64,000 nucleotides of DNA, taken from assembly GCA_964019335.1 (NCBI GenBank), contig OZ025652.1:1-64000 (forward strand), written 5' to 3'. A program made the position numbers and the translations under genes. Under the pieces are notes generated by a model. It did not search any database. It was given only the letters and a program-made list of their open reading frames with translations, and was not told the origin of the DNA. Below, one piece after another: positions 1-64,000 of the stretch. This DNA comes from Diplonema japonicum. Lineage: Eukaryota > Protista > Euglenozoa: Diplonemea. Positions within the stretch are counted from its first letter, which is position 1. Every line of letters begins with the position of its first letter.

Positions 1-346
1 GGTTTGCGGGTTTGCGGGTTTGCGGGTTTGCGGGTCGGGTTTGCGGGTTTGCGGGTTTGCGGGTTTGCGGGTTTGCGGGTTTGCGGGTTTGCGGGTTTGC
101 GGGTTTGCGGGTTTGCGGGTTTGCGGGTTTGCGGGTTTGCGGGTTTGCGGGTTTGCGGGTTTGCGGGTTTGCGGGTTTGCGGGTTTGCGGGTTTGCGGGT
201 TTGCGGGTTTGCGGGTTTGCGGGTTTGCGGGTTTGCGGGTTTGCGGGTTTGCGGGTTTGCGGGGTTTGCGGGTTTGCGGGGTTTGCGGGTTTGCGGGTTT
301 GCGGGTTTGCGGGTTTGCGGGTTTGCGGGTTTGCGGGTTTGCGGGT
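1..346 (+). repeat. Tandem 8-bp satellite (GGGTTTGC)n, about 43 copies, truncated by the window start
   Basis: Near-perfect GGGTTTGC array read directly, with a few variants (GGGTC at ~32-36 and at the end; GGGG at ~261 and ~277). The three + strand ORFs at 4-536 (RVCGFAGL repeats) are translation artefacts of this array. Confidence 0.97.
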
Positions 347-417
347 CGTCTTGGATCCATTTTTTTTTTTTTTGTTTTATAGTGTGTGTTGGGGGGAGGG
401 GATCCTTTCGTTGAGCG

Positions 418-663
418 GCGGGCAAAACAACCCCCCCGGACGACGGCGACGACGGACGACGGATGCAGCGGCAAACCCAGGCAGGGCGGCAGGCACCAGC
501 AAAACACGAACGACCAATAAAGTACAGAAACTGTAGCTTTAGAATCGTTGGTCGGAGCGTTCCGGCTTCATTCCATTGGTCCAGCGTCGTCGTCGTTTAA
601 TCGCAGTATCTTCTATCGTTCGAAGTTCAAAATGATAAAAAAGGGGGGGGTTGTTTTGCCCGC
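418..663. mobile_element. MITE-like element with perfect 20-bp terminal inverted repeats
   Basis: GCGGGCAAAACAACCCCCCC at 418-437 is the exact reverse complement of GGGGGGGTTGTTTTGCCCGC at 644-663. Internal GACGAC-rich (441-461) and CGTCGT-rich (585-597) tracts are also complementary. No credible coding capacity; TSD ambiguous. Confidence 0.55.
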
Positions 664-996
664 GGAGGGAGGGGGGTGCTTGGGTGAGGGAACAAGATTT
701 TGGAAAGGGAGGAAAGAAAGAAAAGATAAACACGCACTTTGATGAGCTTCAAGGTTGCCATTTCTTTCTTTTTTTAATTCTACTCTCTCATACGTTACTT
801 TGAGCACAGAAGGTTAAAGCTGAACAAAGCTGCCTCGACTCATTTAGCAAGTTGATAAAATTCGAAGGGAAAAATGTTACACTGTTGAATACATTTCAAA
901 AAAGATCACAAACACTCTTCCTTTTTCTTTATTGTGCCGTAACAAGCCCTAGCTCTCAGAAAGTAAAGAAACTACCGTAGGGAGAATTACCTTTTT

Positions 997-2166
997 TTAT
1001 TTCCTTATACTTACACCCGCTGGTATCCGAGCCTTTAAGAGACTGTTTGCACCATCAGTATCCCCTCTGAGAACGATTGTTTCTAGTTTTTTACACCCAT
1101 ACAAGAAGTAATTACCAATGGAATTAAGATTGGTCATCACATTCAAGTCGATGGTTTCTAATCTTTCGCACCCATACAAGAAGCTATCACCAATAGAAGA
1201 AAGATTGGTCATATTCAAATCGATGATTTCTAGTCTTTCGCACCCTGACAAGAAACGATCACCAATAGAAGAAATATTGTTCATTGCATTCAAATCGATG
1301 GTTTCTAGTCTTTCGCACCCATACAAGAAGCCATTATCAATGGAATAAATATTGGCCATCACATTCAAGTCGATAGTCTTTAGTCTTCTGCACTGTGACA
1401 AGAACTGATCACCAATCGATAAAACATTGGTCATCGCTTGCAAGTCGACGATTTCCAGTTTTTCGCACTCATTCAAGAATCCTCTACCAATGGAAGAGAG
1501 ATTGGTAATCAAGCTCAAGTCGATGGTTTCTAGATTTTTGCACCCTGACAAGAAATAATTACCAATGGAAGAAATATTGGTCATCGAACTCAGACCGATG
1601 GTTTCTAGTTTCTTGCACCCCGATAAAAAACTATGACCAATGATAGAAACATTGGGGAGGATAAAATCAACAGACGTAAGGTGGTTGCAATTCTGAAGAA
1701 ACGCGGTGTCTATACTTGTAACACAGCCTGTGGAGTCGGTGACAACGAGGAACCGTAGTCCAGAAGGAAGGTCGCTGCTGATCATGAACAAGACTTCTGG
1801 CGAACCCCCTACCTCCACAACCAGAACTAGCTCAGGGTCAGCTGCCACAAGACCCTCAAGCTCCGAAACCACATCTGAGCTCTCAAGCTCCTCCAGCTGA
1901 ACGGTTCTCATCTTCGCCTCCACATGGACCACACTGCCCTCCACGAGCCCAAGTCCCTGAAGATCTTCGCTCCTGTTCCTGTTCAGGACCTCTCTCTCCC
2001 AAACCAGTTTGAACTTGCCCTCTAATAAACCAGCAGCACACGCCGCCTTCTTGTACAGGCTCCCCACCGTCTCCTTCCCCGACACTTCCACATCGTGAAC
2101 CCCGCCTCCCGTCTTCACGAACACTGTCATATCGTTCGTCCCTTCATCTGATCTCTTTCCATTCAT
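997..2166 (-). CDS. N-terminal ubiquitin-like domain + BspA/TpLRR-type leucine-rich repeat protein
   Basis: Intact 389-aa ORF. The N-terminus MTVFVKT...VEVSGKETVGSL..KA...FKLVWEREVL...LGLVEGSVVHV fits a ubiquitin beta-grasp pattern. The C-terminal half has ~9 tandem 25-aa repeats IGxxFLxGCxxLETIDLxxMTNLSS, visible as ~75-bp AT-rich DNA repeats. No signal peptide. Confidence 0.85.
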   Translation of the reverse strand: MNGKRSDEGTNDMTVFVKTGGGVHDVEVSGKETVGSLYKKAACAAGLLEGKFKLVWEREVLNRNRSEDLQGLGLVEGSVVHVEAKMRTVQLEELESSDVVSELEGLVAADPELVLVVEVGGSPEVLFMISSDLPSGLRFLVVTDSTGCVTSIDTAFLQNCNHLTSVDFILPNVSIIGHSFLSGCKKLETIGLSSMTNISSIGNYFLSGCKNLETIDLSLITNLSSIGRGFLNECEKLEIVDLQAMTNVLSIGDQFLSQCRRLKTIDLNVMANIYSIDNGFLYGCERLETIDLNAMNNISSIGDRFLSGCERLEIIDLNMTNLSSIGDSFLYGCERLETIDLNVMTNLNSIGNYFLYGCKKLETIVLRGDTDGANSLLKARIPAGVSIRK

Positions 2167-2357
2167 GTTCTTAATTTCGTTATTTTCCCACCACCCTTAT
2201 TTGTTTTGTTTGTTTTTATTCGTCCTTGTGTGTGTTTGAAGATTTAACCTCCTGAAGGCGATGTTTAAGGACAAATTCCACTTGAGGACCATCCTTGGGG
2301 CTATTCTGGCAAGGAAACACGTTTCCAAGCTTTCTTTCTGAAAATAAGGAAACCTCC

Positions 2358-4124
2358 TTAACCATCTACCAACGGACCATTTTTGCCCACCAGGGGGTAA
2401 ATTTTCAAAACTTCAAAAAAAGCTATTCTAGCGCAACGCCGGGGCTATATGCCCCCGGAAATGCCTCCAGATGTCCCAATTCTAGAGAGAGGGTGCCCAC
2501 AGCAGGGCCCACCCTCACAACATTGTCAAAAATATCGTTCCTGAAGTGCCCGAGAGGGGGTACAAAAAACAAGTCAAAAAAAATCGACTGTAAAATTCTG
2601 TAAAAAGCTATTTAATGCCTTCTTGACGCGGTTCGTACGTGCCCCAGGGCTGGGACTTCTTTTTTGACCCCGAGAGGGGTTTCTGGGGGGTATCCCCGGC
2701 AAGGTGGTAGTCTTTGAAGCACGGAGTCACGCAAAGTTGTACCAAGCAGGTTGAACACTGGAACTGGGGTCATTTCGACTTGCCATGCTTACACCGCACG
2801 TTGCACTACTTTTTCGGGGAAATGGTCCCAGAAGGTACTATCGCGGCGCATTGGGGTCTCAGGGAACTCGTTCTGTGTTTCGGGGCATGGTATTGGGGCA
2901 GCCTGCTCTGTAGTTGACTTTATCTGTTTAGACTGCCTCCCTAGTAGCCCTTCGATGACTGCCTCTTTGAAAGGCGTGAATCCACTGTCGTTCGTACTCA
3001 ACGTGTTGGGGGGCAATGCTTCTTTCCAAACAAGCCAAGCATTTGCCAGAGATTTATCTAACAAGTACGAAAATACTTTCAGGGGCCACTTCGAAGTCAT
3101 AAGGGTGCGTTTATGGCGTTTTGTCACACCCATTGCGGTGTTGTAAATATGCACTTGGTGGGGAGCGGGATGTCCTTTCCGGCTTTCATTCTCTTTTGGC
3201 CGACACGTCAAATTTGACTTCACCAGAACATCCAACGTCGACAGAAAGCACAGGCTTGATGGCATGCCACGTTGTGGCGCAAAGGATGCTCACGTGCTGG
3301 TGGAACTGGGTGTCCCCACAGGATGCGTGTCCTTGGGCTTGCGGCCTCGCTTCTTTGGGGCCTTTGCGATAGGTAGAAGTCAGCACGCTTGTTTGTTTCG
3401 CTGTGGAAACACAGATTTCCCTGAATAGTCAAAAAGCGGTCTCTTGACATGACGGTGGCGTACCGGGGGTGTGGTTGAGAGACGTGGAGCCAGTGCGCCA
3501 GTAGTCAGAATAATCTGGCTTGATATCCTAGTCCATCGACAAAAGGACACCTAGGAAGGTACGCAAAGAAGCAGCATTGAGATCCAGGGAAACACCTTTT
3601 TTAGCCGCATTTGCCACATTGTTCGAAGTTATGACCCGAATAACATTTGGGACGAGCATTTGGGAGAATATATGGAACGGCGTTGAGCCTCTGATGTCAA
3701 AACAGGGTCCACAAGGATTCCGATCTTCACGAAACCGGATGCCTTCCAACTGCTCCGGCTTTGCCGTCCAATCACCCTGCTGTGACTCGGAATCGGTCGA
3801 ATTCGTATCAGAATCACTGTCCGTACCAAAATTGCATAATAGGGATGAGCCATCAGTGCTCATGCACTCATAATATCCTCTTCCGGCCTCTTTCTGGGCA
3901 CCCTTTTTTGAAGTGATTTTTAAGGGTAAATTTGGGCTGGCGTTTTTTTTTTCTTTTTTCTTTTTCTTGTTAAGTTAGGGCAGCATTTCGTTTATATTTT
4001 TCATATTTTCCGCGCAGGACCCCGGATGCGAGAAGTGGCCGAGCTGTATTGCATTGAAAGCCCTTTGCGCAAAAGATTTTTTTTCAAATCGTCTTTATAA
4101 AGACGCTCGTTGGTAGATGGTTAA
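2358..4124 (-). mobile_element. Non-autonomous (internally deleted) piggyBac DNA transposon, 1759 bp between TTAA target-site duplications
   Basis: TTAA (2358-2361) followed by CCATCTACCAACG (2362-2374); CGTTGGTAGATGG (4108-4120) followed by TTAA (4121-4124). These are perfect 13-bp TIRs with the piggyBac-specific TTAA duplication, enclosing transposase remnants. Confidence 0.93.
2701..3863 (-). pseudogene. Degenerate piggyBac (PGBD/DDE_Tnp_1_7-type) transposase
   Basis: Fragments in several frames: acidic/Ser N-terminus, TPFHIFSQML...LRTFLGVLLSM, DYW, MSRDRFLTIQGNLCF, YNTAMG...KWPLKVFSYLLDKSLANAWLVWK, and C-terminal Cys-rich QCSTCLVQLCVTPCFKDYH (~2704-2760). Internal stops and frameshifts are present, and the central catalytic DDD core is missing. 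Confidence 0.9.
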
Positions 4125-5803
4125 GTAGTTCTGAAAAATAAGGAAACGGAAACGGCAGCATAGCCTTGGGGGAGGGGGGTGTCTATCTTTGATGCTCCCA
4201 TTCTGGAGCCTTTCGTTCCGGTTGCGGGCATCATCAGCGTCTTACCTAGACCATCATCCTTCCCTGCCGTGTAATGGAGGATGGACCTGAAGTCCCCTTC
4301 TTGTCATAGTTTGCAAACCCGCAAAACGCACCCTATGCGTACTGCACAGCCGCAGCTTATGTTATTACCCTTGGTTGCACGCGCCACAGCGCTGTTCCAA
4401 GGGGACGCAGCACCTTCATGTTTGACCTGACTGAAGTGGTGTGATGGGTTACGACATTCAGAGCAAGGAAAAGCCAAGATGGATGGGCGGATGGGGGGAA
4501 AGGACAAGAGGGAGGAAAAAGTTAGACGTGAAATGCAAGCCGTGACCACTGGCTACAAAATAAAGATTATAAAAAGGTAAAACTCTTAATTGCCGCAGAA
4601 CTTTACGGAGATGAGAAAAAAAAAGAAAGTGACAAAGAGGTTGGAAACACACGGTGGAGAGGGTCTGGAACACCCTTTGTTGTCACCACTGGTTGCCATT
4701 CCTTTGACTACCTTTCTTATTTAAAAAACGAGGTTCTCAATTTCTGCGCTGTTGTTAGTTTACATCTTCTTCTTTTTCTTTTATTTAATACGGCCACTGC
4801 TGTTTTCCTTTTTCTTCCCTCTGTTTCTTTTTTTTTTTTGATTTCTTCAGGTGGAGGGAAAAACAACTTTGGTTCAAAGTAAAAAAATAAAAATAAAAAG
4901 AGAGGGAAAGGAAAAAAAATGCCACCAACCCTTCACTACTAGAAGGGCGTAGATTTGTGCAATTCCAAAGTAAATTGGAAAAAAAAACCGAAGGAAGAAA
5001 ACTCAGAAGGGGAAGAAAAAAACACAAATATCGCCTTGAAATGCTATATTGCTGCTTTTAAACAAGGGTTGGCAGCTTGTTGTTTAAAACGAAGCTGTCC
5101 CCTTTTAGCAAATAGCAATTCACTTTATTATCTTGCTTTTTTTGTTTTTTTTCTTTTTTTCTTTGTTGTTGTCAAGCAAAAGAAGAAAGGGAATAAAAAA
5201 AGAAAACACAAATCGCTTGTAATACGTAACGCATACAAAAAAAAAAAGAAACGATTCTCGTGGCATTAAAAAAATTTATTTTGGATTTTCTTGTCCGCAG
5301 GAAATCATTTCACTATCACCGCATCTTCTACTGCGAGAAATACATCTACACAACAAGTCCGGTAAAAAACTAATTCAGCTTTTATTTCTGTTCTTGTTTC
5401 AGTGGCAGTATTTCAATTTATATAAAACAATAGAAGAAATACAAATGATGATTGCGTTCCTGACAGAGCAAAGAAGAATTGGGCAGGGGGAGGAGCATGA
5501 TGGGGTCAAAAGGAAGAGAGGGATCACTTTTTAGTTTTCGCGAACGTGCAGGGGGGAGGGGAAGGGGGGGGGAACAACAATAACAATAAATTGTATAAGA
5601 TAAAAAAAAAAAAAAAAAAGAGAGAAAAAGCAGAAAAAGCACTCATGTCTGGATGCTGTGGGAGGGATGGCAAGTTCAAGGATTGTGTATTACAACAGAA
5701 AATCTTTGTTTATTTCTAGCTTTTTCTTCTCTTTTCTTTTTTCCTCCTTCTTATTCCTCGTCTTCGCTTCTCTCCACTCTTTTCTTCTCAATACGCCACC
5801 CGC

Positions 5804-8800
5804 CTAGTTGACCTCCTTGTCGTCGTCCCTGAGCATGGTGCGGTTCCCGTCTTCCATTTCGAAGTCATCGAACTTCTTGTTGTTGGATTTCCCATCAAGG
5901 TCGCCCTTCTCTTTCTGGCTCTTGAACAGTGCGAAGACGAGGTAGGCGATGAGGGCCACGATGATGATCCACAGGACCAGGATCAGTGCAGCAGGGAGGC
6001 ACGCCTCGCCGAGCTTCAAACCCTCGCAGCACTCCTCGCCGCTGCCGTTGCTGTTCCTCTCAGTGGTGAGACCGGTGTCGGCGTCTGGCTGGGCTGTGAC
6101 CTTGATGGTGTCCTTCCTGTTCCCGTCACGGTCGTGCGTCACAAGCGGCTTGAAGCTGGTGCCGTCGAACCAGCACACCGTGTACTCGTTCTCGTTCATC
6201 GAGCCCTCGAAGGTCGCTTTCACGTCCACCAAAAGCTCCATCTCCGCCACGGGCTCTACCAGCGACGTGTTTTGCTGAACCGCCTTCGTGCAGTCCCCCG
6301 CACCTATGTCCAGAAGGTCGCCCGACGCTGTCTTCGTGCACACCGACGCTTGCTGGCAGTCTGCCTCCGGGTTGCCTGTAGTGGCGTTCACCACGCGCAC
6401 CGTGCGATCCTTCGCGCTGCTTGCGTTGAAGCACCCGTGGATGATCAGGCTGAATTTCGTGTCCTTCAGCGGCTGGTTCGGGTACGCCGTGTACCAGTAC
6501 GGCTTCGTGTCTGTGCACCCCCTCAGGCTGCAGTCCGCACCGGTCCAGCCGCCGTCGCACACGCACATGTTGTCGGTACTGCACCTCCCGTGGCCAGAAC
6601 ATGTTCCGTCCCTGCTGCACAGCGTGCACATCTCCCTGTCGCTCGACTCGTCGAAACCGCACAGGTTGCATTCGGGGCCCGACCACCCGGGCTTGCACTT
6701 GCAACACTCCATGTTGCTCGCGCCGCACTTTCCGTGGTTGGGGTTCACAATACACGCCCCGCTCTGCTGGTTCGGCGCCGCGTTCTTGTCCTTCTCACCC
6801 ACCCATTTGCACTTGTTCAGCTCCGAACCAGTCCCCGCAGTGCACTTGTCCTCGGTGTCGCGGGTAATGCACGCCCCGGGATTCTTCGGCACACACTTCT
6901 GATCGTCAGTCCATTCACACCCACCGATTCTGGTGTCGGCGTCGCACTTGGACTGAGACTCGTGCACCGCACATTTGAGCTTCGTGCATTTCCCTTGGAC
7001 CCAACCGCACCCAGCCTGCTGCAAGCACTCGCCCTCCATCAACCTTGCAGGGCACTCCTGCGCACACTCAGCGGTCTTCTCAGAGTCCATATCCTCCTCC
7101 GTGAACCAGTCGCACCTTTCGCCGGTTGCGGAGAAGCATGTGGTGCTCTCCGTGTAGCGTGCACAGCCCTTCGCCTGCTTGCACACGGTGCCGTTCCACT
7201 GGCATGCCACCCCGGCATCGTCGACGCTCCTGTCGCACGTCACCTCCTGAAGGTATTTCCCGCACCCTGATTTCTCCACGCACTCCTTCTGCTTCCACTC
7301 GCACAGAGCGTCGTTGTTGCAGCTTGCCTCCGCAGTCGCCGAATCAGCGTTGTACGATGCACATCCCTCCACCTCCACACACTTCCCGTCGGTGACGTTC
7401 CATGTGCAGCCAGCAGCCTGCGGCGACTCGCATGTTATCACGTCTCCGAAGTACGCACAGTTTTTGTCCACGCACACGTTGCTTGCCGTGTCCCACAGAC
7501 ACTTCCTGTCAGGAGTGCACTTCCCCTCCTCGATGTATACCGCGCATCCAATCTTGTCCTCGCATTGCGAGGTCGCGGTGTTCCACGCGCACTCATCGTC
7601 GGCATTGCACACTGGGAGGGACGTGTGGACCACGCACCCGTGCCTTTCCTTGCACTCACTGTCGCTGGCATCCCACCTGCAGTTCACGTCGTTCACACAC
7701 GTGTCTTCGGTGAACTTCGCGGGACACCCCACCTCGGGTTTGCATTCCTCCAAACCTGTCACGCCGGTACTCCACCTGCAGCCTTGTACCGCGTTACACG
7801 TGTTCTTCGGGCTGTACTCGCACACCTTCTTTGTGCACGAGGCACCATCCCAGCCGCACATGTTCCCAACGTCTGCCTCACATGCGGCCTTGGCACAGTG
7901 CTGTACGCACGGGCTCGATGTGCACGTGGCCATGACCATGTTCCACATGCACTTGCTGTCAGTCTCGCAGCCCCCGCCGGTCCCCCATTCGGGGCAACTC
8001 TCCTTGTGAACGGGCTCGCCGTGCATCGACAGGAAGTAGCCAAAGGTGCTGTTCTCGTTACAGAGCTCCGTGAACACCGTCTCCAGTTCCGCCATCGTCA
8101 CGTCTACAGTGTGGCTGTTCGAGGGGGACGTCACGAAGGCCTCCATCTTCGCGCGGTCTGTCTCATCCTGTGGGCTCGACGTGCTGTACTTCCTTATGTG
8201 CATAGCGAACACCTGCACCCTCTGCTGCTCCAGGAGACCTGACACCGTCACCATCGAGGGAGCGTCCGCGTCTGGAATGTCTCCGTCAGCAACCACAAGA
8301 AGCACCTTCTTCCTGTCCGCCGGGGAGTTCGCAAACATCTTTGCCGCCATCTCCATCGCTTGCGTGAGGTATGAAGCATCTGTCGCGTGCGAAGTGAACT
8401 GGCTTTCATGCCAGTGCACGTCAGAGTCGATCTCCGCGAGCACACCCGACAACCTCCCTCCGGTACCTGTCCCAGCTGGGGACTTCATCGCTTCGCCCTG
8501 CGCCGAGAACTGCACGAGCCCCACACGGAAGCCTGATGCCAAAGCTGCGTTGCTCGCCACGCCAGCAGCCTCACCTGTCAGCGGTAGAGTCTTCGCCAGG
8601 TCCAGCACCATCTCGGTCACCGCAAAGAAGCCATGCGGGTGGCGCCCGAAGCGTTCGCCCATGCTCAGCGACCCGTCAACCGCAATCACCATGTCCACCG
8701 CGGGGCAGTTTGCGAACAGGGATGCCGCACACTTCGATACCTTTTCGTCCCACAAACACCCGGGGGTCTTCCCGCAGTCGCACGGCACACTCTCCTTGCC

Positions 8801-11800
8801 ACACAGCTCCACACCCTCGTCACACTTATTCTTCCCGCTGTCCCAGGCACAACCATCTGCGGCACCCTTGTCGGTTGCTTCGCAGTCCGCTTCGGTAGCG
8901 TACTTCCTGCACTTCTTCACCCCGCAGTTTGTGGGCGAATGCGCGGTCTTCCACTCGCAGTCTCCGGTAGGGTCGGTGCTGCACCTCTTCTCGTTCGTGT
9001 GCACAACGCACCCATTAGTCACGGTGCACGCGTTCCCCTCCCATTTGCAGCTGAACGAGTGTTTCTCGCACTCCACCTGTGATGTGTAGATGCAAGGCTT
9101 CTCCACGCACTGGTCGATCTCGAGATCCCATTTGCAGGTCTGCTTGGCGTCACACGGCATCTGCGATTCGTCGTTACATTTCTTCTCTCTGCAGATCGCA
9201 TCCACGTCGTCCCACTCGCACCCGTGCGTGTCGGCGATACAGCCATCCTCCGCAGTTGCCGTACAGGGAGGCACCACGCATATGGGCTTCGCCGGGTCTG
9301 TGGTCGCGTCCCAATAACACTCCGCTGCTGTGCAGGCAGTCTGCGTGGTCTGCGTGCACTGTACCTCCCTGCCGCAGCTGCCGTCGGTCCACATGCATGC
9401 CTTGTCTTGCTCATCCTTGTTCATCTTGCATGTTGCCTCCGTGCAGTGCTTGTGGCACGAGCTCCATTGGCACTCTACGTCCGCGTCGCTCCAGGAGCAC
9501 TGTCCATCCTTCCAGCAGGTCCTTGCTGTGCTGAACGAGCCACAGGGCACGTGCCCGGCCCCCGCTGCCCCTTGATAGGCGAGGATGATCTTCCCGAACT
9601 TGCTGTTCGGGTTGCAGAAGTCCTTCAGCACGCTGGTAGAGAAGTCGTCCAGCGGGATGTTCATGTAGTGGTCGTCCCTCGGCTCCGACACGATAGTTGA
9701 CAGCACCTGCTCCGCATCGATGTCTGTCTGCGTGTGCGTCGCGAACCTCCTTAGCACCACACCGAAGGTTTGCACACCCTCTCCATCCAGAACAGCCCTC
9801 GCCGCACTCAGCTGCGAGGCGTCGTGGATCTTCCCATCTGTCAGGATTAGCAAGATCTTGGCCCTACCGCTTGCAGTAGACGACTGGAACAATAAACCTG
9901 CATACTTCAACGCCTCCGAGATGAAGGTCTGCGCCACGGCGTAGTTCGCCTCGTGCCAGTCCAGGTCCACATTCAGCTCCGCGATGGAACCCGACAAGCG
10001 ACCGCCAGTGCCCATCCCGGGTGGCGTTACCAACGCGCTGTTAGGTGCGGAGAACTGGATCAACCCGATCCTCACACCCGAAGTCGGCGTTGCCATTCCG
10101 GAAGCGTCTTTCGTCAAAGGAAGGATCTTAAACCAATCCCTCAACGACTCAATCATAGCGTAGAAACCGTGCGGGTGGCGCCCGAAAGACTGGCTCATGG
10201 AACCAGACCCGTCGAACACAACAGCGATGTCCATCGAAGGGCACCCACCAAAGTCAACATCCTTGCATACTGTGTTCTTAGCATCCCAGCTACAGTACTC
10301 CTTCTCGTTGCACTTGCACTGGTCGGAGAGGTCTGAGCACACCACTTCCTTGCACATGTTGTCTGCGCTCTTCCATGCGCACTTCATTTCGTTGTTGCAG
10401 GCTGCCTTGTTCTTCAGCTTTCTGCAGTATTTCTCGCTGCAGATGGTCGGAGACTCCTTCACATCCCAGTGGCATCCAAGATCGTGGTCGCAGGTCTTCT
10501 CGTCCAGGTAGTGCACACACGGCTTCACCTTACAAGTGTTGCTCTCCCATGTACATCTCCTGCTGTCCTTGAGGCACTTGACGGGGTCAATCGTGTTGCA
10601 CGGCCTCTCCACACACGGAGCCCATGCCTGCGTCCCCACGATCGCCGCGTCCCACTGGCACGACTGGTCCAGTTTGCAAGACGTCTCGGTGGTGTAGGTG
10701 CACGGGCGTGGGTAGCAGTGGTCCGACGCGCTGTACCAGACACAGCCCGCCGGGTCGCTCAGGCAGCCCGACTCGGCCTGGTGCTGACACTCTTTCTCCA
10801 CGCAGTTCGCGTCAGAGGCCTTCCACTCGCAACCGGGGTCAGCCGAGCACTCCTTCATCGGGTGCTCACAGATCGGCTTCTTGTAGCAGATGTTCCGCTG
10901 CGCGTCCCACATGCACAGGTTCGACGTATCAGACGTGCAGACGTCCTCTGAGCAGTGATGCAGACATGCCGAATCAGAGCACACCAGCAACGTTGCGCTC
11001 CACCTGCACGCCGAGTCCTTGTTGCAGGTGTTTTTCTCGAAGTACATGGGACAAGGCTGCTTCGCCTTCAAGACCCCAGTCCCAGCCCCCTCGGCCGACG
11101 CGATCAATCGCCCGAATTGCTTCGACGGGTCGCATAAGGTGTCCAGGGTTGCCTTAAGTTCCTCTATTTGGGCGTCCAGGAAGTGCTCGTCTCTGACGTC
11201 ACTCAGGATGTTCAGCATCGCGTCCCTTGCGTCCCCCGCGGTCGAGGGGAAGGCCGCAGCGGGACGCAGCAGCACACCGAACACCTTAACGCCAGAACCA
11301 AACAGAGCACTCACAGCAGAGTTCACCTCCGCTCTACCCGCATCCATGACGATACTGTCCGACACCACAATCAGCACCTTCTTCCTCTCAGGCCTCGTGA
11401 ACATGGCCTGTGCAAGCTGCAGGGCGTCTGCAACGTACGCGTCTTTGGTGTCAATCATCTTCGCCTCCTGGAAGTCCAGGTCCGCCTCAAACTCCGACAA
11501 CTTCCCGGTAACGTGGCCCCCGCTACCCACAGCGGGGCCGGTCTTCGTTGCGCGGCCCTTGGCAGCGAACTGCACAACGCCCACGCGCACACCGCTGCCA
11601 ATCCTCACCCCAGCTGCCACCTTTCCTGAGTCCCCAGACAGGGGCAGGGTCTTGGCCCAGTCCCTCAGGAATTCCATCACTGCCTGGTAACCGCTGGCGT
11701 GGCGCCCGAAGGCGCGCTTCATGGAGGTCGTTCCGTCTGCCAGCACCACCACGTCCATCAAGGGGCAGCCACCGAACGACCCTGACACGCAAGCGCCGTT

Positions 11801-14800
11801 CGTGCCGAAAGTGGTGTCCCAGTAACAGCCGAGGTCCTTGCTGCACGGGCACGGGGTTGTGATCTTGGAGCAGTCCTTGTTTGCACACTTGTTGTTTGTC
11901 GCATCCCAACTGCAGCGCAGTTCCGGGTCCGTCTCGCACGCTCCCTCCGACGCGTACCTCAGGCAAACCTTCACGTCGCACTTGGAAGGTGCCTCAGCCA
12001 CATCCCAGTGGCATTCCTTGTCGTGGTCGCATGTCTGCTCGTCGTCGTACTGCCTGCACTTCTTGAACTTACACGTGGTGTCCCACTCGCACGCCTCGTC
12101 CGCAACGCAGGTCGCCGAGTCCGTCGCGATACACCTCGTCTTCTTGCAGTGGTCCACAGACCACTCACAGACCTCGGGAGCCGCCGCGCACTCTTGTTCC
12201 GTGGGATACGTGCACTCCTTCTTTGTGCACTCAGAAATCTTCGAGTTCCACTCACATACGTTCGGATCGGTGATGCAACTGTCCTCCGACCTGTGGTTCA
12301 CACATGGCTTCTCCACACAACGATACATGTTCACGTCAACCATCACCCACGCACAGCCTCCGTTCTCCGTCACAGCCTCGCAGGTCGGCTGCGTTGTCTG
12401 ACTCGGGCACACCGGCGGTTTCTTGAAGCACGATGCGTCCTGCCACTCGCACGCCGTGTCAGCAGCGCAGGCAGTCTGGTCGCAACCGTGAGATCTGCAT
12501 GGGTGTGCCGTGCACTGCAGTAAGGATTCAGACCACACACAGCCCGTATCCGCCTTGCACCCACCTGCGGCCGCGTAGGTCACGCACGGCTGGTTCACGG
12601 AGCTGCTGACGGTGCTCCCCTTCAGCATCGCCCCCCCGAAAGTCTTCGTTCTGTCACACAACGCCGTCAACACTTTCTCGTTTAGGTCGTCGATCTCCAA
12701 TTCCAAAAAGTGCTCGGCGTGCGCCACCGACACCAGCGTTTTCATCTGGTCCGCAGCAGCGTTGTCCTCAGCGGTCCTCGTAGCGAGGCGGCGAAGGGTC
12801 ACCCCGAACACCTGAACCGTGGGGTCTAGAGTCGCCATCGCCAGCTTCATCTTGTCCTCATCAGACACCTTTCCGCTCGTCAGCATCAGCACCACCTGCT
12901 TCCTCGTTGTAGGGCTTTGGCTTGAGAGTACGGACTCAGCATGCGCGAGTGCCTTCTCCGTGTAGCGACCGCCGCTGCCGCCCAACATATTGGCGGAGTG
13001 GAATATAAGGTCTCCGAAGAGCTGGTTCAAGTCGCCAGACAACAGACCCGCAGCCGAGGGGGTTGCGGGGTTAGTTGGGCTAGTCACCAGCATCGGCTGC
13101 ACGCTCGAACCGACCTGCACGAAGGCGACCCTTGTCCCATCCAGGCTCGTTGTCGCCTTCGGCACGATGTACGAGTCTCCGTTCAGAGGCAGCGTCCTCA
13201 CCCAGTCTTTCAGCATCTCCATCAGGGCGTCATATCCGTTGGGGTGGCGCCCGAAAGCCCATTGCATGGACTCCGTACCGTCGAACAGGACCACGATGTC
13301 GAGCGGCGGGCACGCCCCGAAGGCTGCCTCCACGCACGAGTTTCTTGACCCCACCCAGAAGCAGCTCGAGTCGTCGGCGCAGTGACACGGTTTCCCGTTG
13401 TGCCTCCTGCACGTGGATGGGACGCAGATGATGCCGTCCCAAGCACACGCTGCGTCCAGGTTGCAGTCACCCTTGGCGGTCCACCTCGAGCAGTGGGTCT
13501 CCTTGCAGTACGCGGGGGAAACATTCACCTCCCACTCACACCCAGCCTCGTTAATGCACGACCCTTCTTCCAGATACTCCACACACCTCTTCTTCTCGCA
13601 CTTCGAATTCTTCCAGTCGCACTTCGGGTCGTCCGTGCACTTTTCTTCCTCGGTATAAACACACGTCTTTGGCCCGCACTTGGACGCGGCCTGGTCCCAC
13701 TCGCAGCCCTCCGGGTCCGCCAAGCACTTCTCCGTCGTGGTGTGAGTACACTTTTTAACAATGCACTTTTTAGCAGATGCCCACTCGCAGCCTGCGACGT
13801 CTGACACGCACGCGGACTCGGTGTGGTGCTGGCAGGGCGCGGGCTCGCACTTGTTCGTCCAGACGCACTCATAGTCGTTCATGCAGGTCGGCTCGTCCGG
13901 GTATGCGCACACCTTCTCCTTCGTGCACGTGGAGTCGCCCGTCACGTTGAACTGGCAGCGGTGCACGGGGTCGGAGAGGTCCACGCACTGGTCCCTTGAG
14001 CAGTACTGCAAGCACGGGGTCACCGTGCACGCCACGAGACCATCGTCCCACATACACCCAGAGTCACGGTTACACTCTGCAGAGCCTCCGTGGAAAGAGC
14101 ACGGCAGGTGCGAGTCCGTTGTCTTCAGGTCCACAAGCCAGCTGCCCCACGCGGTGCTTGGGTTGCACCACTTGTCGAACACCTTCGCCCTCAAGTTGTC
14201 AATTGCGATGTTCTCGAAGTGTGCAATCTTCGGTTCCGTCACGATGGGCTGAAGAGAAGCCATGGCGTCGTTGTCGAGCGTGGCGTGAGAGTCGCTCCTC
14301 CTCACCACGACACCGACCAGGTGCACGCCGGTTGCCTGAATATTTCCGAGAGGCCCCGCTAGCTTGCTCTCGTCCATGACAGGGCTCCCCAAAAGCACCA
14401 GCACGATCTTCTTCCTCCCGTCGACCGGGTACGTCGGTCCGGAGAGCAGACCCGACGCCATCTCGAGGGCATCGAACAGGTAGGTGTCCTTCGCCATGTG
14501 GTTGTGCTCCTGGAACGACAGGTCCTGCCTCAGCTCGGGGATGTACCCCGAGAGCCTTCCCTTCGCTCCGGCGTCTGACACAAGGGCAGAGCTCGCCCCA
14601 AGAGTGTTCTTGTCCCCGCTGAACTGCACGATTGCGACCCGAGCAGAGCCTGGGGCGTATTTCGTGGGGTCTTTTCCGGCTGCCCCAACGTCACCAGGGA
14701 GAGGCAGCAGGTACACCCAATCTTTGATCATCTCGATGAGGGCGAAGTAGCCGTTCGGGTGGCGCCCGAATGCCTGGGTCATCGACTTCGATCCATCCAG

Positions 14801-17800
14801 CAGAATCACAATGTCCATTGTGGGGCATGCACCGTAGTGCACGTCCACGCAAGTCCCGTCGTGCCAGAAACAGCCTGGGTCCGTGGTGCACGCACAGTGC
14901 TCGTGCACGTTCTCACACCTCTTTGTATCACAGGTCCCAAAGTCCCAGGCACATGCGGGCTCCAGGTCGCAGGTGGTCTCGTTGAACTTCGCACAGTACT
15001 TCTCTTTGCACATACCGGGCGAGGTCGTCGGATCCCACTGGCACTGCGTCTCTGTCGCCGACGAGCACGACAACTCATCCACGTAGCCCACACATGGCTT
15101 CTCCACGCACGTCTGGCTTGCAGTGTAGTCGCACCACAGCTTGTTCTCAGCTGACTCACAGCAGGTCTGGTTTCCGGGTGAGCACGACACACACCTCTTC
15201 GGCTTGCACACGGCGCCATTTTGGCTGCTTGCATCCCAGACGCAGATGTCTGCGAGATCTTCACATGTCACCTGTGTGATCAGCCTCATACACGGCTCGG
15301 GAGTGCACAGCTTCCGCACACTGTCCCACACGCACCCTTCTGCGTCCAGCAGGCACGGTTCCTCGTCCTCATGCTGGCACGGCTTCTCCACACACTTGTT
15401 CTTCGTGCTCTCCCACATGCACTCTGCGTCCCTTAAACACTCCGAAACCGAGGGGTGGCCACAGGGGGGCTTTTTCCCGCACCCTTGCGTCGTCGCGTCG
15501 AAGACGCAGTGGTTGTCAACGTCCGCCATGCAGCTCACTTCATCGCAGTGATCGTAGCACGGTGTCGCCCCGCAGCTCAGGGTCGTGTCGGACCAGACAC
15601 AGCCGACGGCGCGGTTGCACGTAATCTTCCCGTCTATCTGCACACAAGGAACTGTGCTGTTGCCTGTCCCCGCAGAGCCGCCGCTGGCAGACGACACGAA
15701 CTTGCCCCACTTGCTGTTGGGATCACACAACCCGGTCAGCACCTCCGTAGGGATCTCGTCCATGGTCAGGCTCATGAAGTGGTCGTCCGCTTTCTCCGAG
15801 ACAACCGGCTTCAGGGCAGCCTCAGCAGCGTCATCTGCAGAGCTGTGAGCGTTGAACCTCCTCACAGCGATACCGAAGGTGATCACTTGCAGCTGCTGCA
15901 GCTTCGCCCTCACCGACGTGAGGCGGTCGCCGTCCATAAGCACACCGTCAGTGATGATGATGACGATCCTGCGACGACCGTCGAGCGGGGAATCATTCGT
16001 CAGCATGTCAGCAGCCACGTTCAGCCCCTCCTCGATGAAGGTGAGCTGCGCCATGTAGTTGTCCTCGTGCCACGTGATGTCACTCTCCAGCTGTGTGAGG
16101 TCTCCGCTGAGGCGGCCACCGCTGCCTACCGTCAACGGGGTCCTCTGCGCCGAGTTCACAACTCCCCCTGTTGCAGGGTCGACTGAGTTCTTTTGACCGC
16201 TGAACTGCACCAACCCAAGCCTCACGCCGCCAGTGGACGACGCCGAGTTCGATCCCACCGTCGAGAGCTCCCCACTCAGAGGGAGTGTCTTCACCCAGTC
16301 TCGAATCATCTCCATCATGGCGTAGAAACCGTGCGGGTGGCGCCCGAATGACTGGCTCATCGAGCCAGACCCGTCCAGCACCAGAACCGCGTCAAGCGTC
16401 GGGCACTTACCAAACACCTGCTCCTCGCAGCGCGCACGACCGCCGGCTGTTGACCAGAAACACTCCGTGTCTTGCTGGCACTCGCACTTCCCCGGGATCG
16501 TGTGGCAGGTCTTCTTCACGCACGCCTGCCCGGCGTCCCACTTGCAGCCGGTGTCAAGAGCGCAGGTCGTTTCATTCTCGTACCTTGCGCAAGGCTTCAG
16601 CTGGCAGCTCCCGGGTGCCGCAGTGGTGTCCCAGTGGCATTTCTTGTCAGCGTCACACGAACGGTCATCAGCGTACTCCACGCAAGGCCTCACCACACAG
16701 CGAGAAGTAGCTTCCTCCCACTGGCACAGCACGTCGGACTTGCACACGTCCTTCTCGGTGTGAGGCGTACACTTCTTGGGTGTGCACTTGGTGCCGGGCG
16801 CGGTAGCGTTCCAGTCGCACGTGGCGTCGTTTTCACACGCCGACTGCGAGTCCAACATCACGCACGGTTTCACCCCGCACTCCGAACTCTTCCATTCACA
16901 CACGTATTCGATGTCCGCAAGACACCCATCCTCGGAGGTGTGGTAGCAAGGCTTCACTCCGCACTCCGACGCTGTCGTGTTCCACATGCAGCCCGCTTCC
17001 CCCTCGCATGTCATCTGCGCTGTCCCGCCGCACACTTCCTTGCGGTAGCAAGTCTTGTCAGCAGCGCTCCACCCGTTCACGCAGTCGTTTGCGACGTCCT
17101 GGTTGCAGGTGGTCTCGTTACAGTGGATCACGCACGGCGATGTCCCACACGAAAGCTGGTTCCATGCGCAGCCCACGTCGCTCATGCAGTCCCTTTTCTT
17201 CGTGTACGCATTGCACGGCTGGTGCTTGCCACCCGCCACCCCCATCGCGATCGAGGAGCCGAACGCAGTCAACGGGTCGCACAGCTGTGTCATTGGACCG
17301 CTGCTCGAAGCGAGCTCATCCATGTCCACGTTCACGAAATGCGTGTTGTGGGGTGACGAAGTGATAGGCTTCAGCGCTTCTTCGGCGTCCGTGTCCACCT
17401 TCGTGTGCGAAGCGAACCTCCTCACCACGATACCAAACACCTCGGCCCCCACGGAGTCGAGATTTGCCTTCGCGTCCTCCAAGTACGCTTGGTCCTGGAG
17501 CTGCCCGTCAGTGATGACGTACACGGCCCTCCTCCTCCCGTCAGTGGGGGAGTTCTGCAAGATGCTCGCCGCCATTTGCAAACCGAGGTTCACGTAGGTC
17601 CCCTTTTCCATATAGTTCGCCTCGTGCCAATCCAAGTCCGCTGAGAGCTCTGCAAAGTTGCCGGACAGCCTCCCCGCCGTCCCCACCCCAGCGGGAGTCT
17701 TGATTGCCGACCCTACAACAGGGGTTTTGGTGAGAGGTGCTGTTGCCACCCCGCTAAACTGCACGAAGGCAACACGGATCTTCCTCGACGCAGCGGTCGT

Positions 17801-20800
17801 GGCCACAGGGGCACCGGCGTTCTCCCCGGACAAGGGGAGCCCGCTCACCCACGCCCTCAGCATCTCCACCATCCCGTAGAAACCATGCGGGTGGCGACCA
17901 AAGACCTGGCTCATGGAAGCAGACCCGTCGAACACAACGACAAGGTCCAGTGTGGGGCACGTCCCGTACTTCTGGTCCACACAGGTCTTCTCCCCTGAAA
18001 GCCAGAAGCAGTCGGGTTCCTTGTGGCACGAGCACTGGTCACCGAGCATCCCGCATTCCTTCTTCTTGCAGATGCTGGTTGCAGGGTCCGTCAAACACGC
18101 GGGGTCCTGGTCACACTCGCTAGCATCACAGATGCTGGTTTGCATGTCGCAGTACTTTCTGCAGTACTTCACGTTGCAGGTGCCAGGGGCGATGTCGGTG
18201 CTCCACTCACAGCTGTCGTCTGCAACGCAGAGCTTCTCGCTCTGGTACTGCTTGCAGGGTGCAGGCACACACGTGTTGCTCTCCCACACGCACATCCCCG
18301 GCTCCGTCGTCGTGCACGCCATCTGGTCAGTGTACTTGCACCTCTTAGGCTCGCACTGGACAGCGTCCGCGTTCCATTGGCACTCCGTGTCCAGGATGCA
18401 GCTGTCCTTGTTGTCGTAGTTGCACACCTTCTTCTTACAGTCTTGGTTCACGTTGTCCCAGTCACAGCCAGCAGGATCCGCGAGACAGCCCTGCTCGTTG
18501 TCGTGCTTGCACACCTTTCCAATGCACACGGTACCAGTCCACTGGCATTCAGCGTCCGCCTTGCACTCAGCCTCCATCGGGTGGCTGCACACCTCCTTCT
18601 TTCCGCACGACGACGCGCCCCATTCGCACATATTCACTGTGTCGGCCGTGCACTCCGCGTCCGAACAGTGCTCCAAGCACGGCGAGTCTGCGCACGACAG
18701 GGTCGCGTCGAACCACACGCAGCCGGAGTCCTTGTTGCACTGGTCCTTACCAAAGTGGAGCTTGCAAGGCTGCCTGCCGACAGAGACCATGCCCACAAAC
18801 TTGCCCCACTCCGCGTTGGGATCGCAGAGCCCGTTCAGCGAGACCGCAATCTCGTCAACCTGTACGTTTACGAGATGTCCTGTCTTCGGGTCCGACACGA
18901 GGGGCTGCAGGGTTTGCTGCGCCCTTTCGTCGACAGCAGTGTGAGTGTCGAAGGGACGCACCACAACCCCGAACACCTGCACCTGCGCCTGGTCCAGCTC
19001 AGAGCGCACCGTCTGGTGCTTGTCTGCGTCGTCGAGTTCATTGTCCGTCACAATGATCAGTACGCGCATCCTCCCGTCAACGGGCGAGGTACGGAACAAG
19101 CCAACAGCTTTCTGCAAACCAGCGAGGAGGTAGGTGGTTTGGGGAAGGGGCTGCGTTACGAGGTTCCCTCCCATGAAGTTCTGCTCCATGAAGAAGAGGT
19201 CCGCCTCTACCTCCGACAGGGAGCCAGTGAAGCGACCCTCGCTCGTACCGGGACCGGTGGAGGAAAGGGCCTGTCTACTGTTCGATGGCGCCCAGCTCTC
19301 GCTACCTGCGAACTGCACGAACGCGAGGCGAACTGTCTGCGAGTTCGCAGGCGCGGCCGCTCCAGCCACGTTCCCGCTCAGGGGAAGGGTCTGTGCCCAG
19401 TCCTTCACAACCTCCACCAGGGCATAGAAGCCCTGGGGGTGACGCCCGAACTTCCTGGCCATCGACACACCACCGTCCAGAAGCACAACCACGTCGAGCG
19501 TGGGGCATGTTCCGTAGCGCTGGAAGGTGCAGTGCTGCTTCCCAGCTGCGGTGCTGAAGTAGCAATCGGGGTCTGCCTCGCACGCGCATTTGTCCGTCAC
19601 TTTGTTGCAATCCTTCTCCACGCAGTTCGTCCCCTCCAACATGCATGCCCTCTCGCTCTCGCACGTGTTGCTGTCGATGATCATCTTGCAAGGTCCCACG
19701 CTGCAAATAGCCGGCGATTGCTTCACGTCCCAGTGGCAGCCCTCTGAGGCCTCGTTCGAGTTGCAGCACCTCTCGTCCGCGTAGGCAACACACGCCTTCA
19801 TCTCGCACGCGGAACCACTCCAGCCGCACTGCTCGTTGCTCGTGCAGTCTGCCGGCGTTGAGTAATCGCACGGCTTCAACACGCACATCGCAGGGATACC
19901 GGCCTTCAAGCACGCCTCGTCCCACATGCACTTCACATTTGCAGTACAGCCTGCCTTGTCGGAGTATTGGCACGGCTTCTCCTGACAACTGCCGTCCTTC
20001 GAGGACCACTCACAGTCGTACGTGGAGTCTGCAGTGCAACTGTTCTCATCGGGGTAGCTGCACGGCTTGTCCACGCACTTCATTTCCCTCCAGCTGCATG
20101 TCGTATCGACGTTGCACGCGGTCTCCCCAGAGTGTTTCTTGCACCCCTCTTCCTTGTAACACACGCTTTCGCTTGCATCCCAACTGCACTTGTTAGGCAC
20201 ATCCTTGTTGCAGAGGGTGTCCGAGCAGTGCTTGATGCAGGGGGTGTCCACGCATGCAGCGAGAACGTCGCGGAACACACATCCGAGATCGGCGTTGCAG
20301 CCATCCTTCTCATTGTAGTTCCCGCAGGGCTTGTGTACCCCGGCCTGGGCCGCGTCCACAATGTACTTCCCCCACATGCTGTTCGGATCGCACAGCCCGT
20401 CGAGGGTGTCCGAGATCTCGTCTAAGAGGAGGTTGTAATAGTGCTCCGCGTGCGGCTCCGAGGTGATAGGCTTCAGGGTGGCCTCAGCGTCAATGTCCGT
20501 CTGCGTGTGGGCATCGAAGCGCCTCACCACGATACCGAAGGTCATCACCTCCTCCAACTCTAGACGCTTCCTCGCGTCCACAAGCTTGTCCGCGTCCTGA
20601 ATCTGCCCGTCGGTGAAGATCAGGAGAACCCTCTTCCTCCCGTCCTTCGGAGAGGACTGGAACATGTCGGCCGAAACGTCGAGAGCCGCGGCGATGTAGG
20701 TCCCACCCTCCATGAAATTTGTCTCCTGCCACACCAGATCAGACTTCACTTCGTCCTTGTCACCGGACAGCCTACCACCGCTCCCAGTCCCGGTAGGGGT

Positions 20801-23800
20801 CTTCTGGGCGCCATCGACAAGATCCGATCCGGGAATCTTGATCGCGGGCTTGCCGCTGAACTGCACGACACCGATCCTGGTCTTGCCAGTCGGAGTTGTG
20901 GGAGCCCCCGCTTTCTCCCCGCTCAGGGTAAGCTTCGCAGTCCACACCTTCAGCACCTCCATCAGCCCGTAGAAACCATGCGGATGGCGTCCGAAGGTCT
21001 GTGTCATCGACGCCGACCCGTCCACTGCGAGCACGATGTCGAGCGTCGGGCACTCGCCGAACTTCGCTGTCTTGCACACCCCCTTGTCCCAGAAACAGTC
21101 TGCATCCTTGTGGCAACGGCACGTGTCGTTCTGGAAAGACCCGCACTCCTTGTCTACGCACTTGTTCTTGGTCTGGTCCCACATGCACAACCCGTCACCG
21201 TTGCACGCGTTCTCGTTTGTGGCATACCTCTCGCAGTACTTAGGCTCGCACTCGGTGGTCCAGTCGCAGCTGTCGTCCAGCCTACATTCGATCTCGCTCT
21301 GGAACCCCTTGCAGGGGGCCGTCACGCACTTGTTATTTTTCCACATGCACATCCCCGGATCGGTGGTCTCACACGCGGTCTGGTTGTCGTACGTGCAAAG
21401 CTTAGGCACGCACTCCGGCACCAGCGGCTTCCAGCTGCACTTCAAATCCAGCACGCACTGGTCCAAGTTGTCGTAGTCGCACGGCTTCTCCCCGCACGTC
21501 TGGGCGATGTTGTTCCACACACACGTGTCGGGATCAGCCACACAGCCCTGCTCGGTAGTGTGCTTGCACTTCTTTCCGATGCAGGTCCCCTTTTCGTCCA
21601 CTTCGCACTCGGGGTCCTTTTCACATGCCGACGTATCGGTGTGCTTGCAGATCTTCTCCTTCTCGCACGAAGCCCCGTTCCACACGCACCTGTTCATCCC
21701 GTCCGCAACACAGACCCCCTCCTCACAGTGGGTGAGGCACGGGGAGTCTCCGCATGAAAGTGATGTGTCAAACCACACGCACCCTGCGTCCTTGTTGCAC
21801 ACGTTCTTCTCGGCGTGCAGGTTGCACGGCTCACGTTGCACCGACGACGACGCTGCAGCAACGTGCTTGCCCCATTCTGTGTTGGGGTCGCACAGACCGT
21901 TCAGCGATGTGGCGAGCTGGTCGACTTCCACGCTCACGAAGTGCGTGCCTTTCGGGTTCGACACAATCTCCTTCACGTCGGCATCCGTTTTCAGATCGTC
22001 TGCGGACTGTGCAGTCAACGGGCGCAGTGACACACCGAACACCTCCACCTGAGAAGCAGAGAGGTCCGCCATCGCTGCCTGGTACTTGTCCTTGTCGCTC
22101 AGGGGGCTGTCCGCTACAACAATCAACACACGCCTCCTGCCATCTACGGGGCTGTTCTGGAACAGGCTTGCCGCCTTCTCCAGACCTGCCTGCAGGTAAG
22201 TGGTCTGCGGGGCAGGCTGTCTCGCGGCGTTCCCACCCATGAAGTTGTCCTCCTGGAATTCCAGGTCCTTTTCAATCTCCGAGAGCACACCGGTGAAGCG
22301 GCCCTCGCTCGTCCCGGTCCCTGTAGACATCAGAATCTGCCTGGCTTCACCAGCAGGCCACAAACTGCTGCCTGCGAACTGCACGAACGCGAGGCGAGCA
22401 GCGTTGTTGTTGGCAGGGGTCGACCCAGCGGCACTACCAGAGAGAGGCAAGGTCCTCGCCCAGTCCTTCACAACCTCCACCAGGGCATAGAAGCCCTGGG
22501 GGTGACGCCCGAACCTCCTGGCCATCGACACACCACCGTCCAGAAGCACAACCACGTCGAGCGTGGGGCATGTTCCGTAGCGCTGGAAGGTGCAGTGGTT
22601 CGACCCAAGCACGAAGAAGCAATCGGGGTCGGCCTCACATGGGCATCTCGTGGTGTATTTTCCGCACTGCTTCTCCAGACAAGTGCTCCCAGTCCCCTCC
22701 CACTTGCAGTTCCTCTCTGCATTGCACACGCCCTCCGAGGCGAACAGACGGCACGGCTTCTCTGCGCACACAGCGGGAGCTTGCGCCACGTTCCAGTGGC
22801 AGCCGTCATCGCGGTTGCAGCACTTCTCATCGGGGAAGTGAGCACAAGTCGCCACAGAGCACGCGCCGCTGCTATTCCACGAACACATCACGTCTGCCTT
22901 GCACCCGCTCTCGCTTGTGTGCGTGCAAGGCTTCATGATGCACATCTGGTCCTCCGGGGCAGTGCATGCCGCTTCCCACATGCACTCGCTGTCTGCAGTG
23001 CAGTCAGCCGTGTTGTTGTAGTTGCACGGCTTCTCAGCGCACTTCTTTGTTACTGTCGACCACACACAGTAGTAAGTAGAGTCTGCGGTGCAGCTTGCCT
23101 CATCAGGGTAGTTGCACGGCAGCGGAACGCACTGGAGGGTGTTCGCGTTCCACATGCAGTTCGCGTCGTTGTCGCAGTTCATCTCATCGGTGTGCGGGCA
23201 ACCGGGAGGTTTCTTGAAGCACTCTTGAAGTGTGGTGTCCCACACACACTCAGTGGAGGCCTCCTTCTCGCAGACTGCTTTGTCGCAGTGACCCACGCAC
23301 ACATTCTTCAAGCACGCTGTCAGGGCATCTGACCATGTGCACCCCGTGTCTGCTGCACACGTTGTCTTCGCGATGTAGTTCTGACAGGGATGGTGCACGC
23401 CGGCCTGCGCGGGTGTCTGCACAGGCACTATGAGGTGTCCCCATGGTCCATTCGGGTCACACAGCCCGTTCAACGCTTTGTCGGGAATCTCGTCAATCTG
23501 CAGGTTCAGGAAGTGCTCTGTCTGCGGAAGGGACACAATGGGCTTCAGCGTCGCCTCCGCGTCCACGTCCGTCTGCGTGTGTTGCGAGAACCTCCTCACA
23601 ACGATACCGAAGGTTTGCACAGACAACCCATCGAGCTCCTGCTTGGCCTGCACCATGATGTCCTTGTCGGTCCCTGCATCTTGGATCATCCCGTCCGTGA
23701 AAATAATGAGCACCCTCTGTCTCCCGTCAACGGGAGACGAGCTTGTGAAGATGGTGGCAACCCTCTTCAAACCCTTTGCGATGTATGTACCAGCCTCCAA

Positions 23801-26800
23801 ATAGTTGCTCTCGTGCCAGTCCACATCCGTCTTCAGCTCCGTCGACGCACCAGAAAGGCGGCCGGCAGTCCCCACCCCCACGGGGCTCACAGCAACAGAG
23901 TCCACTACTGGACCGCTCCACGTGTTGGGGGGGCTGAAGAACTGCTGGCGACCAGAGAACTGCACCACAGCAACACGCACCTTACCGGTGTTTGCCTGCG
24001 AAGAAGCACCGACGGTAGCCGCTTCCCCGTTCAGAGGGAGGCTCTGAATCCAGTCATTGAGCATCTCCATCAGAGCGAAGAACCCTTGCGGGTGATGCCC
24101 GAAAGACTGAGACATAGACTGTGAACCGTCCACTAGGGCCACAACATCCATCGTGGGGCACTGCCCGTAGTTGTTCTTCACGCACGACCCGGCGTTACCC
24201 ACAGCCTTCCAGAAGCACTTGGCATCTTCGATGCAGGGGCACTTCGTCAGGTCGTTACAGTTCTTCTCAACGCACGCCTTCTTGCCGTCGTCCCAGTTGC
24301 AGTTGCCGTCGGCGTTGCAGGTGGGGCTGTCCTTCAGCTTCGCACAGGGCTCTTCCACACACATGGCGGGCGAAATGGACGGGCTCCAATGGCACCCTTC
24401 CCTCTTGTTGCACGGGAGCTCTTCCATAACCTCGGTACACGGCTTCTGCACGCAAGTCGTTGTGTTCACGATCCAGTCGCAGTACGGGTCGGCCACACAC
24501 TCGGTTCTGCTGGTTTCAGTGCACTTCTTCTCTGCACAGCCGCCGGCGTTCACAATCACCTTCCCGACCGAACCCGTGCATATCGGGCCACTCACTGCTG
24601 TGCCCCATTCACACGCGTACCCGAGCACAGCTTTCTCACTCGTCTTGGCTACGCTGCTCCATTCCCCGTTCGGGAAAAAGTAGCCGTCCCCGGTCGTAGC
24701 TGACGGCTCGCCGGCCATCCAGTTCTCGTAGCTGGTGATGCCTGTCCCAGCATCAGGACCGGTGCTCCACTGCCAAGCCCCACCCGTCGCGGACGCGCCC
24801 ATCCAGCCCTCAGCCGCAACCTTCCCTCTCGCAACTTCAGTCTCAGTCTCGCTGCTCACCGTCATCAGGTAGCCGCTTGCCCCGAGGAAGGACTTCGCAG
24901 CACACGCCTGCTTCGCGTCTTCCCACGTGCACCCGGCCTTCTTCGTCCCACCAGCCGCCTGGCACACCGTGTTCGACACATAGTAACGGTAGTAGTGGCC
25001 GGTCCTGGCGTCGTACACACCTTGGCCGTAGTTCCAGGTGATCCCCCTGGGGTTGCCTGCGGCTGATGTTGTCGCGAAGCTAACCTTGTTCAAGGCCTCC
25101 GTGAACTTCTCCAGTGACTTGTCCTGCCCGTCCATCGAGGTCAGCACCAAGGTCCCCGTCGCCGCGGACCATTCGGTCTTCATCCCGAGGGCGGGGCATT
25201 CTGCGCACTCCAGCGTGTCCTTACCCTTAATGTACTCGATGCTGTCGATGCTCACCGCTGCGCCATTCACCAGCCCAGCACACTTGTTCGCACTGCATGT
25301 GGTGGTGTCATCGCAGGTCAGGTTGAAGGGGAACATCTTCACTCCCCTGCTGTAGGACAGGGGGTTGTTTCCGTTATTCCAGTCACATGTCGCGTCATCC
25401 TCGCACGTCGTTTCATCGGGGTAGTTGCACGGCTGTTCCGTACACTTCTGGTCGATGTTGTTCCACACACACTTGTCGGGGTCCGCCACGCAGCCCTGCT
25501 CGGTGTCGTGCACGCACTTCTTGTCGACACACGTAGATTTGTCCTTCGACACCTCGCACGCAGGGTTCTTCGGGCACTTCCCAACAGAGAGGGAGCTACA
25601 CTCTACCTCTGGCTTCTTCTGGCACAGCAACTTGGAAACGTCCCACTCACACCTGTTCGCTTTGTCAGCTGTGCACTCAGGTTCACCGCAGTGCTGCATG
25701 CAAGGGGTATCCGCGCAAGAGAGGGTTGCGTCGTACCACACGCACCCAGGGTCCGCGTTACACTGCCCCATTAGGGCATGCTGCTTGCAAGGCTTGTGCG
25801 TCCCAGTGCTGCTGCTGCCGTTCTGGCCCACCACGAGCTTCCCGAATTTCCCATTCGGGTCGCAGATATCACCCAGAACCATGTCCGGTACCTCGTCAAT
25901 CATGAGGTTCTGGAAGTGGCCGTCCTTCGGAACGGACACGATGGGCTTCAGGGTCTGCTCGGCGAGGTCATCTACCACAGTGTGCGCGACCGCTCTCCTC
26001 ACAACGACACCGAACACCTTCACCTTCTCCCTGTCAAGCTCGCCACGAGCAATCGATAGGGAGCTGGGGTCGAAGATCTGCCCATCCGTGATGATGATGA
26101 GCACTCTCTGCCTCCCGTCGTTCGGAGAAGCGTGGAACATCTCCGCCGCGTCGTTCAGCCCCTTAGAGATCATGGTGCCTCCGCCGTAGTAGTTGTCCTC
26201 CTGCCAGTCGATGTCTGCGTTCAGCTCCGCGAGGTCGCCGGTCAGAGAGCCGGAAGATCCTACACCAGCTGGGGTCGCCTGTGCGTCCGCCCTTCCGGGG
26301 TCCGCACCACGTGCGTTCACACCCGAGAACTGCATGATCCCAACTCGCACCTTCCCCGTGTTCGCTTGCGAGTTGACCCCCACGCTTCCCTTCTCCCCTG
26401 ACAGGGGCAGGGTAGTCACCCAGTCCCTCAGCATTTCCATCATGGCGTCGAAGCCATGCGGGTGGCGCCCGAAGGACTGAGACATGGAACCAGATCCGTC
26501 GATCAGGAACACCAAATCCAGGGTCGGGCACTGCCCGTACTGGAAGGGTGTGCAGAACTTCTTGTCGCCGTTCCAGAAGCACGTGGTATCCTTCCTGCAC
26601 TCACACTCCGCAAGCTTTCCGCACTCCTTCTCCACGCACTTGTTGCTGTCGTAGACGCACTTGCTGTCGCTGTCGCACTTTGGCTGGTCTGCGTTCATCT
26701 TGGCGCAGTACTTCACGCTGCACTGCGCAGGCGTCACCGAGATGTCCCAGTGGCAGTCCCCCTCGGCATTGCAGCACCTTTCCCCAGAATGGATGGCACA

Positions 26801-29800
26801 CGGTGCTTGGGCACAGGCACCTCTCACCCATTGGCAACGAGTGTCCCTTGCGCACGACACCTCGTCCTTGAAGACTGCAGGGTCGCAACTCTTCTTCTGG
26901 CAGGCACCGCCACCCGCCACGTCCGAGCAAGGATCCCACTCGCAGAGAGCATCAGAATCGCAATCGTCCTTCACAGTGTGCTTGCATGGCTTCTCGACAC
27001 AAACCTGTGTCGCCCCGACCCACTCGCACACTGCGGGGTCCGCTTCGCACTCGGTTTCCGTTGACCAGTCGCAAGGACGCTCCACACACTCGGGCTTCTT
27101 CGCGTCCCAGTCGCAGCGAGGGTCTTTCTCGCATGTCACCTCGTCGCTGTAGGGGCAGATGGTCTCCACCCAGCACGATGCCTCAGTGGTGCCGTTTACA
27201 ATCTTCCACTGACAGTGGTTCACCGTGTCAGCCGTGCACTTTGGCTCGTCGCAGTGTGCCACGCACGGAGAGTCGACGCACGACAGTCCAACCGCGCTCC
27301 ACACACAACCCGGGTCTGTGGTGCACTCCGTCTGCAGCAGGTGCTGTGGACAAGGCTTGTGCATGCCCGCCTGGTCCTCACTTGATGCACCGGGCATAAG
27401 GAGTTGGCCCCATTTGCTGTTCGGGTCGCAGATTCCGTTCAGAACCTGGTCCGGCATCTCGTCGATCAGCACGTTCATGAAGTGGTCGTCCTGTGGGTTG
27501 GAGGTGATCGGTTTCAATGCAGCCTCGGCATCGATGTCAAGCTTCGTGTGCACTGCAGCCTTCCTCAGCACTACACCGAAGACTTTGACGCCCTCCGTGG
27601 TGAGGACGGCCTTTGCGGAGGACAAGGAGGCGGTGTCTTTGATGGCCCCGTCGGTCACAATGATGAGCACCTTCTGTCGTGTGGAGGGGGAGAACTGGAA
27701 CATTGTACCAGCCCAGTTCAAACCTGTCGCGATGAAGGTACTCCCCTGGATGTAGTTTGCCTCGTGCCAGTCGATGTCCTGCTGCAGCTCCGCGAGGTCG
27801 CCCGTGAGGGAGCCCTCGGAACCCACACCAATAGGCGTCTTCACAGCCTCAGGAATGGGGCCCGAGAACTGAATGATCCCCATCCTCATCCCGCCGTTCG
27901 GCGCAGTCGAGGCTTTTCCGACTGTGTGGTCCTCTCCCGTCAGGGGGAGCGTGTTCACCCAGTCGCGGATCATCTCCATCATGGCGTAGAAGCCTTGCGG
28001 GTGGCGCCCGAAAGCCTCGCTCATCGAGCCAGACCCGTCGAGCAGCAGGACGACATCAAGCACAGGGCACTGCCCGAACTTGCTCTCCACGCACTTCGGG
28101 ACAGTGGCACGCACATCCCAGTAGCACCTGTCCTCCGCGTGGCACTTGCAGCGGTCGTCGGAGAACTTTCCGCATTCCTTCTCCACGCACTTCGTCTTAG
28201 CCGTGTCCCACATGCACTCATCCTCCGCGTTGCATTCCACGGTTCCCTTGAAGGCCCTGCAAGGCTTCTCCTTGCACATGGCGGGAGAGCTGCTCACGTC
28301 AAATCGGCAGTCCGGGTTCTTCGAGCACTCCTTCTCGTTGGGGTATAAAACGCAAGGGGCGATCACGCACGGGTCCGTTGTCCCACCCACCCAGTCGCAG
28401 AATGGGTCTGCCTCGCATGTGGGCTCAGTCCCGTAGTCGCACTTCTCCGTCACACACACGCCACCCACGAGGCTGATCAAACCGCCACAAGCAGTCTTCG
28501 TTGCGGCGCTGTCGAGAGTGGTACCGTAGTTCCAGCTGAGGCTCCTCTTCCCGCCGTCCTTCGACGACGTTGTGAACGCAATGCTCGCGACGATCTCCGC
28601 GACCTTCGCACCGTCGCTTACCCCCGTCACAGTCAACGATCCCTCCGCTGCGTCCCAGTTCACAGCTGCGTTGTTCGCACATGCCCCACAGGTGAGGGAG
28701 TCCTTCCCATTCACGTAGCCATCGCCAATTCTGATGAATGCAGAAGTCTTTGACGCGCACGCGCAGCTCGCGTCGCACGCTGCCCCCGGGAACGGCTTTA
28801 TCGGCATCAGCACCTCGTACGACACTGCCCCGGTCCCTGCATTTGTCGACGCGCCCGAGTACACCAGCCACTCGCACCCGGTCTCCGCCTTGCACTCCGT
28901 CTCCTTCGTGTGCTGGCACGGGATCTTCTCGCATTTCGGTGTTGGAAGCAGCGACCACTTGCAACCGTCAATGTCCTGTTCACATGCCGCCTCGTTGTCG
29001 TGAACACAAGGCTTGACCGTGCACACTGCCGGCTTCGCGACTGCGGAGTCCGACGAAGGCGGCTGGCACACGCACTTCCAGTCCCCGAGGCTCGACGCGT
29101 TGGTGTTCGGGTCGAAGCACAGCTGAGCACAGTTCAGTACACCCTTACAGTCGGCCGTGCACTTCCAACCCTTCTCTTTGCACTCATCCACCCCGCACTC
29201 TGCGGGCTTCCCGGTTGCCGTGGACGTCGAGGGGGGCTGGCACTTGCAGACCCAGTCACTCTTGCTTGACTCCGCGGTGTTGGGGTCCTCACAAATCTGC
29301 CCGGCGTCTTTGCAGGTGTTATTCGAGCACGTGTCGCAGGTCTCCACACACTCGTTGAGTTCGCACGTCGCCTTTTGCGCGACTGCCGACCCCCGGGCAG
29401 GGGCCGTACACAGGCACTCCCAGTCGTCCAGCTTGCTTGTGTCCAGGTCCCTGCAGGTTTGGCCCTCGGCGGTGCACGTTGCCCCGTGCTCCACGCACTC
29501 GTCAACTGTGCACACAGCGGCCTGGGCCGTCGCCTTCCCAGTCGTCGGTGGCGGGCAGCTGCACACCCAATCATCGAGGCTGTCAGGTGCCGTGTTGGGG
29601 TCGAAGCACGTTTGCTCGCAGTTGGGGGTGTTGGGTGCCACGCAGTTGGCCGTGCAGTTGTTCTGAGGCTCGTCGCACTCATCGATCTCACACACCGCGG
29701 GCTTCGCCGTTGCAATGTGCGTCGACGGTGGCGGGCACTTGCAAACCCAGTCGCCGAGGCTTGTCGCCGTCTTGTCGGGGTCCTCGCAGGCCTGCTTTAC

Positions 29801-32800
29801 GCTGCTGCACGTGTCGTTCGCGCAAGTCGGGCAGTTCTGCACTTTGCACTCGTCGATGAGACACCTGGCCGGGCGCGCCGTTGCATTCCCGGTCGCGGGA
29901 GGGGTGCACTCACACGTCCAGTCATTCAGGGTCTGCTGCTTTGAGTCCTTGCATGTCTGGCCCTCCGTTTTGCATACAGAGTCCTTCTCCTCGCACTCGT
30001 CGTACTCGCAGTGCATCACGGGACCGCCCACCTGTTTACCGGTCGCTGGCGGCGGGCACTGGCACTCCCAGTCGTCCATGCTCGCTGTCGTCGGGTTCGG
30101 GTCGTAGCATACCTGCCCGCAGTCCAGCGTCCCGGGCTCACACATTTCCGTGCATTTCCCAGCCTTCGACGCCTCCTTGCACTCGTCGTGGTCACACTCC
30201 GCGACCTTCCCTGTCGCCGTGTGGTTCGACGGAGGTGGACACTTGCACACCCAGTCGTTCGTGCTCTGTGGGCTCGTGTTCATGTCATCGCAGGTCTGGC
30301 CAGCGGCGGTGCACGTATCGTTCGCACACGTCGAGCAGTTCTGCTTGCATTCATCGTACACGCACTCCGCCGGCTTCGCCGTTGCGTTCCCGGTGCTCGG
30401 GAGCCTGCACTGACATTCCCAGTCATCGGCCTTCCCGAGATCGGGGTCGTAGCAGTCTTGCTGCTTCGCGAGGCAAGTCGCCCCGTGAATCTCACACTCG
30501 TCAAAGTGACACATAGCTGTCTTCCCAGTCGCCTTGCCCGTCATAGGGGGCTCACACTCGCAGGTGAAGTCCGACGGGGTGTTGCAAACCGTGTTTGCGT
30601 CGTAGCAGCTCTGGTTCGCCCCGGCGCACACCGTGTCGCCCACACACTCATCGCAGATACAGATCGCAGGCTTCCCAGTGGCTGAGTTGTTCGCCGCAGG
30701 CGGCTTGCACGTGCAAATCCAGTCCCCGGTGCTTGTGGCGTCAGTGTTGGGGTCAGTGCAGGTCTGATTTGCGTCAGAGCAGGTTGTCCCCGCGCACGTG
30801 GGGCACGTATCCACACACTCGTCAAGCACGCACGGCTTCGCTGCCGCCGCCGTCGCCTTCCCGGTGCTGGGCGGCGGGCACAAGCACTCCCAGTCTCCAA
30901 GCTTCGTCAAGTCTGGGTCATTGCACCTCTGTCCTACAGCTGTGCAGGTTGCGTTGTGCTCCTTGCACTCGTCGACCTCACAGGTCGCGGGCGTTGCTGT
31001 CGCTTTCCCGCTGTACGGCGTATCGCACTCACACACGTAATCATCGTTGCTGTTGCAGTCTGTGTTGGGGTCGAAGCAGGCCTGTCCAGCCGGGGCACAC
31101 TTCTGTGCCCCCTTGCACTCATCGCACACACACGTTGCGGGCTTCGCTGTCGCGCTCCCCACCGCGGGAGGCTTGCAGGTGCACGTCCAGTCGTTTAAAG
31201 CGTGCACACCAGTGTTCCCATCCTCGCAGGTCTGCCCCGCATCTTCGCACGCCTTCTTCGCACACGTCGGGCAGGTCTGCACCACGCACTCGTCAAGCGA
31301 GCAGTTTGCCGGTGCACCCACCATGGGGGTCCCGGTCCAAGGCGTCGGGCACTCACACTCCCAGTCCCCGTACTTCGTGGTGTCGGGGTCTTTGCAGGTC
31401 TGCCCCTCTGCCTGGCACACGTTTGCTGGATTCGTGGCTGTCTGCGCACACGTCGGGCACACCACAACACACTCGTTCGTTTCGCACACCATTCCGGCGC
31501 TTGTCCCTGTTTGGGGTGTCCCGGTGGAAGGTGGGGCGCACTTGCACACCCAATCCCCCTTCGACATCGGGTCCGTGTTCGGGTCGTCGCAAACGTGCCC
31601 AGCGTCCGTGCACTTCTTCGCCTCTGGGTCTGTCTCGCACTCACCAGGGTACTCGCAGTCGGCAGGCTGCATTGTCGCAGACGCATTCTTCACCGCAGGA
31701 GGAACGATGCAGCGGCACTCCCAGTCGTTCTTGCTGCTCAGAGACGGGTTCGGGTCCACGCACTCCTGCCCAGCGTCCGCGCACTTCTTCTCGTTGTCCG
31801 GTGTTTTGCACTCGTCGACAACGCACGGCGTTGCCACCTTCCCTGTCGCGAACCCGACCGACGGCGGTGGGCACGTGCAGATCCAGTCGCCCGTGCTGCT
31901 TGCCGCAACGTTCGGGTCGTGGCAGGTCTGACCTTCCGACTTGCACGTCCCCTTCGAACAGGTCGGGCAGTCCGCTACACACTCGTCTATCACGCAAGTC
32001 GCAGCGTTCGCGATGGCCACCCCGGTGCTGGGTGGCGGGCACGTGCACGTCCAGTCGCTCGTCGAGGTCATAGAAATGTCCGGGTCGTTGCAGGTCTGGC
32101 TCTGGCTGCTGCACGTGTCGTTGGCGCACGTTGCGCACGTGCCAACGCATTCGTCGATGGTGCACTCCGCAGGCTGTGCCGTTGCCGTACCGTTCATCGG
32201 CGGCTTGCAGCGGCATTCCCAGTCACCTGCCTTGGACTGGTCAGGGTCGACACAGTCCTGGTTCATGTTCGTACAGGTGTCTCGGTGCAGGTCACACTCG
32301 TCGACATCGCACGAAGGGGTAACAGGGCCACCAACCTTAGGAGGCATCTGCGCAGGGGGCGGGCACGCACACGTCCAGTCGCTCAGCTTGCTGGTGTCCG
32401 GGTCGTTGCAGATCTGCGACGCGTTTGAGCACGCATTATCGGCGCACGTGGGGCACGTCTCTACGCACTCGTCGATGCGGCAAATAGCAGCGTTTCCGAT
32501 GGCCACCCCGGTGTAGGGAGGTGGGCACGTGCACGTCCAGTCCCCGGTTGAGTGCATCGACTTGTCTGGGTCCTCGCAAGTCTGGCTCTCGACCGAGCAC
32601 GTAGTGTTCGCGCAAGTTGCACAGGAGGCCACGCACTCGTCGATCATGCACTCCGCGGGCTTCGCCACCCCGCTCCCATTCAAGGGCGGCTTGCACCTGC
32701 ACTCCCAGTCACCCGCGACCAACGGGTTCGGGTCCACACAGACCTGGTCCACGTTTTCGCACACATCCCTCAGCTTGTCGCACTCATCTTCTTCGCACCC

Positions 32801-35800
32801 AGAGGCAGGCTTCCCCTGCGCGGGCGGCTGCTGCGAAGGCGGCGGGCAACTGCACAGCCAGTCGTTCGTCTGCGTGGTGTCGGGGTCGAAACAGGTCTGG
32901 TTCTGGTCGCTGCACGTCGTCCCAGCACATGTCATTCCTGTGCAGTTTGCGGCGCACTCGTCAAGCGAGCATTTTGCAGCGTTCGCAATGGCAACCCCGG
33001 TGTAGGGAGGCGGGCACGTACACGTCCAGTCCCCGATCGAGGTGCTTGAGATGTCCGGGTCCTCGCAAGTCTGGCTCTCGTCCGAGCACGTCGTGTTCGC
33101 GCACGTTGCACAGGATGCCACGCACTCGTCAATGGTGCACTCCGCGGGTTTCGCTGTCGCGCTTCCGTTCATCGGAGGCACACATTTGCACTTCCAGTCA
33201 TCTGCAACCAGCTGGTTAGGGTCTTCGCAGACCTGCATCTTGTTCTCGCACACCGCCTTGTGCAAGTCACACTCGTCCACCTCGCAATTCATCACCGGCT
33301 TCAAAGGCGAGGGAGGCTGCTTTGAGGGCGGCGGGCAGTTGCACGTCCAGTCGCTCAGCGTCGTGAAGTCAGGATCGTGGCAGGTCTGGTTGTGGTCGCT
33401 GCAGGTCGTGTTTGCGCACGTGGGGCCCGTACACAAGGGAGAACACTCATCCAGCTTGCAGATTGCCGCTGCCGCCGTTGCCGATCCCGTGAAAGGGTTC
33501 TGACACGTGCAGGTCCAGTCGCCTGTGGAGTGCGCGGCCTTGTTAGGGTCCTCACAAAGCTGGTTCTCGTCTGAGCACGTTGTGTTCGCACAGCTGGGGC
33601 ATGTCTTCACGCACTCATCGAGTTCGCACCATGCCACCTGTGCGGTCGCGCTCCCGTTCGACGGAGGCACGCATTTGCACATCCAGTCTCCCGTAACCGC
33701 CAGGTCCGGGTCCTCGCAGGTCTGGCCGGCGTTGAGACAGGTGTCCTTATGCAGATCGCATTCGTTAAAATCGCAGTTGAGAACGGCAGCAGCCACCAAA
33801 CTCTGGTTCGAGGGCGGTGGGCAAGTGCAGGTCCAGTCACTCAGCGTCGTGGTGTCCGGGTCGTGGCAGGTCTGGTTCTTGTCGCTGCAGGTCGTCTTTG
33901 CACAGGTACTGCAAGTCTGGTCCACACATTCGTCGATCTGGCAGATCGCGGAGTTCGCCACTGCCACACCCGTGAAGGGGAGCTTGCAGGTGCAGGTCCA
34001 GTCGCTCAAACTCGTCACCGTAGGGTTCGGGTCGAAGCACTCCTGGTTCTTGTCGCTGCAGGTGGTCTTCGCGCACGTCGGGCAATCCACCGCGCATTCG
34101 TCGAGCACGCATACCGCTGCCGCCTGCCCCGGCTGCGTCGTGGGGTCCCTCGTTGCCGGCGGAACGCAGTCGCAATAGAAATCGTCTGAGCAAGGTGTCG
34201 GGTTCGGGTCCATGCAGAGCTGGTTCACCGCTCCGCAGGTAAGGTTCCCCTTCTGGCCGTCCCCGCATTCGTCGTGCTGGCACACACTGTTTACCGAGTC
34301 CCACTGGCACATCGCGTCGGCCTTGCACGCGTTCTCATTGTACACGGGATCGCTGGTGGTGTACGCACAGTCGCAGTTAGGGTCCGGGGCGTTAGTGCAG
34401 ATGCTGCCGTTCACCCAGGTGCAGTTGTTGCTGGGGTCCGTTCGGCATGCAGAGTCGTTGCAGTGGAGCAAACATGGCGAGTTCAGGCATACCGCACCCA
34501 CATCGGACCAGATGCAGCCAGGATCCTTCTTGCAAGTTCCCTGGGTCTTGTAGTCTGGGCATGGGAGGTGAACACCGGAAGAGGGCTGCGGGGGGTTCTG
34601 AACGATCAGGTGTCCCCAGGGACCGTTGGGATCACAGATGCTGTTCATGAGCCCGGGGACTTCGTCGATCATTACGTTTTTGAAGTGGTCATCGTGCGGG
34701 TCGGAGGTGATCGGCTTTAGGGTCTTCTCTGCGTCCAGGTCCGCTTTCGTGTGGATCGTGGCCTTCCTCACCACGATACCAAATACTTGCACGCCCTCCC
34801 TGTCGAGCTCCGCCCTCGAAGTGGCGAGGGAGTTCGGGTCGAATATCTCCCCATCCGTGAAGATGAACAGCACCCTCTGTCTCCCGTCCACGGGCGATGC
34901 ATGGAACATGTCTGCCGCCATCGTCAGACCCTGCTCAATCATGGTGCCGGAGCCCATGTAGTTGTCCTCATGCCAGTCCACGTCGTCCTCGAGCTCCTGC
35001 AGTGCGCCGGAGAGCCTGCCACCGGTACCCACACCACCGGGCGTGGTCCTCGCCTCGCTCTGCCAGTAGTTCCAACCGGAGAACTGCACGACTCCGACAC
35101 GCACCCCGCCGTTGTCCTTTGCAGAATTTATCCCCACAGTCGCATCCTCTCCGTTCAAGGGCAGGGTTTCGATCCAGTCCCTCATCATTTCCATGAGGGC
35201 GTCGAAGCCGTGTGGGTGGTTCCCGAACTTTGCGGACATCGAACCCGACCCGTCGAGCACTAGCACGATGTCGAGGGTAGGGCACTCGCCGAACTCGATT
35301 GCAACACAGGCCCCGGTATGCTTCAGCCCAGCCCCGGGCTTCCAGTAGCACTTTTCATGCTGGTTGCATGGGCACATCGTAGGGAACTTGCTGCAGTCCA
35401 AGTCCACACAGGTCTTCGACGTTGTGTTGTACATGCAGTCACTCTGCTCGTCACACTTCTGCTGCGTTTGGATCGCCGGGCATTTCTTCTGCGAGCAGAC
35501 CGCGGGGTTCGTGGTGATGTCCCACTTGCACATGGCGTCCTTGTCGCAGCACCTTTCATCACGGAACTGGGCACACACGCGGTCCTTGCACTTCGAGTTG
35601 GGTGCGTCCCACACGCAGTGAGCGTCGGCATCGCAATCGCCTTTGGCAGTAAAGTAGTCGCAGCCCTTGCTCATGCACTGCAGCTTCGTTGTGTTTCCGC
35701 ATAGCGCGTGATCCCATTTGCACGCAGGGTCCGCCACGCACACCGACTGAAAGGTCGAGGAGCAGGGTTCCACGACGCACACATCCTTTCCGTTTTGATT

Positions 35801-38800
35801 CACCCACGCACAGCCGTCCTTGTCGGCGTCACAATCGGCTTGGTTCTTGTTCGGGGTGCACGGGGGCAGGATGCACTTTCCGTTGTCCCACACGCACTGG
35901 TCAGGGGAGTTTACGCACTGGGTCTGGTCAGTGTACGCGCACTTCGTTTCCTTCCAGCACTCCGTTCCGTTCCACTTGCACAGGTTTGCCGTGTCCTTGA
36001 TGCACGACTGCTCGTCACAGTGCGCCATGCACGGGGAGTCCTGGCACGCAGCACCTGCGGCGTGCCACTCGCACCCGGGGTCTGCGTTGCAGAGGTGCGA
36101 GTCCGTGTGGTGCGGGCACGGGGCGTGTACACCCGCCTGTGGCGGGGTCTTCACGATCAGGTGCCCGAACTTTCCGTTCGGGTCGCAGATGTCCCCCAGT
36201 ACCTTGGTCGAGATCTCGTCCAGCATGAGGTTCTGGAAGTGGTCGTCGTGAACATCGGAAGTAATTGGCTTTAGGGTTGCCTCGGCATCCCAGTCAGCCT
36301 TCGTGTGCGCCTGCTGCTTTCGGATCACGATACCGAAGGTCTGCACGTCCTCCTGGTCCAGCACCGATCTTGCGGGTCCGAGGGAGTTCGGGTCATAGAT
36401 TTGTCCGTCAGTAAAGATGATGAGGATCCTGGGACGAACAGCATGCTGATGCGACGCATCGAACATGTCCCCTACCATCGTCAGCCCCTTCTCGATCATG
36501 GTACCGTCACCCATGTAGTTCGCCTCGTGCCAGTCAAGGTCGCGGCTGATCTCCCCAATGTCGCCAGACAGGTGGCCCCCGGTGCCGGTACCGGCAGGAG
36601 TCTGGATCGCCTCTGACCTGCCCGGGATAAACCACCAGGGGTTCCTCCCAGAGAACTGCACGAAACCGAGTCTGAGCCCACCGGAGGTGGGGCCTGCACC
36701 AGTGTTTGTTGACGCCTTCTCTCCAGTGAGGGGGAGGGTCTTTGCCCAGTCCCTCAGGATCTCAACCAGTCCGTAGAAGCCGTGCGGGTGGTTCCCGAAC
36801 CAGGCATCCATCGAGCCAGACCCATCCAGCAGCATGATCACGTCCATCGTGGGGCACTCACCAAACTTAGAGTCAGTACACTTGTGGTGCGCGTCGTCGT
36901 AGTAGCAGTCGGGGTGTGCCCTGCACGGGCACTTGTCCAGTTTGCTGCAGTCCTCTTCCACGCACTCCAGCTTCCCGGAGTCCCACAAGCATTTGCTGTC
37001 CGCATCGCACTGGTCCTTCGCCGCAGCTGTCGGGTACGTCTTAGGGCAGTACTTCTCACCGCATACAACGGGGCTCGCGGTGAGGTCCCAGTGGCACGCA
37101 TCATCGTGGTCGCAGCACTTCTCAGTGGGGTACTTTGCGCATTTCCCAAGCTCGCATTTAAGCTGGTTCGTCCACACGCACCAGGTGTCCTTCACACACC
37201 CTGCCTGTGTCGCGTGATCAGGCTGCGAACACCTTTTCGGCACACACTTCTGGTCAACAGGGTCAGCGCACACCTCGTCCCACTCGCAATCCGCATCCGG
37301 AACGCAGTCTGTTTTGTTCGCGTGGAAACACGGCGTTTCCACGCACTTCGCGTTCGGTTGCACAGCTGTGTCCCACGTGCATTGCTTCCCAAGGTTCTGA
37401 CACGCCCCCCGATCAGTCGCCTGACATGGGCCTTTAACGCATCTGGGGTTTTTCGTCGCGTCCCACGAGCAGCCCGTGTCGGTGCAGTCCTTCTGGTTGA
37501 GGTGGTCCTTGCATTCGGTCTTCTCGCACTGGAGAGTGCCGTTGTTGAACTTGCACTTGTTGGTGGTGTCAGCCACACAGTCTGTCTCCCCGCAGTGACG
37601 GAAGCAAGGGTGGTCCTCGCAGGCAATGGTGATTGTGTTCCACTGGCAGGTCGAGCGGGCGTTGCAGTCTGGGATGCTTTGGATCGTGTCGCACGCGGGT
37701 TCTGTGTTGGGCTTCGTAGTCGAGCCGCTGGTGATGAGGGCACCGAACACACTGTTCGGGTCACAGAAATCGTCGAGCACCTTGTGCGCCTCGTCGATCT
37801 GCATCATCAGGGCGTGGCTGTCCTTCGGATCGGTCACGATCTCCTTCAAGGCGTTCAAGTTCAGCTGATCCAGGAAGTTGGGAGTTCCCCTTGTCAGCAC
37901 GATACCAAAGGTCTGGACCCCCTCAGCCTTCAGCACTGCTCCAGCCGGGCCTAAGGAACCCCTGTCCTGGATCATGCCGTCCGTGAAAATGAGGAGGATC
38001 TTCTTCCTGTAGGCGGGGGAAGACTTGAAAGTCTCCCCCGCGAATTCCTCCGCCTCCTTCACCAGGGTCTGCGGCCTCCGGTTCACACTCTCGTGCCAGT
38101 CCAGGTCTGCCAAAAGCTGGGCCTTGTCACCGGTGAGCTTTCCACAGTCATCAGCCGGGTCGCGTCCCGGTTGTGTGTTCATGTTGCTGCTAGAGGGAAT
38201 ACCGTCCCCTTTGCCCATGACGGGGGGGCTGCACGCGCACGACTGGCATTCCGCGAGCCTCACACCCTGGTCCCACTCGCTGAATCCAACGCGCACCCTG
38301 CCGTTAGTGTCGGTCGAGGTCACGCCGGCCGCCTCGCCGGTCAAGGGGAGCGCCTGCACCCAGTCCCTGAGGGCCTCCATCAGCCCCTCGAAGCCGTTGG
38401 GGTGGGTCCCGAACCTGTTATTCATCGAGGTGGATCCGTCGAAAGCCACCACCACGTCCAGGTCAGGGCACTGCGTGAAGTGTTGATCTCTGCACACGGG
38501 TTTCGTCGGAACGGAGCGGTCCACCACACACCTCGCGTCAGCCTGGCAGTCACACATCCTGTCTGTCCCCATCGCAAGGTCGTTGTATGAGTCACACGTC
38601 TTATCCACGCACTTGTCGCCCGTGGAATCCCACATGCACGTCCCCTTGGGGTCAGCGTTGCAGCTCGTCGCATCGGTGAAGGTTTTGAAGCAGTACTTCT
38701 CCTTGCAACCCGCGCACCCAGTAGGGTCCCAGTGGCAGTCGGTGTCGTGGTTGCATGTTGCTTCCGCTGCGTGCTTGTAGCACTTCGACTCGGCGCACGA

Positions 38801-41800
38801 TGAGGTCGCTGCTGTCCACTTGCACGCCGAGTCCGCAATGCACACGGACTCTGTGTTTACACCGATGCAGTGCTGCTTGTGGCACTTCGAGCTCGCTGCG
38901 TCCCATTCGCACCCGTCACCGCTGTTCGTGCAGGCGTTACTTTCGGTTTGGTCGCACACCTTCTTCATGCAAGTGTTGGTCTCGCACTTCCAGTCGCACT
39001 TCCCGCTCACGTGGTTCAAACAGTTCAGCTTCCCCACCACCGTCGTGCAGTCAGGGTCCTTCTCCTCGCAGGTCTGTTTCGTGGGGTCCCATTGGCAGTC
39101 CTTGTCGGCGGTGCACGTACCATCCGTGAAGTGCAGACACTTCTTTGGCACGCACGTCGCCGGCGTCGCCGTCGTGTCCCACATGCACATGTCGTCTGGG
39201 TCGTTCTCGCACGCGTTCTTGTCCGGGTACTCGCACACCTTCCTCTGGCACTTGTCCACGTCCCAGAAGCAGTGGTTCGCAGTGTCCTGTTCGCACGGTA
39301 CCTCAGCGCAATGCTCCTCACACACCGTCGACCCGCAGTAGCCGCTCCCCACAGGGTTGGCCGACCCCGCTGTACACGAGATCACGCTGCCGGACAGCTT
39401 GCAGTTCGTGCAGGTCATACCTGCGGACACTTGTGCCGCTGGGAGCTCCTGGCAGTTCAGGTTCGTGCAGCCGTTACCCGGGCACGTAGTGGGGGCTGGG
39501 GTCTTCCAGTTGCATGCCTGGTCCGACCTGCATTCCAGCTTCACCCCCCACTTTGCGCAAGGAACGGCGGCAGACTGTGCGGGAGGCGTCGTCGTCCCAC
39601 CACCGCCCGCGTTCTGGTTCTGCGCTTGCTGCCTGATAGCGGCACCGAACCTCCCTGCCGGATCGCAGAAGTCGTTGAACACCTCACTCAACATGTCATC
39701 CAGTGGCACGTTCACGAAGTGGTCGTCGTGGTCGTCGGAGGTCACCGGCTTCAAGGTGTCCTCGGCGTCGATGTCAGCCTTCGTGTGGGCAACACCCTTC
39801 CTCACAACCACCCCGAAGGTGACGACCCCCTCGGCGTCAAGCTTCTTTCTGATTTCGGGGATCTCCTTGCTTTTCTGCGGCTCCAAGGGGTTCATCTGCC
39901 CGTCAGTGATAATGACAAGGACGTGCGCGCGGTGCGCCGGCGATCCATGGAAGATGTCCACCGCATCATCAAGGGCCGCTGCCATGTAGGTGAGAGACCC
40001 CATGTAATTGGCTTCGTGCCAGTCAATGTCGTTCTCCAGCTCGTTCAGATCACCCGTAAGCTGCCCATTCGAACAGGTTTTCCCCGAGGAGAGCCTGGGC
40101 ATGGTGCAGCCCCAGTGCTTCGTGTCGCAGCCGTTCGCGCCATTCCTGCACACCCAGTACTCGTTCTCGATGGAGAACTGCACGAAGGCGATACGGAAGG
40201 TCCCCCCCTTCACGTCCGACTTTATCCCAATCGTATTGTCCTCGCCAGTCAAGGGGAGGGTCCTGACCCAGTCCCTCAGCATCTCGAGCATACCGTAGTA
40301 GCCGTGCGGGTGGGTCCCGAACCTCGCACCCATGGAACCGGAACCGTCGAGCACGAACACAACGTCCAGGTCCGGGCAAGCAGACACGTGGTTGTCCTTG
40401 CACTTCGGGGCCGGGGGCGTCACCGCGGGATCCCAGTAGCAATTCTTGTCTGCAATGCAATCGCAGTTCTTCGCGTGGTCAGAGCAGGTCGCGGGGGAGC
40501 AATACGGCCCCTTCGAATCCGTACCCGGCTTGCAGGTCGGGTCCGACTCGCATGCTGCCTGGTTGATGGTCCCCATCACCGTAGGAGAGGTCCCGAGGCC
40601 CGGGTACTTCGTGTTGTGGTCCTTGGTGCACTGCGTGGGCTGGCAAGACGGCGGCGTTGTCCCTGTGTTCCAGTGGCATCGGGGATCGTGGTCGCACTTC
40701 ACCTCGTCGTCCTTGTACTGAGGGCAGTAGTCGGTCACGCACTGGTTGGTGCTATCCCAGTGGCAAACAGCGCTGGTCCCGCAGTCCGCCTGATTCAGGG
40801 GCTTGCATTTGTCTTCAGAGCAGGTTGAGGTGGCCGGGTCCCACACACAGCTGTCGCAGTTTTTACAGTCGGCCTGCGTCTTCGCGAGCACGCACTTCTT
40901 TTCCTTGCACATGGTGCCCAGCCACTCGCAGTCCGTGTTGACGGAGCACGTCCCGGAGTCCGGGTATGAGCACCTGGTGTCCCGGCAGACAGTGCTGTCA
41001 CAGTCCCACTCGCAGTTTGGGTCCGCCTTGCACACCGCAGGATCGGTCGTTGTCGAGCACGTCGGGATCTGCTTGCACACGGGGGGGTCCAGAGACGTGT
41101 CCCACTGGCAGTTTGCGGTGCTGTTCTGGCACTTCTCCTTTACGAAGAGCGAACCACAAGGCTTGGGGTCGCACGTGCTACCGTCCCACTTGCACAGCAG
41201 GTCAGGGTCATTCTCGCATGCGTTCTGGTCGGTGTAGTCGCACACCTTCCTCTCGCAAGTGTCGCCGGGGGTCTTCCAGCCGCACGCAGCGTCAGCATCA
41301 CAGCAGGCTTTGCCGCAGCACTTTGAACAGTGGGTCTCCTCGCACGTACCGTCGATTGACGACTGCACGGAAGCACCACAGATGACGGTTGCCCTCTGGA
41401 GCTTGCACTTGCTGCAGTCATACATCCCCTTGTACTGCTGCGGTACACCTTGGCAGTTCAGTTGCGGGCAACCGGTTGCGGAAGAGCAGGTCGCGATCTT
41501 CGGCGTTTTCCATTCGCACAGAGAGTCGGCATTGCACTCGTCCTTGAAACCCCAGGTCGCGCACTGGTAGTGCTTCGCGTCAACGGGGGGGATGAGGGTC
41601 TTCCCGAACTTCGAGTTCGGGTCGCAGAAGGGATCCAGCACCTGCCCCGGGATCTCGTCCAGCATGAGGTTCATGAAGTGGTCGTCCTTGGGATCCGTCA
41701 CCAGCGGCTTTAGCTTCGCCTCCGCGTTGTCGTCCTGGAAGGTGTGGTGGGAAAACCTCCTCATCACGATCCCGAATACAACCACGTTTTCGTCGCGGAG

Positions 41801-44764: not shown

Positions 44765-44842
44765 TTCTTAGGAGCAACTCCTTAAGAAGGGGTCTTGCTG
44801 CTGTCCCCCTTTTCTTTACTGTTACTTTTTTTTTTCTCCTTC

Positions 44843-44975
44843 CTGTGGTGCGAGTAGCGGGTGAAAATCAAGTGAGAGGATACTAAAAAGAAAAAAGAGA
44901 GTACTACAAAAAAGAAGCGAAAGAGGAACAAGGAAGAGCCTAGCAAAGGGGAACAAGAACTAGAGAAAGGACGTG
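44843..44975 (-). promoter_or_regulatory. Polypyrimidine tract + CAG: probable trans-splice acceptor for the giant gene
   Basis: The minus strand shows ~90 nt of almost pure C/T (about 44881-44975) followed by CACCACAG| at 44843, 78 nt upstream of the ATG. Other AGs nearby could be used instead. Confidence 0.5.
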
Positions 44976-45413
44976 CAGCAAGACAATGAATTACAGCGAG
45001 TCAACTGTTCAGACCGGTCCACTGAAGTCAATGCTTCCTGTGGGGTGTAGGGTCCCAGTGTCACACCACGCCCGTATGTTTTGCAGACCGCCCTCTCTAC
45101 CGACTCTGTATGCACCCTCCATGCAGGCTCCTTGCAGGCAAATCACGAATCGCACGTTTGCGTGTAAACACCATAGCACGGTGGCTATGCCGTACACAAA
45201 ACTTGTGGTTCCTACGGGGGGGGGGGGGGGGGGGGGGAATGTGTAAAAAGTCGAATTCAGTGTGCAGAAGGGTGCCACTGTCATAAAGAATTCAGAAAGA
45301 ACACGAATGGAATGCATAGCGAGAACAAAAGATGGTCTTCTCCTCTCAATGCAATACAAACGAATGAGTAATAAACGTTAGCTGGAGGGATATTTGTTAT
45401 TCTTTTGAAGGAG

Positions 45414-46103
45414 CTACTTGCAGCCAGGAGGCTTCGTCCCTTCCCAGTCATTACAGACAGCTTCGAGGAGGTTGTCGCTGTTCTTTAGGACCTTCCCGTT
45501 CAAGGTAAAGTAGGGCACGTAATCCATGCCCTTCACCATGACGGTTGTTCGCGCAGCAACAGCCATGAGGGCCTTCCCGGTGGGCCCCGACTCGCAAGAG
45601 GCAATTGCTGTAGGGCTCAGGTTGTACTGCTTCGCACACTTCTCCATGTGCGCCTTCGACCCCGCACCGGGCTCGTGAGCCTCGAAGCAATCCACAAAGG
45701 GCATGTACTTCCAAGGGTTGTTGTTCGTCATGTTCTTCACGCACACCTCCACGAGGTTCCCGTAGCACTCCCCGCTCCCGTGCTGGCAGTTTATCGACCC
45801 TGTGAAGCAGTCCGATGGGATTGGCGGCGTTGCCTTCGGCCCGCACTTCCTCTTCCAGCACGTGTAGTCGTTCGACGGGTCTGCGCACTCCTTGATCTCC
45901 ACGAAAGCGTTCCCAAAAGGCACGTACTCGAAGTCCATTATCCCCTGGATGCCAGCTGCGGAGAGGGTCTGATTCACAGGACCCTTAACCGCCGCTTTGC
46001 ATCCGGGTCACAGAGACTCCCCGTAAAACATCACATCCACCTTCTGCTGCCCAGACACAGCTATGGCAAGCAGCAGCACAGAAGCAGCGGCGCGAGTGAG
46101 CAT
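45414..46103 (-). CDS. GILT (gamma-interferon-inducible lysosomal thiol reductase) family protein with in-frame TGA at the catalytic Cys; probable selenoprotein, 229 aa
   Basis: ATG at 46103 gives MLTRAAASVLLLAIAVSG (signal peptide) QQKVDVMFYGESL-TGA(46010-46008)-PGC, continuing in frame into ORF 45414-45977. That ORF carries FEYVPFGNA and the GILT signature CQHGSGECYGNLVEVC, plus YVPYFTLNG. Confidence 0.9.
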
Positions 46104-46409
46104 TGAGATTTTGTCTTTTAATCTGACTTGAAGTGAAGTGCACCATACAGAAGTGTAAATATAACGTTAGTGAAAAAAAAACAAAATGAGCTCCTGCATC
46201 GGAGCAACACGTAGCAACTAAGCATAGTGCCGAAGTAGTTAGGACTTTTGCTGTAAATGACGAACCCCTCGAGACGAAGGCACGTGTCATACAAGCGAAA
46301 ATAAGGCGACGGACGGAGAGTAAGACCTTGTGGTCTGCTCGTCCTTTCCTTTTTATCATCGAAAAAAAATATTGAGTGAATGTTAATATCTGTGGCGACG
46401 TATGACATC

Positions 46410-47408
46410 TTAGCAATCACAGTCAAAGCAGCCGCACTGCACGTCTATCCTGGTGTACCCATCGGAGGTGCACGTCTGCACCACCTTCTTCCCTGGCTTG
46501 GTGAGGTTCGCCTTGACGTTATTCTTCCAAGCACCAGATGGCTTGCAGCAGTCCATCATTCGTGTCAAGCAGTACGAGAGATCCCATGGCATTGACTGGC
46601 ACGACACATCTGTGTTTGGGAACCCAGGGAGGGACGGGCCGTCGTACCCAGCAGGGTCATCCGTGCGCTCCAGGTACGTAGTGTTCACCAAAGCAGGCGG
46701 GCATTTCACACGCTTCATGTTTCTAATAGTAGGGTTTGAAGGCTGTGCAGGCGGCTGAATGCGCACCTTCTTGTCAAAGCTGTACTGGCACAGGCTCACT
46801 AGATCGTCGCCAGCAGCTTGCATCGGACTGCTCTCAGTTGGGTATTTCGGGAGCGCGGCGCAGTCGGACCTAGAAGCAACACCCCCGTACATGTTGCCCC
46901 ACGAAGCTGTGCTACCGGGATACATCATGTTACCCCCACCGGCGCACTTGTTGTTTGCACCGAACCCACCATCGCCAACCTGCATGTCGAACTGGTTCCC
47001 TTGCACATCGCCTCCTGTGTTGATTGACTGCACAATGATATCGCGGTCCACTCCTTCAACTGTAAGTCGCAGGCACATTCCAAGGCCGCCCATTGGGTCA
47101 TTTGACCCGAAGCTCCCCACTCCCAAATATACGGAAATGCCCTCCGTTCTATTGAAGTCCCGCTCAGCTGCGCGCATGTATGTCGACCCGAAAGTCCAAT
47201 CCATGCAAGCAAACGCACTGTCCTGGCATAGGTATCCTGTCGTTGTCCCTTGATTCTTACAAAGAACCCCAGGTCTACTCCCTGCGTTGAAACACGATCC
47301 ACAGCTATCAGAACACTCCGAGTACTTGTCTGTAGCATACACAGAGCAGTTTCCCTTCTGGCCCTTCACAAGCATCGGTGACAAGGCCAGCAACAGAAGT
47401 GCTTTCAT
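46410..47408 (-). CDS. Secreted GH45 endoglucanase-like protein with circularly permuted motif order
   Basis: Signal peptide. GH45 core motifs IVQSINTGGDVQGNQFDMQVGDGGFG, WGNMYGGVASRSDCAALP and NPT...VKCPPALV..T..ERTDD are present. The motif that is N-terminal in canonical GH45 (TRYWDCCKPSCxW) occurs near the C-terminus as TRMMDCCKPSGAW. Confidence 0.88.
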   Translation of the reverse strand: MKALLLLALSPMLVKGQKGNCSVYATDKYSECSDSCGSCFNAGSRPGVLCKNQGTTTGYLCQDSAFACMDWTFGSTYMRAAERDFNRTEGISVYLGVGSFGSNDPMGGLGMCLRLTVEGVDRDIIVQSINTGGDVQGNQFDMQVGDGGFGANNKCAGGGNMMYPGSTASWGNMYGGVASRSDCAALPKYPTESSPMQAAGDDLVSLCQYSFDKKVRIQPPAQPSNPTIRNMKRVKCPPALVNTTYLERTDDPAGYDGPSLPGFPNTDVSCQSMPWDLSYCLTRMMDCCKPSGAWKNNVKANLTKPGKKVVQTCTSDGYTRIDVQCGCFDCDC

Positions 47409-47694
47409 TTTTATGCGATAAATACCTAAGTGGGGTGACTTCCATGGAAGTGGTCGTATAGCAGCAAGAAAAAATAATAACGCTCAAGTGTCCGAGGCAC
47501 CGAACCCCCTTGGCCTTAATCGAACATTTTTCTTATTAGTCGCCCAAAAGATAAAAAGAGAGGAAGCAGAAGAAGGTACAACAACTGGTGCATACGAGAC
47601 GACAACACCAAGAATGAAATATAAACAATTCCAGGAGGAAATACAATAAAAAAAAAACTGCCGGTTCTATTTGTCTATCGTCTCGCTTGTGGAC

Positions 47695-48924
47695 TCAGTT
47701 AAATACAATATTTGATGTATTTGTCTGTAACGATAAAAGTGAGAATTACAAACATACATTACCCGTCATCCGCTTGCCCTGGGTCTTCGCAGGCGCGGTG
47801 CGGTTCGGTTCGGGTGAGCGTGCTTTGGCAAGACGTGAAGAAGGGTTCTGGTTTTCGGCCTGTCGTGTTGTGCATATGTGCATGGCCCTGATCTCACATA
47901 CCATGACGTTCGGGTTCGCATAAGCAGCAGGAGATGCCCGCACAGGCCGCAGCCTTGGTTGCGCATCCGAAGGTCTGCTGTCATTAAATGTGATGCTGGA
48001 CTTATTTGACAGCCCAGCCACTTGGCTACCGCGTAATTTAACAGATTGCACAGTACCACCGACGTAAGGGGGCAACGTGTTCATCTCGGGGCTCATGCTG
48101 CGCCTGATACCTGACGGTGATGTAGACGTTGTCTTGATAATGTTTGGATTAGCCCTAGCTGCATCTCTATTCGCAAGACACTTCCTCGTCCCTAAGCTAG
48201 GCTTCTTCCTCGGCATGGGAACAACAAACCCTCCCTCCTCATCCTCTTCGCAGACGGAAGAGGTAACCGACTTCTTAAACCTGGTGCTTTCGGAGCGAGA
48301 ACGAGCCTTCGATGGTGACCGCATAGGAGAAGCCTGGCTGTGTCGCATCGGAGATTGCCGATAAGGAGAAGGGGTGGGATGGGGGCGAGGCACGGGTGCT
48401 TGCGGAGAGCATGATCTTACCGACACTGTAGAATAATCAAGGCCTTCTGCAGCCATTTCGTTTCTCTGCCTCCAAGACAGCTCAATCCTTGCCACGTCAA
48501 TGGGGTTTACCCCCATGCCGCAGTGGTGAATGAGCTGCTTCAGAGTGCTGCTACTCACCAAAACAAGATCGCGCTCGCTTAAATTGAACTTGCGGGCCGA
48601 AGAAACGAAATTCTTCCAAGCTATGATCTGCGCGTCGACCACCTGAGAACGCGACGACGAGCGAATAGGTGAGACGGCCCTCGGTTCTGGAACGTGATCT
48701 ACATGTACATAACTAACCGGGCTGACAGGAGAAGGGTACCCCATACGAGGGGAAGGCGCCCTCTCTGGCGTGCCTTGCAGTGTTGTACGATCCGCCCGTT
48801 CTTGCTCGAGCTGCTGGGTCAACTCGTCTATTCTGTATTGCAAGAGCTCGGACTTCTCCCGCTCCTCTGTTGCTTGTAATGCTGCCACTTCATACTTCCG
48901 CAGCAGACCCTCGTTGTTCTTCAT
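47695..48924 (-). CDS. Hypothetical protein: N-terminal coiled coil, Ser/Pro/Arg-rich disordered region
   Basis: Long open frame; likely ATG at 48924 after a CAG acceptor-like site. Predicted GTATGT...CAG micro-introns at 47860-47901 (42 nt, in frame) and 47725-47757 (33 nt) give the C-terminus TNTSNIVFN and TGA at 47697-47695. Confidence 0.65.
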
Positions 48925-49003
48925 GTTCCCGACCACGTTGGCACCTGAATGCTTCAAAGCAAGGAAAATAAAGGTTCATCTTGAAACAAACTCTAAATTA
49001 AAG

Positions 49004-52000
49004 TTAAGAGGACTCTTCTGAAACAGCCTCTGAACCCCATGCAGCTGAGTTGACGGAGCTCCTCGCAGAAGGCGAATCATCTCTCCTTTCCTTGTAAAGA
49101 GACGCTTGCGAGCTTCGGAGGCGGTCCTGCCAAACACCTTTAGAGTTTCCTGTCATTGACTTTGCTGTCAAAGCTTCGGTCCTGCTAACAGACATAGAGG
49201 TAGCTCGCTCTGCCATCAGCTGCGAGTTCAGATCACCCGCTTTAACCAATCGCCTGATGGTTCCCCAGCCCCCCTTTTCTTTGATGCGTCCAAGAGATAT
49301 AGGCGGCAATTCCTGAGTGGGATATGTTGATCAATACTCTTCGCTAATATACCTGCACCATCTTATCATCATGTTTAAGCTTCAACAAGTCTATCTCCTG
49401 CGTATTGGAAATGCTTATCCCGGCAAAGGAAGCAAGTGCCTCCGCCATGGTTTCGTCCTGAGCGCAGTGTTTGCAAGCGTGCATCATACCTCCTTGTTGA
49501 ACTCAGTGTCATCCAGTTTGTTGATAAACTGCAGAACACCTAACACATCAGATGACCCCTCAGTGGTGAAGATCGGCACGCAAAGCATCTATGGCGGCGG
49601 AGTGAATAATGGAAGAAACACTATATACCTGCGTTGTTTTGTATCCATTCTTTTTATCCCACTGCGGGTTGAAAAGGGGACAGTCATAGGCATCCTTTAT
49701 ATTGACTATCTGCCCGGTGACTGCTGTATTACCAGCGACACCCGTACCAAGAGGAAGCCTGATTATAGTCTCTGTTTGTGTGTGTGGATCGATGATGATC
49801 GTCCACATCTCTTGATTCTTGTTGTCCACAAGGAAAAGAGACGACCTGTCGCATCTCAACAGCTGTGACGCTCCTGTTTGTTGTGAAAGGGGAGGAAGTG
49901 TGCACACCTGACATGATGCAAGCAACCATAGTCTTCATGTCCATCGACACGTCAGAGGCCATCTCACGCGCAACACGAAGCAGTGTCTGTCGATAATCTC
50001 TATTTGAAATGGGCATACATGGGTCGCTTCTTGGTTCCTCTTCAGTGCTTCAAACATTTCCGCGTGTCCCAGATGGATGGCCGTTTGCTTTCCGAACAAA
50101 CTTAAGATCCTGGTGTCCCGCTCGTCGAAGGATCCGTGTGCTTTGTTGACAGCCTGCATCACCGCCACAACTCTTCCGTCAGTCCTTTTTACAGGGCATG
50201 CCAAAATGTTCCTCGTCCTGTATCCAGTTCGCTTGTCGACCTCCTTGTTGAATCTCTCATCGTCGTAGGCTTCGGGGATATTGACAATGGTGCCCTTCGT
50301 GGCACAGTACCTGAAATATTTGAAAGAAAGCAGTCGAAAAAAAGGCATACCCCGCAATACTACTTTTCTCATCCATGCTGATACTGATGTTCTGCGTGTC
50401 ACCATCTGGTATGAACAGCAGCTGGTGTTTGATTTGATCGACAGTGAAGATAGCTGCGCGGTCACATTGAATCAATGCCTTTACAGAGTTCTTAATGAAG
50501 CTGATAATGGTAAGTTTAGGTATAAACGCTGTGTGGCATACTGCTTTGCTGCAAAGACACTGCTTTCCTCACTCAGGTTAGTAATTGCAAGGCATATCTT
50601 CCTCATAGTCTCGGAGTCAAGATCTCTGTGGTCTGTGTGGTTGGGCTGCAAAGGCATACGCGAAGTCATCTTCGAACTCAAAATTGTCTGCCCCCATCAC
50701 CGCAATGTTGTTCATAAATTCTTCCTCTGGAGCCATAAAGGAGCTTCTCCTCCGCCGCTTTGGTCCATTAGCGGCAACTGGAAGTGTCTTGCTGCCCTCC
50801 AAATCTGCCCCGTCTGCTCGCTGCCCTTTCTTCAGCCTGAAGTAATCCAATATCCACATGCTGAACTGTTCCGCGTGTTCTGCATCTGTCAACACTTTGC
50901 AGTGTTCTTTTATAAACTTGAAACGCTCCTTTCCACCTCCTACGAAATCTGTCACTGCGATTTTATACTCTTTTTCTAGGTCCAAAACCTCGCCACCAAT
51001 AGTAATGTCTTGCACCTGAACGGTTGAACGTATGCTGTTGATGGTGTAGTTCAGCTGGCTTGATGGATGCGGGAAGCTAGGAGCCTCTTCCGGAAGCTCT
51101 CTCACACTCAGGTTCAACATCTCCTTCAACCAATAACCGCTCATCTCCACGACCTGCACCTTTGTCTCGTCTGGGAACCAATTGAACACATCACCGATGC
51201 TGATAGGGCCTTGTTCTTTCAATATCTTCCCGGATACAGCTGCTCCTCCGAGAACAGCGCAATCGGCCCCTGTTTCCATCTGCATTAAGTCTGCGAGGAA
51301 GTTGGTGAGAACACCTTCACTAAATCTGCACGTTTCTTCAGTACTGTCCAGAGGGACATTGGTCCTTCCTATCACCTTCCCCATCTTTTCAGTCATCTTT
51401 TCACCATACCGCTGCACCAATTTGTCTATCATCTTGTTCTCTGGCATCTCTGTTTCAATGGCGTGCGTCTTGCACGAGACAGTTGGTTGTTGTATTTCAT
51501 CGAGCCTTATTTGCACTTCGCTAAGCCATCGGAATTCTTCACCTGATTTCACAATGCGCCTGTCAAGATCTTTCTTATAACTGTGGTCGTGCCCCCCTAG
51601 AAGCAAGTCTATCGACGGGCACTTATCCGTCAGCTCTTTGTCCAGTGCCAAACGGTTGTGTGTCAAAGCTAGAACAATCTCAGCACCTCTCGCCTTAAGG
51701 CTCTTGGCCTCCCTCTCTCCTACTTCGTACATGTCGTGATACACGGCTTCGCCCTTCGCCAACCTTGGACAATGTGGGAGCCAATTTTCACACAGCCCCA
51801 CAATGCCCACCATGATCCCGTTCCACTCGAGCAACTTACTCCGTGTAACATCCCCCAGAGGTTGCCCGTCTTTCCCATCCATGTTCGTCATCAGCCATTC
51901 GGTATTACTCCCGGCAAAGATATACTCCCCTTGTGTGTAACCATGTATTATTCTCTCCAAATTACGGAGCCCAAAATCAAATTCATGGTTGCCAAAAACA

Positions 52001-53061
52001 CCGTAGTGGGTGTTGATAAAGTTCAGGGCGTCAACCATCTGCTTCCCCTTTGTGATAACGGACATCAAGGACGGGCCCACAAAGTCACCTGAGAAGAGAA
52101 CCAAAGGGTTTTTCGTACGCCTGAGTACATCCAGCTGGTGGTAGAAGCGTGTGATGCCACCGCATGGCTCCTCTGACTTGAATACGCTTAAATGGTACAC
52201 GTCATTAAAGTGCACTATGTCTAGCACACGGCCACCTGTAGGCCGTAGACTGCGTCTGACCTTACCCCTTTCACTCTGGAAAGCCTTGACCTGCTGCTGC
52301 AACACGCACAGCAATATCTCGTCCACCATGTCTTCATCAGAGGACTGCACCTCGTAAGTGTCATACGGAATCGACAGACGCCTCTTACCTGTGGTCAAAG
52401 CTGCTGCAGACTGAGTCGGATCGGACTTCGGGCGCTCAACTCGAAGGACTATGGTGCCAAATCTCCCCAGACATGCACTCATGATGCTGATGAGGGGGAT
52501 CTTTGTAAACGATTTGTTTTGTCTCATCTTGGGGCTTTGGATGAGGTGAAATAGAATCGCATCACTGGTGACTCTCAGTTGAGTAGGTTGTGCTTCTTTT
52601 TTACCAGGCAGCAAGATTCTGAGATCCTCGTCATACAACGCGACGCCTTGCCCTATTGAGAGTGTCGAGCTCACCCTCGCCATTGCAGTGGCAGTCGTAG
52701 TCCGTTGCAAAGAACTACCGCGCTGGCGCAACTCTGCTGGCACGGCTTGCTTTTGCAACCCCGGGCTCTCGTACCTTTTATCCGAAGCTGTTAGGCTTCC
52801 ATCGCTTACCCTTTGCTGGTGCCTTGGGCTTTTTGCAGAGACGGGCTTTGGAACATCCGTTTGAAAGCTAACAAAAGACTCCTTCGTAACCAAAGGCGGT
52901 ATTTCTAGTGCTTGCCTTTCAGGTTTCGGGCCACCAAGCATGAACAGTAGCTGGTGAAGCTCTTGCGGCGTATTCCATCTTCTGTGCTTGCTGTTCGCAG
53001 GTCTTGTACCTGGAGCGCTAGGATGTAATGGGCCATCTGGAGGTGTGGAGTCTAAAACCAT
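49004..53061 (-). CDS. Cytosolic 5'-nucleotidase-family metallophosphoesterase fused to two tandem PDE-type GAF domains
   Basis: Exon 1 (53061-50660) carries HFNDVY, FSGDF, FGNHEFD, LTH and GGHDH, then a 5'-nucleotidase C-terminal domain (EGVLTNFLAD, GPISIGDVFNWFP). Eight GT-AG introns (50626-50659, 50501-50541, 50311-50350, 49987-50018, 49874-49907, 49589-49628, 49458-49489, 49313-49352) restore one frame with two GAF domains (NKAHGSFDERD; NKLDDTEFNKED), ending TAA at 49004. Confidence 0.85.
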
Positions 53062-53140
53062 GATTCCATCATTCCTGTTGCGGTAGTATGTTTTCGACGC
53101 AAAAAGATATTTACTTTTCTTTTAAAATAAATTGCTCTAT

Positions 53141-54843
53141 TTAAGGATTAATTTGCATCGAGTTACTCTGGCCTGTCCAACGCACCGCCTTCTCCTTTAA
53201 GTTGTCGCTCGTCGCGCATGGACAGAGCCTGGAGACATCCTCGTGGCTGTCAGAACAGGCTGCCTTCATCCTCGGGTCCATATTAAAGTTTTTGAGACAT
53301 AAATCCTGCTCAGGAATGAAACAGGGTGCTTCTACACCTGGGTAGTCTTTGCGATGCTCTGCAAACTCGCAGCTCGAGCAGGAGAAGACAGTTTTCAGTA
53401 AGCTGCAGTCCGACAGATGGAGAAATATCAGTGCTTCTTCGTCACACCACTGAGTGTCAGTCGTCTTGCAGACATCATCGCAAGACTTCCCTCTTTTCCC
53501 CTTAATCAGCGAGAGCCCTGGTCGCGTCATATTGCGATCGGCTGCCTCCTTTGACAATTGTTTTTTGAAGTACGTGTTGTCCGTGTGGCGCAACATCCAA
53601 TAGTACTTTGATGGGTTGCTGTCTTCCCATGTCTCGCTTGGTGCTTGCTCCTGGTGTATCTTGTCATAGTACCCCCACCACATCCTGTAGGCATTCCCGA
53701 AGCTCAACTCGTCTACCTTCTTCGACGCGATGCTCTCGATGCTGTACCACGGCTTAAACCCTCCTCTAAAGTGCACCATCTTCACTTCACTCATGTCTTC
53801 CCACGGGGCTAAGTGCTTCGAATAGGTATTCGAGATTGTAGTATACCTCACACCGAAGTAGCTACGTAGCATCATCCCATCGCGTGCGTTGAGTGCGTTG
53901 TAGATCCCCTTCTTCTTGTTTGGGAGGCTTTCACTACGGAAGAGCTTGAATAAGTCGTTCGAGACCTTCTTCGAAGGATGCAAGACAAGCATCCCTGTTT
54001 GGAAGTAAGGCCCCTTGTGATGCTTCGGGTTGCTTCCAATTGCGCCTATATACGACTCGTTGTGCAATTTCACTGTCGTGAACAACGCATCGGGACTCTT
54101 GAGCGCCATCATGTCGGCATCCACGAAAACAATGGTTTTGAATTGTGTAAGGCGGAAGATGTACAACTTATCAAACGAGTCGGCCCAGTGGGCTTTTGGG
54201 ACGTGCTTTGCAAGGCCCTCTACCTGAACCACATTCCAGCCTACCTTTCGCAACCTATCTGCAGAGTCGTCGGATACCCCAGGTCTGGACGCCACGCACA
54301 CCAGCTGGCACGAGCCGTCCTGTAATGTGGATAACCACACAAGAGGAGCAGCATACCTGGATCATGGGTGAGATCTTCTTCAGCGACTCACCCATCACGA
54401 GTGCTCCATCCACATAGCTCTCGACTGAAACAACTGTTACGTATGCATACTCTGCATCTCCATCACCCGAGCCAGCTTCACCTTCGCTACCCTTCTCAGA
54501 TTCATTCTGTTCTTCCTTCTCTTCTTCCCTATGCCCATCTTTTTTCTCTTCGACATGGCGGATGTGTTTCAGTGCCTCAATCTGTTGAAATTGCATCACA
54601 TCGCTTCAATAACATACCTCGTTCTGCACGTCATCCATGTCATGCTTCACCCTCTGCAGCCTCGTCCGCACCTCCTCCAGTTTGTCATCATTATCGACAT
54701 CAGCACGCTGCTGCAACCACAACCACAACGTCACCTGGAGAAAAAATGTGTTTAGTTTCCCACCATACCAAGGCAACAAGCGCCCCCCATCCTGCAGAGA
54801 TATGTCCCCTCCTCTTTTCATGCAGCCGTCTTCTGTCATACAT
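53141..54843 (-). CDS. Type II membrane GT8 (glycogenin-like) glycosyltransferase with C-terminal Cys-rich domain
   Basis: ATG at 54843: MYDRRRLHEKRR, then TM GWGALVALVTLWLWL. Introns at 54735-54768, 54582-54617 and 54320-54356. GT8 motifs AYVT...YVDGALVMGESL, FDKLYIFRLTQFKTIVFVDAD (DxD), FQTGMLVLHPS, VHFRGGFKPW. C-terminal GKSCDDVC...SRLCPC. Confidence 0.85.
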
Positions 54844-54924
54844 AATGCCTCATGTCCTGTATGAAATGATGGATGGAACATGTAAAACTATTTCTTGCAG
54901 TACAACTACAGGATGGAAACCCCG

Positions 54925-57900
54925 TCAATTCAAACCTGCTAGGATAAGGTTTGCACGTTCAAAGTCGTTTTTGTCTTTCATAGTCATTGGCGTGACGTAA
55001 AGTGCTTGGTCAATGATGGGTGTAACTCCTAACTTCTTTAGCAGCATAGCACGCGAGCCTTTCCCTTCACTCGCTCTGCGGACCACATGGTTGTTGTTAG
55101 GCGTCGCTAGCAAGAAATCGAGCCCCAGTCTTTTACTGGGCTGCTCCTCCCGAGCTATCTCTTTAGCACGGGCGTGCTTTGCAGTCTTTGTCACCTTTGT
55201 ATCCAGTGTGTTTACAGTCTTGACGCCCGCCTTCCCTCTCAGATAGAATGGCGTGTACAAGTCGACCGTTTCGCAGCACGTCTTGAACGCAGTATAAAAC
55301 GGAGACAAGTGGTCTGTGCCCTTCTCGCGCTGGCACAACTTCCGCTTATCGTCATCGCCCTTTATCCTAAACCTCCGTAGAACATTGAGCTTCTTCATTT
55401 GCATGTACACCGGTTTGGATTTTACATTATTTTGACTTCTTGGGACAAACTCCCACACCGTGCTGCCCTCGATGTTTTTTAAGCCAAGCTCCGTGACAGT
55501 CTCCTGACGAGGGAGCCACCCACACGTCGACCCTGTCAGAATGCCGGACACGGACAGTACTGCATGTACTCCAGTCCACTCTGTGTTCAGGATGTAGTTA
55601 AGTTGAGGCACAACACACGTGGCGCAAAACGACTCCTTCTGCGGAAGGACCTTGCAGATGACAAATGTATTGAACTTTGTCTCATCAGTCAGCGTGTTCT
55701 GGAACCACGCCGAGGACCTTAGATTGCCTTCAGACCGTGCAGGAGACGGCTCGCTAGGCATTCTAGACAGTCGGTACCTGCCTCTCTCTGAGAGCTTGAA
55801 TACTGATTGTGCCGTACTGGTGCTGGGGAAAGGCTGCAGATCAAATGTGTCGTCTGCCATGTACTCATTGCCCTCTAAGTGGTCGATGATCTTCTCCAAA
55901 GGCCACCGTCTGTCAACCTTCACAAGAGTGCCGTCAAGTAATTGGTGCATTACAGAATCCAGCAGAAGTTCTTGAGGAAGTACTTTGTGCCTGTGAGGCA
56001 GGTCGTACACTAGCAATTTGTCAGGAATAGAAGCAACGTTGTCCTCCTCCCAAAAAGCAGTTTTCTTGAATACTAGCCATATCACCAGACCCAGACCCCA
56101 GATGTCGGCACTGCGCGATGGAGATAGTACTTCCCCGTGACTCTTCGCGCTGCCCCACTCCGGTGGACATACCGCCCAAGGCACTGCACCCAAATCTATA
56201 ACATGAGGTATGCTGTCTGGTCCTTTCCCTAACTTCACCGCGGTACTGACATCGACAACTTTCCACGTGCCCTTTACCCTCCCTATCTTGTCAGGTGTGA
56301 GATGGATAATGATGTTGCTACTGTGCAGTGCTGACAGGGCCTGCACTATACTAGTCATGATGCACTGCAGCTCTGTGACGCCATTCTGTCTTTTCGATGT
56401 ATAGCCATCCCTCACGTACTGCACAAGCATTGTGTCGCAGGCTTCAAGAACGTTGCAGTACTGGTCCTCCAGTGTGTCGGGAAGGCACTCAAATATGTCG
56501 ATCACTTCATGCGCATCGCACAGAAGCTTCAGCAGCTGTGCTTCCATGTAGTGTTGCTGTTTGTTAGAAGAGAAACTAAGCGACACTCGAGCACTTGCTG
56601 CGGTGTCGTAGCCTGCTTTCATCTTCTTGCTTACAGGTTCTGTCTTCAGCACAGCGTATTTCCCGTCGAAAACAGAAGTTGCTTCTTTCTGTAGCTGCGC
56701 GTTGTTGTGCTCTTGGTACTGCACTAAAATGTTTCTCATCGAAAGTACCTTGATGCACTTCGCAGATGAGCAAACGAGCTGGCACTTGGTCTCAATGAAT
56801 ACAAGCGATGTCGGCACCATGTAGTCCAGAAATGCAAACCTCATCAGATAAGCAAACCCTGGAAGACTGTAAATGTGCAGCACGCCCATTGCCTCCGCAG
56901 AGATAAATGCCTGCAAAGTGCTGATAAAGACGAATGACGTAATGTTACTCGTGCACTTAATTGCTCTTTTCAGGGACCGGTTCCAGGTGGACCAGATTTC
57001 ACAGTCCTTTTTTGATGCCACGGCGATGAAGGCGCCAGTCGGAGGTGCCGCGGCTAAGGTAATTGTGTCCAGGAAGGACCTCCATGATAACAGCTCATTG
57101 TGGTTTCCGTTCCTGCCGTACGAATACAGCACCACCTTCCCCTTCGCCGTCGTGATCAACAGCAGCAGCAGATCCTCACCATCTTCTGCAAAGCGGTGTG
57201 AAGCAAGGAGGTGTCTGGTCTGCTGTGTGTGTTCTGTTATGCTTGCCATGTGCACAACGCCATCCCCACAATGCAGCTCGTGGTACCACGCGCCATTTAG
57301 AAGTGACACGAATCTGATTTCGCCACCCAACGTGGCTATGGCAAGATCCCTGTCGTGGTTCACCAGCATGGCGCATGACAGGTCGCTATTCGAAAAGCTC
57401 CCATACGTCGCCTGCAGATCACCACACTCTGCATGCCATATGAAAACTCTGTTCTTACTGACGGTAATTATACACTTTTGTGCGCTGCTGTACAAAACCT
57501 GGAACATCGGGGACTCGAATGACGGCAGCTCATCACGATGCGTACGAGTGAAGACGCAGAAGCGCTTCCCTATTGTGACCAGCTGGTTGTCCGCCGAATT
57601 GAAGGTAAACACATTCATAGGACCAATAGGGTAATGACTGTCCAGGCCTCCTATTGATTGCAGCTGAGACAGTGTCCTAGCATCCCATATAATGATCTTA
57701 CCCGATATGTCACCGCTTATTACCTCGTGAGAATCGTGGAAAGTCTGCACCTGCGTCAAGAGCTTCTCATGCCCCCGTAGAACATGTGTCTGCGAAGCGA
57801 TAAAAGGGTTCCAGCACAACACGTTGTGCCCATAGCCGATGCTGAAGAGGGTCCTGCACTTCGAAGAGTAGGCGACCTGCGTCTTGATGCTCTTCTCGTG

Positions 57901-58947
57901 TGCATCCTTCACAGATCGCATTTGGAAAGTCAGGTCCTCGTTTTCATCATCCCACTCGACGTCCCACGTGCCAACCTTTCCATCAGCCGAGCAGGTGATC
58001 AGCTGTCCCAGTTCGTCGAGGAACAACAGGTCGCACACCCATTCAGTGGAGCACTCGACACGCCTTACGTTTACCAGTATGGACCCCACAGTGAAGAACA
58101 AGATGTCACCATCCGTCCCGCCCGTCATCAAAAGCTTCTTAGTGCTATCTACCGCCATGCACATCTGCGGAGTGTGCACCTTTATCTTCTCCGTTGCCAC
58201 CCATTTCTCAAACGAATCACCCCAGCTGTAGATATACCGGTCTGCACAGCACACGAGGACTCTCTGTAGCTCCGGGAAATGATACATGTTAAACACAGCA
58301 GCCGTAGGGCCTTTCAGCTTGTTGATAATCACCGCTTTGTGCGTTGCTGGGTCCAGACTGAAAAGGTATGTGTCACAGTGCCCCGTTAGACAATATGCTG
58401 ACATTGCTGGAAAGTATCGCAGGTGCTCCACCTCTTCCCAGTATAGCCCTACCCCGTGCACCTTCCTCCCTATTGGGCCAAGTTGCTCTTTCTTCGTCAC
58501 AGTCTCCTTCATATCTTTCATAAAAGGGTTGTCGCTGGCACTGCAACGTTGTTTCTCGAAGGTAGCCTCGTGAGGCACGTCAGAGAATATTTGCATCGCC
58601 TTCGGCTTCTGATGCGAAGACATCTCAATGACGAGCGTGGAGATGCCACTCCACCGTATGCTGCCCTCGTTGCTGACATCGATTTGCCTGAATAGCTCCT
58701 TCAGCATTGCACGCTGCATCACACGGTCGCCGCCTATGCTCTTTCTGATACGCATTTCAGCTTCTGGTGACGTCGTCTTGACCGACGATGAAGGTAAACA
58801 AAAGCCAGGGGCTACCTCATTCAACAGCTCTTCAAAGACAGAATACTTCACAGGTTCATGTTGCAGCATCACATTGTGCAGCCGTGAGAGCTGTGCCTTG
58901 CTGAAGCATTGCAGGAATGTGTGCACCAGGTGGTTCCCAACGCTCAT
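54925..58947 (-). CDS. EF-hand-like + WD40-repeat protein with an internal degenerate (pseudo)kinase domain
   Basis: Uninterrupted ORF; first ATG at 58947. EF-hand-like ELFRQIDVSNEGSIRW. WD repeats (LMTGGTDGDILFF, LITCSADGKVGTWD, LRGHE...ISGDISGKIIIWDART). Kinase C-lobe-like LSALHSSNIIIHLTPDKI...WKVVDVS...CPPEW...ADIWGLGLVIW. Confidence 0.85.
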   Translation of the reverse strand: MSVGNHLVHTFLQCFSKAQLSRLHNVMLQHEPVKYSVFEELLNEVAPGFCLPSSSVKTTSPEAEMRIRKSIGGDRVMQRAMLKELFRQIDVSNEGSIRWSGISTLVIEMSSHQKPKAMQIFSDVPHEATFEKQRCSASDNPFMKDMKETVTKKEQLGPIGRKVHGVGLYWEEVEHLRYFPAMSAYCLTGHCDTYLFSLDPATHKAVIINKLKGPTAAVFNMYHFPELQRVLVCCADRYIYSWGDSFEKWVATEKIKVHTPQMCMAVDSTKKLLMTGGTDGDILFFTVGSILVNVRRVECSTEWVCDLLFLDELGQLITCSADGKVGTWDVEWDDENEDLTFQMRSVKDAHEKSIKTQVAYSSKCRTLFSIGYGHNVLCWNPFIASQTHVLRGHEKLLTQVQTFHDSHEVISGDISGKIIIWDARTLSQLQSIGGLDSHYPIGPMNVFTFNSADNQLVTIGKRFCVFTRTHRDELPSFESPMFQVLYSSAQKCIITVSKNRVFIWHAECGDLQATYGSFSNSDLSCAMLVNHDRDLAIATLGGEIRFVSLLNGAWYHELHCGDGVVHMASITEHTQQTRHLLASHRFAEDGEDLLLLLITTAKGKVVLYSYGRNGNHNELLSWRSFLDTITLAAAPPTGAFIAVASKKDCEIWSTWNRSLKRAIKCTSNITSFVFISTLQAFISAEAMGVLHIYSLPGFAYLMRFAFLDYMVPTSLVFIETKCQLVCSSAKCIKVLSMRNILVQYQEHNNAQLQKEATSVFDGKYAVLKTEPVSKKMKAGYDTAASARVSLSFSSNKQQHYMEAQLLKLLCDAHEVIDIFECLPDTLEDQYCNVLEACDTMLVQYVRDGYTSKRQNGVTELQCIMTSIVQALSALHSSNIIIHLTPDKIGRVKGTWKVVDVSTAVKLGKGPDSIPHVIDLGAVPWAVCPPEWGSAKSHGEVLSPSRSADIWGLGLVIWLVFKKTAFWEEDNVASIPDKLLVYDLPHRHKVLPQELLLDSVMHQLLDGTLVKVDRRWPLEKIIDHLEGNEYMADDTFDLQPFPSTSTAQSVFKLSERGRYRLSRMPSEPSPARSEGNLRSSAWFQNTLTDETKFNTFVICKVLPQKESFCATCVVPQLNYILNTEWTGVHAVLSVSGILTGSTCGWLPRQETVTELGLKNIEGSTVWEFVPRSQNNVKSKPVYMQMKKLNVLRRFRIKGDDDKRKLCQREKGTDHLSPFYTAFKTCCETVDLYTPFYLRGKAGVKTVNTLDTKVTKTAKHARAKEIAREEQPSKRLGLDFLLATPNNNHVVRRASEGKGSRAMLLKKLGVTPIIDQALYVTPMTMKDKNDFERANLILAGLN

Positions 58948-59015
58948 GAGGCATCTGTCTGTGCATGCGTCACAAAGAGGATAATAAAGCAAAGGTAACT
59001 CTAACTACAGTAGCC

Positions 59016-59537
59016 TCAAAGCTGAGGGTCTAAATATTCTAATTCTTGCGCGAAGTTTGCGGTTTTGGCGGACAGTCGGAGGCCGTCCGCGTACAACTCT
59101 TCGACTCTGTGTTGTGTGTTATAAAAACAAACGAGGCGGGAATAATACCTATTTGCCAATAACTTACAAAATGCCAGGTCTAGTTTCATAGGTGCAGTGC
59201 TCTCAGTCTTCTCCCGCTGGAGCTGCTCAAGCTGCATCCGGAGGTTCACATTTTCAGACTCAAGTTTTGCCACTTTCGACTCTGCAGTGATGGCTCTTGT
59301 GTTGAGCGACTGAGTGGTGCTGTGTAATTCGGAATATCTGGCCAACAGCTCTTCAAGGTCTTGGATGGCAACCATCTCCTTCTGAACACGGGCCGTGCGG
59401 TCCGACAGCACCATCGTGCGCTGATATAGGTCAGCAACAGATGACAGTGTCGCCAGGTCTTCCCGTCCCTCCTTTCGTCCTGCCTGCTCCTTCTTGAGCA
59501 TATCTTCATATGACCGCTGCAACGCACTCAGCTCCAT
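59016..59537 (-). CDS. Small coiled-coil hypothetical protein
   Basis: ATG at 59537 just after CCGCAG|; heptad-rich sequence (AESKVAKLESENVNLRMQLEQLQRE). Probable in-frame 42-nt intron at 59107-59148. Confidence 0.65.
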   Translation of the reverse strand: MELSALQRSYEDMLKKEQAGRKEGREDLATLSSVADLYQRTMVLSDRTARVQKEMVAIQDLEELLARYSELHSTTQSLNTRAITAESKVAKLESENVNLRMQLEQLQREKTESTAPMKLDLAFCKLLANRYYSRLVCFYNTQHRVEELYADGLRLSAKTANFAQELEYLDPQL

Positions 59538-60493
59538 CACCTGCGGTATGTTTTGGAGAAAAAACACAAATACAGAAATACGATTTATAAATGCCGACCT
59601 AGGGGTGAAGGAATAGAAGAACAGGAAGAAGCGGGACAATAAGGGGGGGGGGGGGGGGGGGGAAGGTGGAGTAGAGAAGAAAAAAAAAGCGTATTCTTTT
59701 TTTTGAATCTCAAACAGAAAGAAAAAAAAAACCCCCCTTCCCCCTTATCGTTTTTTTTTATTTTTGTTTTTTTTTGTTCCCCCCTTTTCTTTCTCAAACC
59801 AATTTTAAAAAAAAAAACCCCGCCTAAGTATACTGTGCCACCGTAGTAGACACGGATGACACCCTTCACCCCCTTTTTATTTTTGTCGTTTATTGTATTT
59901 AACCCCCTGAGGCCTCTGAGGATCGTATTAACTAGCGAGAACAAAGAAAAGTAGCGATACGCTCTGGATGCCGGAGGGAGACACAAAAAGATTACCGGCA
60001 ACCTTTTTTCTCTCTTTGTGAGTAAGGACGAACCCCACCAGATATGCCCCAACGAGAATTTTATTCACCTGCAACCTAGTCTGCCGAACAAGATCTACAC
60101 TTCTCAACACCACACCATGTTGAGACAAAAAAATCCAGCCCAAAAGAAACAAAGCAAAGGAACACAATGGGGGAACGGGTAGCATGTAATGGAGGGAAAG
60201 TGGATTTGGCTAACAGGACAGGGAATGGGGATAAGCGTGGGTGAGAAAACCAACAAAAGAAAAAAAAGGGGGGGGTGGGAAGCAATCATCATAGAAGATG
60301 ATTATTAAAAAAAAAAATCGGACCACAAAAAGAAAACTTATGTACCACTCTATACATGACTGCACCTACAGCCAGAGAAACACCCACACCCTCCTTTTGG
60401 TACATATGTGGTGCCTTAAATCATCGCACAAAGGGGACGGCTCGGGGCACGTGTAGAGAACCATCATTGAATCTTCTGCAAAATAGTTCTAGC

Positions 60494-63400
60494 TCACCTC
60501 CGTCCTGTGGGGGATCGCGGCTTTGTGCTTCGAGGCACGGGGGAAGTGGGCGACTTGGTAGGGGACAACGGTGACCCTTCAGGCGACTTCAGGGCAGTGA
60601 TGAATCCCATCTCTTGTCTGATTTCCTTCAGGGTTTTTGTAATGTCGGCGGTGAACCTATAAGAGAAAACATGACCCTTTATCTCTTTCAGCATACCTAA
60701 ACATCTGTCTGAAGAGGTCTTGGGGGTTCATGGACTGCTCGTCCTCCCCGAAGTAGACAAGCATATCAATCAACCTGTCCTCCGTCTGCTTCCTCCTACG
60801 AAAATTGTAAACTAAATTAAATTGTTGCACATACAATTCACCCAGTTGGGACACTCGCCTCATCGCCTGCTTGTGGAATGGCTCCAGCTCCGTGTGGAAC
60901 CTCCCTCTTGGTATTCTCCTTTCCCCCAAAGTGTCTTTCATAACCTTCAGGTTCTGCACCAGGTCTGCAATGCACGACATGATGTCGTTCATGTTAAGCG
61001 GGATGGACGCTTTAATCACCTCCAGCTGCTCGTGTTTCATGAACTCCTCCATGTCCTGTTGTTGCACACAACGTTTGAGAATGAAGTGCATCAAGCTCTT
61101 CTTCCCGTTCGCCTCTTTCAGCTGTTGCATCTTTACAATACCACCATTCTCTCCCCACACACGGAACCCAATAGCATCAGAATATCTCGCCGCGCCCTAG
61201 CAATGATGGCATCGCGACTGAAGCATACCTCGTTCATTGTGTTCCCAATGGCAAGCGCCATTGCAAGAAAGTGAGCGAGCTTTTTCTCATCAATGATAAT
61301 CTGTGCGGCGTGTTTTGTTCTCTTTCCCTTCTTTGCATACCTTCGCTGCGTTCTTCAAGGTCGTCAGCTCTTTTTCAAGTTGCGCCACATTGCCTTCGAA
61401 ACGCTGCCTCAAAAGCCAGCACTGCAAAAAGGTTACAAGGAGAGACGAGCATACCTGCAACCTCTCAGCAATCATAGGCCTTTCGAAGCACCTAAGAACC
61501 CACTCAAATGGGATCGAAGGAGGGACCCTGTTTCCCTTCTCCAGCTGCTCGTCGGCGAACTTCCTTGCACTGTCCATCTCGGGCTTCGTGGGAACGATGG
61601 AAAGCAGCCCCTCCAAACTGTCAATGTTGAAAATCTTTGAGTCCATGTCCTCAACTGCCTGCATGATGTCCTCAACTTCCATCCGCATGTACGACAGCGT
61701 GATGCCCATGTTCCTTTCTCTGTTCGAGTCAAGATTCGTCATCTGTGCGTGGGTTCTCCACTTTGCAGCATGCATACCAGTCTCATGGGAGCCTCTTCAA
61801 CCTTTTTCTTGTCTTTCAAGGCAGTCTTCTTGTCGAACACAGTTTTGACTTCCTGCACGGGATGTGTTAACCCTGTCGGCATACCTTGACGAGACTCTGG
61901 TCCTTGAGGATGGTTTTCTGCTGGTCAACGAGGTTCTTGCGGTCCCAAATAGTTCCGTTGAAGTTGGTTTTGTTCAATTTGTCCCAGAAGAAAGTCTTTG
62001 TTCCCGTCTGGTCAGCTGCCTTGGCACCTGGCATTCCGGGCAATTTTGGCATTCCCTTTCCTGGTGGCGGTGGGGGAGGGGGAGGGCCCTTGCCCGGCGG
62101 CGGCGGGGCGCCCTTGCCAGGAGGCGGCGGAGGCGGAGCACCCCTACCCGGGGCTGGTGGTGGAGGCGGAGCACCTTTTCCCGGGGCTGGTGGTGGCGGC
62201 GCTGCTTTAGGAACAGGTGGCTTGGGTGCTTCTACTACAGGAGCCGCTGGCGGGGGTGTAGGTGGCGTGTTCTTTTTCCCAGGACTGGGCCTTGGAGGCG
62301 GTTCATCGTCTCCAGTCGCGTAAGCCGCAGGTTGCGATGGTCTTCGCTTGACTCCGAACCAACCCATCTTCAGGGTTTGTTGCTGTGGTGCAGGTGGTGC
62401 CGCGGGCATCGTTCTGTCCTTCTTACCATCGTCCTTACCACCGGCAAGTACTTCCGCTGCAGCCGTTGAGTTGTAGTTCTGACTGAACACTCCTAAACCC
62501 CTCCCGCCCTTCGCCTTATCTTTCTCTCTCAGCTTCAACTCCAACTCAACCTGTTGCAGTGTTTTCTTTTCCTGCTGCTCTCTGAAAATGTCGGTTTCTA
62601 GCTTCTGCTGCTGGATGCTCATGTCCTCAAACAGCCTGTTCTGTTCGTCTAATGCCTTTTCGGCAGCTTGGTTCTGCATCATCAGCAGCACTTTGACCTG
62701 CTGGAGGATATCGTGAAGCCCACCAGTGCCGTCACCGGTTCTGGAATGGTTACTTTTTTGTTAGTTACATACTCCTGTGCCATAGCAATATCGGTCTTCT
62801 CTGCGTCGGGGAACATCTCCCTCAGCATTGGCTTTGAATCCTTGATCGTATTCTTTGCTTGGTGCAGGAGAAGCGCTGCCTTAATCTCATCGCCCTCGGT
62901 CTGTGGTGCGGCGTAAAGAAAGAAACAATATACTATGGGCATACCTGCTTCAACGCGCCTTCTATCACATCCTTTGATCGGTCCTTGAAAATATCCCGTA
63001 GACGGCCAACGGCAGTCTGTAGTTTTTTCTCTTCTTCGATGCCCATGCCAGTGACAGTAAGAGCAAGGACTTTTTTTTTTCGCCTGGAGACTTTAGTGAG
63101 AGCGGATACAGAACAATGAATAAAAACTCGATTAAATAAGAAATCTACGGGAGAATGGCAGTGTTGCAGGCAAATAAAACAAAGGCCACAAACCTTTGAT
63201 CCCGTGGAATCCACGCTCGCTTTTTTCGCGGCAGGTTTTTTGCTCTTCAATTCTCGCTGAGTAACGACATGCTGTAATGCTTGCTCCGCCTGCTCCTCTG
63301 AATCAGTGGTGTTCAGAGCATGATCAACCTCTTTTTCCGTTGCACTTGGGAACTTCTTTACCAAGTTGCGCCGCCTGCCAAACCACTCCCGTGCAGCCAC

Positions 63401-63565
63401 GGGTTTCTTCTCTTCTTTTTGGGCCTCTTGGGAACCATTGAAGAGTAAGTCGGCAGCTGTGACAACATCGCCGTTGGCCTGCTGCACAGCTTGTATTATT
63501 TCCGCTTCCTTCACTTCGGGTAGCATTGAGCTGAGCTCCCGCACTTGCTGCGAGTAGTCGCTCAT
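60494..63565 (-). CDS. Formin (FH1-FH2) with N-terminal CUE/UBA-like repeats
   Basis: N-terminal CUE-like units (LSSMLPEVKEAEIIQAVQQANGDVVTAADLL; LVKKFP; LRDIFKD; LREMFPD), coiled coil, poly-Pro FH1 (APPPPPAPGKG repeats), FH2 motifs FFWDKL, NGTIW, LDSNRERNMGITL, LAIGNTMN. Introns at 62901-62944, 62741-62772, 61853-61884, 61743-61777, 61422-61454, 61301-61340, 61197-61228, 60796-60834 and 60657-60696; one junction near 63084-63193 is unresolved. Confidence 0.88.
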
Positions 63566-63644
63566 TTGTGTAAATCCTTTTTATGTATACACGAGGCACA
63601 GAGCAAAACAGATGACGAACCAAAGTACTAACCGGAAGGAAACC

Positions 63645-64000
63645 TTAGTCTTCTGCATTCTCGTTCTGCCGCTGAAGGTTGTATCTTTTTTGAGCAGCTT
63701 TATGGATGGCCTGTGTGAGGTGTTGGTGAGTGCTTGTGTACATACCTTACTCTGATCAGGAAAGGACTCACGGATGGTATCAAAATCTTCCTTTCGCAAA
63801 ACAAACAAATCGCAAAATGAAGAGGTGACCACTGTAGCCGTGCGCCTACTATCATTGAACAGAAGTGCCACCTCACCGAAAAAGGAACCATCGCGGAGAG
63901 TGGCATAAACCACACGCTCCGAGGACTCCTTCGCTTCGCTGACGACCTGCACCTCGCCACGTGAGATGAAATACATCTCTCTTCCGACCTCACCTTTGCG
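63645..64000 (-). CDS. 3' end of a cyclic-nucleotide-binding domain protein (CNG/HCN-channel-like CNBD); runs off the window
   Basis: RKGEVGREMYFISRGEVQVV...LRDGSFFGEVALL...RRTATV...CDLFVLRKEDF. A 35-nt intron at 63711-63745 gives the C-terminus AIHKAAQKRYNLQRQNENAED and TAA at 63647-63645. Confidence 0.85.

What the first reader, a model, noticed from the sequence alone, without database searches (positions are those of the whole stretch)
46410..47408. Circularly permuted GH45 cellulase: catalytic-base motif moved from N- to C-terminus
Known: fungal subfamily-A GH45 enzymes (e.g. Humicola EGV) begin with TRYWDCCKPSCxW (catalytic base Asp10) and end with CPxxLxxxTGCxRxDD, with the acid Asp in STGGDLGSNHFD. 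Seen: this protein has the acid motif (NTGGDVQGNQFD, D141 at 46986-46988), the YGGV.SR..C..LP block and the normal end motif (CPPALVNTTYLERTDD). After a ~30-aa linker it then carries TRMMDCCKPSGAW...VVQTC...CGC (D286 at 46551-46553). Both catalytic Asp are retained in swapped order in one intronless ORF with a signal peptide. Inference: a natural circular permutation of the double-psi beta-barrel. YW->MM beside the base and extra Cys may change specificity.
Basis: partly seen in the sequence, partly recalled or inferred. Interest (0 to 1): 0.82.

Follow-up and report, generated by a model that had tools for sequence, protein, structure and literature searches.

The report
Circularly permuted GH45 cellulase of diplonemids
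This intronless gene of a Diplonema-type marine protist encodes a secreted family-45 cellulase in which the segment carrying the catalytic-base aspartate has moved from the start of the protein to its end, and at least 117 of 120 relatives from diplonemids, dinoflagellates and a vampyrellid amoeba share this order, which no paper I could search describes.

Summary
ORF 46410..47408 (-) encodes a 332-aa protein with a signal peptide. The GH45 acid motif (D141) and assisting Asp (D134) come first, and the TRxxDCxKPS base motif (D286) lies 30 residues after the normal GH45 end motif.

The swapped order is significant in four comparisons: phmmer against PDB chains, BLASTP against a canonical GH45 from the same genome, a canonical-GH45 HMM (120 of 121 family members), and profile-profile alignment (residues 280-329 to canonical 1-52, E 9e-10). 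The N-terminal Cys-rich extension shows no significant similarity to the moved segment and contains no beta-strand.

An AlphaFold2 model (pLDDT 91.9, pTM 0.90) is one compact domain. Its sixth long strand is 280-284. Sequential superposition on subfamily-A GH45 structures (Z about 12) never uses the chains' first 18 residues.

A chimera is excluded. A paralog on another contig is identical to a complete Diplonema japonicum transcript, and homologs occur in three eukaryotic supergroups. Permuted and canonical sequences are split by one fully supported branch.

I could not measure the D141-D286 distance because model coordinates are not exposed, and activity is untested. Verdict: a new variant of a known kind.

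The parts
47361..47408 (-). Signal peptide, residues 1-16 (MKALLLLALSPMLVKG)
   Evidence: Read directly from the sequence. Hydrophobic N-termini are shared by homologs. pLDDT is low here, as expected for a signal peptide. No signal-peptide predictor was available.
47229..47360 (-). Family-specific Cys-rich N-terminal extension, residues 17-60 (C21, C32, C36, C39, C50; helix 32-38). It is not the moved strand.
   Evidence: It is conserved across the family: C39, N41, G47, G58 and Y59 are invariant. It is confidently modelled (pLDDT 88-93) with no beta-strand. It has no significant similarity to canonical GH45 residues 1-52 or to the C-terminal block (E 0.18). C50 and C61 are present or absent together (r 0.87).
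46656..47228 (-). GH45 core, residues 61-251. It holds five of the six long strands (93-99, 112-117, 123-130, 140-143, 227-234), the assisting Asp D134, the catalytic acid D141, the YGGV block and the normal GH45 end motif CPPALVNTTYLERTDD.
   Evidence: Pfam PF02015 scores 51.8 bits against a cut-off of 27. The profile-profile comparison aligns query 110-243 to canonical 87-208 at E 7e-18. VIA-align gives Z 12.3-12.7, rmsd 2.7 A and 161 aligned residues against 5glx, 4eng and 6mvi. D134 and D141 are invariant in 78 sequences.
46572..46655 (-). Ordered linker, residues 252-279, joining the old C-terminus to the old N-terminus (P252 invariant, C270 nearly invariant)
   Evidence: The 10-residue blocks 251-280 have pLDDT 97, 94 and 88. 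The linker has no counterpart in the canonical GH45 alignments.
46422..46571 (-). Relocated N-terminal segment of GH45, residues 280-329. It comprises strand 280-284 (CLTRM), the catalytic-base motif TRMMDCCKPS with D286, then VVQTC313 and DGYTRIDVQCGC.
   Evidence: The profile-profile comparison aligns it to canonical residues 1-52 at E 9.2e-10, probability 96.5%. HMM positions 3-39 align at i-E 7.7e-6. BLASTP gives E 2e-5. phmmer aligns it to 5h4u_A residues 23-66. C280, T282, R283, M284, D286, C287, P290, S291, C313, C325 and C327 are invariant.
46410..46421 (-). C-terminal tail CDC (C330, C332) plus the stop codon
   Evidence: The CxC end is conserved across the family: C332 is invariant and C330 is present in 99%.

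Best explanation
The gene encodes a secreted, disulfide-rich endoglucanase-like enzyme of glycoside hydrolase family 45 (closest to subfamily A). It is a natural circular permutant.

The part that is canonical residues 1 to about 52 in every characterised GH45 comprises the first barrel strand, the base Asp in TRYWDCCKPS and the following Cys-containing loops. Here that part sits at the C-terminus (residues 280-329). It is attached to the old C-terminus by an ordered 28-30 residue linker. The chain now begins, after a signal peptide and a family-specific Cys-rich extension, at roughly canonical position 40-55.

In the folded protein the C-terminal strand 280-284 is inferred to take the place of strand 1 of the double-psi beta-barrel. 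This would put D286 (base) opposite D141 (acid) and D134 (assisting Asp), so the enzyme would work by the usual inverting mechanism on beta-1,4-glucans.

What is shown: the swapped linear order, its conservation across a monophyletic family, and a single-domain model with the C-terminal strand.

What is inferred: the exact active-site geometry, catalytic activity and substrate, and an origin by tandem duplication followed by loss of both ends.
For: Non-collinear homology:
- phmmer against PDB chains.
- BLASTP against a canonical GH45 of the same genome, E 8e-15 and 2e-5.
- Profile-profile comparison, E 7e-18 and 2.6e-5, improving to E 9.2e-10 for residues 280-329 against canonical 1-52.
- A canonical HMM places positions 3-42 after the core in 120 of 121 family members.

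Motif order: acid before base in 117 of 120 homologs, never the reverse, and never two base motifs.

Conservation: D134, D141, D286 and T282, R283, C287, P290, S291 are invariant in 78 sequences.

Structure: the AF2 model has pLDDT 91.9 and pTM 0.90. Its long strands are 93-99, 112-117, 123-130, 140-143, 227-234 and 280-284, and there is no strand in residues 1-60. Structural superposition on GH45 subfamily-A chains (Z 11.3-12.7, rmsd 2.7-3.0 A) starts at EGV residue 19 or 36 and never uses residues 1-18, which carry Asp10.

Phylogeny: one branch with 100% SH-aLRT support separates 49 permuted from 54 canonical sequences.

Expression: the paralog L004:1282-2280 is identical to a complete D. 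japonicum transcript ORF.

[quoted passage not shown] It also states that the acid Asp is conserved and that the assisting residue is Asp only in subfamily A.
Against: - Model coordinates are not exposed, so I could not measure the D141-D286 distance or run a permutation-aware superposition. The placement of strand 280-284 in the barrel rests on the secondary-structure list, pLDDT and pTM.
- The Tyr before the base (Tyr8 in HiCel45A), said to be conserved in GH45 enzymes and expansins (PMC10909974), is an invariant Met here. Activity or specificity may therefore differ.
- In the window protein HMMER tentatively aligns residues 32-68 to HMM positions 9-50 (accuracy 0.66). VIA-align starts at model residue 40 against EGV residue 19. 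A short overlap or a degenerate leftover copy at the N-terminus therefore cannot be excluded.
- Pfam did not detect the C-terminal piece on its own.
- This window's copy was not found among database proteins, so only the paralog's expression is documented.
Confidence: 0.85

Rival explanations
1. This is a complete or nearly complete GH45 domain followed by an extra partial repeat. On this reading the N-terminal Cys-rich region (residues 20-68) is the true, diverged equivalent of canonical residues 9-50 and completes the fold. The C-terminal block would then be a leftover of a tandem duplication that forms an accessory module.
For: HMMER extends the core alignment of the window protein back to HMM position 9 at residue 32. 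VIA-align alignments begin at model residue 40 against EGV residue 19. BLASTP of the N-terminus against the C-terminus finds a weak match, 8 of 27 identities, E 0.2.
Against: - The N-terminal alignment has low posterior accuracy and is not reproduced in other members. For example, P0083 aligns residues 49-72 to HMM 40-62 at i-E 5.7.
- The N-terminal profile against the canonical profile and against the C-terminal profile is not significant in either case (E 0.18).
- The N-terminus has no beta-strand and no invariant acidic residue.
- Even on this reading the TRYWD strand and the base are absent from the N-terminus and present only at the C-terminus. That C-terminal motif is invariant, which would be hard to explain for a decaying remnant.
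Confidence: 0.08
2. The fold is permuted, but the protein is not a hydrolase. It would act as an expansin- or loosenin-like wall-loosening or glucan-binding protein.
For: The Tyr conserved in GH45 enzymes and expansins is replaced by Met284. His119 of the canonical SNHFD motif (numbering from my own knowledge) is Gln139. No activity data exist for any family member in the papers searched.
Against: Expansins, loosenins and subfamily C lack the base Asp (PMC10909974). Here the base motif is invariant across 78 sequences, together with the acid and the subfamily-A-type assisting Asp. That pattern indicates selection on catalysis.
Confidence: 0.12
3. The order is an artefact: an assembly or gene-model chimera of two adjacent GH45 copies.
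Against: - It is a single uninterrupted ORF with one acid motif and one base motif.
- The same architecture appears in 117 of 120 independent transcriptome and metagenome proteins from several supergroups.
- The paralog on contig C103 is 100% identical to a complete Trinity transcript ORF.
- The canonical GH45 copies of this genome are only about 32% identical to it over the core.
Confidence: 0.01

Closest known systems
GH45 subfamily A endoglucanases (Humicola insolens Cel45A/EGV 2eng-4eng, Thielavia terrestris 5glx, Neurospora crassa 6mvi, Melanocarpus 1l8f, springtail 5h4u)
   Same: Same double-psi beta-barrel fold (Z 11.3-12.7, rmsd 2.7-3.0 A, about 160 residues, 28-31% identity). Same acid motif (GGDxxGNxFD), same subfamily-A assisting Asp, same base motif T-R-x-x-D-C-x-K-P-S, and the same YGGV and CPxxL end motifs.
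   Different: The linear order differs: canonical residues 1 to about 52 follow the core instead of preceding it. This family also has an added Cys-rich N-terminal extension, an ordered linker and a CxC tail. The Tyr-Trp before the base is Met-Met. Most members have DCR/PSG where the canonical form has DCC/PSC.
Canonical GH45 domains of the same genome (L001, L002 on contig C39; L003 on C25)
   Same: They are in the same organism, belong to the same Pfam family, and start with KTTRYWDCCKPSCAW.
   Different: They have the canonical order, match Pfam profile positions 3-213, and are embedded in long open frames of 914-2387 aa. They are only about 32% identical to the window protein over the core and lie on the other side of a 100%-supported branch.
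Natural circular permutants in other glycoside hydrolase families (Fibrobacter succinogenes GH16 lichenase versus Bacillus lichenases; GH70 glucansucrases versus GH13). From my own knowledge, not tested here.
   Same: The same principle applies: the fold and catalytic residues are kept while the chain starts at a different point.
   Different: The folds differ (beta-jelly roll and (beta/alpha)8 barrel). No such case was found for GH45 or its double-psi beta-barrel in the papers searched.
Expansins, loosenins, cerato-platanins, barwin/kiwellin (other DPBB proteins)
   Same: They share the barrel core. The structural matches are weak (Z 2.0-2.7).
   Different: They lack the base Asp (PMC10909974) and have the canonical order. 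The similarity is far weaker than to GH45 subfamily A.

Membership tests
GH45 (Pfam PF02015 Glyco_hydro_45) | Score above the Pfam gathering threshold | tested here: met
   51.8 bits against a cut-off of 27, E 1.3e-13. All 120 listed homologs carry a precomputed PF02015 hit.
GH45 (Pfam PF02015 Glyco_hydro_45) | Double-psi beta-barrel fold like solved GH45 structures | tested here: met
   The AF2 model has pLDDT 91.9 and pTM 0.90. VIA-align gives Z 12.7 against 5glx and 12.3 against 4eng, rmsd 2.7 A, 161 aligned residues. Foldseek gives E 6.6e-7 to 1.7e-5 for ten GH45 entries.
GH45 (Pfam PF02015 Glyco_hydro_45) | Catalytic acid Asp at the end of the strand in the xFD motif | tested here: met
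   D141 in NTGGDVQGNQFD is invariant in 78 sequences and aligns to the canonical HFD motif.
GH45 subfamily A | Catalytic base Asp just after strand 1 (Asp10 of HiCel45A, motif TRYWDCCKPS) | tested here: met
   The residue and motif are present and invariant (T282, R283, D286, C287, P290, S291) and align to the canonical motif. However, they lie at the C-terminus.
GH45 subfamily A | Assisting residue is Asp (Asn in subfamilies B and C) | tested here: met
   D134 is invariant. The rule is taken from PMC10909974. The best structural matches are all subfamily A, while subfamily B chain 5xca scores only Z 3.7.
GH45 subfamily A | Canonical linear order: base segment N-terminal to the acid segment | tested here: not met
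   The order is reversed in the window protein and in 117 of 120 homologs.
GH45 (all subfamilies) and expansins | Conserved Tyr two residues before the base position (Tyr8 HiCel45A, Tyr22 GtCel45A) | tested here: not met
   The position is M284, invariant in 78 sequences. The Tyr conservation is stated in PMC10909974.
GH45 | Inverting endo-beta-1,4-glucanase activity | not testable with these tools
   This needs a recombinant enzyme assay.
Natural circular permutant (structural class) | Two homologous segments in swapped order relative to relatives, each significant on its own | tested here: met
   The core scores E 7e-18 and the moved segment E 9.2e-10.
Natural circular permutant (structural class) | The moved segment occupies its original place in the 3D fold, so the protein is one domain | tested here: inconclusive
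   Consistent with this feature: pTM 0.90, pLDDT 93-97 for residues 280-320, strand 280-284 as the sixth long strand, and no strand in residues 1-60. Sequential aligners also leave EGV residues 1-18 unmatched.
Natural circular permutant (structural class) | No second functional copy of the moved segment at the original end | tested here: met
   No base motif lies N-terminal of the acid motif in any of 120 homologs. The N-terminal extension is not significantly similar to canonical residues 1-52 (E 0.18).

The most novel reading that the evidence does not exclude
These proteins form a fourth, so far unrecognised GH45 lineage defined by circular permutation of the double-psi beta-barrel. It would have arisen once and be widespread in marine protists (diplonemids, dinoflagellates, vampyrellids and many uncultured plankton). 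The new chain ends would be stapled by a family-specific disulfide cluster formed by the N-terminal extension (5-6 Cys) and the CGCxDCxC tail. The altered -1 subsite (Tyr-Trp to Met-Met, His to Gln) would give a substrate preference different from fungal Cel45A, for example dinoflagellate thecal cellulose or algal wall glucans.
Probability: 0.4. Interest if true: 0.72.

Novelty: new variant of a known kind. Interest (0 to 1): 0.62.

Why it matters
GH45 is a small, industrially used cellulase family. Its mechanism is debated because the catalytic base is present in some subfamilies and missing in others.

A natural lineage that keeps acid, assisting Asp and base but delivers the base on a strand supplied from the opposite end of the chain makes three things possible:
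- It shows that the double-psi beta-barrel of GH45 tolerates re-threading.
- It gives protein engineers a ready-made permuted scaffold with new termini for fusions.
- It offers a natural experiment on which active-site neighbours are dispensable, since Tyr8 and Trp9 are replaced by Met-Met.

Ecologically, the family is abundant in marine metagenomes and metatranscriptomes and occurs in diplonemids, among the most species-rich marine heterotrophs (PMC10161547). It is therefore probably part of how planktonic protists digest or remodel cellulose-like walls.

For annotation, it warns that GH45 HMMs cover only part of these proteins, so catalytic-residue checks that expect the canonical order would wrongly call them base-less.

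Tried and rejected
1. My first suspicion was that the N-terminal ATDKYSECSDSCGSC is a degenerate TRYWDCCKPSCGW strand with Glu31 as the base. I rejected it. E31 and the neighbouring acids are not conserved. Profile comparisons are not significant. The region is helical or coil in the confident model.

2. A duplication relic, meaning detectable homology between the N-terminal extension and the C-terminal block, is not supported (E 0.14-0.2; E 0.18). It cannot be strictly excluded.

3. Pfam on the C-terminal 80 aa and on the N-terminal 51 aa alone gave no hits. I showed it instead with a purpose-built canonical HMM.

4. Cysteine co-variation, used to locate the C-terminal strand, revealed only two pairs: C50/C61, and a pair between position 172 and an insert column present in 28% of members that include the dinoflagellate sequences. 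C287 and C155 are both invariant, so they are uninformative.

5. The Rfam scan of the window found nothing.

7. The literature searches for GH45 with circular permutation, circularly permuted, Diplonema, diplonemid, dinoflagellate, Symbiodinium and double-psi found no description of this arrangement. The D. papillatum genome paper does not mention GH45 in its text.

8. I did not use the large representative-protein search, because no claim here rests on an absence of relatives.

Full report
**Observation.** The minus-strand ORF 46410..47408 encodes 332 residues and starts with a signal-peptide-like MKALLLLALSPMLVKG.
- NTGGDVQGNQFD at residues 130-141, with D141 at 46986-46988.
- YGGV at residues 174-177.
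- The normal GH45 end motif CPPALVNTTYLERTDD at residues 236-251.
- TRMMDCCKPSGAW at residues 282-294, 30 residues later, with D286 at 46551-46553.
- VVQTC313 and C325-G-C327 after that.

Pfam assigns the protein to Glyco_hydro_45 (51.8 bits against a cut-off of 27). Its best stretch aligns query 46-192 to profile positions 26-178, so the first about 25 profile positions, which hold the base motif, are not matched at the N-terminus.

**Is the swapped order real and more than chance?** Four independent comparisons say yes.
1. phmmer against PDB sequences aligns query 280-327 to residues 23-66 of springtail GH45 5h4u_A. It aligns query 122-188 to residues 119-181 of the same chain.
2. The same genome encodes three canonical GH45 domains that begin KTTRYWDCCKPSCAW. 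BLASTP of the window protein against one of them gives query 111-241 to 88-206 (E 8e-15) and query 282-322 to 3-43 (E 2e-5).
3. I built an HMM from 120 canonical GH45 proteins plus that domain. It places HMM positions 3-42 after the core in 120 of 121 family members. For the window protein the match is HMM 3-39 at residues 282-324, i-E 7.7e-6.
4. Profile-profile comparison of the family's C-terminal block (residues 280-329) with the canonical alignment gives 96.5% probability and E 9.2e-10 against canonical residues 1-52. The core (110-243) aligns to canonical 87-208 at E 7e-18.

**Does the N-terminus supply an equivalent?** I first suspected that ATDKYSECSDSCGSC was a degenerate copy of the base strand. 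This did not hold.
- In alignments of 30 and 78 family members the region has no invariant acidic residue before D70.
- Its profile is not significantly similar to the canonical N-terminus or to the C-terminal block (E 0.18).
- In the confident model it contains one helix (32-38) and no beta-strand.

A caveat remains. For the window protein alone, HMMER stretches the core alignment back to HMM position 9 at residue 32, with low accuracy. VIA-align begins its superposition at model residue 40 or 46 against EGV residue 19 or 36. A short overlap at the breakpoint, roughly canonical residues 37-52, or a very degenerate leftover copy, therefore cannot be excluded.

**Structure.**
- With 30 sequences AlphaFold2 gave pLDDT 81.3 and pTM 0.84. 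With 78 sequences it gave pLDDT 91.9 and pTM 0.90.
- The whole mature chain is one confidently packed unit. The linker blocks 251-280 have pLDDT 97, 94 and 88, and residues 281-320 have pLDDT 93-97.
- The long strands are 93-99, 112-117, 123-130, 140-143, 227-234 and 280-284. Five of them match by sequence the canonical strands around FALGFAA, CYELTF, MVVQSTS, HFDL and FSFRQVQ. The sixth is CLTRM, the counterpart of STRYW.
- Foldseek finds only GH45 subfamily-A entries as significant matches, with poor sequential TM-scores of 0.47-0.59 and rmsd 5.5-10 A. VIA-align gives Z 11.3-12.7, rmsd 2.7-3.0 A and about 160 aligned residues. It always starts at EGV residue 19 or later, so residues 1-18, which carry Asp10, are never used. 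Subfamily B scores only Z 3.7.
- Model coordinates are not exposed to me. I therefore could not run a permutation-aware superposition or measure the D141-D286 distance. That step stays inferred.

**Not an artefact, and not private to this gene.**
- The word-based protein search found 260 related clusters.
- In the 120 returned, the acid motif precedes the base motif in 117. The reverse order never occurs, and no protein has two base motifs. The three exceptions still end with the family's CxxCxC tail.
- A 332-aa paralog on contig C103 (L004:1282-2280, 79% identical) is identical to a complete Trinity ORF of Diplonema japonicum in EukProt. This shows the architecture is transcribed as one mRNA. 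It also identifies the genome as D. japonicum or a very close relative (62.5 Mb, 132 contigs).
- Named members come from three supergroups: D. ambulator, D. papillatum and Artemidia motanka (Discoba); Leptophrys vorax (Rhizaria, a vampyrellid); Apocalathium hangoei and Symbiodinium natans (Alveolata, dinoflagellates). Many marine meta-omic contigs also belong.
- On a tree of the shared core, 49 permuted and 54 canonical sequences are split by a single branch with 100% SH-aLRT support. This is compatible with one origin.
- Within the family the window protein groups with D. japonicum and D. ambulator (99%) and then D. papillatum. The dinoflagellates form their own clade (96%). The named taxa therefore give no sign of recent transfer.

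**Mechanism proposed.** According to PMC10909974, GH45 enzymes invert. The acid Asp is universal. The base Asp sits just after strand 1 in subfamilies A and B (Asp10 in HiCel45A). The assisting residue is Asp only in subfamily A.

The family keeps all three residues invariant (D141, D286, D134), together with T282, R283, C287, K289 (at least 90%), P290 and S291. I therefore read it as an active inverting beta-1,4-glucanase. Its base would be delivered by a C-terminal strand that completes the barrel.

The family has 20 conserved cysteines. From my own recollection of the EGV disulfide map, C287/C155, C112/C236 and C183/C207 correspond to canonical bridges. That mapping is not tested here. About twelve further cysteines lie in the N-terminal extension, the linker and the tail. 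Because the new termini of a permutant are neighbours in space, I infer that they staple the new chain ends. C50 and C61 are gained and lost together (r 0.87). C288, present in this clade only (10% of members), has no co-varying partner.

The family differs from canonical enzymes in three ways that may alter the -1/+1 subsites:
- Tyr-Trp before the base is Met-Met (M284 invariant), although that Tyr is described as conserved in GH45 and expansins.
- The canonical HFD is QFD.
- Most members have DCR/PSG where the canonical form has DCC/PSC.

The likely biological role is digestion or remodelling of cellulose-like walls. Examples would be algal prey for diplonemids and vampyrellids, and thecal plates in dinoflagellates. 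This is inference from the taxa and from the CAZyme-rich diplonemid genomes (PMC10161547).

**Origin.** The usual route to a permutant is tandem duplication followed by loss of the outer parts. I found no significant relic of the duplicated overlap and no tandem intermediate among the hits, so this remains a hypothesis.

**Surroundings.** All long ORFs between 38 and 59 kb lie on the minus strand, as in euglenozoan polycistronic units. A T-rich tract followed by AG dinucleotides precedes the ATG, which fits spliced-leader trans-splicing (inferred). The neighbours are:
- a GILT-type thiol reductase (45414..45977);
- an ORF without Pfam hits (47746..48957);
- a 5'-nucleotidase (50617..53061);
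- a 12,986-aa ORF with VWA and EGF domains (5804..44764).

None of these suggests an operon-like functional link.

**Novelty.** Automatic annotation already calls these proteins GH45, 'endoglucanase type K' or 'cellulase'. Membership is therefore known. Nine full-text searches found no description of a permuted GH45. The one paper holding both 'GH45' and 'circular permutation' is a CBM review whose title and abstract are not about such a permutation; I did not open it. Natural permutants are known in other GH families (GH16, and GH70 versus GH13; my own knowledge). I therefore class this as a new variant of a known kind.

This is most probably the C103 paralog, and no follow-up was on record.

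**Limits.**
- The large representative search was left unused because no claim depends on an absence of relatives.

Noticed in passing
window 5804..44764 (-): A single open reading frame of 12,986 aa. Its N-terminal 1500 aa contain a VWA domain. Its C-terminal 1500 aa contain two VWA stretches and EGF/teneurin-like EGF modules. It is a giant secreted or surface adhesin-like protein directly downstream of the GH45 gene cluster.
   Followed up: partly
window 45414..45977 (-): A GILT-family (gamma-interferon-inducible lysosomal thiol reductase) homolog, E 5e-14, lies immediately downstream of the 21-cysteine GH45 gene on the same strand. The pairing is probably coincidental, but a disulfide reductase next to a disulfide-rich hydrolase is worth a note.
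   Followed up: no
window 50617..53061 (-): An 814-aa ORF with Metallophos and 5'-nucleotidase C-terminal domains. All ORFs over 180 aa that look genic between 38 and 59 kb are on the minus strand, consistent with a euglenozoan polycistronic unit.
   Followed up: no
L004:1282-2280 (G000 contig C103): A second permuted GH45 gene of 332 aa, 79% identical to the window protein and 100% identical to a Diplonema japonicum EukProt transcript. The window copy itself was not found among database proteins.
   Followed up: yes
L001, L002 (contig C39) and L003 (contig C25): Three canonical-order GH45 domains (Pfam positions 3-213, E about 1e-52) sit inside very long open frames of 914, 2387 and 1307 aa. 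They are probably the multi-domain tethered cellulases that other first-reader notes mention.
   Followed up: partly
alignment A2, query position 172 and insert column 526: A pair of cysteines is present in 22 of 78 family members, a set that includes the dinoflagellate sequences. The two are always present together (r 1.00). This is probably an extra lineage-specific disulfide linking the WG(C) loop to the PAGxCKYNP insert.
   Followed up: no
window 46545..46547 (C288): The second Cys of DCC is present only in the Diplonema japonicum/ambulator-type clade (10% of members, Arg elsewhere). It has no co-varying partner, which gives these proteins an odd number of cysteines (21).
   Followed up: partly
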